Part shown: one piece after another, positions 1 through 64,000 of the stretch
How positions within the stretch are numbered: the stretch's first letter is position 1
Layout: each line of letters opens with the position of its first letter
Source: Octopus sinensis
Taxonomy: Eukaryota
Direction: 5' to 3'
Length of the DNA: 64,000 nucleotides
NCBI RefSeq assembly: GCF_006345805.1
Contig: NC_042998.1
Coordinates: 47,306,001 to 47,370,000 of the forward strand
Notes under the pieces: model-generated
Told to the model about the DNA's origin: nothing
Databases searched by the model: none
What the model saw: the letters and a program-made list of their open reading frames with translations, nothing else
Program-made: the position numbers and the translations under genes

Positions 1-907
1 GAAGAAAGAAAGAGAGAGAAAGAGGGGGAAAGGCGGAGGGAAAGGCGTACTGAAAAATTCAAACAAAAATGCAAAAAGTAAAGGGAAATGAAAATAAAAT
101 GTGAAGGAAAGCTATAACTGACTGGAAGGATTAAGAAAACATTATTTAAAAAAAAAATTCTCAACTTGGGAAATCAAATTCTGTCTCATTATGAAAAGCA
201 ATCGTCATCATCATGATTACCAGCATCACAACCATTACTTCTACCATGACCAATAATGTCATTTAGACCACTATCATCACCATCACCACTACTGTCGCAT
301 TAAATACTTTCCAAGGAAGTGTGCAGTACGTTAGTAATTATGACTCTTTGATACATAGTTAAGAAATAGGTTGCTGTTTTGTTTCGTTTGTTTGTTTTTT
401 TTTCCATCGCGAAAATGATTCTTAAAAGAATTCTCTCACATTCTTTCATGTATGTGCCTTACATTTCCAGTGTCTTTTATCTTGAAATATAACCTCTACT
501 TCTTGCAGCACGTCTAACAAGTTTCGGCTGGAATTTGTTCATTCGCCGCGTTGTACGGTCAGGTTGTTAAGGAGATTTGCATCACAATAATCTGGTTTGA
601 GGTTCGATGCCTTTATTAGGTACCTGGAGTCGGAATCAAAAGACAAAATGTATTTTTTATGCAAAACTGAGATCCTCTCTGTAGGGCTGCAAATCAAAAT
701 GCTCCAATGAGATCCTATAGAGCATATAAAGTTTCCCAGACGTCTACAAGTAATGGCGAATAAAACCTTCGGAACTGAGGTTCTACCCCTGCACAAGGAA
801 CTTATATCAAAATTCCGATACTTTACTTCGGCAGAAAGAAAGTATCAGAATAACATCGTGATATCGTATGATTATAACATATTTATTAAACGTGATTAAA
901 GTCATCT

Positions 908-1118
908 AGCTGGCAGAATCCTTAGCAGGCCGGACAAAATGCTTCCCGGATCTTTTTTTCTGCTTTATTTTCTCAGTTCAAATACAGCTGAGGTCGACTT
1001 TGCTTTGTCTTTCGAAATCGATAAAATGAATACCAGTCGAGCACTGGGTCGGTGTAATCGAGACCCCACATCCCGCTTCCCCCAAATTTCTGATCATGCG
1101 CCTACAGCAGAAAGGATG
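908..1118 (+). mobile_element. SINE family A
   Basis: agctggcagaatc...gttcaaat...gaggtcgactttgc...agaaaggat. Confidence 0.75.
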
Positions 1119-2599
1119 AAAGAGTAATTAATATATGAGAATGTGTCTAGGTTCATTGTAGTTTCAAACCTTAAGGTGGTAGTAAAAACACCTGTGGGCA
1201 GAAGTGTGAAAAAGTGGTGTTGCAATGAGTGCTGCTTCAGATATGCCTGAAAATTATTTTTTGTCAGAAAATCATTGTGAATATGGGTAAAGACAAAACG
1301 AAGCGAAAAGAGAGTGGTTTTTTAAGTGCAAGGATATCTTCAGTGGTGGTGACTGTGGTGGTGGGGAGGATCGGACATACAGCTGCCTCATTCCGGACAT
1401 TAATTAAGGAAATGCCTATAGAATTGTCACTTTCAAGATATTAACTTATGCACACTGGTCGAGTGCTCCATATGCGACACGGATACACATGTAGAGTCAT
1501 ACGTCATTAACTACACGAAGAACACCGAGTGCGGTCAAGGTTTATTTAACTACAGGAGTCAGTTGTTCCATATCTAAATATAAACACATGACCAAAGACT
1601 AGCCTTACACGTTAAAAATCACCAAGATCAATACCAAAAGTAGAACATCGTGGTTATTTCTCTCAGAGCTATAAAACGAAATGCCAAGAATCGTCGTGGA
1701 TCACGATGCAGACTTCATATAACAACTTTATTAGCTCGCCCTAGTAATCGATGAGAAATTAGCAAAGCCCATTGGCTAATCGTACAGCGCCAAATGTATC
1801 ACCACTTATAGTACACACATAGCTTTCAACCTAACTACAGACAAAGAATTTTTGACACAAAATACAAACAAACGGTACTCATGATGGGACACACATTACG
1901 CGACAAAATATACTTTCTTCACTTGTGAACAATGCTTATTCTCATATGGTTACGAAGGCCTGAAAGAGTAACAAACCTCCAACGCATTCTCTTATTCGAA
2001 TCGTCGCTTCATAAAGGATATTTCATACAAAATATCGGTTTACTTGATGCTATAATTTAATCATTATTTATATTTCATATTGCACCCAACTGCATCGCAA
2101 TATCTCTTTTAATTTATTTCAAGTATTCCATTTATCCAAATGCAACAAGTAAACTCTATACATATTAATGCACACACACACATACATAAATACAAAGACA
2201 TATATGCAATCATGTGATGTGTTTGTATGTGTTTGCGAAAGTTTCGTAGCTAGTCAACCCGTGGGACGATTATTTACGAAGTAATACCATTTTTCTTAAA
2301 ACTATGCGTGCACCTTTATTTATGCATATATATGCATCTATGTACGTATATAGGTATGTAAGAATGCATATATGCAATCATGTATATATGTATGCATATA
2401 TATATATATACATACACACACGCACATCTTTCTTGGTCTGGCCGTTGTCTGTGCAGCATCGATATTCCTCCCTGCGTTTGTGAAATCTTGTATCTCTGCC
2501 GTAAGGTTTCATTTCCACACACATCAGCTTTATTTAATTCGTCCTTCGTCGAAAGACACCTGTTGTTATGTCCTGTTATTACTTTTATTGTATTTGTGT

Positions 2600-2885
2600 G
2601 ACATTGTCCGTTTTTTTCCGTCCTTGTTTTGTATACATTCGCTGCTTTATTCCAAGGAATCTAATGCTCTTAGCTTAGTTTTACCTTGGGGCTGGCCAGA
2701 TTGGAGCAATCTCAAGTATAATCAGCCAAAATTGTAAAGATAACCTGGTACTTGACTGAAGAAAGAAAACTTCGAATGAGCCGTCCTTGTTTTCTTTGTA
2801 TCGTCTATCTGGATGTTTTGTTGCCCCATTTTTGTATCACCTAAGTGTCCGGATGTTTTGCATTCTTGTCCCATTTTGTATTTCA
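2600..2885 (+). mobile_element. Repeat family F, copy 1 (structured; probable retroelement 3' end), followed by (TA)n
   Basis: Near-identical to 27275-27505 and a diverged match to the reverse complement of 30005-30240. All three end at a TA-rich microsatellite. Confidence 0.75.
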
Positions 2886-2888
2886 TAC

Positions 2889-2919
<31 letters not shown>

Positions 2920-2946
2920 AATATATATATATAATATATATATATA

Positions 2947-3008
<62 letters not shown>
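2886..3008. repeat. (TA)n microsatellite
   Basis: Seen directly. Similar arrays at ~7830-7980, 11770-11832, 13845-13908, 14075-14125, 29590-29725, 29870-29975, 33930-34125, 61045-61290 and 63297-63495. Confidence 0.95.
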
Positions 3009-4347
3009 AGTAAATAAATGGAGTTGACCGAAGATGTTATTAAAATTCTTTTACTTTCGACATATGTTTCGAAGACAACATTGGTTTTATTCCAAAGGAA
3101 TAAACGGTGTAAAATGCAATCTTCGCATCAGAAATATAATTATCAAATGAATATATATATATATTTATTTATTATTTTATTTATTTATTTATTATTTTAT
3201 TTATTTATAACTTTAAAATTCATCCAAGGCTTGGTCCTCGTGCTATCCGTCTTCTACAAAAGTCATGCTCGCATCGCATCACAACACTAAGACAAAATTA
3301 TTTTACCTCAACTGATCCTGCTCTCTTTATCATCATGCAAGACACATAAAAAGTGAAAAAGATCCCATAAAAGTCAAACGGTTCCTGGACGTATATCTGC
3401 AAGAAATTCCAGATAAACCACCTACACCCCAATTTATCTCTGCAGGCAATAACTCTTTATGTGAATAATCTATGGTGCTCAAAGAAAGACTAATATGAAA
3501 TATCAATAAATGACTTTTCCAGGTGGAGCCGAATAATAATAAGCTAGCAATAAATAATAAATATTGAAAAATACAATGGCACAAATGCATTTAAAAGATC
3601 AGAAATGCACATCCATTGACGTACAAATTGTCTATCGTCTAGCAGAAAAGTGTGTATACACATTAGCCTTTTACAAAAGGCACATAAGACGAGCCCCTGG
3701 TGCGATAAGAACTACTGCAAGTAAAACAACAATCACTACTACAAAGTACAAGAAGTCATTGGTAATGAGTTTGACTTCGTAACTTCTCGGATGTTTTCGT
3801 AACTACGCAGTCTCAAGCTGGTATAGGTAGCCTCTCGGCTCTCACACCCTTGACCCATTGAAGGAAGATGGAGAGACCACACTGCACTAGCACCAAAGCT
3901 AGTACTCAATACAGCTGGGTAGACTGGAGTACTGAATTTCCTTGCTCATTTGATAGTGCAAAATGTATTGCAGAGATCCTTTTGTTTATTTTATTTTGCT
4001 TTTATTTCTATTTTATAAAAAAATATTTTATTAAAATTATTTCCGGAATCCATCCGGAATAGATCCTTTGCTTCGGAATCATCTTGTAATCTCATGATAC
4101 AAAATTGGAAAAGTAAATGTAAGATAGTATTCTGTAAAACTGTAAAATACCAAGATTGATTAAATGTTTTGCACTTCCTGAACGCATAAATAATTTCAAG
4201 GTAATACGGTGAAATTACCAAATAGTCGAAAATGAAAACACTGAATTAAAATTAGAAACAAAAAACAAACGGAAAAACGAAATATGAGAGAATTAAAAGG
4301 AAATATCAGTTATAAAGCATTAATGACTAGCAAAATAATTATAATAA

Positions 4348-4388
<41 letters not shown>

Positions 4389-4417
4389 ATAATAAATAAT
4401 AATAATAATAATAATAA

Positions 4418-4958
4418 ATGCCCTGATGCAGTACCAGGCAGTGGCTCTCATGGCTTTTGATCTTAACTGATTGGAAGTGTTTTGTCTTGGGATAAAAGAT
4501 GGGCTACAGCAAATATTCTGCTCAATACTACAGATTTGCTTGTCAGTTGTTTGACCTTAACCAGTTGAGCATGTCCTTTAGTGGCTGACGATATGTGCAT
4601 CTCTGATCACGAGCAGAAGTAGTGGGGGAGCATCATAGCCATGTGTTGAGAGGGATTCTTTGGGGTTTGAATAATTCACCTCTGGAAACATGGGTGGTTC
4701 TTTCAACATCCTTAAACAACCCTTATTCAGGGTTCTTTTGAGCGGGATGCGCTACTCAACCTGAAGAAAATTCTAACTGGGCCCCACCTGCAAGGTCATG
4801 CGCTGTTTATCTTGATATGAGATCACCATGTCGCGCACATATGGTTGTGATGCATGTGCCTAGTGTACCCTAATCAGACGGGTAGTCATGATGGGTATAT
4901 TGGGCTTCGTATATTTTACCCCAGTGTCACTTTGATGGCATGAACTGCTCTCTCCCTC
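4418..4958 (+). mobile_element. Element E, copy 1 (non-coding, full 5' end), in (TAA)n/(TAG)n
   Basis: Begins ATGCCCTGATGCAGTACCAGG and ends ...gaactgctctctccctc(aat)n. It is the reverse complement of the six copies in the two clusters and has a small internal deletion. Confidence 0.85.
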
Positions 4959-4992
<34 letters not shown>

Positions 4993-5038
4993 TAATAATA
5001 ATAATAATAGTAGTAGTAGTAGTAGTGTAGTAGTAGTA

Positions 5039-5070
<32 letters not shown>

Positions 5071-5105
5071 ATAATAATAATTATAATTATAACAACAACA
5101 ACAAC

Positions 5106-5142
<37 letters not shown>

Positions 5143-5165
5143 TAATAATAATAATAATAATAATA
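4959..5165. repeat. Compound (AAT)n/(AGT)n/(AAC)n array
   Basis: Seen directly, 3' of E copy 1. Confidence 0.9.
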
Positions 5166-5442
5166 AACCCCCAAAAGCGAGATATTGGATATTGGGGAGA
5201 TGTATTAAGAATTTATTATATTTAAGCTTTTGCGAATGGTATGAACGAATGAAACGGTTTCTACTTGAAACAAACGTAGTGTTGTGACGAAATTGTTTAG
5301 AGAAAGCTCACTCTACAATACAACGTATATTACAAAGAAATTCAGAAAACATAAATGATAATACGCTTGTAACGGAGACCAGTAACAGAAGATTTATCTG
5401 TAACAGCAATGCATGAGTATTACACATCTATGCACAGGAACA

Positions 5443-5461
5443 TGTGGTGTGTGTGTGTGTG

Positions 5462-5537
<76 letters not shown>
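5443..5537. repeat. (TG)n microsatellite
   Basis: Seen directly. Similar (TG)/(CA) arrays at ~7205-7305, 25590-25672, 31311-31365, 36673-36800, 50860-50938 and 59310-59520. Confidence 0.95.
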
Positions 5538-5540
<3 letters not shown>

Positions 5541-5932
5541 CACATGCGTACGTACTCATAGACATCTCGCAATCTACTCTACATATAAACACTACATACG
5601 TACGTATATGAGAGTGCGGAATTGTGAGATAAATGGATTAATAAGGAAATACAGAACACGTGTGATAGTTTATTTCACTACATTGCCTCACTAACTTGGT
5701 TATAGAACAGATATTTCGACGTAAAATAGTCCCATTCATAGCAAAATTTTACCTTTTTCTTTCTTTATTACTATACATGGAATAAGACGATTATTTCAAT
5801 ATAGGAACGATATAAAAATCTTTCAATGGAGATAAATTCAAATAAATATACGTGATGCTTTCTTTTATTGTTATTTTTAACACAGTTCATTTAGAAGTTT
5901 CTCAAATAATATTACAACTATACGTGTTTATG

Positions 5933-6180
5933 GGGAGGCGCGTGGCTTAGTGGTTAAGGTGTCAGTACCATGATCGTAAGATTGTGCTTTCGATTCCTGG
6001 ACCGGGCGACGCGTTGCGTTCTTGAGCAAAACACTTCAGTTCACGTTGCTCCAGTCCACTCAGCTGGCAAAAATGAGTAACGCTGCGATGGACTGGCGGC
6101 CCGTCCAGCTGGGGGACACATACGCCATAGAAACCGGGGAAACCGGGCCCATGAGCCTGGCTAGGCTTTAAAAAGGGCAC
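5933..6180 (+). mobile_element. SINE family D (tRNA-derived head)
   Basis: GGAGGCGCGTGGCTTAGTGGTTAAGG...TTTCGATTCC. Homologous to 47406-47648 and to degenerate - strand copies near 12925-13045 and 3895-3930. Confidence 0.82.
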
Positions 6181-6500
6181 ATTAATTTTAATATTTATAC
6201 GTGTTTATAGATTTATGTGTTGGTACTTGTGTGGGTAGACATACATGCATATGTACACAAATAGAAAAATGTATATATCTGGAAAGGAAGAAAGTGAAAG
6301 AGATTTCAAGGCTATTGTAAGTCGACAACTGCGGAGGAGTTAGACTACTTTTGGTATTTTATCCCGTGCTCGTCGCTCATTAAGTGTTTACGTTTTTTCC
6401 ACTTGTTAGTGATGTCCTGTACTTAATGTGCATTTTTTATTTACATACATACATATATACATACATACATACATGCATGCATGCATGCATACATACATAC

Positions 6501-6546
<46 letters not shown>

Positions 6547-6568
6547 GTATATGTATGATGTGTGTATG

Positions 6569-6604
<36 letters not shown>

Positions 6605-7206
6605 GTATGTAAGATGTATATATATATATATATATATATGGACAAAATTTACAGATTTACAGACGGGCAAAATTTGGACGATTTATTAGAGAATTTACTC
6701 TCGCAAGAAAGAGAGGTCTGTTTGCACCAGTTATTACAAGACATTTTTCTATATATGTAAAAAAACATGAAAAAAACAATCCCTTTTTTTTTTTTATCAG
6801 AGGCTTAAGAAATCATGTTTTCGATTCATGCTATTTGTAAAATATTTTGTAACTAAATTCACTTCAACATTAACATTTTTTTTTAATACACTAATAAAAA
6901 AAGTTGAAAACCAAACCAAGTTGTACTTTTATTCAACTGATACATATATAGACAAGGAGAGAGAAGATAGATAGGTAGGTAGATAGATAGAAATATATTT
7001 AGATTTAGATGTATAGCTATATTTATGAGTGGGCGTTTGTGTATGTAGAGACACAACTAATGTTATAAATACATGTGTGTGTTTATTTGTACAAACATGC
7101 ACGCACGCTCACATGCACACACACAGGCATACGCAACACATATACACGTTTATTCTTCGAAAAATTGAGTGCGCATAGATGTATACGTGTGTGTGCATGC
7201 GTGTGT

Positions 7207-7286
<80 letters not shown>

Positions 7287-7848
7287 GTGTATGTGCGTGT
7301 GTGTGAATTGCAGGACATATGCGTCAGGGTTTCCAATCCCAGTTTCCTGTGTAGTTAACACAGTCAATAAACTAAATACCAAAGCAAACCAACATCGGAA
7401 ATACGATTTCTTCGCTTCCACTATCCACTAACCGTTATTCAGAATTATGTCAATTATGTTTTGAAGTAAACCCAAGGAAGAAGTTTTGGGTCAGTCACTG
7501 CAACCAACACAACAGCATTCTTAGACACATGAAATGGCTCCATCCAGAAGGGTACTTCAAATGACCAAGCACATTCCTGTATTGGATGTTGATCTGTGTA
7601 GCTATAGGCCTAATGACACTACTGTCTCTTCTCTATCTCTCTCAAACTAACATACCTCACCCACGACATTATACATGCATATACATATATGTATATATGT
7701 GTATACATGAATATATATATATTTATAAATGAGGGTGAAAAATTTGATATTAATTTAATAATACCATCAATTTAACACCAAGTGGCTTAGCACATAAAAA
7801 CCAGGGATACAATACAAATTTATACATAAATATCTCTCATATTTATGT

Positions 7849-7886
<38 letters not shown>

Positions 7887-7893
7887 CGCACGC

Positions 7894-7930
<37 letters not shown>

Positions 7931-7980
7931 TATACACATACACACACATAGATACATACAGATATATAGATATATATATG

Positions 7981-8368
7981 TGTGTGGAAGAACTCCGTCG
8001 GTTACGACGATGAGGGTTCCGGTTGATCCGAATCAACGGAACAGCATGCTCGTGAAATTAACGTGTAAGTGGCTGAGCACTCCACAGACACGTGTACCCT
8101 TAACGTAGTTCTCGGGGATATTCAGCGTGACACAGAGAGTGACAAGGCCGGCCCTTTGAAATACAGGTACAACAGAAACAGGAAGTAAGAGTGAGAGAAA
8201 GTTGTGGTGAAAGAGTACAGCAGGGATCACCACCATCCCCTGCTGGAGCCTCGTGGAGCTTTAGGTGTTTTCGCTCAATAAACACTCACAACGCCCGGTC
8301 TGGGAATCGAAACCACGATCCTACGACCGCGAGTCCGCTGCCCTAACCACTGGGCCATTGCGCCTCCA
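7981..8368 (-). mobile_element. SINE family C (tRNA-derived head, ~390 bp)
   Basis: Reverse complement starts GGAGGCGCAATGGCCCAGTGGTTAGGGCAGCGG...GGTTTCGATTCCC (A and B boxes), followed by ~310 bp of non-tRNA body; microsatellite flanks. Confidence 0.82.
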
Positions 8369-8377
8369 CTATATATA

Positions 8378-8422
<45 letters not shown>

Positions 8423-8725
8423 TAGATAGATAGATAGATATAGATAGACAGATACATGTACGCATATATATATAAACACACGCATTCATATATATATAGG
8501 AAAAAATGAAAATGGGAACGAGGTTAAGCACACCAACACCGGTGATGGGGGCAAACACTCACTCATGCGCGCACGCACCCACACGCGCATGTACCCACAC
8601 GCGCACGCACCCACACGCGCGCACGCTCCTACACATATGATTAAAGAAGAAGATTGGAGTGTGATTAAACCAGTGAAATGTCGGATTTAATAATCCCATA
8701 TGAGAATACGATTTACTCGCATTGA

Positions 8726-8777
<52 letters not shown>

Positions 8778-8778
8778 G

Positions 8779-8817
<39 letters not shown>

Positions 8818-8835
8818 ATATATATATATTATATA

Positions 8836-8870
<35 letters not shown>
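8726..8870. repeat. (TATC)n/(TA)n compound microsatellite
   Basis: Seen directly. Similar (GATA)n arrays at ~15370-15460, 34890-34967 and 35108-35160. Confidence 0.95.
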
Positions 8871-8875
<5 letters not shown>

Positions 8876-9060
8876 ACAAAATGAGACAAAAAAATTCAAG
8901 GCTGTGATGGTTTTCAGGACATTTATACAGAGAAGGTCTTAGAGCTGTTGCCGAGATATTTTATATATCCCTTCATCAGAGACGGTGCGAGAAAATGTTT
9001 AAGTAATAGTAATTATAGCAATAGCTATTATAGAGAATATATATATATATACGATATATA

Positions 9061-9157
9061 CGATGGGCTTCTATCAGTTTCCATCTACCGAATCCATTCG
9101 CAAGGCTTTGGTCTCCCGAGGTTATATTAGAAGACACTTGCCCAAGGTGTCACGCAG
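9061..9157 (-). mobile_element. SINE family B core fragment
   Basis: cgatgggcttctatcagtttcc...acacttgcccaaggtgtcacgcagt. Confidence 0.75.
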
Positions 9158-9349
9158 TATTTAAACATATACATACATACATACATACATACATACATAC
9201 ATGTATACATATGTGTGTGTGTTTGAGTGTGTTCGTGCGTGTATGTATGTATGTACGTATGTATGTATCTATGTATGTATATATGTATGTAAGTATGTTT
9301 GTATCTATTTACAAAATATTTTACGAAAGATCTGTCAAGAGTGACTTCG

Positions 9350-9418
9350 AAATTAAGTACCAGATGCGTACTGGGGGCTATCTAATCGACTGGCCCCCTC
9401 CCCCAAAATTTCGGGCCT
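9350..9418 (+). mobile_element. SINE family A body fragment
   Basis: taagtaccag...actggggg...aatcgact...cccaaaatttcgggcc. Confidence 0.55.
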
Positions 9419-9424
9419 TCATTT

Positions 9425-9879
9425 TGGTCCATGTCACTATTCTCTTCAAAAAGGATCGTTTTCTTCAAGTTTCTGCAATGAATCACAGATGGAAGTCCGT
9501 TGGTCGAGGTTAACCTCCCTTAAGTGATGTTGACCTGAACATCAAGCCTGCTGACGCAACCTAATTGGTGCAGACGGTTTCAACAATCGATTTGGATAAT
9601 TTTACAATATCTACGATCATCCTGGACATATAAAGGGGTTGGTGTCGACTAATTTCTTCGTTTTGTCGCTAGTCATCTCAGTTGGCTGGCCAGAGCTAGG
9701 TGCAACTTCAGCAGAAAAATTTTCCGGTGGAAATTTTGGAAACCATTTCTTGCACACGCGTCTAGTAACAACAACTTCTCAGTACACCACGCATACCTTC
9801 CTACAGTTTTGCGTCGCTTTCTTGACTTTTTTAGATGAAACAGCAAGAGGTCTCGATAATTTTTGTTTTGTTCCTCCAT
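9425..9879 (-). pseudogene. Mariner (Mos1-like) transposase N-terminal relic
   Basis: Across frameshifts it reads MEEQNKNYRDLLLF...VCKKWFPKF...APSSGQPT...LGCVSRLDVQV...RTSICDSLQKLEENDPFLKRIVT, matching the HTH region up to just before the first catalytic D. Confidence 0.8.
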
Positions 9880-11767
9880 TCTCAAGGTAATCCTAAGCAT
9901 GTAAAATACCATCTGCCTCGTCGCATGTTTGCGTTCAACTACGTTGAAGTATGAAGTATTTGACGAGTGCGCATGCACAAGGCACTGGCAGACGTTAGCT
10001 ACTAATTAGAATGTTTATAGTTTAGTGTTGATAAAAAACGAGCGTACTTGTTAGCTGCCACCCCAATATATTATTGCAACGTCGAATCTAATTAGTACTT
10101 AGATAGGTGACCGCTTGGGAAAGGTAGGTGTTGTAAACATAATAATTAAGGCGGTGCTCCAGTATGGCCGTAGATCAAATGACTGAAACAAGTAAAAGAA
10201 TTAAGGAATATATATAAATATATTCATCCGTATATACATACACACACACGCAAATACATACATACATACATACATACATACCCCAAACCCTAAACATGCA
10301 GCACATATGAATGAAGTTTGGTAAACATTGCACAGAATAGCTAGACTTCTTACAACTGTCTTTCTATAACGAACTAAATTCTCCACTCTACAGCCCAATT
10401 GAAACAAAAAGATCGAATACACGTGATATTTACAGTATGTTTTTACTTTGATCTCTTCCTGGCTGTTCATGTGCTCTCGAGAACGAATATGTCATCACGT
10501 GAGTGTAACTTGTTGAATGAGTGAATGGATGAATGTTTGTATACATACATATATATATCTGTGTATATCCGTGTCTATATATGTGAGTGCGTGGACGAGT
10601 GTTTGCGTGCGTGTATTTGTCTGTGTATGTGTGTGTGTGTGTGTGATCGCCGACTTCTTAAGAAAATTCTGCGATTAAATTTAGCATATATTACAATGTC
10701 AGCATCTGTGGGACTTCATGTAAGTGTCTGTCACTTCTTTAAACATCTAAACAGGATCTATTTTGACCCATGTATTCCGTCATGGGACAGTGTGCGGATG
10801 TGTGTGCGAGTGTATGTGCATATGTCTGTGGTGTTCATGTGTGTGTGTTTGTTTGTTTGTTTTTACATGTGTGTGACAGTTTATCTGTATGTATGCGTGT
10901 GTAGCACTTATTTTGTGTGTATGTGCGTTTTTGTGTATATCTATCGTAAGAAACCAAAACGAAAGCTCAGAAGAAATGGAAAACTAAAAGAATAATAAAT
11001 ATAAAAATTAAACAAAAATATTGTCCCCACAAATAAATATGTATATAAATTGATAAAAATAAGATTCCCAGTTGACAGTATTTCGAATTAAGACCACCCA
11101 AACCGAAGTTGAGCAAAGGCAAAGTGAGAAGAGGTAGGAAGTGAGGAGAGCGGAGGAGGACATTGAAGGTAGATGATGGCGGGAAGGGAATAATGTCGGG
11201 GAAAGAGAAAAAAACTCCGTGGTTCTACTTTGTGGGAAACATCTACGTTTTATTTAGAGACTTTGCAGTTTGAAACAGATATAGCATCTTATTGTTTTTG
11301 TTAATAATTTGCATATTTTAATTTTATTTGTATTTTCTTCTCGGTGATATGTTTTTACCCAATGTCAAAATAGAACAAATAACGATTATGAAAATAATTA
11401 TGAAAACAATTATAAAAGACAGTTATAGAAGAGTATGGCTTCTTATGCAGAAAAAATTTTTTCTCTTATTTATAAAGAACAGAATATGAGATCTTGTCAC
11501 TTCCATGCTTTTTCTAAAGAGCAATTCTGATCGAGGGAAAATAATTGAGCTGGGACTGTCGACTCTAAACACAGAAGGATTAAATACGGGTTGATGAGGC
11601 TAGAATAACAAAAAAAGATAATAAAAAAATAAATAAAAATAACACAATGTGTGAAGGACAATTACATGAAAACCAGAACTCAAAATGGAATATATGTATT
11701 TATATTAATAGTTAATAGTAGCAACAGAGTGACTCAAGGTCCGAGAGTTACACTGTTGCTTCTGCTA

Positions 11768-11812
<45 letters not shown>

Positions 11813-11834
11813 TATATATATATATATATATATT

Positions 11835-11867
<33 letters not shown>

Positions 11868-11905
11868 TACATACATATATATATGTGAATATGTGCGTGA
11901 GTGTG

Positions 11906-12770
11906 CGACATCTGATCAATAAGTATCTGGACTGTTGTCATAGAAACGAAGCTAAAGCAGGCACAGTAAAGCCACTTGACTCAAGTTGATTTTGAACTCT
12001 GCTGTGCATATGCACTAAGTTTTAAAGTTATAGCTCACTTTCGCTCTTTACAGCAGTGCTTGGAAAGAACGTGTGTAGCGTGCGATCGTCGCATTGACCA
12101 TGACAGAGAAAGTTGTCATAGGGATACCTGCTCACAGGCTTACGTAAAGTTGCAGAAAGTGTATGGAGAGGAGTGTATGAGCTGCATACAAGTGTACAAG
12201 TGCTTCGGGTATTTCTAAGATGACCGAAAAAATGTCGATATTGACGAACGTTCTGGGACACCCACAAACAGCAGAACTGAGAAAAACATTGCAGATATGC
12301 GTGCAGCTGTGAGGTGAAATCATCGAATCACCATCCGTGAGTTATCAGAGGATATGCAGATTAGTTACAGTTCAGTCCATTAACACTGAAGACTTGGGTA
12401 TGAGACGCATGTCTGCAAAGTTTGTCCCAAAATTGCTTTCAGCTGACCAAAAATGCACTCGGATTTCAGTTGCACAAGATCTCCTTGATTGTGTCGAGAA
12501 CGATGAAATCTCTGAGCAGGTGTCACCAAGATTTTGGCAAATTTGATACAGATTCTCTGCTCAACTTTCTCTATCATGGTCAATGCAACGATCACACGCT
12601 GCACCTCTTCATTCCAAGCACTGCTATAAATAGCGGAGGTGTGTTAGAACGTTAAAACTTGGTGTACATGCACAGCAGGGTTGAAGGTCAATCTGCGTCA
12701 AGCGGCTACACTCTGCATGCTTTATCTTCGTTACTCTGGCAACAGTCCGGATACTTATTGATCAGACGGA
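11906..12770. mobile_element. Non-autonomous mariner derivative built from two head-to-head 5' ends
   Basis: TIR-like ends gatcaataagtatc(t/c)ggactgttg at 11906-11940 and 12736-12768. + strand encodes ...VYGEECMS...DERSGTP...RITIREL...MSAKFVPKLLSADQK. From 12509 the - strand encodes MIEKVEQRICIKF. Confidence 0.85.
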
Positions 12771-13841
12771 CTCTCTCTCTCTCGAAGACGTATTAACGTT
12801 CATCTATTACCGAACAACCTGCACAACTGTTTTGTTTATATTGATCAAATGTATGTCCCGTGCATTAACTCAGTCAAATCGACGTCATCTGAACAGGTAC
12901 TCAGTGTACTAAGCGTCAGGTGGCGAAGTCATCACAGAGCAACTTGTGATGAAGTGTTTTTCTAAAGAATACAATGCACTACGCGGCCTAGGTGTTAAAG
13001 CAACGATCTCGCGTGCAACACCGTAACCAGTGGATCATTCGTCCGAATAAATATATATATATATATATGCGCTCTCGCGCGCGTGTGTGTATGCACGAGC
13101 AAATGTACATATGTTCCAAATTGTGAGACACAATCTTCTACCTAGGTAGATTAAGTTTCGTATACATACAATATGTTTTCGAAAGCACGTTAAAGGTTAT
13201 GTAATGGGTTTTCGAAATATATTTTTGTTTTTATCTAGTGACAGAAAAAAATTTACGAATATTGTATTTCCCCAGTTAATTCGATAATCACCTTTCCACC
13301 TCCGGTCACTTCAGCAATGTAACTACACACGTGCTGTAGGTATTTTTTTTTCTTCTTTGGCCTTTTGCTTTCTCTCTTCACCCTTTCCGATGATGATCTA
13401 TGCTCGAAGTGTTAGAAGCTCTCTATTTTTACTGAGCATCGAACCATGTGCACTTCCTCTTGTTGCTTGCTATTTTTTTCAATGTTCGCTCCACTTATAC
13501 GAGTTCGAGTTGCTTGCTGCGCCTTTGTTTTGTTTGGACATCGTAATTCCTGGATTTTCCTGAAGAGAAAGCTGCAATATGGTATCTTTATTCATTCAGA
13601 ATTTGGAAATTTGTGGCCTTTGAAACATGGTAGAATGTAATAAAAGGAATTCTGTAGAATCTTCGTTCAGCTCCATTTCTTCCATTCACTAATTATATTA
13701 ACTTCAATTATCGCGCCAACGCACGGTTGCAACACCCTATGGTCATAACTCCAACCGTGTTTTTTCTTCTGTGATTTTTGCTACCCAGGTATCGCTTAAA
13801 CTTTTGAATAATCCGTAACAAGATAATTCATCTTTCCATTT

Positions 13842-13888
<47 letters not shown>

Positions 13889-13914
13889 ATATATATATAT
13901 GTATATGTATATCA

Positions 13915-14071
13915 GCGCAGGCGTGGCTATGTAGTAAGAAATTTGCTGCCCAACACATACTTCGGGGTTCAGTCCCACTGCGTTGCACCTTGGGCAAGTG
14001 TCTTCTACTATAGCCTCTGTCGACCAAAGCTTTGTGATAGGATAGTAGACGGAAACTGAAAGAATCCCGTC

Positions 14072-14073
<2 letters not shown>
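13915..14073 (+). mobile_element. SINE family B head and core
   Basis: gcgcaggcgtggctatgtagtaag...ggaaactgaaagaatcccgtcg. Confidence 0.85.
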
Positions 14074-14115
<42 letters not shown>

Positions 14116-14214
14116 TATATATAAATAAATATGTATGTATGCAGCTATGTATGTATGTTTTTTGTATTATATATATATAAATATACATATACACACACAC
14201 ACATTTATCATTTA

Positions 14215-14441
14215 TCTTATAGTTGTTCCTGTCATTAATATACAGCCATGTTGGCCCCTTCTTGAAGAATTAATTATCGAATAAATCGACCACATTATAT
14301 ACTCTTTTGAAGCCTGGTATTTATGCTGTCCTCCTTTTTTGTCGAACCGCTTAGTTACGGGGAAGTAAACACAACTTACTGTTTGGTTAGTGCTGGTAGG
14401 GGACAAACACAGGCAGAAAGACACAGTCTCCCCTCTCTCTC

Positions 14442-14474
<33 letters not shown>

Positions 14475-14655
14475 GCACACACACACACACATGCACACAC
14501 TTATAAGTATAGACGACTCAGTTTCTATCCACCAAATCCTTCGATTGCAATCTACCAAATACACTAACAAGGCTTTGGTCGTCTCGAAGATATAGTAGAA
14601 AACACGCTCCCAAGGTGCCATAGAGTAGGATTTAACCCGACTGTTAACCGAATCA
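14215..14655 (-). mobile_element. SINE family B, diverged, nearly full length
   Basis: 3' domain at 14215-14420, (CT)/(CA) spacer, core at 14510-14655. Confidence 0.7.
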
Positions 14656-15005
14656 CGTTGCTGTACTTTCATAGATTGTGATTTCCATTGGGTTCCATCA
14701 TACTCTCTGTCTTCGCAAGAAAATCCACCATCGGGAACAAACAAAATAAAACGGACATAAAACAAATGAGCGAATAGTTTACTATATGGTGAGTACATTG
14801 TATCACACTTGAAGTTCTGCGTTACTGGTTGAAACACTCAGGAAACACATTGAGTTAATCTATTTTACTTTTAAGGCATTTGGTGTATAGTTTTTACTTA
14901 CTACTACTCGTATCCTTAAGAGATTTCCATGAAATCTATATATTTGTGTTATATATATATATATTATATATATATATATTATATATATTATATATATATA
15001 TAACT

Positions 15006-15059
15006 TATATCACTGACGAAGGAGGGTTCTTACGACTAACCCTGAAATCGTCCGATATG
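15006..15059 (+). ncRNA. Candidate minimal type I hammerhead ribozyme
   Basis: Stem I TATATC/GATATG; CTGACGA at 15013-15019; stem II AGGGTT/AACCCT; GAAA at 15044-15047; GTC at 15050-15052. Confidence 0.6.
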
Positions 15060-15325
15060 GTATAATGGAATTTTTTAGAATTTTCTGTCGGCTTTTTTTC
15101 GAGTAGAGTGCGTATTGTGATAATTTATATGGTAATGGACAATATGTCCATTTTCGGCATATTTGGCATTAGAAATTTTTCGTTTGATCTTATTTATAAG
15201 TTGTTTAATAATTTTAACCTTTAAAGGTATTTTTTAATATGCTGGCCATTGATATAAAAAAATTTTTCGAAAAAGTTTTATCCTACATTAAATATATATA
15301 TATAATATTATATATATAATATATA

Positions 15326-15401
<76 letters not shown>

Positions 15402-15419
15402 AGATAGAGATAGATAGAT

Positions 15420-15463
<44 letters not shown>

Positions 15464-15953
15464 TGCACGCATAAATATGTAGTGTGCGTACTTTGTAATG
15501 TGACCTCATGTATTAGACACACTTAACAATATTATCTGCTCTCTTCTGACTTGTATGTAGAATTTTGAAATGGATATATTTTAGTATACCCATATCTAAT
15601 TCAGTAGCCGTGAGTAGTTTCAATACAAATGACGTACGGATTATTTGTTCCTGGAACAATTGTATTTTCTGAGATCAATTGGTACAAAAACATATGCCGA
15701 TGACCTGTGAATCCTCCATCACTATTTCAAGAATCACAGAGGAGAAAATCCCTCACCACTTACATCATTATGATGTAATCTCCGGTATTTTCCGAAATGA
15801 TGATAAATAATGTTTGCCATTGTCAAATATGTTCAATCTCCTTACTCACTAGTTCGCTAGTTCATATTCTCTACATTATTTATCTCGTGAAAATCATCAT
15901 GCCAATAATAAACCCACGCACTGGTTCTACTTCACATTATTATTATTATTATT

Positions 15954-16506
15954 GAGTGAGAGAGCAGTTCATGCCATCAAAGTGACACTGGGGTAAAATA
16001 TACGAAGCCCAATATACCCATCATGACTACCCGTCTGATAAGGGTACACCAGGCACATGCATCACAACCATATGTGCGCGACATGGTGATCTCATATCAA
16101 GATAAACAGCACATGACCTTGCAGGTGGGGCCCAGTTAGAATTTTCTTCAGGTTGAGTAGCCCATCCCGCTCAAACGGTCCCTGAATAAGGGTTGTTTAA
16201 GGATGTTGAAAGAACCACCCATGTTTCCAGAGGTGAACTATTCAAACCCCAAAGAATCCCTCTCAACACATGGCTATGATGCTCCCCCACTACTTCTGCT
16301 CGTGATCAGAGGTGCACATATCGTCAGCCACTAAGGGACATGTTCAACTGGTTAAGGTCAACAATGACAAGCAAATCTGTGGTATTGAGCAGAATATTGC
16401 GCTGTAGCCCATCTTTTATACCAAGACAAAACAAGTACATGATAACACTTCAATCAGTTAAGATCAGAAGCCATGAGAGCCACTGCCTGGTACTGCATCA
16501 GGGCAT
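15954..16506 (-). mobile_element. Element E, copy 2 (full length, ~553 bp)
   Basis: On +: gagtgagagagcag...cctggtactgcatcagggcat, with (ATT)n flanks. Confidence 0.85.
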
Positions 16507-16535
16507 TTATTATTATTATTATTTTTTTTATTATT

Positions 16536-16637
16536 GAGTGAGAGAGCAGTTCATGCCATCAAAGTGACACTGGGGTAAAATATACGAAGCCCAATATACC
16601 CATCATGACTACCTGTCTGATAAGGGCACACCAGGCA

Positions 16638-16640
<3 letters not shown>
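16536..16640 (-). mobile_element. Element E, copy 3 (5'-truncated, 105 bp)
   Basis: Retains only the gagtgagag end, then runs into (ATT)n. Confidence 0.8.
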
Positions 16641-16716
<76 letters not shown>

Positions 16717-16717
16717 T

Positions 16718-17989
16718 ACTTTCAATTTGCAATAATTACGTCTTGTCGTTAGCCTGGTTCGTTCTGTTAGTATTGACTGGAAAATCTCAGAGGATAGTGA
16801 CATTTTTATCTTCAACGACAGGCTTAAGATGATGTTCATACCAGTAAGCAGGAGTGCTGATTTTGCAGACCTTACATAATTTCCTATGTAAATACTGTCC
16901 TACCCTATCGTGGCGATTTTTGTATTCGTTTGGTGTCAGTACAGGACATTCCGAGACGAGTTCTTTTATTGTTTCTTCAAATGTATCACAGAATCTGCAT
17001 TTAGATTCTAAACCGTTTTGAAGAACGTTAGTTTAGTAGTTTTTAGTAAGCAAGCTTTGATCTTATGTCGCCAATATGAAACCCTCAGTCTCCGCTTTCA
17101 GTTCTGAACTTCTCAGCCACTGAAGGGTTGTTGTTTGGTCGACATCAGTATTTCAACTTCGAAGTATATACTATCCCTCCAGAGGCTTCTGGCTCCAGCG
17201 CTCCTCAATTTGTTTCTACCCGTTCTTCTTTGCAGTCTGCTTGATCTATTTTGCTTATTTTATGGCAGTGGTTTTAGGTTCTTTATCTATTTCAGGGTCA
17301 ATGCTAAGTTCCCTTGCAAATTTGCAAGCTTCCTTGACAACAGAATGTGATTTTTTGCTGCTTACATGTTTGCACACAAGCCGCAGCACCCACTCGTCTG
17401 TACTGTTCATTGCTATTGTGGAGATCTTATAGCACATTTCTACCTGCATCATTCCTCTTCCTCCATTACTTCTAGGTAAGTACAGACGAATAACGTCTGC
17501 TTTTGGATGGTGCATGTTCTTAGATGCTGGTAGTGTTCTTGTGTTCCTGTCCAGGCATTGGAGCTCTGTAAGATTCCAGATAATGATGTTAAAACTATAC
17601 TGGATCACTGAAATGCCAGGATTTTAATGGCTTCGATGCGATTTTTCGAGCTGAGTTCAGTTTTTATTATGAGTCTTATTCTCCTGTAATACCCCTTTCT
17701 TATATTTTTCCTTCATAGTAGCATGTTGTATACCATCTCCTTCGTTTATCCCATGGTATTGATAATTTTCTTGAGAGTCAAGCTTCTTGACGGTGTGGCG
17801 TCGGTATCTAATTTACTGGAAGCTGTTTGCGTGAGTTTGTCTCTTACAAAAGTTCATTTAGCACACTTATCAAGGCCAAAATCTGTCCCGATGTCTTTGC
17901 TGAACTCTTTAGCAGTTGTTAGCAGCTCAACTAGCTTTTCGTCATTTCTAGCAAACAGCTTCAGATCGTCCATATAAAACAGATGGTTT
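16718..17989 (-). pseudogene. R4/Dong LINE fragment (subfamily b), from RT motif YMDD to the start of the RLE domain
   Basis: Minus strand reads NHLFYMDDLKLFARND, HHPKADVIRLYLPRSNGGRGMMQ and later VEDKNVTI...FPVNTNRTNQAN...DVIIAN, with stops and frameshifts. (ATT)n on both sides. Confidence 0.85.
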
Positions 17990-17995
17990 ATTGTC

Positions 17996-18212
17996 GTATA
18001 ATTATTATTATTCTTATTATTATTTTATTATTATTATTATTATTATTATTATATTATCTATTATCAGTATCATTATCATTATCATATTATTATTATATTA
18101 TTATTATTATTATTATCATTAGCATTATCGTATCATTATCATTATTATTATATTATTATTATTATTATTATTATTATTATGTTTTTTATTATTATTAGTA
18201 TTAGTATTTTTA

Positions 18213-18246
<34 letters not shown>

Positions 18247-18316
18247 TATTATTATTATTATTTTATTATTATGTATTATTATTATTATTATTATTATATT
18301 AATCATTATCAGTATC

Positions 18317-18347
<31 letters not shown>

Positions 18348-18464
18348 ATTATATTTTATTTATTATCTTATTATTTTATTTTATTATTATTATTAGTTTT
18401 ATTATTATTATATTATTATTATATTATTATTATTATTATTATATATTATTAATTATTATTATTA

Positions 18465-18501
<37 letters not shown>

Positions 18502-18596
18502 CATTATTATCATTATCATTATTATCATTATCATTATTATCATTATCATTATTATCATTTCATTATTCATTATCATTATTATCATTATCATTATTA

Positions 18597-18632
<36 letters not shown>

Positions 18633-18672
18633 GTATTATATATTATTTATTATTATTATTATTATCATCATT
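17996..18672. repeat. Long degenerate (ATT)n/(ATC)n array, ~680 bp
   Basis: Seen directly; lies between the R4 subfamily b fragment and the 3' end of LINE copy 1. Confidence 0.95.
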
Positions 18673-21600
18673 CAGTAGTATATTTTTTATATCGTGCTTT
18701 CACTTCACTACCGAGCACAGCTCTGTGTGCCTTGGGTATGTGCTGTGGTTTGTTGTGATGCTCTGTTGGTTATTGTATGGAAAGTGTTCTGCGTAGGATG
18801 TGTGCAGTGCCTAGTAGTGCAATTTTCTGTATGTTATATGTGTTTGTAAGTCCTGGTGTTTTTGTTATGTATTTGTCTGAATATTTTTTTATCATGCCTA
18901 ATGCACCTATTATGATAGGAATTGTTTTTGTTTTTAGATTCCACATTCTGGTTACCTCTATTTCCAGGTCTTTGTATTTTGAATGTTTCTCCATTTCTTT
19001 TAGAGACACTTTGTCATCCGCTGGTATTGATACATCAATCAGAAAACATTTTTTTTTCTTCATGATCTCTGACAACTATGTCTGGTCTGTTGGCCTTAAT
19101 TTATCTATCTGTGTGTATTGGCATATCCCAGAGTATGGTTGCCTTCTCGTTTGATGTGACCTTTTCTGGTGTGTTCCTATACCATCTTTTTCTGTTGTTA
19201 TTCCATAATATTGGCATAGTTTCCAGTGTATATAGGTCCCAACTCTGTCGTGTCTGTGAATATATTCCTTCTTGGCCAGGACTGGGCAGCCAGAGATAAT
19301 ATGATTTATTGTTTCTTGTCCATCTCCACATATTCTGCAGTTACTTGTTATATTTCTTTTCATTACATGTTTTTGGTAATTTCTGGTGGGGAGGCTTTCG
19401 TCTTGTGCTGCAATTAAAAATCCTCTGTCTCTGCTTTGAGTCCTGAGCTTCTCAACCATTGTTGGGATTTTTCGTTGTCTATTTCTTTTGCATTTAGTTT
19501 AGTCCAGTATTTGCCATGAAGGGGCTTTTCTTGCCATCGTTTTATCATGGTTCGTTGCTGTTCTATTTTTAGTTTTGATTTCATTTGTTTTATAGCTTTT
19601 GTTGTTTCTTCTTCTTCTTCTTCTTCTTCTTCTTCTTCTTCCTTCTTCTTCTTCTTCTTCTTCTTCTTCTTCTTCTTCTCTTCTTCTTCTTCTTCTTCAT
19701 ATTTGTTAGATGGTATTATTTTTGTTTGCATTTGTCAGCTCCTTAAATATGAGAACAGATTTTGCTTTGCTCGTGTTTTGGCGCTATTTGTATCAATTTT
19801 CCCCTTCTGAAGTAGATATTTCTGCAGTCCTATGGTGGTTATTTTATAGTAGTTTTCCAGCTGTATAAGGCCTCTACCACCATCTATACGTTGTATATAT
19901 AGCCTTTCTATGTCAGATTTTGGGTGTGCATCCTAGATCCTGTCATTATTTTTCTTGTTTCCTATCTATTTTGGTCAGTTCATTTAGGTCCAGTTAAGGA
20001 TATTGTAGCTGTAACTTATAACTGGGACGGCTAAAGTGTTGATACCTATTATCTTGTTTTTAGCATTGAGCTCTGTTTTTAGTATTGATCTAACTCGTCT
20101 TAATATTCTTTTTTTTATTTTCTCTTTCATTGTGTGCGTGTGTGTCTTATCTAGTTCATGGATTCCTAAGTATTTGTAAGTTTGGCTTTGGTCTAATTCT
20201 TTAATTTATTGGTTTTATCTAGTGTGATGTTGCTACTCTTAACAGTTTTCTCTTTTTCAGTGTACTTTGGCGCATTTCTCTAATCAAATTTCATATCTAT
20301 TTCTTTGGTAAATAGTAGTGTTTCCAGCTGTTTGTCATTTGTAGCGTATAGTTTTAGGTCATCCATATTATAAAGGTGGCTGATCGTTTTGCCGTAACAT
20401 TTATATCCGCATCCAGTTCTGTTTAGCATATCCGATAGAGGTGACAGTGCCAAGCAGAAAAGGAGTGGAGAGAGCGTATCTCCCTGGAATATTCCTCTTC
20501 TAATGGGGATGTCTTTGGTTTTCACAAGTCCCTCTTTTGTTTGGAGCTGCAGCACTGTTGCCATTTATTCATAGAGTGTCCTATGTATTTTATAATTTGG
20601 TGCAATTTGTTCATGGCTAGTGTTTCGAGGATCCATGTGGGGGGATGCTATTATCAAACGCCTTTTTGTAGTCGATCCAGGCCTACTGAGCCTTTCTTCT
20701 TTCTGTGGCTGTCTTCAGTTATGGTTTTATTGATCATTAGTTGATCTTTACAGCCATATGAGCCTTTGCGGCATCCTTTCTGCTCTTCTGGAAACAGGTT
20801 GTTTTCGTCCAGGTGCTTGTTCAATCTTTGCGATATTACTGCAGTAAATGCTTTGTTCATTGTAGGGAGACAGGTTATAGGTTTGTAGTTTTTAGGTTTT
20901 GCTGTCTCATTTGATTTGGGAATTAAGATGGTTTTTCCCCTTCGTGAGCCATTCAGGCATTGTCTCTGTCTCTGCCAGTATGTTGTTAAAATTTTCAGCC
21001 AGCCTTTTGTGCATTCCTGTTAGATATTTCAACCAGAAGTTGGGGACCTTGTCATGCCCAGGTGCCTTCCAGTTGCTTAGACTTTGCAGTGCCTGGGTGA
21101 CCTCTTCGGTTGTTATGGGGGTCCAAAGTTGCTCAGATGCTGAGTTTGTTGTTTTAATACTCCTTTTTTTTGGTTGTTCGTTCGCCGACCATATTTCTCT
21201 CCAGAATTCTTCCACTTCTTCTGCCGTTGGTGCTGCAGTGATTTCTATTTTATTTTTGCCAAGTTCTTGGTAGAACTTTTTGTGGTTGGAGTTGAACTGT
21301 TTGTTTTGTTCAAAAAAAACGTTGGCGTTTCTCGTACCGGCGGATCCTTCGTGCTTTGGCAAGGATATCTTGCTTTAGCTTTTCTTTTATCTCAGGTAAA
21401 TCTTTTTCTGTGGTGTTGTATTTGCAGAGTATTTTTGTTTTCTTTTTGTTGTTCAGTAGCGTTGATTGTCTACTGACTTCATTAAGAATCGACAGATCTT
21501 TTCTCATTTTTTGTATTTTGTTTTGGATGTTATTTATCCACAGGGTTTGTTTGGGTAGTGGTACTCCTGTTTGGATGGGTTTGAGTGAGTATCCAGCTTC

Positions 21601-22801
21601 TTTTGTGACTGCAGTGGCTGCTGCGTATACTAAGTCATTTAGCTCAGTGATATCGATTTTTGTTTCAGTGGCTATTAGTTCCGTGACGGCTAGGTTTATG
21701 TTGTTTATAATTGATGTTGTTGTTTTGTCTATTTTGATTTTTTGGAGGTATGGTCGGTGGTCCATTTTGAGCTCTGTGGTTTTCAGTCCTTTGATTATTC
21801 TACTTTTTATGGTTTCATAATCATTAGGCTCCCCTTCGTTGTTTCCAGGTTTTAGATTTGTGTCGCTTTCTTTTTCTCATCCGTATGTTTGTTGTCGTGT
21901 TTTGGTTGCTGTTTGTCGTGTATTATATGTATCCTTACGGTCTGGGTTTGGTTTTTTGTTTACATCGTTTTGTTGGAAATGTTACGTTTGTCTTCGTGTT
22001 TTACTGTTTCAGTGTTATATTATTGGCATTGTTGTGTGGCTTCTATCTACATTTTCCTGATGTATTTTTTCTTTTAAATGTTCTATTTTCTATTTCTGAT
22101 ATTTTTTTGCGTTGAGAATATATCTCCGTATATTGCTAGTTTATTAGGGTTCATTGTTGTATCCAGGTCTTTATTTATGTTATTTTTCTTCCATATTTTG
22201 TATGTATGTGTTGTTGTATTTTCATTCTTTGGGTAGAGCACTGCTGTAAAGTAAGCGTATAGGATAGAAATGTATTCATCACGTGTCCATTTATGTCTTT
22301 TGGGTTTTATTTGCGGGACATAAGGAACAACGTCCGGCCCATTATTTTGACGGTCGTCATTTTCGTAGGGTACCGGTCCGTTCATTTCTGTTGTCACATT
22401 GTTTTGCACGTGTAGTTTTTCTTACATTTTATGTTGTAAGTTTACAGTACGTACTTCCCGATTGTTATTCTTGGGTTGAATAATACCGGTATCATTTAAT
22501 TTATTCGTAGTTTTTTTGTACATGGTGTTTGGGGCCGGAGATGATCTGGTGTTGATGGATCGTAATGTATCAAGCATGTTTACATGTGTCGTGTTAGAGG
22601 TGGAGATGATATCGAGTTAAAATACATCATTTCGTTTTGAAAATAGTAATAAATTTCAATGAGTATTACTTACTCGGATATAGTCCAATCCTTTGTCAGT
22701 TATTTTTTAGCTCCATGCGATGTTTTTGTTTCTGATGTTAGTGGATAGATTTCGGAGGACTGTTTTATCGCTCTCACATGTTTAACGTCCCCGGTATAAT
22801 C

Positions 22802-22804
<3 letters not shown>
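18673..22804 (-). mobile_element. Full-length but degenerate R4/Dong LINE (subfamily a, copy 1)
   Basis: Colinear with 42151-46110, with the same 3' UTR and the same 5' end. It has many frameshifts; ORF fragments include GIFQGDTLSPLLF, YNMDDLKL and CRICGDGQETINHIISGC. An expanded (GAA)n lies at ~19606-19698. Flanks are (ATT)n. Confidence 0.92.
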
Positions 22805-22864
<60 letters not shown>

Positions 22865-22874
22865 TATTATTATT

Positions 22875-23573
22875 CTATGTTTGAATGTTTGCTTTATGTT
22901 CTGTACAAGTTGGCTCCAAGTCTCACCCAGAGACCGAAAGAGAACAGTTGGAAGTTCTGTGCCATATATTTGGGGGGGGGTTGCTTTTTTTTGTGTACTA
23001 GTGGATGTCTAATACATAAAATAAAAAAAATAAAATAAAAAAATAAAAATAAAAAAAAGTTTGTTTAAACCTTGGAATACATAGAGAGTATTTTGCGTAG
23101 GATATGAGCAGTTCCCATGAGCCATATCTTTTGAATTTTGCCATTTTGGGGTTCTGGTATCTGAGTTAGGTAGCAATCAGTCCCTTTCGCTATCATTCCC
23201 AGGGCACCTATGACAACAGGTATTGTTTTAGTCTTCAGCTTCCACATTTTGCTGATTTCTATTCAAGATCTTTATATTTGCTCAGTTTTTGGTAGGTCTT
23301 GACAGATACGGTTATATCGATTGGGACAGTCATATCAATGAGGAGGCATGTTCTTTGTCGGAAGTGTTCAATATGATGTCTGGCCTATTTGCATCTATCT
23401 TCCGTCAGTTTTAATGGTGAAGTTCCAGAGGAGTGAGATGTGGTCATTTTCAAGCACTGGAGGTGGATTGTGTTCCCACCAGTTTTTTTCATGGGGGCAA
23501 ATCCAGGTTTTTGCAAATTACCCAGTGAATATATTGTGCAGCTCTATCATGCCTATGAGGTACTCTGTGGCAT
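22875..23573 (-). pseudogene. 5'-truncated R4/Dong LINE 3' end (subfamily c): RLE domain plus a distinct 3' UTR
   Basis: Reads HRHDRAAQYIHW...ENDHISLLWNFTIKTD...NRPDII...KYKDL...MWKLKTKTIPVVIGALG...GTAHILRKILS; stop at 23065. Its 3' UTR differs from subfamily a and ends in (AAT)n. Confidence 0.85.
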
Positions 23574-23574
23574 G

Positions 23575-23786
23575 ATATTATTATATTATTATTATTATAT
23601 ATTATTATTATTATTATTCTTATTTTATTATTATTATATTATTATTATTATCATCATCATTATAATCATTATCATTATTATTATATGTTTATTATTATTA
23701 TTATTATTATAATTATTATTATTATTATTATTATTATATTATTATTATTATTATCATTATATCTTATTATATCATTCATTATTACT
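23575..23786. repeat. (ATT)n/(ATC)n array
   Basis: Seen directly, between R4 subfamily c and E copy 4. Confidence 0.9.
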
Positions 23787-24339
23787 GAGTGAGAGAGCAG
23801 TGCATGCCATCAAAGTGACATGGGGTAAAATATACGAAGCCAGTATTCCCATCATGACTACCCGCTGATAAGGGTACACCAGGCACATGCATCACAACCA
23901 TATTGCGCGCGACATGGTGATCTCATATCAAGATAGACAGCGCGTTACCTTGCAGGTGGGGCCCAGTTAGAATTTTCTTCTGATCGAGTAGCCCATCCCG
24001 CTGAAAAGGTCCCTGAATAAGGATTGTTTAAGGATGTTGAATGAACCACCCATGTTTCCAGAGGTAAATTATCCAAAACTCTGAGAATTCCTTTCAACAC
24101 ACGGTTATGATGCTCCCCCCACTACCTCTGCTTCTGATCAGAGATGCACATATCGTCAGCCACTAAGGGACATGGTCAACTGGTTAAGGTCAAACAACCG
24201 AGAAGAAAATCTTTGGTATTGAGCAGAATATTTGCTGTAGTCCATCTTTTATACCAAGACAAAACAATGTATTTGATAACTCTCCCAATCCGTTAAGATC
24301 AGAAGCCATGAGAGCCACTGCCTGGTACTGCATCAGGGC

Positions 24340-24341
<2 letters not shown>
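23787..24341 (-). mobile_element. Element E, copy 4 (full length, more diverged)
   Basis: Same two termini as copy 2, with more substitutions; (ATT)n flanks. Confidence 0.85.
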
Positions 24342-24396
<55 letters not shown>

Positions 24397-24439
24397 TATT
24401 ATTACAGTACGATAGCTGTAACGTCCACTTCAGCTCATA

Positions 24440-25195
24440 TAAATAATTAGTGGAGGAAAAGGGCAACGACGTTCTTGGGGAGTCTTGGGCGTCGAAGAAG
24501 ATCAGCTAGTCGCCCTTTTCAAGAGAACTTTCGGGCCGGACCGATAGATAATTTCCAAAAATCCCTGGCCTGGCTGCGCTAATTGGGAGCTTTGCATGTT
24601 CGAGATAAACTTTACAGGCACGGAAGTGCCGTCAGCCGAGCATGTCCGAGATGCGCGCAGGATGACGAGATGGTTCTGCATGCATTCATCCAGTGCCCGA
24701 GCAATGCTGACTTATGGGTTTATGTCGAACACCTGCTATTGTGTGGGGGACGGATCCAGCTGTCAACTGAATCCATCGTGATCGACCCGCTGCCCTCCTA
24801 TAACAGGGAAGAAAAGGTTGTTTTTATATGCCTGGTGGCCATGGTGAAAAGGGTTGGATGGTGGACGAGATTCACGGGGCTGAAGACAAACAATTTTCTC
24901 TTTGGCCTATCCCTGATGAACTTCTTCAAATCTCACTCGAAAAGGAAAATAAAGGGAGAGAGGGGAGTGTTGTCTTCTAGCCTGTTTGCTGAAAGGTAGA
25001 TGAAAGTGGCGAGAATAGTGCGAGTGAACGGGCCTGCTCTGAGCATACACCTGTAGTTGGAAAAAAAGGAAAGGAAGAAAGGCACCCACCTCAAAAGTTA
25101 GGGAACCCATGGTTTTTTTAATGGAGTTTTCCATGAGCAGTCCTAGAACATCTTCTCCGTATTGAGGATTACAGATTATTTATTAAAAAAAAAAT
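24440..25195 (+). pseudogene. Tx1/L1-clade LINE 3' fragment with C-terminal zinc-binding region
   Basis: Reads GALHVRDKLYRHG...CPRCAQDDEMVLHAFIQCP (CxxC..H...C), with frameshifts upstream and an A-run at ~25185-25195. Confidence 0.8.
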
Positions 25196-25605
25196 ACGCT
25201 GCAAATAACCCGATTTTGAAAATTCAAGGATACGGTATTCGTTTAATCCTCTGACTGTTTAATTTCACTTTGTTATACTTCTCACGATTACACTGACCAT
25301 TGATGAAATACATCCTGTTTGTCACAAATCTGTGGGAAATTACACAGTTATAATATTTTTTACGTAATAATAATTCAGCGCTTCGTTATAAAATAATATA
25401 TACAAATCAAAATGAGCAATATTTCAAACACTTAGTTTTCAGCTGTATTATAAGGAAAACGTTTAAGTCAATAACCTTTCAGATGAATTTTCAAAAGTTT
25501 GTGTAATATTTGTAGTCATGAATCAAATTATACCGTTGACAAGACAAGTATCTTCCTTATTAATAGTAGGGTAGGTGTATTTGTATGTGTGTGGTGTGTG
25601 TGTGT

Positions 25606-25676
<71 letters not shown>

Positions 25677-27274
25677 AATAATAATCTGAAGGAGAAAGTT
25701 GAAGTCACATTTAATCCTCATGTTTAACAAATTTGTCTCTGCTATCAACGTTAAGGTCATTTCTCAATCTATGTCATTATTTTGGACTGAACAACCCAGG
25801 CATTCATCCATCCATTAATCTCCAGCTCCATGCATGCATACATCCATCCATCCATCCAGCCAGCCAGCCAGCCAGCCAGCCAACCAGCCAGCCAGTTAGC
25901 CAACCACCCACCCACTAGACATTCATACAATCATACAAACATAAATTTGTGCCTACGTGGGTGTGTGTATGTGAATTATGCATTCTTAGATTATCGGAGC
26001 ACTTTCGATATTAATATTTTCTCAGAACTTTGCATCAAAAGTATATTACATTCGTTTCGTCTCATCCAGTTCGATTTATGTTGAACGCTGGTTCAACCTA
26101 CATACATACACGCATACATACGTACATACATACATACATCATACATACATACATATATAACACATAGTACATACATACATACATACATACATGCATACAT
26201 ACACATATACACATATGTATAGTTATACGAGTGTGTTTATGTGTATGTGTGTTTATGTGTGGTGTGTGTGTAAGTGTATGCCTGCGTGAGTGTGTCTAAT
26301 AACATTCAAAGCGATTGGTGGTGTTTTGCTTGTTTTATTTGGGAAAAGCAACAAAAAGAATACATTGAAATTATTCAGTTTCTATTCTTCTCACATAGTT
26401 GTTTTCAGAATTCTAATTTAATTCATTCAGAACTTTTTAAAAGCATTTCTGCGGTAAATACCTCATTTTGAAACAAAGAAGAACGCATCGTCTGAAGCGA
26501 AGCCAGTTTCTCTGACTCCTTAATGCAGATGATTTAAAACTGCTGTCTTCCTTTTATTTGGTGCCTCTGATCTTTTCTTTGAAAAAGTATCTGTCCGAAA
26601 CTTTGGATACTCCACTCATTCTGTTACTGACCAGACCCCTCAGTTGAGTCGCAATGATTCGACTTACTTTCAAAAGTCATTGGAGTTACTGTGACCCTAC
26701 TAAAGGACCTAATCAACAACATCTGGCCCCAAATCTGTAACCGGTGTAAACTTCCACCAAAGATTGAACGAAAGTCATTATACGCCACAAGAGTCCTATC
26801 TTTTCCACCTGATCAAGAAACATAAATGAGGACCCTAACTCCTAAACTCGTCATTAAACCAAATATTCTCCTGCATAGAAGGGTCGTTTTACAAAATATG
26901 GTGACTCCTACCTAGATTCCTGAGGCCTTTATTTTCGTTTTTCATCGGACAAGTGAACGTCTCGTACGAAGTAATACTGGGATTACACGGACTCGAACCT
27001 GACACTCTCCGACGCAACATATATAACTTTGGCCAATACGTGGTCTCGATCTACACCGCACTGCACTCTCTTAACGCTGACGTCCTATGACAAAATGCGT
27101 CACCTCATCAGACTCACTGTTTCGGACTCACTACCTCCAACATCCATCAACGATCGTCAGTCATAGTCCTCTATACGCATTTTGATTTCTTCAGCAACAC
27201 ATAATGTCTTCAAGCCTACTTGAAGACGCTTATTCGTTCATTCCATTCTTCATTCTTTCGTTCCACCTGCTTTC

Positions 27275-27502
27275 TTACAAGGAATCTAATGCTTTTAGCT
27301 TAGTTTTACCTTGGGGCTGGCCAGATTGGAGAAATCTCAAGTATAATCAGCCAAATTTACGAGGATAATCTGGTGCTTGACTGAAGAAAGAAAACTTCGA
27401 ATGACCCGTCCTTGTTTTCTTTGTATCGTCTATTTGGATGTTTTGTTGTCCCTTTTTGTATCACCTAGCTGTTCGGATGTTTTGCGTTCTTGTCCCATCT
27501 CG

Positions 27503-27505
<3 letters not shown>
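27275..27505 (+). mobile_element. Repeat family F, copy 2
   Basis: caaggaatctaatgc...ggggctggccagatt...ttcttgtccc, then (TA)n. Confidence 0.75.
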
Positions 27506-27533
<28 letters not shown>

Positions 27534-27754
27534 GCGTCATACGTACACTTTGTTCTCTTATTTGTAAGTATATATATTTAGTTCAGGTCACTGAACTATA
27601 CATACAAACGGTCACTGATCTATACTTGGTCAAAGTACTATATATATACTTTTGTATATGTTTTTGTCTATGTTTAATTGTATGTATGTATGTATGTTAA
27701 GTTTATGAACTTTGAAGTGAATGTCCAGAAAGTTATTTAATCATCATATATATA

Positions 27755-27919
27755 GGCGCAGGAGTGGCTGTGTGGTAAGTAGCTTGCTAACCAACCACAT
27801 GGTTCCGGGTTCAGTCCCACTGCGTGGCATCTTGGGCAAGTGTCTTCTGCTGTAGCCCTGGGCCGACCAATGCCTTGTGAGTGGATTTGGTAGACGGAAA
27901 CTGAAAGAAGCCTGTCGTA

Positions 27920-27974
<55 letters not shown>

Positions 27975-28187
27975 TGTGTGTGTGTCTGTGTTTGTCCGCC
28001 TAGCATTGCTTGACAACCGATGCTGGTGTGTTTTTACGTCCCCGTTACTTAGCGGTTCGGCAAAAGAACCGATAGAATAAGTACTGAGCTTACAGAGAAT
28101 AAATCCCGGGGTCGATTTGCTCGACTAAAGGCGGTGCTCCAGCATGGCCGCAGTCAAATGACTGAAACAAGTAAACGAGTAAAAGAG
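27755..28187 (+). mobile_element. SINE family B, full length (tRNA-like head, internal TA/TG microsatellite, 3' domain)
   Basis: A-box TGGCTGTGTGG and B-box GGTTCAGTCC; 3' end aaggcggtgctccagcatggccgcagtcaaatgactgaaacaagtaa. Confidence 0.88.
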
Positions 28188-28222
<35 letters not shown>

Positions 28223-28429
28223 ATAGTAGAATAATATGAGCAAATTCTTGGTACAATATTATATATATGTTTGAAAGAGTGAGAAGAGATGGCTTTTTGG
28301 GGCGATAATTTTTATGTTAATCTTAATAATAATGTTTACAGTGAGTAACATTATTAAGATTAAAATAAAAGTTATCCCCTAAATCTATCTTTACTCATTC
28401 TTTCAAATTTATATTCTCTCTCTGTTTAT

Positions 28430-28570
28430 TCCTCGTGTTCCTTTCTGCTGAAGAGCGTAGGTTCGAAACGTAAAAGACTTTCTCACCTTCCCGAGCGTCA
28501 AACTAAGACACCTGCTTGTTGTTTATACACCTCTCTTCGTCTTTTGTTTCTCTGTAAATTTCAATTATAT
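28430..28570 (+). mobile_element. Short repeat carrying a hammerhead-like motif (Penelope pLTR/retrozyme-like); relatives at ~13375-13450, ~31165-31310 and ~33530-33690
   Basis: CTTT-CTGCTGA-A-GAGC(GTAG)GTTC-GAAA-CGT-A-AAAG, followed by a shared c(c/t)gagc(g/a)t motif. Three of the four copies run into a microsatellite. Confidence 0.6.
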
Positions 28571-29611
28571 ATGTAGTATGTATGTATGTATGTATGTATG
28601 TATGTATGAATGTATGTATGTATGTACGTATGTATATATGTATGTATGTGTGTATATATGCATGTATGTATATAATTATGAATATGTAACTTTAAGTAGT
28701 CTTTTACATGATGAGTTGCATCTTCGTACACACATAGTTCAAAAGCAGAGAGAAAAAAGAAATTCACTTTGTTCAGGTCACTGAACTATAAATACGCACG
28801 GTCACTGTTCTATACTTGGTCAAGGTAGTATATATATACTTCTGTATATGTTTTTATCTATATTTAATTGTATGTATGTTAAGTTTATGAACTTTGAAGT
28901 GAATGTCCAGAAAGTTACTTAATCATCGTGTGCCCTATGTTCTCAATAACGGTGCCAGTCAGTCTGGAACGGAACGACGGAGAGGAAAATGTCTCTTTTC
29001 CGTTAGATATTTCTTAGACATTTCTCATTCAAACACCACAAGTGAATGGATGGCGCCGTCTTAACTTCCAGCACTTATATACTTAGGATCAAGTCTAAGG
29101 AGTATCCAGTACATTTCCGCTCCTTCGTAGATAATATAATGTACCGAATGAAATATGGAAATTTACTAGAATGATTTACTATGAATTATTAGTCAACGGC
29201 CGTAGTGCTATAACAATTTCATTGTTCAATAGCGCTCCTATAAATAGTACTACTTAACTGTAAACTATCATCTGATAAGACATTAAATTTCGAAGATTAT
29301 TTTCTTATATAAATTTTTATACCTATATCTATGTTCCTCTGTGTATGTGTATGTACGTTGGTGAGTATGTATGTATGGGTATGTGAGAGTGTGTGAACAC
29401 GCGCTTAAGTATGCCAGCGAGTGCGGTTTTGCAACTGAAACGATGACTAAGGGGCACGCGCGGGCGTACACGCGGGCGCACGCACACAAACATACACACA
29501 CACACACACACATTCATATGCACACACAAATATACACACATGTGCACGCATAAACACGCAAAAATATGTACATATATGTATATTATGTATGTATATATAT
29601 ATAATATATAT

Positions 29612-29648
<37 letters not shown>

Positions 29649-29932
29649 ATATATACATATATATATACATATATATATACACATATATATATTACATAAA
29701 TATATACACATATATATATATGTATACACACACACACACACATAAGAACGATACCATTCCTAAAAATAATGTTTTGGTCGTGAGTGTAAAAGCCGTATAG
29801 GCAAAATTAATAATTATATATGATATATTAATATATTTATATATATTAGGGTACTACTAATCACCTGCTTATTTTATATATATATATATATATATTGTAT
29901 ATATAAATGTATATATATATATATATTAATAT

Positions 29933-29978
<46 letters not shown>

Positions 29979-30004
29979 AGGATTAATATAAAATATAAAT
30001 TACA

Positions 30005-30240
30005 AAGTGGGACAAGAACGCAAAAGCACACAAGGAGACGACACAAAAAACCGACGGGTCACTCGAAGCCTCTAATCTTCAGTCGGGAACCGGATCATCT
30101 TAGTAATTTCGGCTGTTTAATCTCGATATCACTCCGATCCGGCCAGCCCCAAGGAAAATCCAAGCCACAGGCATTGGATTTCTTGGAAAGAGGGTCGAAT
30201 GTATACGGAACAAAGACAGGATGCCACACGAATATAAATA
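30005..30240 (-). mobile_element. Repeat family F, copy 3 (diverged subfamily)
   Basis: Reverse complement reads ccaagaaatccaatgcc...ggggctggccggatc...gcgttcttgtccc, then TA-rich sequence. Confidence 0.72.
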
Positions 30241-30306
30241 CAAGAAACAAAAATAGAAATAAAAAACAGAAATAAAAAACACGAAGGTGGACAGTACACA
30301 TATATA

Positions 30307-30347
<41 letters not shown>

Positions 30348-30585
30348 GTTTAAATGCATGTATATTGTTTACATAAATGTCGCTTTAATCGGAGTGTATA
30401 TATCATTATTATGATATATTATTATATGGTTATTATTGTATAAAAAAGATTTACGTAGTCGCCTTTCCTCCGTAACTTGTGTAATACATCACATATGCGT
30501 ACATGTGTGTGTGTGTATGTGTGAGTCTGAGCGTGATTGTAAGCATATAGATATATAAAAATATACATGCATATGTATATATGCT

Positions 30586-30677
30586 GGCGCAGGTGTGACT
30601 GTGTTGTAAGAAGCTTGCTACCCAACCACATACTTCTGGGTTCAGTCCCATTGTATGGTACCTTGAGCAAGTGATTT
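30586..30677 (+). mobile_element. SINE family B head
   Basis: ggcgcaggtgtgactgtgttgtaagaagcttgctacccaaccac...gggttcagtccc. Confidence 0.8.
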
Positions 30678-30904
30678 CACACACATACACACACAAACAC
30701 ACACACATATATATATGTATGTGTGTGTGATGTGTGTGTGTGTGAGAGAGAGTTTGTTCTATGAATGGATGTGTACTGTGTATATGATATGCACGTATAT
30801 GTTAATATACATACATATGTATATATACACACACATAGATAAAGAGAGAGAGATAGTTATATAAGGAAACAGAGACATAAATACATGCATATTCTTTTCT
30901 TCCT

Positions 30905-31095
30905 TCTTTTATTCTTTTGTTTCAGTCATCCTGGAGCACCGCTTTTAGTCGAAAAAAAAACCGACCCTAGCACTTATTCTTTGTAAGCCTAGTACCAATT
31001 CTTTCTATCACTCACTTTTTGCTGAACCGCTACGGGGAGGTAAACACACTAACATCGGTTGAGAAGCAATGTTTGGGGGACAAACACGAACAAAC
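30905..31095 (-). mobile_element. SINE family B 3' domain
   Basis: gtttcagtcat...ggagcaccgc...gctgaaccgcta...gacaaacac. Confidence 0.7.
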
Positions 31096-31307
31096 AAATG
31101 CATGTGACCGCGTGTGTATCGTTGGGGATTTTTCCCCCGTCTTCCCTTCCTTGGATCTTTCCTTTTTCTATGCTTCTGACGAAGAGCTCCGCCCGAAAAG
31201 TTAAATCCTCCTTTCTTTCCTTTCCTGAGCGTCCAATAACACTATACTTGTTCCACGTTCTCGCGTTGTTGTCTTTTCTCTTTGTGTTTTCGTGTTTGGA
31301 TTAACTT

Positions 31308-31377
<70 letters not shown>

Positions 31378-31705
31378 ATTATAATAAAGGGTTAATTGCA
31401 ACAAGTTGCTCAAAACCACATACCGAAAATATTAGAAATAGCAGCCAAATAGGTCACCATTACTACTACTAGAAAAATAAGTCTCCACAAACAAACAGAA
31501 TTTCTAACCCGTATGTGGTAAAGAGAAAGAAGATAACGAAATCCCAGCCTACTTGGATTAATTATGGACGAATTCGTTTCTGGATTAGAATCGAAAGTTC
31601 ATTTTCTTATCAACATAATATTCCCATAAATATATATATATATATATATATATGATATATATATATATATATACACATATATACATACATACATACATAC
31701 ATACA

Positions 31706-31742
<37 letters not shown>

Positions 31743-31745
31743 ATT

Positions 31746-31908
31746 CGACGGGGTTCTTTCAGTTTCCGTCTACCAAATCCACTCACAAGATAGTGGTCGG
31801 CCCGAGGCTATAGTAGAAAACATCCACAAGGTGCCATGCAGTGAGACTGAACCCAGAAGCATTTGGTTGGGTAGCAAGCGTCTAACCACACAGTCACACT
31901 ACGCCTGC
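31746..31908 (-). mobile_element. SINE family B head and core
   Basis: gacggggttctttcagtttccgtctacc...accacacagtcacactacgcctgc. Confidence 0.82.
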
Positions 31909-32689
31909 ATATATAAATATATACATATGCATGCATATTTTTATACATCTATATGCTTACAATCACACAGAGACTTACACATACACATACACACACATGA
32001 ACACATGTGTGATGTATTACACAAGTGCGCTAAATACCTCTGATCGCTTTCGTTCTTATCTTTAGCACTCATAGCCCAATCAAGGCCACCCAACATCCAT
32101 ATATTGACACATTCTGTTTCTAAAACGTTTGGCGCTATAAGTCTACTTACAAAGCAGAATACAACCTGTTATTCGCTAAAAACTTGTTGCAGTAAATGTT
32201 GCTCGCTGATAATTTAGTCTAGGCAGCTAAATGAGAAGTATTAATGAATTATAACGTTTTTTTTTTTTTACACTTTCAAACCCATAATCGTAATATCTTG
32301 AGGTAAGTAGTTGAGGCAAAGGAGAGTCCACAAAAACCAGAAAATTACATAAATGTTTATGAAGTGGACGGTTAATCACAAACTGATATATGTCTTTGTA
32401 AAACTACCATCTGCACAGCGAAGGGTGTTATTATGAATCGGATAGCTCATAAGTTCTCTCGTCACACATATTGTAGCCGTTCTCTTGGGTCCCTGGCTAA
32501 TTTTGATAATCTCTCTATAACTAACACTTTTCGCTTACTTACCTACTTGGCCTCAAGTCAATGCGCGCATACAACAAAACTGCTTCAAATTTTTCGTTTT
32601 AATCTCTTTACTACAAATGCGAAAACATTCCCAAGTCAACAAGAGTGCCGCAACGTGTTTATTCGAGCTGCAAAAAAAAAATCTTTTAT

Positions 32690-33076
32690 TCTTTTATTTG
32701 TTTCAGTAATTTGACTGCGGCCATGCTGGAGCACTGCCTTTAGTCGCACAAATCGACCCCAGAAGTTATTCTTTGGAAGCCTAGTACTTATTCTATCGGT
32801 CAATTTTGCCTAAAAGCTAAATGACGGTGACGTAAAAAACAAAAACAACGGTTGTGAAGCGATGGTGGAGGGATAAACGCAGACACACAAGCACACACAC
32901 ATATACACACATATCTACAACGGGCTTCTTTCAGTTTCCGTCTACCAAATCCACTCACAAGGCTTTGGTCTACCTGAGGCTATAGTAGAAGACACTTGCC
33001 CAAGGTTCCATGCAGTGGGACTGATCCCATAACCATGTGGTTGGTAAACAAGCTACTTACAACACAGCCGCTCCTG
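32690..33076 (-). mobile_element. SINE family B, full length
   Basis: Reverse complement of the 27755 element, including head and 3' domain. Confidence 0.85.
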
Positions 33077-33708
33077 GCAACTAAAACTTTTTAATATCTC
33101 AACCTACAGCATAAAGAGAAAATAAAAGCTTCCCCAGAGCATCGACACTCAAAATTTCTTTCTTCCCGTGCTTCTCTGCAAATATCGAAACACAAATGTC
33201 AAAACATAATGTCAACTGTATGAATCTGTAAATCTCACTAGTCCCTGATACAATGTGCACAATCCCTTCACTAACCAAATATCATATATGCGTACAGACG
33301 CACACACAGACACAGACACACAAACACACATATATATGTATTAACATACATATGTATGTGTATATATATATATACATATATGTGTATATACATACATACA
33401 TACATATATATATATATAATACATACGCACGCACACACACACACACACACACACATATGTTGCACCGCTAAACTCTACACTGTTTTTTCTCTCGTATTTT
33501 TTCCTCATTCTTTCTCCATTTTTTCCTTCTTGTTCCTTTTTGTCGAAGAGTCTAGGCTCAAATCGTATGAGACGTTCCATTTTTTCCTGAGCGTTAAACT
33601 AATACACCTACTTGTTGTTCCTACGCCTGCACACCTACTTGTTGTTCCTACGCCTGCCTTCTTCAGTTGTTCTTCTGTAAAGTTGAACTACATATATATA
33701 TATATATA

Positions 33709-33843
33709 TATATACAAAATTTAAAGGACTGACCACTAAAAGTGGACAGTCTATATGCTAGATATAGACGTCAAATTGCCATTTATATATATCTGGCATA
33801 TAGACTGTCCACTTCTAGTGGTCAGTCCTCTAAATTTTGTATG
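33709..33843. repeat. ~135-bp fold-back with ~56-bp arms
   Basis: atacaaaatttaaaggactgaccactaaaagtggacagtctatatgctagatata versus the reverse complement of 33787-33842; 3 differences. Confidence 0.9.
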
Positions 33844-33948
33844 TAAAAAAATTTTTGATCTTCGGATTTTTTAAAAATATGCTAGGCCACTGGTTTTAAT
33901 TGATTAATATCAATTTCTACCCTTATTCAATATATATATATATATACA

Positions 33949-33980
<32 letters not shown>

Positions 33981-34020
33981 GTGTATACATATACATATAT
34001 GTATATATATACATATATAT

Positions 34021-34076
<56 letters not shown>

Positions 34077-34287
34077 ATGTATATATGCATGTATATGTAT
34101 GTATGTATATGTATGTATGTATATGGGAAAAATAAGTCCAAAAGAGTACACAATTCGAACTTTTTGAGCGGTCTAAAAAGAGAGAAAGAATGATTTCTAA
34201 TAAAGAATCATCGTATTCATAAAATAACAGCCAGAGCAAGTAATAAGAATATGAAAATAGTAGTTGAAATATATCGTTATAGGTATA

Positions 34288-34343
<56 letters not shown>

Positions 34344-34449
34344 TAAACAATTATAGAAAAATGGAGGAGAAAAGATGTTGATTCAATCTTTTCCTCCTCT
34401 ACTTTTGTATAATTGTTCATGGTATATTTATATCTATAACGATATTTTT

Positions 34450-34450
34450 C

Positions 34451-34513
<63 letters not shown>

Positions 34514-34632
34514 TGTATGTATGTATGTATGTATGTATGTATGTACGTACGTATGTATGTATGTGTGTTTGTGTGTATGTATGTATGTATGTATGTATGT
34601 ATGTATGTATGTATGTATGTATGTATGTATAG
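34450..34632. repeat. (TA)n/(TATG)n compound microsatellite
   Basis: Seen directly. Similar (CATA)n/(TATG)n arrays at ~6443-6600, 26100-26200, 28575-28670 and 31680-31735. Confidence 0.95.
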
Positions 34633-34888
34633 AGTGTTAGGTGTGATGTATAGTAATTGAATATTGAGAAAAAATATTTCGAAAAAAATTCTATTTATTT
34701 TTTCATTTTGGCACTTTCATTCTTTTCTCGAACTTGTCAAATAAAATTTTCTGAATGTGCAAACAGCTTGTTCATTTATATAAAACATGTTTTGAAGAGT
34801 ACACTGTTTTAATTTTTTTTTTTTTTGTGGGGTGAGGTTCCATGACAATGGAGATGGATAGATAAAAATATAGGCAGGTAGATAGGCT

Positions 34889-34968
<80 letters not shown>

Positions 34969-35105
34969 TGTTTCTTTATTGGCCACAGAGGGCTGAACAC
35001 AGAGGGGGAAAAATATAAAGTTGAGATTTGGGGGGGGAGAAGAAAAAAAACGTAGCGGTAGAAATTCGATCAAAAGGGATGAAAAAAGGGCCGATCAATA
35101 GGGTC

Positions 35106-35162
<57 letters not shown>

Positions 35163-35581
35163 GAGATATGTAGAGTGAGAGAGGGAAGGGGTATCCATCT
35201 TCCTATTTACCATTTATTTATTTATTTAGTCCTTTACCATTGTATTAGAATAGGTTTAAGGATGGTGACCTCTTCAAAGAAAAAAAAACAGGTGCAGCTT
35301 GGTCATCATTGAAGTCATTTTGCTTTCTTTTTCTCTTCCCCTTTCCCCCTTACCTTCTTTTCCCCCTCTTTCTTTCTTTTTCTCCTCTTTGAGTTAGATT
35401 TAGAATACAAAATATACTGTCTCCCCTTCCAAACATTCAATTTTGGAGGGAACTTTTTTCATGAAATGTAGTTCTGCATGAAAAAACATTAGCAAAATAT
35501 TTGCTAATTAACAATTTAAAACATAAATAAATAAATAAATAAAATGAAAAAAAATGGTAAAGGTCTAAATAAGTGAATAGC

Positions 35582-35705
35582 GGGCTACTTTCAGTTTCTG
35601 TCTACAAAATCGACTCACAGGACTTTGGTCGGCCCTAAATTTCCACACAGTCGGACTGATCCCTTGAGCCATGTGGTTGGGAGCCAAGTTTCCTACCACA
35701 CAGCA
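35582..35705 (-). mobile_element. SINE family B, degenerate (another degenerate + copy at ~37390-37500)
   Basis: gggctactttcagtttctgtctac...ccatgtggttgggagcc. Confidence 0.6.
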
Positions 35706-36562
35706 CTCGCACACACATTCACTGATAAGCACACACAAACAGAAGCATCAACTAACAACTGTTATTGGGATTTGTGTAATGCCTTCCACATTTGTTCATT
35801 TAGCTTGAGATGACATTATAGTATGACCTGTGTCTCAACACCAAAAAATGTATTATAGATTCTTAAATGACTTTTCATCAAAAGCGTGGTCGTGAAAATA
35901 CAGGCCATTACAATCTATCGATGTCAGTGACATATCTCAGTCAGGATGTGGGACGATCGCAGCAGGAAGTCAAGTATCCTAGATGATTTTTGGAGTTTAT
36001 TTGCTTTAAAAAGAGTACTAATTCACTGCATCTGTACACTGTATTATGGGTCTAATCGTAGCCGCTCTGTTTTCGTTCTACCATACAGAAATAGCAACTA
36101 AATTTTTCTTAAATCACAACTTGTCTCTTAAAAAAATATAGACAGGCATGATCCTGTACTTAAGAAACTCGGGATCTTTTCAATTCTGAAGCCAGTTTTT
36201 TCAAATTTTTCCTACTGAACCAAACAATTTGAAACTTCGTATACTGGTAGAATGTGTCAAAAGTAAACTTAATTGTAAACCAGAATGAAAACGGAATTGT
36301 AACTTCTAAGTTTAACGTTGTTTAATAATTATAATTTTAACCAATGATATTCCGTCATTCGGCTTTATTTTATTTACTCCGTCTCGACCACCAATTTGGT
36401 GACGTATTAAACATCTTAAATGTAAACAAAGCGCTTTCGTTTGCTATTAAGAAGTGGCATCTCGGTGACGAGGCTTCTAACAAGATTTCGTTTCTAAGCT
36501 AATGCGTTTCATTTCACTTATTGTATTTATTTGTGCAAAAGGCAAGAAATTTAATATTAAAA

Positions 36563-36673
36563 AAGCAAAGAGCTGGCAGAAACGTTAGCACGCCGGGCGA
36601 AATGCGTAGCCGTATTTCGTCTGCCGTTACGTTCTGAGTTCAAATTCCGCCGAGGTCGATTTTGCCTTTCATC
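36563..36673 (+). mobile_element. SINE family A, 5' part, cut by (CA)n
   Basis: gagctggcagaaacgttagcacgccgggcgaaatgcg...gcctttcatc. Confidence 0.85.
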
Positions 36674-36763
36674 ACACACACACACACACACACACACCAC
36701 ACGCGCGCGCATACAGACACACACACACACACACGCACGCATATATATAATTATACATACATT

Positions 36764-36815
<52 letters not shown>

Positions 36816-36936
36816 GTGTATATATATATATATATCATCAGTTTAATTATATAAGGCTCACACATTTTAGATATTTAATACATCCGCACGAATATGTGTG
36901 TTTATTTATTTCATAAATATTTACATACATATATAC

Positions 36937-37001
<65 letters not shown>

Positions 37002-39214
37002 AGAAAAGGACAGACAGACAGACAGACAGAAAAAAAGGAGGACGTTTTATTTCAATGAGTTCAAGCAAGATAAATGTAATATAGTAAGAGAGGGGGAGGC
37101 AGACAGACTTACAAAGAGAGAGCAGACTACGTCAAAACTGCTTTCAACGTCACACTAACAGATCGCAGTAACGTTTTACATATGAAAACAAGCAATCTCA
37201 TTGGTTAAAATTCGCAGTTTTAATCTACGATTAAAGTCATAAAATAGATTTTTCTCAAATAAACTAGTTCCAACTGGCGAATAAACTAGTTCCACTCTAT
37301 GAGTACACGAAGTTTCAAATTATTTAGTTAACTAGAAAGATCTGGGGTCCTGGCCACGATATTGAAAAGATCCGAAACTCGTTTTGCCATAATTTTGCTT
37401 TGAGTTCAATCCCACTGTGCGGCACAGTGGACAAGTATTTTATACTATAGTCTTGTGATTGAATTTGGTTGATGGAAACTGTGTTGAATCCTATCCTAAG
37501 TCTGTGTGAGTATTTAAATGCAGAGCAATCCTCAGCTGTATAAAGAAATAGAATTTAATTAAATTAAAACAGATGGGCACACTAGTATAATTTTACCTAA
37601 AATTTCCAAGAAAGTAAGAAGATAGACAGAGAACATGCTGTCTGTCTCCTTACCTTCTTAGAATAAATATTCTCCGAACGAATATTTACGTTCCGAATTC
37701 AAGCCTATTCTGGCTGAAGTCGGTTTCATTTTACATCTTTCTAATGTAAATTTTCTCCCATTTTATAATGTTTTTATTTTCTTTCACGGACTAAATGATA
37801 GATACTTTCCTCCTCCAATTCATAAAATGTAAGTTATTAATAAATTTCTTGGAAAGGATCTACAAAGGCTCCAAGTTTATTAGCATTTTACAGGGGTAAA
37901 CTAAAGCATTGAGAAGAGATTAAAATGCTACATAGAAAGATTGTGAAGTGGAGCACATTTTCCCAACATCTCTACATGCGATTACTTCTGAACAATACTT
38001 ATAATTGTTGCATAGAGACAGTCAACAACGAAATATCTACGTAAACAAAATTATCGATTGATAAAGAACAAACGTCTTTATTTTAAATCTGGTACTTCAA
38101 GTAAAAAAAACCCACTTATTTTCATGTCAGCCTCGGGCTAGGAGAGATAATTTTATTTGTTTTAACGACCGAGAAATGAAAATTGTAAATGGTTATTAAA
38201 ATGATTGTGACAACGAGAGGATGATTATGATTACGATAATTAATACACGGTCCGTTTGCACAGAAGAATCCATAATGATTTCACACCATATTGTTCTCAC
38301 CATAGACACCATACTACAGATGGTATAATTTTTCTTCAAATTTTAATCCAGTTCTCAAGCGTAATTTTTCCTTCGTCATTTAATGAAGCCTAATTTTATA
38401 TGTTTGTTAACGTGCATATTGTTTATATCGTGCAAATTGTTATAGTCGCGCAATAAACTATTGAAGTTTCGGCAACTTTACTTGAAACACAAGCTTTGAA
38501 TAAATTTCATGGAGACATCTACGAAGATTCAGTATCTATTTTGGTTATCAAGAGGGTTATAATTGTGCCCCGAGAAACGGTTAAAATGCTGCATAGAAAG
38601 ATAGTGAACTCAAGCACTTTCCTTTTTCAAAATCTCTAAATGCGATTGCTTCTGAACAATACCCATAGTTGTTGTTTCCAGATATTTAACAACTGGATGC
38701 CTACGTAAACAAAATTATCGATTCATAAGCTAGGAACAAATCCAGTCTTTATTTTAAATCTGATACAGCATCTGAAAACTTTATTTTACTCCTGACACTG
38801 GAACTTTATCAGTTGTAGCTCACAGACATATTTTATATTCATTTACCTACCGCCGAAAAAAATGATAAATGAGCATGATGACAACGATAATGGCGGCGCG
38901 GCGAGAGGATGTTGATGACGATGATGTTGATGATGAGGATGAAGATAATAACGACGACGACGAAGATGGTGGTAGTGGTGAATGTTTATTTTGATTTTGT
39001 TTAATGTTTTCTTTTTCCCTCCGTGTTGGAAGCAATTGGTATAATTCTAATGACCCAGAAAGAATACGAGGCAAATTTGAATATGGTTGGGTCTGAACAG
39101 CAAACCGCCGGAAATCGAATAAGATACTGTTAACATTTTTATTATATTAGCTAATGTCTATTATTATGATAGTTATTGTTTTCCCCCTTATGGCTCTGAG
39201 CGTAGGTAATATTG

Positions 39215-39655
39215 ATTTCAAATTTTGCACAAGGTCTGTAATTCCGGGAAAGCGGGTAAGTTGATTACATCGCTCCCAGTGCTCGACTGGTACTTATTTT
39301 ATCAACCCCGAAAGAATGAAAGGCAAAGTCGACCTGGGCACAATTTGAACTCCGAACTTAAAGACGGACACAATGCCGTTAAGCATTTTGTCCTGCATAA
39401 AAGCGATTCTTGTTTCTTTATTGCCCATAAAGGGCTAAACATAGAGGGGACAAACAAGGAAAGACAAACGGATTAAGTCGATTACATTGACCCCAGTGCG
39501 TAACTGGTACGTAATTTATCCACCCCGAAAGGATGAAAGGCAAAGTCGACTTCGGCGGAATTTGAATTCAGAACGTAGAGGCAGAAGAAATACTACTAAG
39601 CATTTTGCCCGGTGTGCTATCGATTCTGCCAGCTCGCTGCCTTGAGCGTTGGTAA
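39215..39655 (-). mobile_element. Two tandem SINE family A units; further diverged copies at ~39825-39955 and ~39975-40085
   Basis: The reverse complement contains two consecutive A bodies with different tails. Confidence 0.8.
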
Positions 39656-40167
39656 TATCGATAAATAAATTGCCATCTATTTTGTAACGGAAATGTAATG
39701 TGGATTCAAGCGAAATTGGAACAAAGAATATGAGGTACAAATTTAGAAAGAAAAAGCATCTGATATCATTTAGACAACACCACTACAACTATTAATTATT
39801 ACTTTTAACAACGGTACAAAGCCAGAAATTGGAGGGGAGGAGAGCAGTCGATTATATCAACCACAATACTTCAATGGTACTTTAGATCATATATCCTGGA
39901 GGTATGTAAATCAAAGTAACTTTCGCGGGGATCGAATTCAAAACGTAAAAGACTACAGCTAATATTAATTATTGATAAGGCAGACGGTCAGAAATTTTGA
40001 AAAGGGCTTTAGTGGGCGAAATCAACCCATTATTTCACTGATACTTTGAAACATAAAGATAATATCGGCATGATTTGAGCTTAGTAAATGGAAGACTATT
40101 GCTGCTAGTACCAATTATAATAATTGTGAACTTATTTTGAAAGATGGAGTATCAGTTTAAATAAATA

Positions 40168-40533
40168 ACTAGCACTATGACCCGGCAATGCCGGGTCATG
40201 GTGCTAGTGCATGCATATACAGCTGCTTGCGTGCGCACATACACGCGAGTACTGTCCAAATCTCCGACCAATCACATACAGCTAGCTGGCATTCAATTGG
40301 CGTATCAAGTTTCGGGCATTTTGATTGGGTTTGGGATAGAAAATTCACAAAAAAGTCACTTCTATTGATTTTTTAATGGCTTTGCGGGGTGACTGTGGAA
40401 ATGTAAAGATGTGCACGACCACCCTTGGACGGTTTTGAATGACCATAGAAAGTGCGAGCCCTCTAACTGAAAAATTGTGGATTTGTATAAAGGACACGCA
40501 CACAGACATTTTGCCGTTTATATATAGAGAGAT
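40168..40533 (+). mobile_element. Probable non-autonomous Helitron/Helentron-type (DINE-1/HINE-like) element
   Basis: Starts with a 19-bp-arm hairpin ACTAGCACTATGACCCGGC-AAT-GCCGGGTCATGGTGCTAGT and ends ACACAGACATTTTGCCGTTTATATATAGAGAGAT. The class assignment is inferred from the resemblance of these termini. Confidence 0.6.
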
Positions 40534-41124
40534 GTACCTAAGTGGCTCTTATTTCATCGACCAGTAAGGATTCAAAGGCAAAGCAACTTAAGCTGGACTC
40601 GAACACAGATGGTAATGTGATATAGTAAGTAAAGACGAAGATATTTATAACCCTCATTTTATCGCTTCTACTAGCCCTTGCTCTCAACGACAACGATGAT
40701 GATGATGATGATGTTGATGATGATGACGACGACGACAACGAAGACGAAGACGACGACGACGATGATGTTAAAAATAAATAGAAATAATAATCATTTTGGT
40801 ATAGCAGATAAAGAAATAAAATTAGCAGAAGTTTAAGCGAACGTTAAGTTACCGTTTAAGTGAGCGGGTCACCTTCAAGGCAGATGGGTTTTGTGATGTC
40901 TGACAATATGGCAACAGTTTCTAATATGAGAACTTCAGTGTCTTGTCAGTTATTTATCTTTAGAAACAGACAATAGTGACTTTTGTTAGTAAAGCTTTCA
41001 AGCGAGAGATTTTAGGTGAATATTCTTGTTAGTCTTAGGTTTTGATGTTGTTGGTTTTAAAAGTTTTAGCTTTATATAATGTTGTTTTAAATGTTGCTTT
41101 CAATTGATAATGATGTTGAAGCTG

Positions 41125-41158
<34 letters not shown>

Positions 41159-41239
41159 TATTATTATTATTATTATTATATTATTATTATTATTATTATT
41201 ATATTATTATTATTATTATTATATATTATTATTATTATT

Positions 41240-41790
41240 GAGTGAGAGAGCAGTTCATGCCATCAAAGTGACACTGGGGTAAAATATACGAAGCCCAATA
41301 TACCCATCATGACTACCCGTCTGATAAAGGTACACCAGGCACATGCATCACAACCATATGTGCGCGACATGATGATCTCATATCAAGATAAACAGCACAT
41401 GACCTTGCAGGTGGGGCCCAGTTAGAATTTTCTTCAGGTTGAGTAGCCCATCCCGCTCAAACGGTCCCTGAATAAGGGTTGTTTAAGGATGTTGAAAGAA
41501 CCACCCATGTTTCCAGAGGTGAACTATTCAAACCCCAAAAAGAATCCCTCTCAACACATGGCTATGATGCTCCCCCACTACTTCTGCTCGTGATCAGAGA
41601 TGCACATATCGTCAGCCACTAAGGGACATGCTCAACTGGTTAAGGTCAAACAACTGACAAGCAAATCTGTGGTATTGAGCAGAATATTTGCTGTAGCCCA
41701 TCTTTTATACCAAGACAAAACAATGTACATGATAACACTTCCAATCAGTTAAGATCAGAAGCCATGAGAGCCACTGCCTGGTACTGCATC
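41240..41790 (-). mobile_element. Element E, copy 5 (missing only ~6 nt at the 5' end)
   Basis: Near-identical to copy 2; (ATT)n flanks. Confidence 0.85.
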
Positions 41791-41804
41791 AATTATTATT
41801 ATTA

Positions 41805-41868
<64 letters not shown>

Positions 41869-41876
41869 CATTATTA

Positions 41877-42082
41877 AGCTGGCAGAATCGTTAGCACACC
41901 GGGCCACGTGCTTAGCGGTATTTCGTTTGCCGTTACGTTCTGAGTTCAAATTCCGCCGAGGTCGACTTTGCCTTTCATTCTTTCGGGGTCGATAGTTTAA
42001 ATTCCAGTGAAACACTGGGGCCGATGTAATCGACCAATCCTCTCCCCCCAAGATTTCAGGCCTTGTGACTATAGTAGAAAGG
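41877..42082 (+). mobile_element. SINE family A with (ATT)n tail
   Basis: agctggcagaatcgttagc...tagtagaaagg, then attattatt up to the LINE 3' end at 42151. Confidence 0.88.
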
Positions 42083-42153
<71 letters not shown>

Positions 42154-42247
42154 TAGTTTTATTTTTATAGCGTGTTTTCACTTCACTACCGAGCGCAGCT
42201 CTGTGTGCCTTGGGTATGTGCTGTGATTTGTTGTGATGCTCTGATGG

Positions 42248-43336
42248 TTATTGTATGGAAAGTGTTCTGCGTAGGATGTGTGCAGTGCCTAGTAGTGCAA
42301 TTTTCTGTATGTTATATGTGTTTGTAAGTCCTGGTGTTTTTGTTATGTATTTGTCTGAATATTTTTTTATCATGCCTAATGCACCTACTATGATAGGAAT
42401 TGTTTCTGTTTTCAGATTCCACATTCTAGTTACCTCTATTTCCAGGTCTTTGTATTTTGAGAGTTTATCCATTTCTTTTAGAGACACGTTGTCATCTACT
42501 GGTATTGATACATCAATTAGAAAGCATTTTTTTTCTTCTTGATCTCTGTCAACTATATCTGGTCTGTTGGCCTTAATTTCTCTATCTGTGTGTATCGGCA
42601 TATCCCAGAGTATGGTTGCTTTCTCGTTTTCTGTGACCTTTTCTGGTGTGTGCCTATACCATCTTTTTTCTGTTGTTATTCCATAATGTTGGCATAGCTT
42701 CCAATGTATGTAGGTTCCAACTCTGTCATGTCTGTGAATATATTCCTTCTTAGCCAGGACTGGGCAGCTAGAGATAATATGATTTATTGTTTCTTGTCCA
42801 TCTCCACATATTCTGCAGTTACTTGTAATATTTCTTTTCATTACATGTTTTTGGTAATTTCTGGTGGGGAGGCTTTGGTCTTGTGCTGCAATTAAAAATC
42901 CCTCTGTTTCTGCTTTGAGTCCTGAGCTTCTCAACCATTGCTGTGATTTTTCTTTGTCTATTTCTTTTGCGTTTAGGTTAGTGCAGTATTTACCATGAAG
43001 GGGCTTTTCTTGCCATCGTTTTATCATGGTTCGTTGCTGTTCTATTTTTAGTTTGGATTTCATTTGTTTTATAGCTTTTGTTGTTTCTTCATCATCTTCT
43101 TCTTCTTCTTCGTGTTTATTAGGTGGTATGATTTCTTGTTTGTATTTGTCAGCTTCCTTAAATACTGAGAGCAGTTTTTTGTTTTGCTCGTGTTTTGCTG
43201 CTATCTGGATCAGTTTTCCTTCCTTCTGGAGTAGGTATTTTTGCAGTCCTATGGTGGTTATTTTATAGTAGTTTTCCAGCTGTATAAGGCCTCTACCACC
43301 TTCTATACGTTGTATATATAGTCTTTCTATGTCCGA
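42248..43336 (-). CDS. R4/Dong ORF, C-terminal part: thumb, acidic linker, CCHC knuckle and restriction-like (PD-D/ExK) endonuclease
   Basis: The frame is open from SDIERLYIQRIEGGRGL through CRICGDGQETINHIISSC, RHDRV and RPDIV...LIDVSIP...KYKDL to the stop at 42248. It is joined to the upstream ORF by restoring one base at 43337-43339. Confidence 0.9.
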   Translation of the reverse strand, partial: SDIERLYIQRIEGGRGLIQLENYYKITTIGLQKYLLQKEGKLIQIAAKHEQNKKLLSVFKEADKYKQEIIPPNKHEEEEEDDEETTKAIKQMKSKLKIEQQRTMIKRWQEKPLHGKYCTNLNAKEIDKEKSQQWLRSSGLKAETEGFLIAAQDQSLPTRNYQKHVMKRNITSNCRICGDGQETINHIISSCPVLAKKEYIHRHDRVGTYIHWKLCQHYGITTEKRWYRHTPEKVTENEKATILWDMPIHTDREIKANRPDIVDRDQEEKKCFLIDVSIPVDDNVSLKEMDKLSKYKDLEIEVTRMWNLKTETIPIIVGALGMIKKYSDKYITKTPGLTNTYNIQKIALLGTAHILRRTLSIQ

Positions 43337-45885
43337 TTTGGGTGATGCATCCTAGATCCTGTCAGTATTTTTCTTGTTTTCCTATCTATTTTGGACAGTT
43401 CATTTCGTGTCCAGTTAAGGATATTGTAGCTGTAACTTATAACTGGGACAGCTAAAGTGTTGATACCTATTATCTTGTTTTTAGCATTGAGCTCTGTTTT
43501 TAGTATTGATCTAACTCGTCTATAATATTCTTTTTTTATTTTCTCTTTCATTTGTGTGTGTTGTGTCTTATCTAGTTCATGGATTCCTAAGTATTTGTAA
43601 GTTTGGCTTTGGTCTAATTCTTTTATCTCATTGGTTTTATCTAGTGTGATGTTGTTACTCTTAACTAGTTTTCCTCTTTTCATGGTTACTTTGGCGCATT
43701 TTTCTAATCCAAATTTCATATCTATTTCTTTGGTAAATCCATGAACTGTCTTTAATAGTGTTTCCAGCTGTTTGTCATTTGCAGCGTATAGTTTTAGGTC
43801 ATCCATATATAAAAGGTGGCTGATCGTTTTGCCGTAACATTTATATCCGCATCCAGTTCTATTTAGCATATCAGATAGAGGTGACAGTGCCAAGCAGAAA
43901 AGGAGTGGAGAGAGCGTGTCTCCCTGGAATATTCCTCTTCTAATGGGGATGTATTTGGTTTTCATGAGTCCCTCTTTTGTTTGGAGGTGTAGGACTGTTT
44001 GCCATTTATTCATAGAGTGCTCTATGAATTTTATGATTGTTGGTGCTACTTTGTTAATGGCTAGTGTTTCGAGGATCCATGTGTGGGGGATGCTATCAAA
44101 CGCCTTTTTGTAGTCAATCCAGGCCATACTGAGGCCTTTCTTTTGTCTGTGGCTGTCTTCAGTTACGGCTTTATTAATCATTAGTTGATCTTTACAGCCA
44201 TATGAGCCTTTGCGGCATCCTTTCTGCTCTTCTGGGAACAGTTTGTTTTCGTCCAGGTGCTTGTTCAGCCTTTGCGATATCACTGCAGTAAATGCCTTGA
44301 ACATAGTAGGGAGGCAGGTTATTGGTCTGTAGTTTTCTGGTTTTGCTGTTTCATTTGATTTGGGAATTAAGATGGTTTTCCCCTTCGTGAGCCATTCAGG
44401 CATTGTCTCTGGCTCTGCTAGTATGCTGTTAAAGTTTTCAGCCAGCTTTTTGTGCATTCCTGTTAGATATTTCAACCAGAAGTTGGGGATCTTGTCATGC
44501 CCAGGTGCCTTCCAGTTGCTTAGTTTTTGCAGTGCCTGGGTGACCTCTTCAGTTGTTATGGGGGTCCAAAGTTGTTCAGATGCCGAGTTTGTTATTTTGA
44601 TACTCCCCTTTTTTGGCTGTTCGTTTGCCGACCATATTTCTCTCCAGAATTCTTCCAATTCTTCTGCCGTTGGTGCTGCAGTGACTTCTATTTTATTTTT
44701 TCCCAGTTCTTGGTAGAACTTTTTGGGGTTGGAGTTGAACTTTTTGTTCTGTTCAAAGAAGCGTTGGCGTTTCTCGTACCGGCGGATCCTTTGAGCTTTG
44801 GCAAGGATATCTTGCTTCAGCTTTTCTTTTATCTCCGGCAAATCTTTTTCTGTGATGTTATATTTGCGGAGCATTTTTGTTCTCTTTTTGTTGCTTAGTA
44901 GCGTTGATTGTTTGCTGATTTCATTAAGAATCGACAGGTCTTTTCTAATTTTTTTTATTTTGTTTTGGATGTTATTTATCCACAGGGTTTGTTTGGGTGG
45001 TGGTACTCCTGTTTGAGCGGGTTTGGGTGAGTATCCAGGTTCTTTTGTGGCTGCAGTGGCTGCTGCGTATATCAAGTCATTTAGTTCGGTGATATCACTT
45101 TTTTTTGTTTCAGTGGCTAGTTCAGTGACGGCTAGGTTAATGCTGTTTATAATTGGTGTTGTTATTTCGTTTATTTTTATTCTTGGGAGGTATGGTCGGT
45201 GGTCCATTTTGGGCTCTGTGGTTTTCAGTTCTTTGATTATTTTTATATTATCATAATCATCAGGCTCCCCTTCGTTGTTTACATCGTGTTTGTTGGGAAT
45301 GTTGCGTTTGTCTTCGTGTTTTACAGTTTCAGTGTTTATATTATTGGGCATTGTTGTGTGGCTTCTATCTACATTTTCCTGGTGTATTTTTTCTTTTAAA
45401 TGTTCTATTTCTATTTCTGATATTTTTTTGGCTTTGAGAATGTATATTCGTACGTTAGCTAATTTATTAGGGTTCATTGCTGTATCCAAGTCTATATCTC
45501 TATTATTTTCCTTCCATATTTTATATGTATGTGTTGTTGTATTTTCATTTTTTGGGTAGAGCATTGCTGTGAAGTATGCGTGTAAGATAGAAATGTATTC
45601 CTCACGTGTCCATTTACGTCTTTTGGGTTTTATTTGCGGGACATGAGGTACAACGTTCGGCCCATTATTTTGACGGTCGTCATTTTCGTAGGGTACCGGT
45701 CCGTTTATTTCTATTGTCACATTATTTCGCACGTGTAGTTTTTCGTACATTTTTTGTTGTAAGTTTAATGTACGTACCGCTCGATTGTTATTCTTGGGTT
45801 GAATAGTATCGGTGGCATTTAATTTCTTCGTAGTTCCTTTGTACATGGTGTTTGAGGTCGGGGATGATCGTGATGTTCCACGCAT
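43327..45885 (-). CDS. R4/Dong ORF, N-terminal 852 aa: Myb-like motif plus complete reverse transcriptase, ending at a frameshift
   Basis: Motifs seen: KRRKWTREEY (Myb-like, inference), WKAPGHDKIPN, NYRPITCL, WIDYKKAFDSIPH, GIFQGDTLSPLLF, LLYMDDLKL, GLEKCAK, YKYLGI. Confidence 0.92.
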   Translation of the reverse strand: MRGTSRSSPTSNTMYKGTTKKLNATDTIQPKNNNRAVRTLNLQQKMYEKLHVRNNVTIEINGPVPYENDDRQNNGPNVVPHVPQIKPKRRKWTREEYISILHAYFTAMLYPKNENTTTHTYKIWKENNRDIDLDTAMNPNKLANVRIYILKAKKISEIEIEHLKEKIHQENVDRSHTTMPNNINTETVKHEDKRNIPNKHDVNNEGEPDDYDNIKIIKELKTTEPKMDHRPYLPRIKINEITTPIINSINLAVTELATETKKSDITELNDLIYAAATAATKEPGYSPKPAQTGVPPPKQTLWINNIQNKIKKIRKDLSILNEISKQSTLLSNKKRTKMLRKYNITEKDLPEIKEKLKQDILAKAQRIRRYEKRQRFFEQNKKFNSNPKKFYQELGKNKIEVTAAPTAEELEEFWREIWSANEQPKKGSIKITNSASEQLWTPITTEEVTQALQKLSNWKAPGHDKIPNFWLKYLTGMHKKLAENFNSILAEPETMPEWLTKGKTILIPKSNETAKPENYRPITCLPTMFKAFTAVISQRLNKHLDENKLFPEEQKGCRKGSYGCKDQLMINKAVTEDSHRQKKGLSMAWIDYKKAFDSIPHTWILETLAINKVAPTIIKFIEHSMNKWQTVLHLQTKEGLMKTKYIPIRRGIFQGDTLSPLLFCLALSPLSDMLNRTGCGYKCYGKTISHLLYMDDLKLYAANDKQLETLLKTVHGFTKEIDMKFGLEKCAKVTMKRGKLVKSNNITLDKTNEIKELDQSQTYKYLGIHELDKTQHTQMKEKIKKEYYRRVRSILKTELNAKNKIIGINTLAVPVISYSYNILNWTRNELSKIDRKTRKILTGSRMHHPNRT

Positions 45886-46109
45886 GTTTACATGTGTTGT
45901 GTTAGAGGTGGAGATAATATCGAGTCAAAATACATCATTTCGTTTCGAAAATAGTAATAAATTTCAATTAGTATTACTTACTCGGATACAGTCTAATTCT
46001 TTGTTAGTAAATCTTTGGCTCCATAGGATGTCCTTGTTTTCGATGTTTGTGGATAGATTTCGGAGCTCTGTATTTTCCTTCTTACATCTTAAACGTCCCC
46101 GGTGTTCCG

Positions 46110-46166
<57 letters not shown>

Positions 46167-46184
46167 ATTATTATTATTATTATT

Positions 46185-46419
46185 GAGTGAGAGAGCAGTT
46201 CATGCCATCAAAGTGACACTGGGGTACAATATACGAAGCCCAATATACCCATCATGACTACCCGTCTGATAAGGGTACACCAGGCACATGCATCACAACC
46301 ATATGTGCGCGACATGGTGATCTCATATCAAGATAAACAGCGCATGACCTTGCAGGTGGGGCCCAGTTAGAATTTTCTTCAGGTCGAGTAGCCCATCCCG
46401 CTCAAACGGTCCCTGAATA
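46185..46419 (-). mobile_element. Element E, copy 6 (5'-truncated)
   Basis: Retains the gagtgagag end and stops at ggtccctgaata. It lies directly upstream of LINE copy 2, separated by (ATT)n. Confidence 0.83.
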
Positions 46420-46458
46420 TTATTATTATTATTATTATCATCATCATCATCATCATCA

Positions 46459-46500
<42 letters not shown>

Positions 46501-46514
46501 CATCATCATCATCA

Positions 46515-46578
<64 letters not shown>

Positions 46579-46592
46579 TATTATTATCATCA

Positions 46593-46626
<34 letters not shown>

Positions 46627-46634
46627 CATCATCA

Positions 46635-46671
<37 letters not shown>
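46420..46671. repeat. (ATT)n/(ATC)n array
   Basis: Seen directly, between E copy 6 and R4 subfamily d. Confidence 0.9.
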
Positions 46672-46672
<1 letters not shown>

Positions 46673-47387
46673 GGCGTTGCACAGTATACAATATCGTGAG
46701 GTTTTTCATTGAAAATATTGGTATTTGTACTGTTTGTCAATTCACAACAAGGACCTCAGATAGACTGTACTTTACACAATATGCGTGGTGCTGTTCCAAG
46801 TAAAGCCGACTTTTGCAATACATCTAGATTGTAGGGTATTTGTAAAGTTCTCTGATGCTTTTTGACAGGTTGGGTGGTATTGAACCTAATGCTCTGATGA
46901 CAATAGGGATAACCTTTATGTTTGACTCACGTAGCTGCCACATCTTAGCGATCTCAATTCTCAGGTCTCCATATTTATCAACATTACCTCTATCTTTCAA
47001 GATGATATGTCGATCTCTTGGCACTGCTACGTCGATTATTAGGCACTCTTGTTTGTCCCTCCTAAAGGTAACTATATCTGGCCTTCCGTAATCTAACACC
47101 TTGTCCGTCTGGAAATCAAAGTCCCGGAGGATTTTTGCTATTCCCTTTTCGTCCATTACCTTTTCCGGTGTATGTTGGTACCAATCACCCGTATCCTCAT
47201 ATCCATAGTAGCCAGAGGAGGTTGTGGGCTACTTTGTCATGTCTACGCTTGTACTCTTTCTGCGCAAGACTTTCACAAGCACTAACAATGTGAGTCACGC
47301 TTTCGACCCTCTTCCCACACATTCTGCAGAGGTCCGATGCACTTGTGTGGTATATATTCTTTTTGGTTGAGTTGGTATTCAATATAT
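46672..47387 (-). pseudogene. 5'-truncated R4/Dong LINE 3' end (subfamily d): CCHC plus RLE
   Basis: Reads CRMCGKRVESVTHIVSAC, RRHDKV, GRPDIV...LIIDVAVP...KYGDL and VLQKSALLGTA. It has its own 3' UTR and an (AAT)n tail. Confidence 0.87.
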
Positions 47388-47405
47388 CATTATTATTATT
47401 CTTGT

Positions 47406-47648
47406 AGAGGCGCGTGGCTTAGTGGTTAGGGTGTTGGCCTCATGATCGTGAGACTGAGGTTTCGATTCCTGGACCGGGCGAATCGTTGTGTTCTCAAGCA
47501 AAACACTTCATTTCTCATTGCTTTAGCACACTCAGCTGGCAAAAATGAATAAACCTTAGACGGACCGGCGTCCCGTCTAGGCGAACAATATATACTCCAT
47601 AGAAACGGGCCTTATCAGTCTATATCACTCAGGAAGGAACTTTACTTT
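47406..47648 (+). mobile_element. SINE family D
   Basis: gaggcgcgtggcttagtggttaggg...cactcagctggcaaaaatga. Confidence 0.8.
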
Positions 47649-47654
47649 CAAATG

Positions 47655-47783
47655 CCACCAAGGTCGACTTTGCCTTTCAACCTTTCGGGGTCAATGAAAT
47701 AAGTACCAGTTAAGCACTGGGGTCAATATAATCGACTGGTCCCAACCCCAAATCTCAGGCTTGGTGGCTCTAGTAGAAAGGAT
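47655..47783 (+). mobile_element. SINE family A, 3' part, with ATT/ATC tail
   Basis: aaggtcgactttgcc...tagtagaaagg-attactattatc. Confidence 0.8.
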
Positions 47784-47787
47784 TACT

Positions 47788-47827
<40 letters not shown>

Positions 47828-47868
47828 CAATCTTCATCATCATGATTATTATTATTATTATTATTATT

Positions 47869-48248
47869 GAGTGAGAGAACAGTGCATGCCATCAAAGTGA
47901 CACTGGGGTAAAATATACGAAGTCCAGTATACCCATCATGACTACCCGTCTGATAAGGGTACACCAAGCACATGCATCACAACCGTATGTGCGCGACATA
48001 GTGATCTCATATCCAGATAGACAGCGCATGACTTTGCAGGTGGGGCCCAGTTAGAATTTTCTTCAGGTCGAGTAGCCGATCCCGCTCAAAAGGTCCCTGA
48101 ATAAGGATTGTTTAAGGATGATGAACGAAACACTCATGTTTCCAGAGGTGAATTATCCAGACCCAAAAGAATTATTCTTAACACATGGCTATGATGCTCC
48201 CCCACTACTTCTGCTTGATCAGAGATGCTACTAAGGGACATATTCAAC

Positions 48249-48249
<1 letters not shown>
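47869..48249 (-). mobile_element. Element E, copy 7 (5'-truncated, diverged)
   Basis: Retains the gagtgagag end and stops after ctaagggacatattcaact; (ATT)n flanks. Confidence 0.82.
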
Positions 48250-48309
<60 letters not shown>

Positions 48310-48344
48310 CATTATTATTATTATTATCATCATCATCATTATTG

Positions 48345-48497
48345 TACATTCTGAGTTCAAATTCCGCCGAGGTCGACTTTGCCTTTTATCCTTTCGGGGT
48401 CGAAAAATTAAGTACTAGTTGAAAGCTGGAGCCGATGTAATAGACACATCCCCTCTCTCAAAATTGCTGCCTTTGTGACAAAATTTGAAACCATTCT
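48345..48497 (+). mobile_element. SINE family A (5'-truncated)
   Basis: ttctgagttcaaattccgccgaggtcgac...aaaatttgaaaccatt. Confidence 0.8.
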
Positions 48498-50904
48498 TAT
48501 TATTCTTGTTGTTATTTAATTCGTTGCTATCGAACTATTGCTTTCGATGGGATGATGTTTATTTTATTAAACGCTGTTGATCCTTACGGTGTTTTATTTA
48601 TATCCCTTTTGAATTTTTCTTTTTGTGATAATTGCAAAATAGTGGATATAGACAAGTTAACAGCATGCTGTGACAGATGGTTTTATTATCTAGTTCATTG
48701 ACCAATGTTCTGTGTTCTAATATGCCAATGTATCCTAATTTAACTTACCAATGCGGTGTCAGAATGAATACCAAGTGGTGTTCTAATTAAAAGACGCCTT
48801 TGATCAAAAATGTTTTACTCTTAATCCCTCTTTTCTCTCTCTTTCTCTCTCTCTCTCTCTCCCAACATTATCCAATGATATTCCAATTAATGTTCAAATT
48901 AACCACCCGTCGAGAGACTTTGTGTTGGGTTACACGTTTGCATCGCACCGTAACTATATTACACTCAACAGCCTTCTAATTTACTTTTATCGCTAAGTAG
49001 TGTTGTGAGTCTTTGATTTAATCCCGCTGGCTTAATAGATGAGGGTGGAGCAATTTTATTTGTATTGTTCGTTTTGAAAGTGTTGGGCGGTACTTGAACT
49101 GGTTCGGGACAAATTGGTAGAAGTTGATGAAATATTAGTCTCAATCATTTGTCATAGCCTCATCAATATTTCTGAATGCATTCATTGCAAAACGCCTTAA
49201 GATTATCAAAAGATACATCCAGAAAATCCTTCTCAGAAAGGAAACATAGCGGAGTTCAGATACCAAAGCATGCAAAATAAGAGAAACAATAAACAGAATA
49301 AAAACAGGGTCAACACCGGAAAAAGCAAATGTATATCATTCAGCAAAATGCAGGTAAAATTCTAAGAACTGAAAAAATTCATCCCCAACCGTGTCTCACT
49401 TACTAGTAATTCATAAAATCTTTTTTTTCTTTTTCGAGCTAACTGACAGCATTACAACGTAGCCCTAAAATTACACCAACATAGCCATTGCCAGACGAGG
49501 CGGAAGGATATAGAAAGGCAAGAACAGACCGAAATCTTCTCAGAGGAGACCGGAAATATAAGTAACAATACTGCAGAATGCTACGACGCCCCAAGGGAGC
49601 AAGAGAGAAAAATAATGTAAATAATGTGCAGAACAGAATAAATCTTTTAGCAAGAAACCAAAGCAGACATTCGTAAAGTCACTACGGATATGATTAAAAG
49701 AGGTAATGTGGAGAGCAAAGCGTAATTTAGGATAGTGACAAAGGAACTTCACTAAGTTTTTTGAAAACAGCGAATGATTTAAAACGGACTGCACAAGAAT
49801 TATGGATTGAGCAACTGTATGAATCTAATCGATATATCCCATGGATAAGCAAATACAAGACGGAATAAGATTACAGATACATTTCACTACACATCTTCCA
49901 CGAGTTGCCACCGCAAGTGAAGTAAGATATGTCCACTAATGCCATGAAGATCTTCTTAGTGACGCCAATGAAGTAACTAGTCAAACCTTTTGCAACCCGT
50001 CTGAAACAAAAAGAGATACAAAAATGAATGGAAGTCCATCAAAGCAATCCTGATTCAAAAAGTCAAATGCGAAAGAGCTTTCCAATGTTAGCTAAAACAG
50101 CTTTCTATATTACTTTTATAAAGCTTTCATCTTTTTCAACATCGATAAAATCAATATGAATCGTTCAAATGTTTTGATATAATTTAAAAGTTAAAATTAT
50201 TCATATGATGATAGTTAGGTATTAACTCGGATCATTTAAGCATTTTTTTTAATTATTCAGTATATGACTTGCGGAAATTTCTTCAGTTGATGTGTTTAGA
50301 ATAAAATGGACCGTGAAATTTACATCGTTGTGTGTTTCCACTTAAATTACCATACTTAACTAGACAACGTTCTTTTGGTTCTAATTTCGAATTTAAGGAT
50401 GTATTTGCGATTCGCATAACGGCCCTTAAATGATCTTTCACACAGTCTTCAGTGTTCGTAAAATGTCTCTCACTCATTCCTATACATCATTATAGGTTAT
50501 GAACTATATTACTATAACATCGTAAATCTGGACCAGGATTAATCGACCAGTTATAGATCGCTACCTTCCCGAAATTTTACCAAATCACAAACTGAGCGAA
50601 GTTGATTGAAAACTCGCAGCACATCGTCATATTCCTGCATTTTTATTCGAATGTACCGGAGCTTTCAGCACAACCGATGATTACCTTTCAGCCCCTCATC
50701 TTTATCTGAGGATTGTATTCGGGAATGAAACTATAAAGAAGGAAATATCATGTGACCTGGGCTAATATACATAAGTTTACTTTAAGTGCTGAATTTCTTC
50801 AATTTTTCCATAAAGATATTTTGTAACAATTAAAACTTGCAAAAATCCCTCAGTAAATACACACACATACTCACACATACGCACACGCACACACACACAC
50901 ACAC

Positions 50905-50943
<39 letters not shown>

Positions 50944-51169
50944 AAGTACGTTTATTTGTGAATTAAGGCTATCATTAGTTTCATGTTAAAAAAATGAGGA
51001 AAATATCTTAAGATCTTCATTTTTCAAGCTGATCTTAAAATTAATAGAAATTCACTTCCCACATTCACACAAATACCACAAGATTTTCAACAAAAACACT
51101 GTTAAAGTTAGCTATAGCTGCTTCCACAATATAGGTTCAGTAAAATTTAATCACAATAAAAAGAAACAC

Positions 51170-51620
51170 ACCTGCGATAGACAATGCAACTGTAGGTCTC
51201 CAAACCGCTGCCCTCTAAACAACAGCTGTCTCAAAAAAGAACTTGTATACAAGGCCAAGATCACGGACCCCTAACAGAGTAGCAAAGTTGTATATCGGAA
51301 TGACGGGCAATTCATCGAAGGAAAGGTACACACATCTGGCGTCATTCAGGTACAAAAATGTTTTTAAAAGCACGCAACATCCCTATCCAATATATGGACA
51401 TTGAAAGAAAGTGGAATAATAAGCCCCATATAAAATGGAATATCATTGCTAAAGCCAGAAAATACAGAGGACGGGGTACCAAATGTGAACTCTCTATCGC
51501 CGAAAAACTAATTATCATAGTCAACAGATAACATTCTAATATTAGGGTTAGAATCTTATCTCTCTGCATACACAAGCAATATTTCACACTTAAACACTTC
51601 AAATGGGAACCACCACCTAC
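51170..51620 (+). pseudogene. Penelope-like element GIY-YIG endonuclease relic
   Basis: Across frameshifts it reads CNCRSPNRCPLNNSCLKKELVYKA...KLYIGMTG..KERY.HLASF...LSNIWTLKE...IKWNII...KCELSIAEKL. Confidence 0.85.
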
Positions 51621-52101
51621 ACTGCTAATCCCACCAGGAAAGCCCTTTCCTGATCGTGGAATTTGAATATACATAACACACGAACTCCACACACAAAAGA
51701 ATTATGTCCCCATGACGAACTACCTCATCACAGGCATACGAACATCCCATACACTTAGAATATAATATATGATAATGCAAACAAACTTACGATCCGACAG
51801 GACTTTGCACCCAAAAGTCAAACCTATGGGAGATAGCCACCTAAAAGAGTTCATCCAAGAGTAGCACCCCTTGATTTATTGCCTTCTTTAAGAAAATGTC
51901 TGCGTTTATCCAAAATGGAGACGAGTACTATTTTTCTATGCTAAGATTGTTAAGATAGTGATAAATTGTTAAGATATTAAAATATTTTGCTATTTTTCTT
52001 AACATGAAACTAATGGTAGCCTTAATTCACAAATAAAGAAATTTTATCCACTAATGCGGTATTGAGCATACATTTTCAATTTTCGACACACACACACACA
52101 T

Positions 52102-52153
<52 letters not shown>

Positions 52154-54413
52154 GGGAATATGTTAACTAAAGTATATGTTTTGAAGTACATATATGTGTA
52201 TATATATATCAATATATAAATATTCACGTTTGTGAATAAATAATTTTTTGAGAATGTATTCCTATATATCTAGAAATTGGTTTGTTATATGTATATACAC
52301 ATGCAATCTAAATATACACACATAACAGAGAATGCTCATACGTGCGTGTATGTGTTTGTGCATGTGTGTGTGTTTGTGTGTGTGAATGTACGTTTCTGTG
52401 TATGCGGATATTTGTGTGTCTGCATACATAGTACATACATTGATGCAGACATGTATTTATTCATGTGTGTTTGTCATATTCTATAAATATGTGTGTGTAT
52501 GTCTATGTACTTGATATGGTCGCCGAAAATTCAAGAGGTATTAAACAAACTAGTGTTTGTTTTCGTCTTTATTTTTGCAAAGAAGAGTCGGGGTCGGTAT
52601 ATTTAACATTTTTAATTTCGGCTTTAAAACATTGAAAAACAAAAATACGAAAAACAAAATAAACATACGAAGTTCCTCTATTAAAGCTTATCACTTCACA
52701 AAACATCCGTCCTGTGTGTCTTACGCTATAAAGGGCTCCGCTCTGTCTGCTGGCACGCGCACTTCATCTATCTCACTGTGCACTTTCTTAACATGATGTG
52801 ACCAAATCGCAGTCAATCTTAATTTCTCTCATCGTGTTTTTCTTTGGTTTCTTTTTTTTTTACTTTTTTATATTTCTTTTTTTTGTTATTTTTGCTTCAT
52901 ATCAAAATTTACTTTATTCTCTTTTTTATTTATACCTTTCTTCTATATTCTTTACAAATGTTGAAATTTGTCTGTTCTATTTATTTTATGCGTCTATTAT
53001 TATTATTATTATTATTATTATATTATTATTATTATTATTATTATGTCTTCGTTGTGTTTTCTTTTTTTTTGTAAATTAATGCTAAAACCTATTTAAAACA
53101 GTAAACTCCTTGTCAATGTATGTCTACATAGAAACTAACTCTTACAGCGGATTATTTGTTTGTTTGTCTTATAAAGATGGCAAAATCATTTTGGCTATCA
53201 ACGCTTTCGCCTGAACAACGTAGGAGTGACATTGTCCAATGACTTATTGAAGAGAAGGGCAAATAATATTAAAGACAGACGAATAACACGTTAAAATTGC
53301 AGAAAATACATCTAACTGACGATGGTTTCATAGCATTCATCATCATCATCATCATCACTTTATTATTTGCTGCCGACTCGTTCAGATGCTTAAAATGTTT
53401 TCTCCGATAATTCTCATTGTTTTACAACTGAGGAAATTAATATACACCTTGGAAGTAGAGAGTGTCTTTGAAAATTTATGAATGTTTAACATGACTTAGT
53501 TTACAAAGTAAATTCTTTTTAATGCATTCATTACCTAAAATATTCTCTCTTTTTTTTTTTGCAGGATTCGCTCCCAAAGAAACTGCTTCGAATGAAGCAA
53601 AGTCAACTGTCAAAGAAATTAATAAACAAAAACAAAAAAAAATATGGATGATGAAAAGATATTGACATTTCAAGTAAAAGGTATATATAACAGCAAGTAT
53701 GATAAAAGTAGCAGCAGCAGCAGCAACAAAAGCACCAGCAAAAATTAAATAACAAGAGACGTACGTACTCCGCCATTTAAAGATATAGCGACAAGAAAAA
53801 AGTTTAGTTATGTAATATTTTACTGAAATAACTAAAGCCTGACTACATTCTGCTCACATTACAGGTGCCAACCTAATACAATACGTCATAAGACATGCAA
53901 AAGAAGATCCCATCTGTATTTTGCCAGGGCTACAAGGTCTTTCTTTGTTCCATCCAAGGAATAGTTAGACAGACTTCGCAAATAATTTAGGGAAAAGCTT
54001 TATTGGACAGAGGCCGAATGGCATTATTAGTGTTAAATGATGAAACCAAAGCGCAAGCCCAAATTGTACCTGACGCAATCGTCCATTCTTCCGTGGCATT
54101 TTGGAAGAAGGAACTCGATAGTCAGAGTCAGGAAAAATAATGAAGTCGTGGACCACTGGTCAGTGGTCAACTTCGTGACAAATTATGGGCTGGCGGCTAC
54201 TGAAAAGCTAACTTTCTGTGATATATGATTGGTTGGAGTCACCATTGGCATACAAGCCCTCTTGAACTACAAGACTGCAAAACAATATCGGAGTTGTGTC
54301 CTGTAGAGGGTACTGAGAAGAAGGTCTTAAAACTCATTATTCGGATTGAAATTTCCAGTTCATGCACATGTCATAGTAAAAGCTGTTTGAGATATGTCTC
54401 TCCAAGTTTAAAA

Positions 54414-54444
<31 letters not shown>

Positions 54445-55599
54445 ATTGCTGTAACGAATCATGAAGATTGATGGTCCTCATGTGGTAACGGACACAACAC
54501 TGAAATATTGGAAAGAAATAGCCAATCCTCATTGCCAGGAGCCAAGACCAAGCAATCTCCTTTCCTAGCCGCATCCGATGGATACAAGGAAAATCTACTT
54601 GAGCAAAAACAAAGACCAGAACTAAGTCGGTAGGAAGCTCTTGCTCGTATCAGTGTCATCCGGTCCACTTCTTGAGAGAGTTAAGATATCTTAAAAGAAT
54701 GGAGGACAACCAGAGGTAGCAAAAGACTGGTAGTCTTGTTTTAAATGAGATCCATGGACTGCGATCGGGAAAACAAAGTGCGAGAAGGATACATCTAACG
54801 AACAGGAAATGCAATGGTCTTCTCGGAAGAAATGCATCAGGTGGTTAAAATCGAAGTGCTGATTGTTTAAGAGATAGGAAATGCAAAGGATCAAACCAAA
54901 AATTTCCTAGAAATCTTCTGTAATATTACTTCATCTATTCAAGTTAAGTGTGCCCTTATTCGCTTTTTATAACGGAGGAGCGCTTCACGGAAGATTTTGG
55001 AATCTCAGTAGTGTCCTATATATATTACGATGCGAAACTGAAGAAGCATCAAGAGTATAGAGGTTATCAAGGTAGCTTGGTGATCTGATCAATGCGACTA
55101 GGCATTTAAAATTATATATCAATATATTTTAATTATTGTCTTTTATTATAGATTTTAAAAATCTTATTGGGTGTAATTTTTCTGTTTTGTTTTACGATTT
55201 TTAAAAGTCTCATTATAAATATTGTATAACGTTTTTCACCTTTCTTGTTTTTGTATAATTTCTATGTCTCACGCCTAACACGTTTTGTGTATGCCCCTGT
55301 TAATATTCTTTGTAATTTACTCTTTCTCTTCGAGTCCTTGTAGCAAATAAAAGAAAGACTATTATTATTAATATTGTGTGTTCTTATTCTTGTTGCTGTA
55401 TTTCTTTGCATTCAAATTTGTTCTTTGCATTTCATTTCCCTGGGGTCGTTAAAATAAATTACCAGTCCGGTGCTGTGGTCAATGGTATCGAACATTATGG
55501 CACCAAAATTAAAAACTAATAGCCTTTCGGGATAAAAAAGAAAAAATATCAGCTAAATATTGATGTCCAGTTTATCGACCAGCCGTGCTCCCTCAAAAT

Positions 55600-56085
55600 T
55601 GTTTGGCAAAATCCTTAACGGTATTTGGTTTGTATTTATGTTCGGAGGTTGATTTTGCTTTTCATCGTATTTGGGGGTCGATAAAATAAGTACCACTCAC
55701 TACTGGGGCCGATCTAATTGACTAGCTCTCTCGTCTACAGTATCAGGCCTTATGCCTACCGTAGAAAAGATAACTATTATGATTACATGGCAGGCGGTGA
55801 ACCGGCGCTGTTAAAAACGTCGAGCAAACCGCGCTTTACGCTCTGTGTTAAAATCCCACGGGAGTTAATTTCGTCTCTCATGCTTTTGAGGTCGATATAA
55901 TAATGCGTCTGTCAAATACTAGGGACAACATTCTGGCCATGTACCCAAATTTTAGAGAATCATATTGTTTTTAATTTTGACACAAGGCAACTAAGTTTGA
56001 GGTAATGGTTATTAGTCGGCTATATCGACCCTCGAAAGGATGAAAAGCAAAACTGATTTGGGTAGGATTTGAAATCAAAACGCAA
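55600..56085. mobile_element. Cluster of three old SINE family A copies (+, +, -)
   Basis: Degenerate matches to gaggtcgactttgc...gtcgataaaataagtacca. Confidence 0.6.
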
Positions 56086-58571
56086 ATAGTTGTAAAAAGC
56101 CCAACACTCTAGAAACAATTCTTATAATAATTAGCATTCTAATTGATAGCGAGGTTGTGACTTAGCAACATTTTTTTGCACTGCTTAACTGCATCTCTTT
56201 ACGTTCTGTCCTCCTTTTATCAGCCTCCGAAGGATGTAAAACAATGCATCAATCGTAACTGTGGTCTGTTCAAAGTGAAAAGGTTTCATATATTTTAAAG
56301 CTGTGAACTAAATACATTTCATAATTTAGATTTGTGCCTCTATGTTCTGATATAAATCATGCAGTTGTGGACTACTTTGCCTAACTTTGATTTCTCACAC
56401 AAATACATTCATAGATAGGTCACGTCTTTGACACTCCAATGTATACCCATAGGGTCTGATCCTAATTGTCCTAAATGTTTATGGCTACATTTAGACTTTT
56501 AGTTTCTTCTTGTTTCATATCTCCTGAGTAATATAAATCTTTCCTTCTATAAGTCCCAAATTACTCTGGTGACTGAAAATGGGAATGCGTATCATATATG
56601 ATGCATAGACGCCTTGGAAATATGTGTATCACATGCGATACACAGGGCAGGTAAAGGGTCAAAGTAACAAGATCGTATTACTTAGTCTTTATTGAAACAC
56701 CTTTCAAAATTATTTACGAGAAGCTTCTAAGATTGTTACATAATTTACAAACTCTACAAACTTTTACATTAAAATTGCCAATTGACAGTGGGAGAATTTG
56801 AAATATCCTCGAGTGTTGAAAAGTCGAAATGACAACAGAAATTACAGTTAATCAATTTAAATTAGATAGAATGCATGGGAGTTTTCAAATGTTTATTGCA
56901 AGAAATTCTGCTTTACGTCCATTAATAATTCGTTGGTTGATACAGTAATTTCTTTGGTAACATTACATCTAGTAACCTCAACATCAATGGTAGCAACAAA
57001 ACAAAAGCGAGTTAAGGTAAGAAGGTTTCTACATAGTTGCTCGAATTTCTAGAAATGGTAGTCGAATCTCTCTCAAGTTACACCCTACTATTTCAAAAGA
57101 AGCAAGACACGTTGGATAATATAGTTTAAGATATGTCGTTTCTGAAGGAAAATGAGGTGGTCACCGCTGAAAAGGTCATAATCACATGGCTACAAGATAA
57201 GAGGACCTGAGACTAAACAACAAGTAGTACAAGTAGTAGCAACAAAAATACTCCAATAATTTGGATTATTCACAAGATTTAAGGAATGTGCAAAGAAAAT
57301 TTCTAGCGGAGTAAGGACATCAGCGAATGATGAGAAAAAAATTCAGAATGTCCTCTGGTTCCATTTAAGAAACAAATAAAGACGTAAAACTTGCAGCTAA
57401 AATATATTTGTATTTTTTCCTTTCTTTTTAAATACTCAAAGACAAATTTCATAATAATTTTTCTATATTTAAGAAATTCCTGTGGATTCAGAATATTTTC
57501 AGTGACGATTCATCATGTGGGTGGTGATGTTGGTAATGATGTTATTTGTTGGGTAGAAAGATGCTGGTGTTGGTGGCTATAGGGGACACTGAACGTTAGT
57601 AGATATGAGAATGGGGTGGAAAGGGATGGAAGAAAATTTAATTCTAGAACCTTGTGCCTTCTGAGGAATGAATTCATATGGCTGCACAAGTTCTTAAACA
57701 GTTAACTTTAACAGCCACTCGTCGTAGTTTCTTCCACTTGACAAGACATCTGCCATCGTTTCATCGCCAACCACCTCAGTATCTATGTGTCACATAATAC
57801 CCTTGAGACTTCTAAATACTCGTGATATTGCTCAAGGGAGCCTCCACCTCACTGATTACGACGATACGGCAAAAGAAAAAGAAAACAGAACAAAGCAAAA
57901 CAGAAACTAAAGACCGTTACCATATAAAAGCAGCACAGATACTATCCCTATTTTAGGGATTAACTAAACAATAAAACAATCTGAAATAGGGGGAGTTGAA
58001 AGAAAACGCCTTGAATAATTTCAAACTTTTAAATCCGAATGTGGATCAGAATAACGACAATATCATATAGTTTATTTGCTCTTGTTTACTTTCTTACTAT
58101 TTCTTCTTTCATTCCTATACTCCCCCACTACAGCACCCCCTTCTTCCTATCTTTCTCTCTCGGTTATTGCATATTCATAATATACAATATTATGATAATC
58201 AAGTACTAAGTTGTATGGTATTTGCTTTGTTTTAATAAGCAAAGAAGCTGAGAGTTGTTAAGAAAATTAAAAGTAAGTCACGTCGGTGAAACATTAGAAA
58301 GTTAAATGGTATATCTATAACACCTCAAGTCTTTCACTTTATTGCATAGCAACCTTCCAAATTATCTTCACGTGCCGAATGCATTCTATAAACTAGTTAG
58401 CTGTGACAAGCACATTTAGTAGGGTTTGATCAAAGTCCTGTTGAAGCTGTCTCCGGTGAATAGACTGTACTCTAAATTACACAAAAATGAAAATATCACT
58501 GACATCTCATTTTAACAGATATATTTACCAAAATTACATAAAAAAATATCTTGAAATACTAAACGCTAAAT

Positions 58572-59174
58572 TTATTCAATAATATCGTCATTGGCTTCAA
58601 CCACGGCCTCCAGACGACTTCGGAATCTCCTGCAACTCTTCTGGACAGTCTCCTTGTTAAGTCGGTAAATACTGTCATAATCTTTGCCTTTTATTACAAG
58701 GAGTTTTGTTGGTCTCTCGCTCGACTGCGACCCACACATAATAATCAAGGGGGTTGCAGTCTGGGAAGTTAGGTGGCCAAATTTTGGGAGTGGTGTCGTC
58801 GCAGCAATTGTCTGACAACCATGGCTGGATTCTCCTGCTTGTGTAGCATAGTGCAGAGTCCTGTTACCAGATATAGGATCTTACAGCAGCCTGCCTCTTC
58901 ACTCAGGGCAGCACTACCACTTCAGACATTTGGTGTAAGCTTCTGTGTTGAGTGTGAGGCCGTGTGGAAAAATAAATAGAAGCGCAACGCCACCATTACT
59001 AGTGATCACTCCAAAAAAATGTTGTTGACTGGGTGTTTGATTTTCATCACTCTCGGTACATGTCCTCAGATTGACACCCAAATCCTCTGAAATGTTTGTA
59101 TTGGAGCTTCCGGCGTGAATGGCAAGCAGTACAGCATGTCTTTTCCAAATATCTGGCTGAGTGAATTGCGTCAT
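58572..59174 (-). pseudogene. DD37D (maT-like) IS630-Tc1-mariner transposase relic, internally deleted
   Basis: W*QDSALCYTS...WPPNFPDCNPLDYYVW has 37 residues between the 2nd and 3rd catalytic D. The N-terminus MTQFTQPDIWKRHAV...ISEDLGVNLRT is joined directly to GVITSNG. Confidence 0.82.
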
Positions 59175-59526
59175 GGTGTTGTTTTAACCCAGATGGTGCC
59201 CAACTGACCCTACTATATTGTATAGTCGATAAAATCCAAACCAAACAATACGCACCCACGAAATTAAAACCATAAAATTGCAACAATTTATCCATCGCAT
59301 TCTGTACATACATACACACACACAAACACACACACACACACACATATATATATACCCACCCACATATATACATATATATATATATGCATACATAGTTATA
59401 TATATATATATACACATATATACATACACACACACGCACACACACGCACATACACACACACGCACATACACGCACAGACTCAAACACACATGCATATATA
59501 TATGTGTGTGTGTGTGTGTGTACATG

Positions 59527-59836
59527 GTTCGGTGGCACCTGCACCAGGACAATGCCTCAGTCTACAATTCCATTCTAGCAGCCAACTACTTGACAAAGAT
59601 GGGCATCAAAACGGTCACGCATTCTCTCTACAGTCCAGACGTTGCTTCTTGTGACATTTGGTTGATCCACAAGCCTAAACAGAATCTCAGGGACACTCAT
59701 TTTGAAGACATTAGATGAAGGAAGTTGTGACAAAGACCGTGGACACCTTCTTTTTAAAGGAATTCGATGGGGATCTCCACAAGCGATATACAACAAATGC
59801 ATTGATTACAGAGGGTCCTACTTTGAAGTAGATTAG
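59527..59836 (+). pseudogene. Mariner transposase C-terminal relic
   Basis: WHLHQDNASVY...HSLYSPDVASCDIWL (a YSPDLAPxD-type motif), ending ...KCIDYRGSYFEVD*. Confidence 0.85.
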
Positions 59837-59935
59837 AAATATGCACATCTTTGAAATTGATGTCTCCTCTGAAAAAAGAAATGCATTGTGTGTTTGAATA
59901 TGTGTTTAGTGTCAGAGTTATATGTTATCTAGCAA

Positions 59936-60349
59936 AGGCGGCGAACTGGCAGAAACGTTAGCACGCTGAGCGAAATGCTCAGCAGTATTTCGTCTGTCGT
60001 TAGGTTGAGTTAAAATTCCGCCGAGGTCGACTTTGCCTTTCATCCTTTCAGGGTCGATTAAATAAGTACCAGTTACGCACTGGGGTCGATACAATCGACT
60101 TAATCCGTGTGTCTGTCCTTGTTCGCCTCCTCAGTGTTTGGCCCCTTGTGGGTAGTAAAGAAATAGGTATTTCGTCTGTCGTTACGTTCTGAGTTCAAAT
60201 TCCGCTGAGGTCGACTTTGCCTTTCATCCAGTCGGGGTCGATAAATAAAGTACCAGTTACGCACTGGAGTCGATGTAATCGACTTAATCCCTTTGTCTGT
60301 CTTTGTTTGTCCCTTCTATGTTTAGCCCCTTGTGGGCAGTAAAGACATA
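59936..60349 (+). mobile_element. SINE family A, dimeric (one head, body duplicated), with a 17-bp target-site duplication
   Basis: Head ggcggcgaactggcagaaacgttagc; body ...ttcaaattccgccgaggtcgactttgcc... present twice. TSD tatatgttatctagcaa at 59919-59935 and 60350-60366. Confidence 0.88.
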
Positions 60350-61052
60350 TATATGTTATCTAGCAACTAAAAACGTACTCCCACACAAACATATACAAAA
60401 ATATTGACATTAATAATTTGTTCGATGATATTTTACATAGAATGGACTAAGTATTTCTTTGCGTTTTTAATGTCGTTGATGTTGATGTAGCTCTTGTTCA
60501 TGACCAGGCTTTCTTTTTGTACATCAGAAATTGCTACCTCCAATTTATCCATTTTTTTTTTTGGCTTTGAAACAGTAGGATGATTTGGTTACATCCTGAT
60601 AGCAGATTCGTCGTTCTTAGAAATATATTTGCACAAGAATGTGTTACCTTAATGGAATTCAAACATTGCAACGTGTGTATTAATAATCAAAGGTAAACTT
60701 AGTAACATACAACGATGTTTTAATTGAGTTTTCTTCTTTAATTATAAAGAGCTAAGACAATGTTATCGCTATCGATAAGAAGTTTACTACTGATTTTTGG
60801 AGAAATAAAATGTCTTTAATTACTAGTATCTACCACTGACTATAAAAGGATCTAGATATTTCTTGCGAAAATAATTTTGTTATAGAAAAATAATCTGCTG
60901 CTGCTGAATTCGTCCCTCATTTCATGAAACGAGACACATCTTGGTAGCTTTTACCTTTATGCACTATCGGATGTAGTAAACTCAGTTTAAATTCCTTATT
61001 CAAAGGCGCCTCACTGTACACACACACACACACACACACACAATTGTATATA

Positions 61053-61126
<74 letters not shown>

Positions 61127-61130
61127 ATGT

Positions 61131-61164
<34 letters not shown>

Positions 61165-61211
61165 ATGTATGTATGTATATCTATCTATGTATGTATCTAT
61201 CTATCTATCTA

Positions 61212-61268
<57 letters not shown>

Positions 61269-62339
61269 ATGTATGTATGTATGTATGTATATGCACGCAC
61301 ACACATAGTGACTCTTGACGCTCCATCCAAAAATTTGACGTACTATTCTTGACAATGTATACAATGTAGTTGAAGCGATCTTTTATAACATTCATCTCTC
61401 TTTGCCCTCTTTCCCCCACCATCTCTCTCACTCATCTTTGACATATGAGCTGATGCAGGTGATAGCCGGAACACGAGTGTGGTTTGTCTTAAAAAGAAAA
61501 CTTTATAAAAGCTAAAGGTTTGACAAATCTAGCATAAAATCTATTGAAATATAAGCCTGAATGAAAGATTTCATATTTAAAAATATGTCAAATCATTCCA
61601 AATACTATACATTGCAAATGAAAAAACATAACACACACACAAAACAATAATATACAGTTTGGTCATCCCTGCTTGACCACGGCTGTAATATGGGCGAAAC
61701 AGTTTGCATAAACGTTGCAAAACGTTTCTCAATACATAATTTAAGAAACACGCTCCTATTACAGAAATTAATGCTATTCTAATGAAATAATATACCATTT
61801 CTAACAACGTCCAGTCCTTGTGGCGTTCTGGTGGTTTGTGTGCCTCGATGTCTCTGAGATCTATACTAGCGGATTACAGGCTCTGCTAGGGCCACTCTTG
61901 CTGGACCGGTCAAAAGATACAGGCCAGACTAATATAAGACATCTCTTCGCAGAGATAAAATGGATTTGAGCAGAGCCAACACTCATATCACGAATGAAGG
62001 AAAGTTACAGAACTCTTGATGAGATTCATAATCACATACCCATCACTGTACATACATTCTTTCATTACTTCAGCTTTTAAGTTTTGTACATATTTATCCC
62101 CTTCCTGAAAGATGAACAATTACCTTCCTTGTCCCCAATTATAAAAATCACCAATTACTTTCCGTTAGATTTTTCTACTTGCTGAATCATTCATTCATAA
62201 ACTTCTTCACTTACAACATGGACTAAATTTTTCAAGAAAATACGAAATTACAATAATTTCTATAATTTCGAAAGAAAGAACAATATTATATGTATTTTTA
62301 TTTTGTATTTTATTTTGTAATTTATTTTGTAATTTTATT

Positions 62340-62640
62340 TGTATCGTTTTTACGTCCTGTTTGCGTCACATTTTTTTCTTTTCTTGTTTTTACCCCTCTG
62401 CGAAGTAATTTTATTTAATTCTTTCGCAGAAAGGGCTAGTTTGACAAGTCGTGTCCTGTCCTCACCTTCGAAGCACGCTGGAGTTGAACTAGGGACAGCT
62501 GATGAAGGGGAATTTTCCTTGTGTAGTTTGTCTTGTACTCTGTTTTTTCGCTGTTAAAAAGGGTCCGTTTCCATGCTTGTTTTTACGTTTTCGTTTCTCG
62601 TTGAGTTCTGCGTCTATTTGTGGTGTCCTGTACTCACGTA
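62340..62640 (+). mobile_element. Short repeat with a permuted hammerhead-like core, followed by (TA)n
   Basis: GTC-CTGTCC(T) at 62453-62462 pairs with (G)GGACAG, which is immediately followed by CTGATGA at 62499-62505. Confidence 0.45.
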
Positions 62641-62767
62641 TATATATTTATATATGCATGTATATATACATGTAGATGTAGGTACGACACATATATGTAT
62701 GTATGTATGCATATATTTTATTTATTACACTATATATATATATATATATATAGATATATATATATAA

Positions 62768-62911
62768 ACGACGGGCTTCTTTCAGTTTCCGTCTACCAAA
62801 TTCACTCACCCAAGGCTATAGTGGAAGACAGTTGCCCAAGATGCCCCGCAGTGGGACTGAAAACGGAACCATGAGGTTGGGAAGCAAGCTTCTTACTACA
62901 CAACCACGCAT
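62768..62911 (-). mobile_element. SINE family B head and core
   Basis: acgacgggcttctttcagtttccgtctacc...ttcttactacacaaccacgc. Confidence 0.83.
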
Positions 62912-63371
62912 GTGCTTATAATGAAGTTTCACAAACGGTTTTACTATAACAGCTTCGTTGCTACGTAATCTTCCATCGGGATATCGGAATTTCCTATTTT
63001 ATTTTTATCAATGAATCTATATAAAAAGTTTATTGTTAGTTTATGCTTTAGTTTCTCTTTCTAAAATATTAGACGTTAAATAGCCACATGGATCGTAGAT
63101 TTGTTCAAGTGTTTCAAAACGCCCACAAGTTTATTCCATTTCCAATTACTTTAAAGTTAATTCATTCAAATCCGGTAACAAAAAATTTGCTTGGTTTGGT
63201 TCATGTTTGTGTTTATGATTATTATTTACACTTCGTGAGTGTGTATGTGTTTGTGTATGTGTGCGTGGTCGTATCATATCATGTATTTATACGTCTACAT
63301 ATATATATATATATATATATAATATATATATAATATATATATAATATATATATAATATATATATAAAATAC

Positions 63372-63488
<117 letters not shown>

Positions 63489-63666
63489 TATATATGCTCC
63501 ATTTAAATCGATTAAACCTGAACAAATGACTGAAAAATAAAAGATTAGCCGAACCACTTGGAACTGGATAGGATACCAATACTTACATGGCTCCGTACGT
63601 ACCCAATTTAGTCACATATCCCACCCATCAAATTTTAGCCAAACCTTCGGGTTGTTTACAAATTTA

Positions 63667-63701
<35 letters not shown>

Positions 63702-64000
63702 ATATATATATATATATATATATATACATACACACTAGAGTAAAATTACCTATACATTAAAATTGTTTTGGTTTAGGCGCTTTAAATGGGGCATATATCA
63801 TTATATAAATAGTATATAATAATAGCATTATTAAATCTCTGAACGAGATGTAAACAGTAACCGCTCGACAACGTAAAGTATAATAGCCATCACAATATGG
63901 CTAACCACAAAGGGTGGGGGCTACTGTAGCTTTTAGCCCCATCGTCTCCAGCTGGCTTTAGGCACACTATCTGTGTCCTTATGGTATTTGCAAAGGGAGG

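What the first reader, a model, noticed from the sequence alone, without database searches (positions are those of the whole stretch)
15954..16506. Element E: a ~550-nt non-coding, TAA-targeted retroelement with no recognisable tRNA, 5S or 7SL head
Seen: 7 copies in 64 kb (4418, 15954, 16536, 23787, 41240, 46185, 47869). Every copy sits in (TAA)n with the same polarity as the R4/Dong LINEs and keeps the same end (...ctctcactc + (AAT)n). All three short copies have lost the opposite end, which is the signature of target-primed reverse transcription. Three copies start at the same base (ATGCCCTG) and a fourth ~6 nt inside it, which argues for a defined transcript rather than random LINE truncation. 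It has no long ORF, no clear B-box and no convincing match to the three LINE 3' UTRs in the window. Inference: a non-autonomous partner that borrows the R4/Dong site-specific RLE machinery.
Basis: partly seen in the sequence, partly recalled or inferred. Interest (0 to 1): 0.75.

Follow-up and report, generated by a model that had tools for sequence, protein, structure and literature searches.

The report
Non-coding retroposon targeting TAA microsatellites
Element E is a real, roughly 555-bp non-coding mobile element that copies itself only into (TAA)n microsatellites, almost certainly by borrowing the enzymes of the Dong/R4-like LINEs beside it; it is an ordinary kind of genomic parasite with an unusual target and no recognisable head or LINE-derived tail.

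Summary
Seven copies (88.6-100% identical to the reference copy) lie in 64 kb. All are embedded in (TAA)n in one polarity and share the 3' end ...CTCTCACTC|AATAAT. Three start at the same base, one starts 6 nt inside, and three are 5'-truncated (105, 235, 381 bp). E has no ORF over 59 codons and no Rfam or tRNA match. It shows no sequence or structure similarity to the four RLE-type (R2-superfamily, Dong-like) LINE families that occupy the same TAA tracts in the same polarity. Shared diagnostic substitutions define older and younger subfamilies, as expected for a retroposon with successive source copies.

Best reading: a non-autonomous, TAA-specific retroposon spread by target-primed reverse transcription, using Dong/R4-type LINE proteins in trans. 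Three things are unproven: which LINE serves it, how its RNA is recognised, and what fixes its 5' end. Bombyx Dong uses a 5' HDV-like ribozyme, but I found no significant one in E.

E is not a canonical SINE, and not an R2-type SIDE of any LINE in the window. No public sequence of E or of its host genome could be retrieved, so genome-wide tests and a Repbase/Dfam check remain undone.

Verdict: new member of a known kind; moderate interest.

The parts
4418..4958 (+). E copy, full length, with a 15-nt internal deletion. Solo insertion in a compound TAA/TAG microsatellite with unique flanks.
15954..16506 (-). E copy, full length (reference copy). Starts ATGCCCTG and ends CTCTCACTC.
16536..16640 (-). 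E copy, 5'-truncated to the last 105 nt. Lies in tandem with the reference copy, downstream of the LINE-B tail.
23787..24341 (-). E copy, full length, older subfamily.
41240..41791 (-). E copy lacking the first 6 nt.
46185..46419 (-). E copy, 5'-truncated to 235 nt. Lies between the LINE-C tail and the 5' end of LINE-A1.
47869..48249 (-). E copy, 5'-truncated to 381 nt, older subfamily.
42151..46111 (-). LINE-A1. Full-length RLE-type (R2-superfamily, Dong-like) LINE in (TAA)n, with its ORF split by one frameshift. Candidate supplier of RT and endonuclease.
18673..22795 (-). LINE-A2, the second copy of family A (87-94% identical to A1), degenerate.
16717..17997 (-). LINE-B, a 5'-truncated RLE LINE of another family, in (TAA)n.
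46672..47388 (-). LINE-C, a 5'-truncated RLE LINE of a third family, in (TAA)n.
22875..23573 (-). LINE-D, a 5'-truncated RLE LINE of a fourth family, in (TAA)n.

Best explanation
E is a non-autonomous, non-coding retroposon family of about 555 bp that inserts specifically into (TAA)n microsatellites in one orientation.

Shown by the sequence: it is a discrete unit with a fixed 3' end, a recurrent 5' end and 5'-truncated copies. It has the same target and polarity as four co-resident RLE-type LINE families. It has subfamily structure. It has no coding capacity, no small-RNA head, and no similarity to those LINEs.

Inferred mechanism: an E transcript ending in (UAA)n is taken in trans by the ORF protein of a Dong/R4-like LINE. 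The restriction-like endonuclease nicks the TTA strand of a TAA tract. The freed 3' end pairs with the (UAA)n tail and primes reverse transcription. Incomplete cDNAs give the truncated copies, and the 5' junction is closed by A/T microhomology with the repeat. Each insertion adds new TAA units, so elements pile up head-to-tail in arrays.

Not settled: whether recognition needs only the tail, needs E's own 3' stem-loops, or depends on an unseen LINE that shares E's 3' end. Also not settled is whether the 5' end comes from a promoter, from self-cleavage as in Bombyx Dong, or from annealing of upstream repeat sequence.
For: There are seven copies with a common 3' end, and three identical 5' ends plus one 6 nt inside. 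If truncation were random over 555 positions, three identical ends among seven would have a chance of about 1e-4 (my arithmetic). All flanks are TAA in the sense polarity, although such tracts cover 2.6% of the window. All TAA tracts but one adjoin E or an RLE LINE. Five LINE copies of four families show the same target and polarity. LINE-A has RVT_1 plus a CCHC/RLE C-terminus that matches solved R2 proteins. Dong-type elements are documented TAA-specific RLE LINEs in silkworm, mosquito and a snail (PMC3812793; PMC1635306). The three truncated copies join the repeat at A/T-rich positions (ATGTG, TATTC, AGTTG). Two subfamilies are defined by 7 and 3-4 shared variants, and pairwise JC distances run from 0.013 to 0.10. 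There is no ORF over 59 codons and no protein remnant. One solo insertion has unique flanks.
Against: No LINE in the window shares E's 3' or 5' end. Smith-Waterman scores equal those of shuffles, and the 3' covariance model hits only E. The usual sign of a SINE/LINE or SIDE/LINE partnership is therefore missing. No transcript, no empty site and no polymorphism could be examined. Covariation in the 3' hairpin is inconclusive, with 6 wobble-preserving changes against 4 disruptive ones and no compensatory pair. Only 64 kb of this genome was available.
Confidence: 0.78

Rival explanations
1. E is a short internally deleted derivative (SIDE-type) of a fifth Dong-like LINE family that lies outside this window. 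It would keep that LINE's 5' UTR, possibly with a ribozyme or promoter, and its 3' UTR, and would depend strictly on that LINE's protein.
For: This is how the only well-studied non-autonomous partners of R2 arose (PMC3414825). R2-type proteins recognise their own 3' UTR. E has a strongly folding 3' module (-36 kcal/mol for the last 120 nt, against -16 to -23 for the LINE ends). The four LINE families each have a private 3' UTR, so a fifth is plausible.
Against: No such LINE is in the window. E shares nothing with the 5' UTR of LINE-A or with the 3' ends of LINEs A-D. There is no trace of LINE coding sequence at a deletion junction.
Confidence: 0.25
2. The E copies are simply 5'-truncated 3' ends (a long 3' UTR) of a longer autonomous LINE. 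The common 5' end would be a truncation hot spot.
For: LINE families normally leave many 5'-truncated copies, and LINEs B, C and D in this window are such fragments.
Against: Four of seven copies end within 6 nt of one position, three of them at the same base, and each is followed upstream by TAA repeats rather than more element sequence. No copy extends further. No ORF remnant is present.
Confidence: 0.06
3. E is mobilised by an APE-type LINE whose own tail is (TAA)n, as in I-clade elements, and not by the RLE LINEs. The TAA flanks would reflect tails plus a preference for A/T-rich sites.
For: The Drosophila I element ends in TAA repeats (PMC3747384). A zf-RVT LINE fragment of another type lies at 24583-24996.
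Against: Upstream flanks are also TAA tracts in all seven copies, including the solo copy with unique outer flanks. No APE LINE with a TAA tail is seen in the window, whereas five RLE LINE copies share the exact target and polarity.
Confidence: 0.05
4. E is not mobile. It would be a microsatellite-associated sequence multiplied by unequal exchange or segmental duplication of TAA-rich regions.
For: Copies cluster in two TAA-rich arrays (15.9-24.4 kb and 41.1-48.3 kb).
Against: The arrays differ in content and order. The copies have different flanking repeat lengths and variants. Nested 5' truncations with one fixed 3' end, and one fixed orientation relative to the repeat, are not expected from recombination. 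One copy is solo on the other strand.
Confidence: 0.03

Closest known systems
R2 SIDEs (short internally deleted elements) of Drosophila (PMC3414825)
   Same: They are short non-coding elements that use the machinery of a site-specific RLE LINE. They take the same target as the LINE, and their 5' junction variation is typical of TPRT.
   Different: SIDEs consist of the R2 5' ribozyme joined to the R2 (or R1) 3' UTR. E shares neither end with any LINE in the window, has no significant HDV-like fold, and targets a microsatellite rather than rDNA.
Dong (Bombyx), DongAg, DongBg and Rex6: TAA-specific RLE LINEs of the R4 clade (PMC3812793, PMC1635306, PMC3774820)
   Same: They have the same target, (TAA)n, with fixed polarity and a TAA tail. 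LINEs A-D of the window are of this kind.
   Different: Those are autonomous elements of 4-5 kb that encode RT and RLE, whereas E encodes nothing. Bombyx Dong has a tested 5' HDV-like ribozyme that cuts at the TAA/element junction. None could be shown for E or for LINE-A.
EhSINE1/EhSINE2 with EhLINE1/2 of Entamoeba histolytica (RLE-type LINEs; PMC1635306)
   Same: They are non-autonomous partners of LINEs that encode a restriction-like endonuclease. From my own knowledge, not checked here: they are about 0.5 kb long and lack a tRNA, 5S or 7SL head.
   Different: EhSINEs share their 3' end with the partner LINE (my own knowledge, not checked here). They are not targeted to a defined sequence.
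Canonical SINEs (tRNA-, 5S-, 7SL- or snRNA-headed, with a LINE-derived tail)
   Same: They are short, non-coding, spread by TPRT, have subfamilies, and often outnumber their LINEs.
   Different: E has no pol III head or A/B boxes. The sense strand has T4 runs at nt 77, 333 and 511. The tail is not derived from any LINE seen here.

Membership tests
Canonical SINE | 5' head derived from tRNA, 5S, 7SL or snRNA, with an internal pol III promoter | tested here: not met
   Rfam found no match at gathering score in the window, and none at E<=10 in two E copies with flanks. ARAGORN found no tRNA. T4 runs lie inside the sense strand.
Canonical SINE | 3' tail shared with the partner LINE | tested here: not met
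   Tested against LINEs A-D only. Local alignment scores equal those of shuffles, and a covariance model of E's last 105 nt hits only E. A partner outside the window cannot be excluded.
Canonical SINE | Short, non-coding, with TPRT hallmarks (fixed 3' end, repeat tail, 5' truncations) | tested here: met
SIDE (internally deleted derivative of an R2-superfamily LINE) | 5' end identical to the parent LINE's 5' end or ribozyme | tested here: inconclusive
   E does not match the LINE-A 5' UTR. The 5' ends of LINEs B-D are absent from the window.
SIDE (internally deleted derivative of an R2-superfamily LINE) | 3' end identical to the parent LINE's 3' UTR | tested here: not met
   No match to the 3' ends of LINEs A, B, C or D.
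Dong/R4-dependent, TAA-specific elements | Insertion in (TAA)n in one fixed polarity, with a TAA tail | tested here: met
   7 of 7 E copies and 5 of 5 RLE LINE copies
Dong/R4-dependent, TAA-specific elements | An RLE-encoding LINE with the same target is present in the same genome | tested here: met
   LINE-A has RVT_1 and zf-RVT. Its RT and CCHC/RLE region match solved R2 proteins at E 5e-29 and 5.5e-5. Families B-D are 37-47% identical in the C-terminal domain. Clade assignment by phylogeny was not done.
Dong/R4-dependent, TAA-specific elements | Mobilised in trans by the LINE protein | not testable with these tools
   This needs a retrotransposition assay or population data.
Elements with a 5' HDV-like self-cleaving ribozyme (R2, R4, Dong) | Nested double pseudoknot (P1-P2-P3-P1.1-P4) with cleavage at the 5' junction | tested here: inconclusive
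   Rfam was negative. A strict descriptor gave no hit at the 5' end in 2 of 3 full-length copies, and none in LINE-A. A fold can be drawn for nt 3-73, but a descriptor that lax hits 16% of shuffles. R2-type ribozymes are known to be sequence-flexible, so only a cleavage assay can decide.

The most novel reading that the evidence does not exclude
E may have no LINE-derived recognition module at all. Several unrelated Dong-like LINE families may copy any RNA that ends in (UAA)n, because the tail base-pairs with the nicked TTA strand. That would be a 'relaxed', tail-and-target-driven template choice in the otherwise stringent R2 superfamily. Any transcribed sequence caught between two TAA tracts would then become a mobile cassette, with its ends defined by the repeats rather than by a promoter or ribozyme.
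Probability: 0.2. Interest if true: 0.6.

Novelty: new member of a known kind. Interest (0 to 1): 0.4.

Why it matters
Non-autonomous partners of site-specific, RLE-type LINEs are rare in the literature. The main examples are the R2 SIDEs in Drosophila and the EhSINEs in Entamoeba. I found no description of a partner for the TAA-specific Dong lineage in the open-access text I could search.

E outnumbers its presumed helpers in this window, 7 copies against 5. It also shares no tail with them. It is therefore a natural system for asking how R2-superfamily proteins choose their RNA template, a question of current interest because these enzymes are being developed for site-specific gene insertion.

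E also shows how microsatellites, SINE tails and repeat-specific retroelements can feed one another and build long TAA-rich arrays.

Tried and rejected
(1) Small-RNA head. Rfam at gathering score and at E<=10, and ARAGORN, found nothing.

(2) Ribozymes. Rfam was negative. My own HDV-like descriptors were either negative (strict) or non-specific (relaxed: 80-90% of shuffles hit; medium: 16%). The nearest hammerhead-core matches (CUGAUGC, CUGACGA) lack the other conserved nucleotides.

(3) Similarity to LINE ends. Smith-Waterman against shuffles, blastx and tblastx, and a covariance model of E's 3' module were all negative.

(4) Covariation in the 3' hairpin. No compensatory pair was found. An apparent one that I saw by eye was off by one register.

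(5) More copies from public data. Two metagenome scans, one GTDB genome scan and one viral scan with E 21- to 36-mers gave 0 hits. Exact look-up of the LINE-A ORF found nothing on record. The best protein relatives are only 45-48% identical, so the host genome is not in those collections. Their contigs (L001, L002) contain no E.

(6) Full-text search for six E or SINE oligomers gave 0 papers.

(7) Helitron, DNA-transposon and Penelope-like readings were rejected. E has no terminal signatures, it has a fixed 3' end with nested 5' truncations, and it has no hammerhead.

(8) Host identification. No host exon was found among the ORFs. The SINE core reminds me of cephalopod or mollusc SINEs, but that is memory and was not tested.

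Full report
**Observation**

The reported stretch, window 15954-16506, reads on the minus strand as ATGCCCTGATGCAG...GAACTGCTCTCTCACTC followed by AATAAT repeats. Six have their sense on the minus strand and one (4418-4958) on the plus strand.

An alignment shows three copies beginning at the same base and a fourth (41240-41791) beginning 6 nt inside. The other three are cut back to the last 105, 235 and 381 nt. All seven keep the same 3' end.

- The 3' junction 26-mer occurs seven times, and the 5' junction 24-mer three times. Neither occurs in 100 dinucleotide-preserving shuffles.
- A covariance model of the last 105 nt, run with filters off over both strands, finds the same seven copies and nothing else.
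- Every copy has TAA repeats, read in the element's sense, on both sides.
- Such tracts make up only about 1.66 kb, or 2.6%, of the window. All but one of them (52995-53044) touch either E or an RLE-type LINE.
- The plus-strand copy is a solo insertion in a compound TAA/TAG microsatellite with unique outer flanks.

**What E is not**

- **Not coding.** The consensus (555 nt, 45% GC, CpG observed/expected 0.28) has no stop-free frame longer than 59 codons. It shows no blastx or tblastx similarity to RLE LINE proteins.
- **No small-RNA head.** Rfam gives no match at gathering score anywhere in the window, and none at E<=10 in two E copies with their flanks. ARAGORN finds no tRNA.
- **A poor pol III template.** The sense strand has T4 runs at nt 77, 333 and 511. 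This conclusion is an inference.
- **Not a DNA transposon, Helitron or Penelope-like element.** It has none of their terminal signatures.

**The neighbours**

The window holds four families of LINEs with a C-terminal CCHC zinc knuckle and a restriction-like endonuclease, in five copies.

- **Family A:** 42151-46111 and 18673-22795.
- **Family B:** 16717-17997.
- **Family C:** 46672-47388.
- **Family D:** 22875-23573.

All are in (TAA)n, in the same polarity as E, and all are followed by a TAA tail.

LINE-A carries Pfam RVT_1 and zf-RVT. Its RT and C-terminal region match solved R2 retrotransposon proteins, at E 5e-29 and 5.5e-5. Its ORF is split by one frameshift. Families B-D are only 37-47% identical to A in the C-terminal domain.

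TAA-specific insertion by RLE LINEs is the documented behaviour of Dong in silkworm, mosquito and the snail Biomphalaria, and of Rex6 (PMC3812793; PMC1635306). I did not build a phylogeny, so 'R4/Dong' is an architectural and behavioural assignment.

The elements form two head-to-tail arrays, at 15.9-24.4 kb and 41.1-48.3 kb. Within them each element sits in the tail of the next.

**Is E related to those LINEs?**

No.

- Local alignment scores between E and the 3' parts of A-D, the 5' UTR of A, or all of A equal those of shuffled E.
- The structure-aware model of E's 3' module does not touch any LINE 3' end.
- The LINE 3' UTRs have nothing in common with one another either, except the TAA tail.

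E is therefore not a SIDE of any LINE present here. It also lacks the LINE-derived tail that defines classical SINE/LINE pairs. A partner outside the window cannot be excluded.

**Features that bear on mechanism**

- **5' junctions.** The three truncated copies join the upstream repeat at A/T-rich positions (ATGTG, TATTC, AGTTG) that overlap the repeat by 1-3 nt. This is what microhomology-mediated 5' joining after TPRT would give.
- **Subfamilies.** Copies 23787 and 47869 share seven diagnostic variants. Copies 15954, 41240 and 46185 share three or four. Pairwise distances run from 0.013 to 0.10. That is the subfamily pattern of a retroposon with successive source copies.
- **RNA structure.** The whole RNA folds slightly better than shuffles (z = -1.9). 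The last 105 nt form a long hairpin plus a short one. The substitutions in these stems are 6 wobble-preserving against 4 disruptive, with no compensatory pair, so conservation of the structure is not demonstrated.

**The 5' end**

That is one possibility.

The literature adds a specific lead. Bombyx Dong and Ascaris R4 carry a 5' HDV-like ribozyme that cuts a read-through transcript exactly at the TAA/element junction. It releases a 21-nt (TAA)7 product in vitro (PMC3774820). I therefore searched for such a fold.

- Rfam's HDV-type models were negative.
- A strict descriptor found nothing at the 5' end in two of three full-length copies, and nothing in LINE-A.
- A pseudoknot can be drawn for nt 3-73: P1 3-9/31-37, P2 13-17/69-73, P3 18-20/28-30, P4 40-45/52-56, candidate catalytic C66. 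It has mismatches in P1 and P3 and lacks the L3 signature.
- A descriptor that tolerant hits 16% of shuffled sequences. A still looser one hits 80-90%.

This is not evidence. Because R2-type ribozymes are very flexible in sequence, only a cleavage assay can decide.

A third possibility needs neither promoter nor ribozyme. A transcript that starts upstream and carries (UAA)n on its 5' side would yield cDNA whose end anneals to the TAA target. That would give uniform junctions, as proposed for R2 elements whose RNA keeps upstream 28S sequence (PMC3774820).

**Most likely mechanism**

E RNA ending in (UAA)n is used in trans by the protein of a Dong-like LINE. The RLE nicks the TTA strand. The tail pairs with the nicked strand and primes reverse transcription. 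Premature termination gives the short copies. Each insertion splits one TAA tract and adds another, so targets regenerate and arrays grow.

The target, polarity, unit structure and truncation pattern are shown. The enzyme source, the recognition signal and the origin of the 5' end are inferred. I put 0.78 on this general statement. Within it, an unseen parent LINE (SIDE-type origin) is about as likely as tail-only recognition.

**Comparison with the known**

E works like an R2 SIDE or an EhSINE, that is, a headless non-coding parasite of an RLE LINE. It fails the defining tests of a canonical SINE (head, LINE tail). It also fails those of a SIDE of any LINE present here.

A 2026 repeat annotation of Octopus vulgaris lists five recently active Dong-R4 families, with 1129 recent insertions, and 893 unclassified SINE families (PMC13282606). 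Elements like E may therefore already sit unnamed in automated libraries. I could not verify the host of this window, and I could not query Repbase or Dfam.

**Limits**

No sequence of E or of the host genome could be retrieved.

- Four collection scans gave nothing.
- The exact look-up of the LINE-A ORF gave nothing.
- The closest LINE proteins are only 45-48% identical and come from other organisms.
- A full-text search for E oligomers gave nothing.

All conclusions rest on seven copies in 64 kb.

**Verdict**

It is a new member of a known kind (a non-autonomous retroposon of a site-specific LINE) with an unusual target and no recognisable borrowed parts. Interest is moderate, at 0.4. It would rise if a genome-wide search shows that no LINE shares E's ends.

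Noticed in passing
window 16717-17997, 18673-22795, 22875-23573, 42151-46111, 46672-47388: Four distinct RLE-type LINE families (37-47% identical in the C-terminal domain) all target (TAA)n in the same polarity. Their 3' UTRs share nothing but the TAA tail. LINE-A1's ORF of about 1200 codons is split by one frameshift near 43330.
   Followed up: partly
window 15936-24404 and 41126-48343: There are two head-to-tail arrays of TAA-specific elements (E and LINEs A-D), in which each element sits in the tail of another. They include a 669-bp (TAT)n tract at 17997-18665. This looks like self-renewing target generation.
   Followed up: partly
window 41877-42082, 47401-47795, 48356-48445, 55646-55780, 5935-6137, 39259-39566 and others: A tRNA-headed SINE superfamily with a shared core (GGTCGACTTTGCCTTTCA...GGGGTCGAT...AAGTACCAGT) occurs at 12 or more places. 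Several copies end in (ATT)n, which is TAA on the opposite strand. The tail of the copy at 41877-42082 is the tract that holds LINE-A1, so SINE tails may seed targets for Dong-like LINEs and E.
   Followed up: partly
window 59985-60349: A 184-bp tandem duplication (2 copies, 86% matches) made of the same SINE core.
   Followed up: no
E consensus nt 88-94 (e.g. window 16413-16419, minus strand): A perfect TATAAAA lies inside E, about 90 nt from its 5' end. Transcripts driven from it would lack the element's 5' end. Its role, if any, is unknown.
   Followed up: no
window 24583-24996 (+) and 58575-59715: There is a fragment of a different, zf-RVT-bearing LINE, and there are remnants of DDE transposases broken up by microsatellites. 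No host exon was recognised anywhere in the window.
   Followed up: no
L001 13435-14000 and L002 13678-14300 (ENA ERZ25067903): The closest public relatives of LINE-A (45-46% identity) end in two or three TAA units followed by T10 and a shared downstream sequence. This suggests a different or composite target in that organism.
   Followed up: no
whole window: Microsatellite density is extreme (129 TRF rows in 64 kb: AT, TG, TACA, ATAG, TAA and others) at about 35% GC.
   Followed up: no
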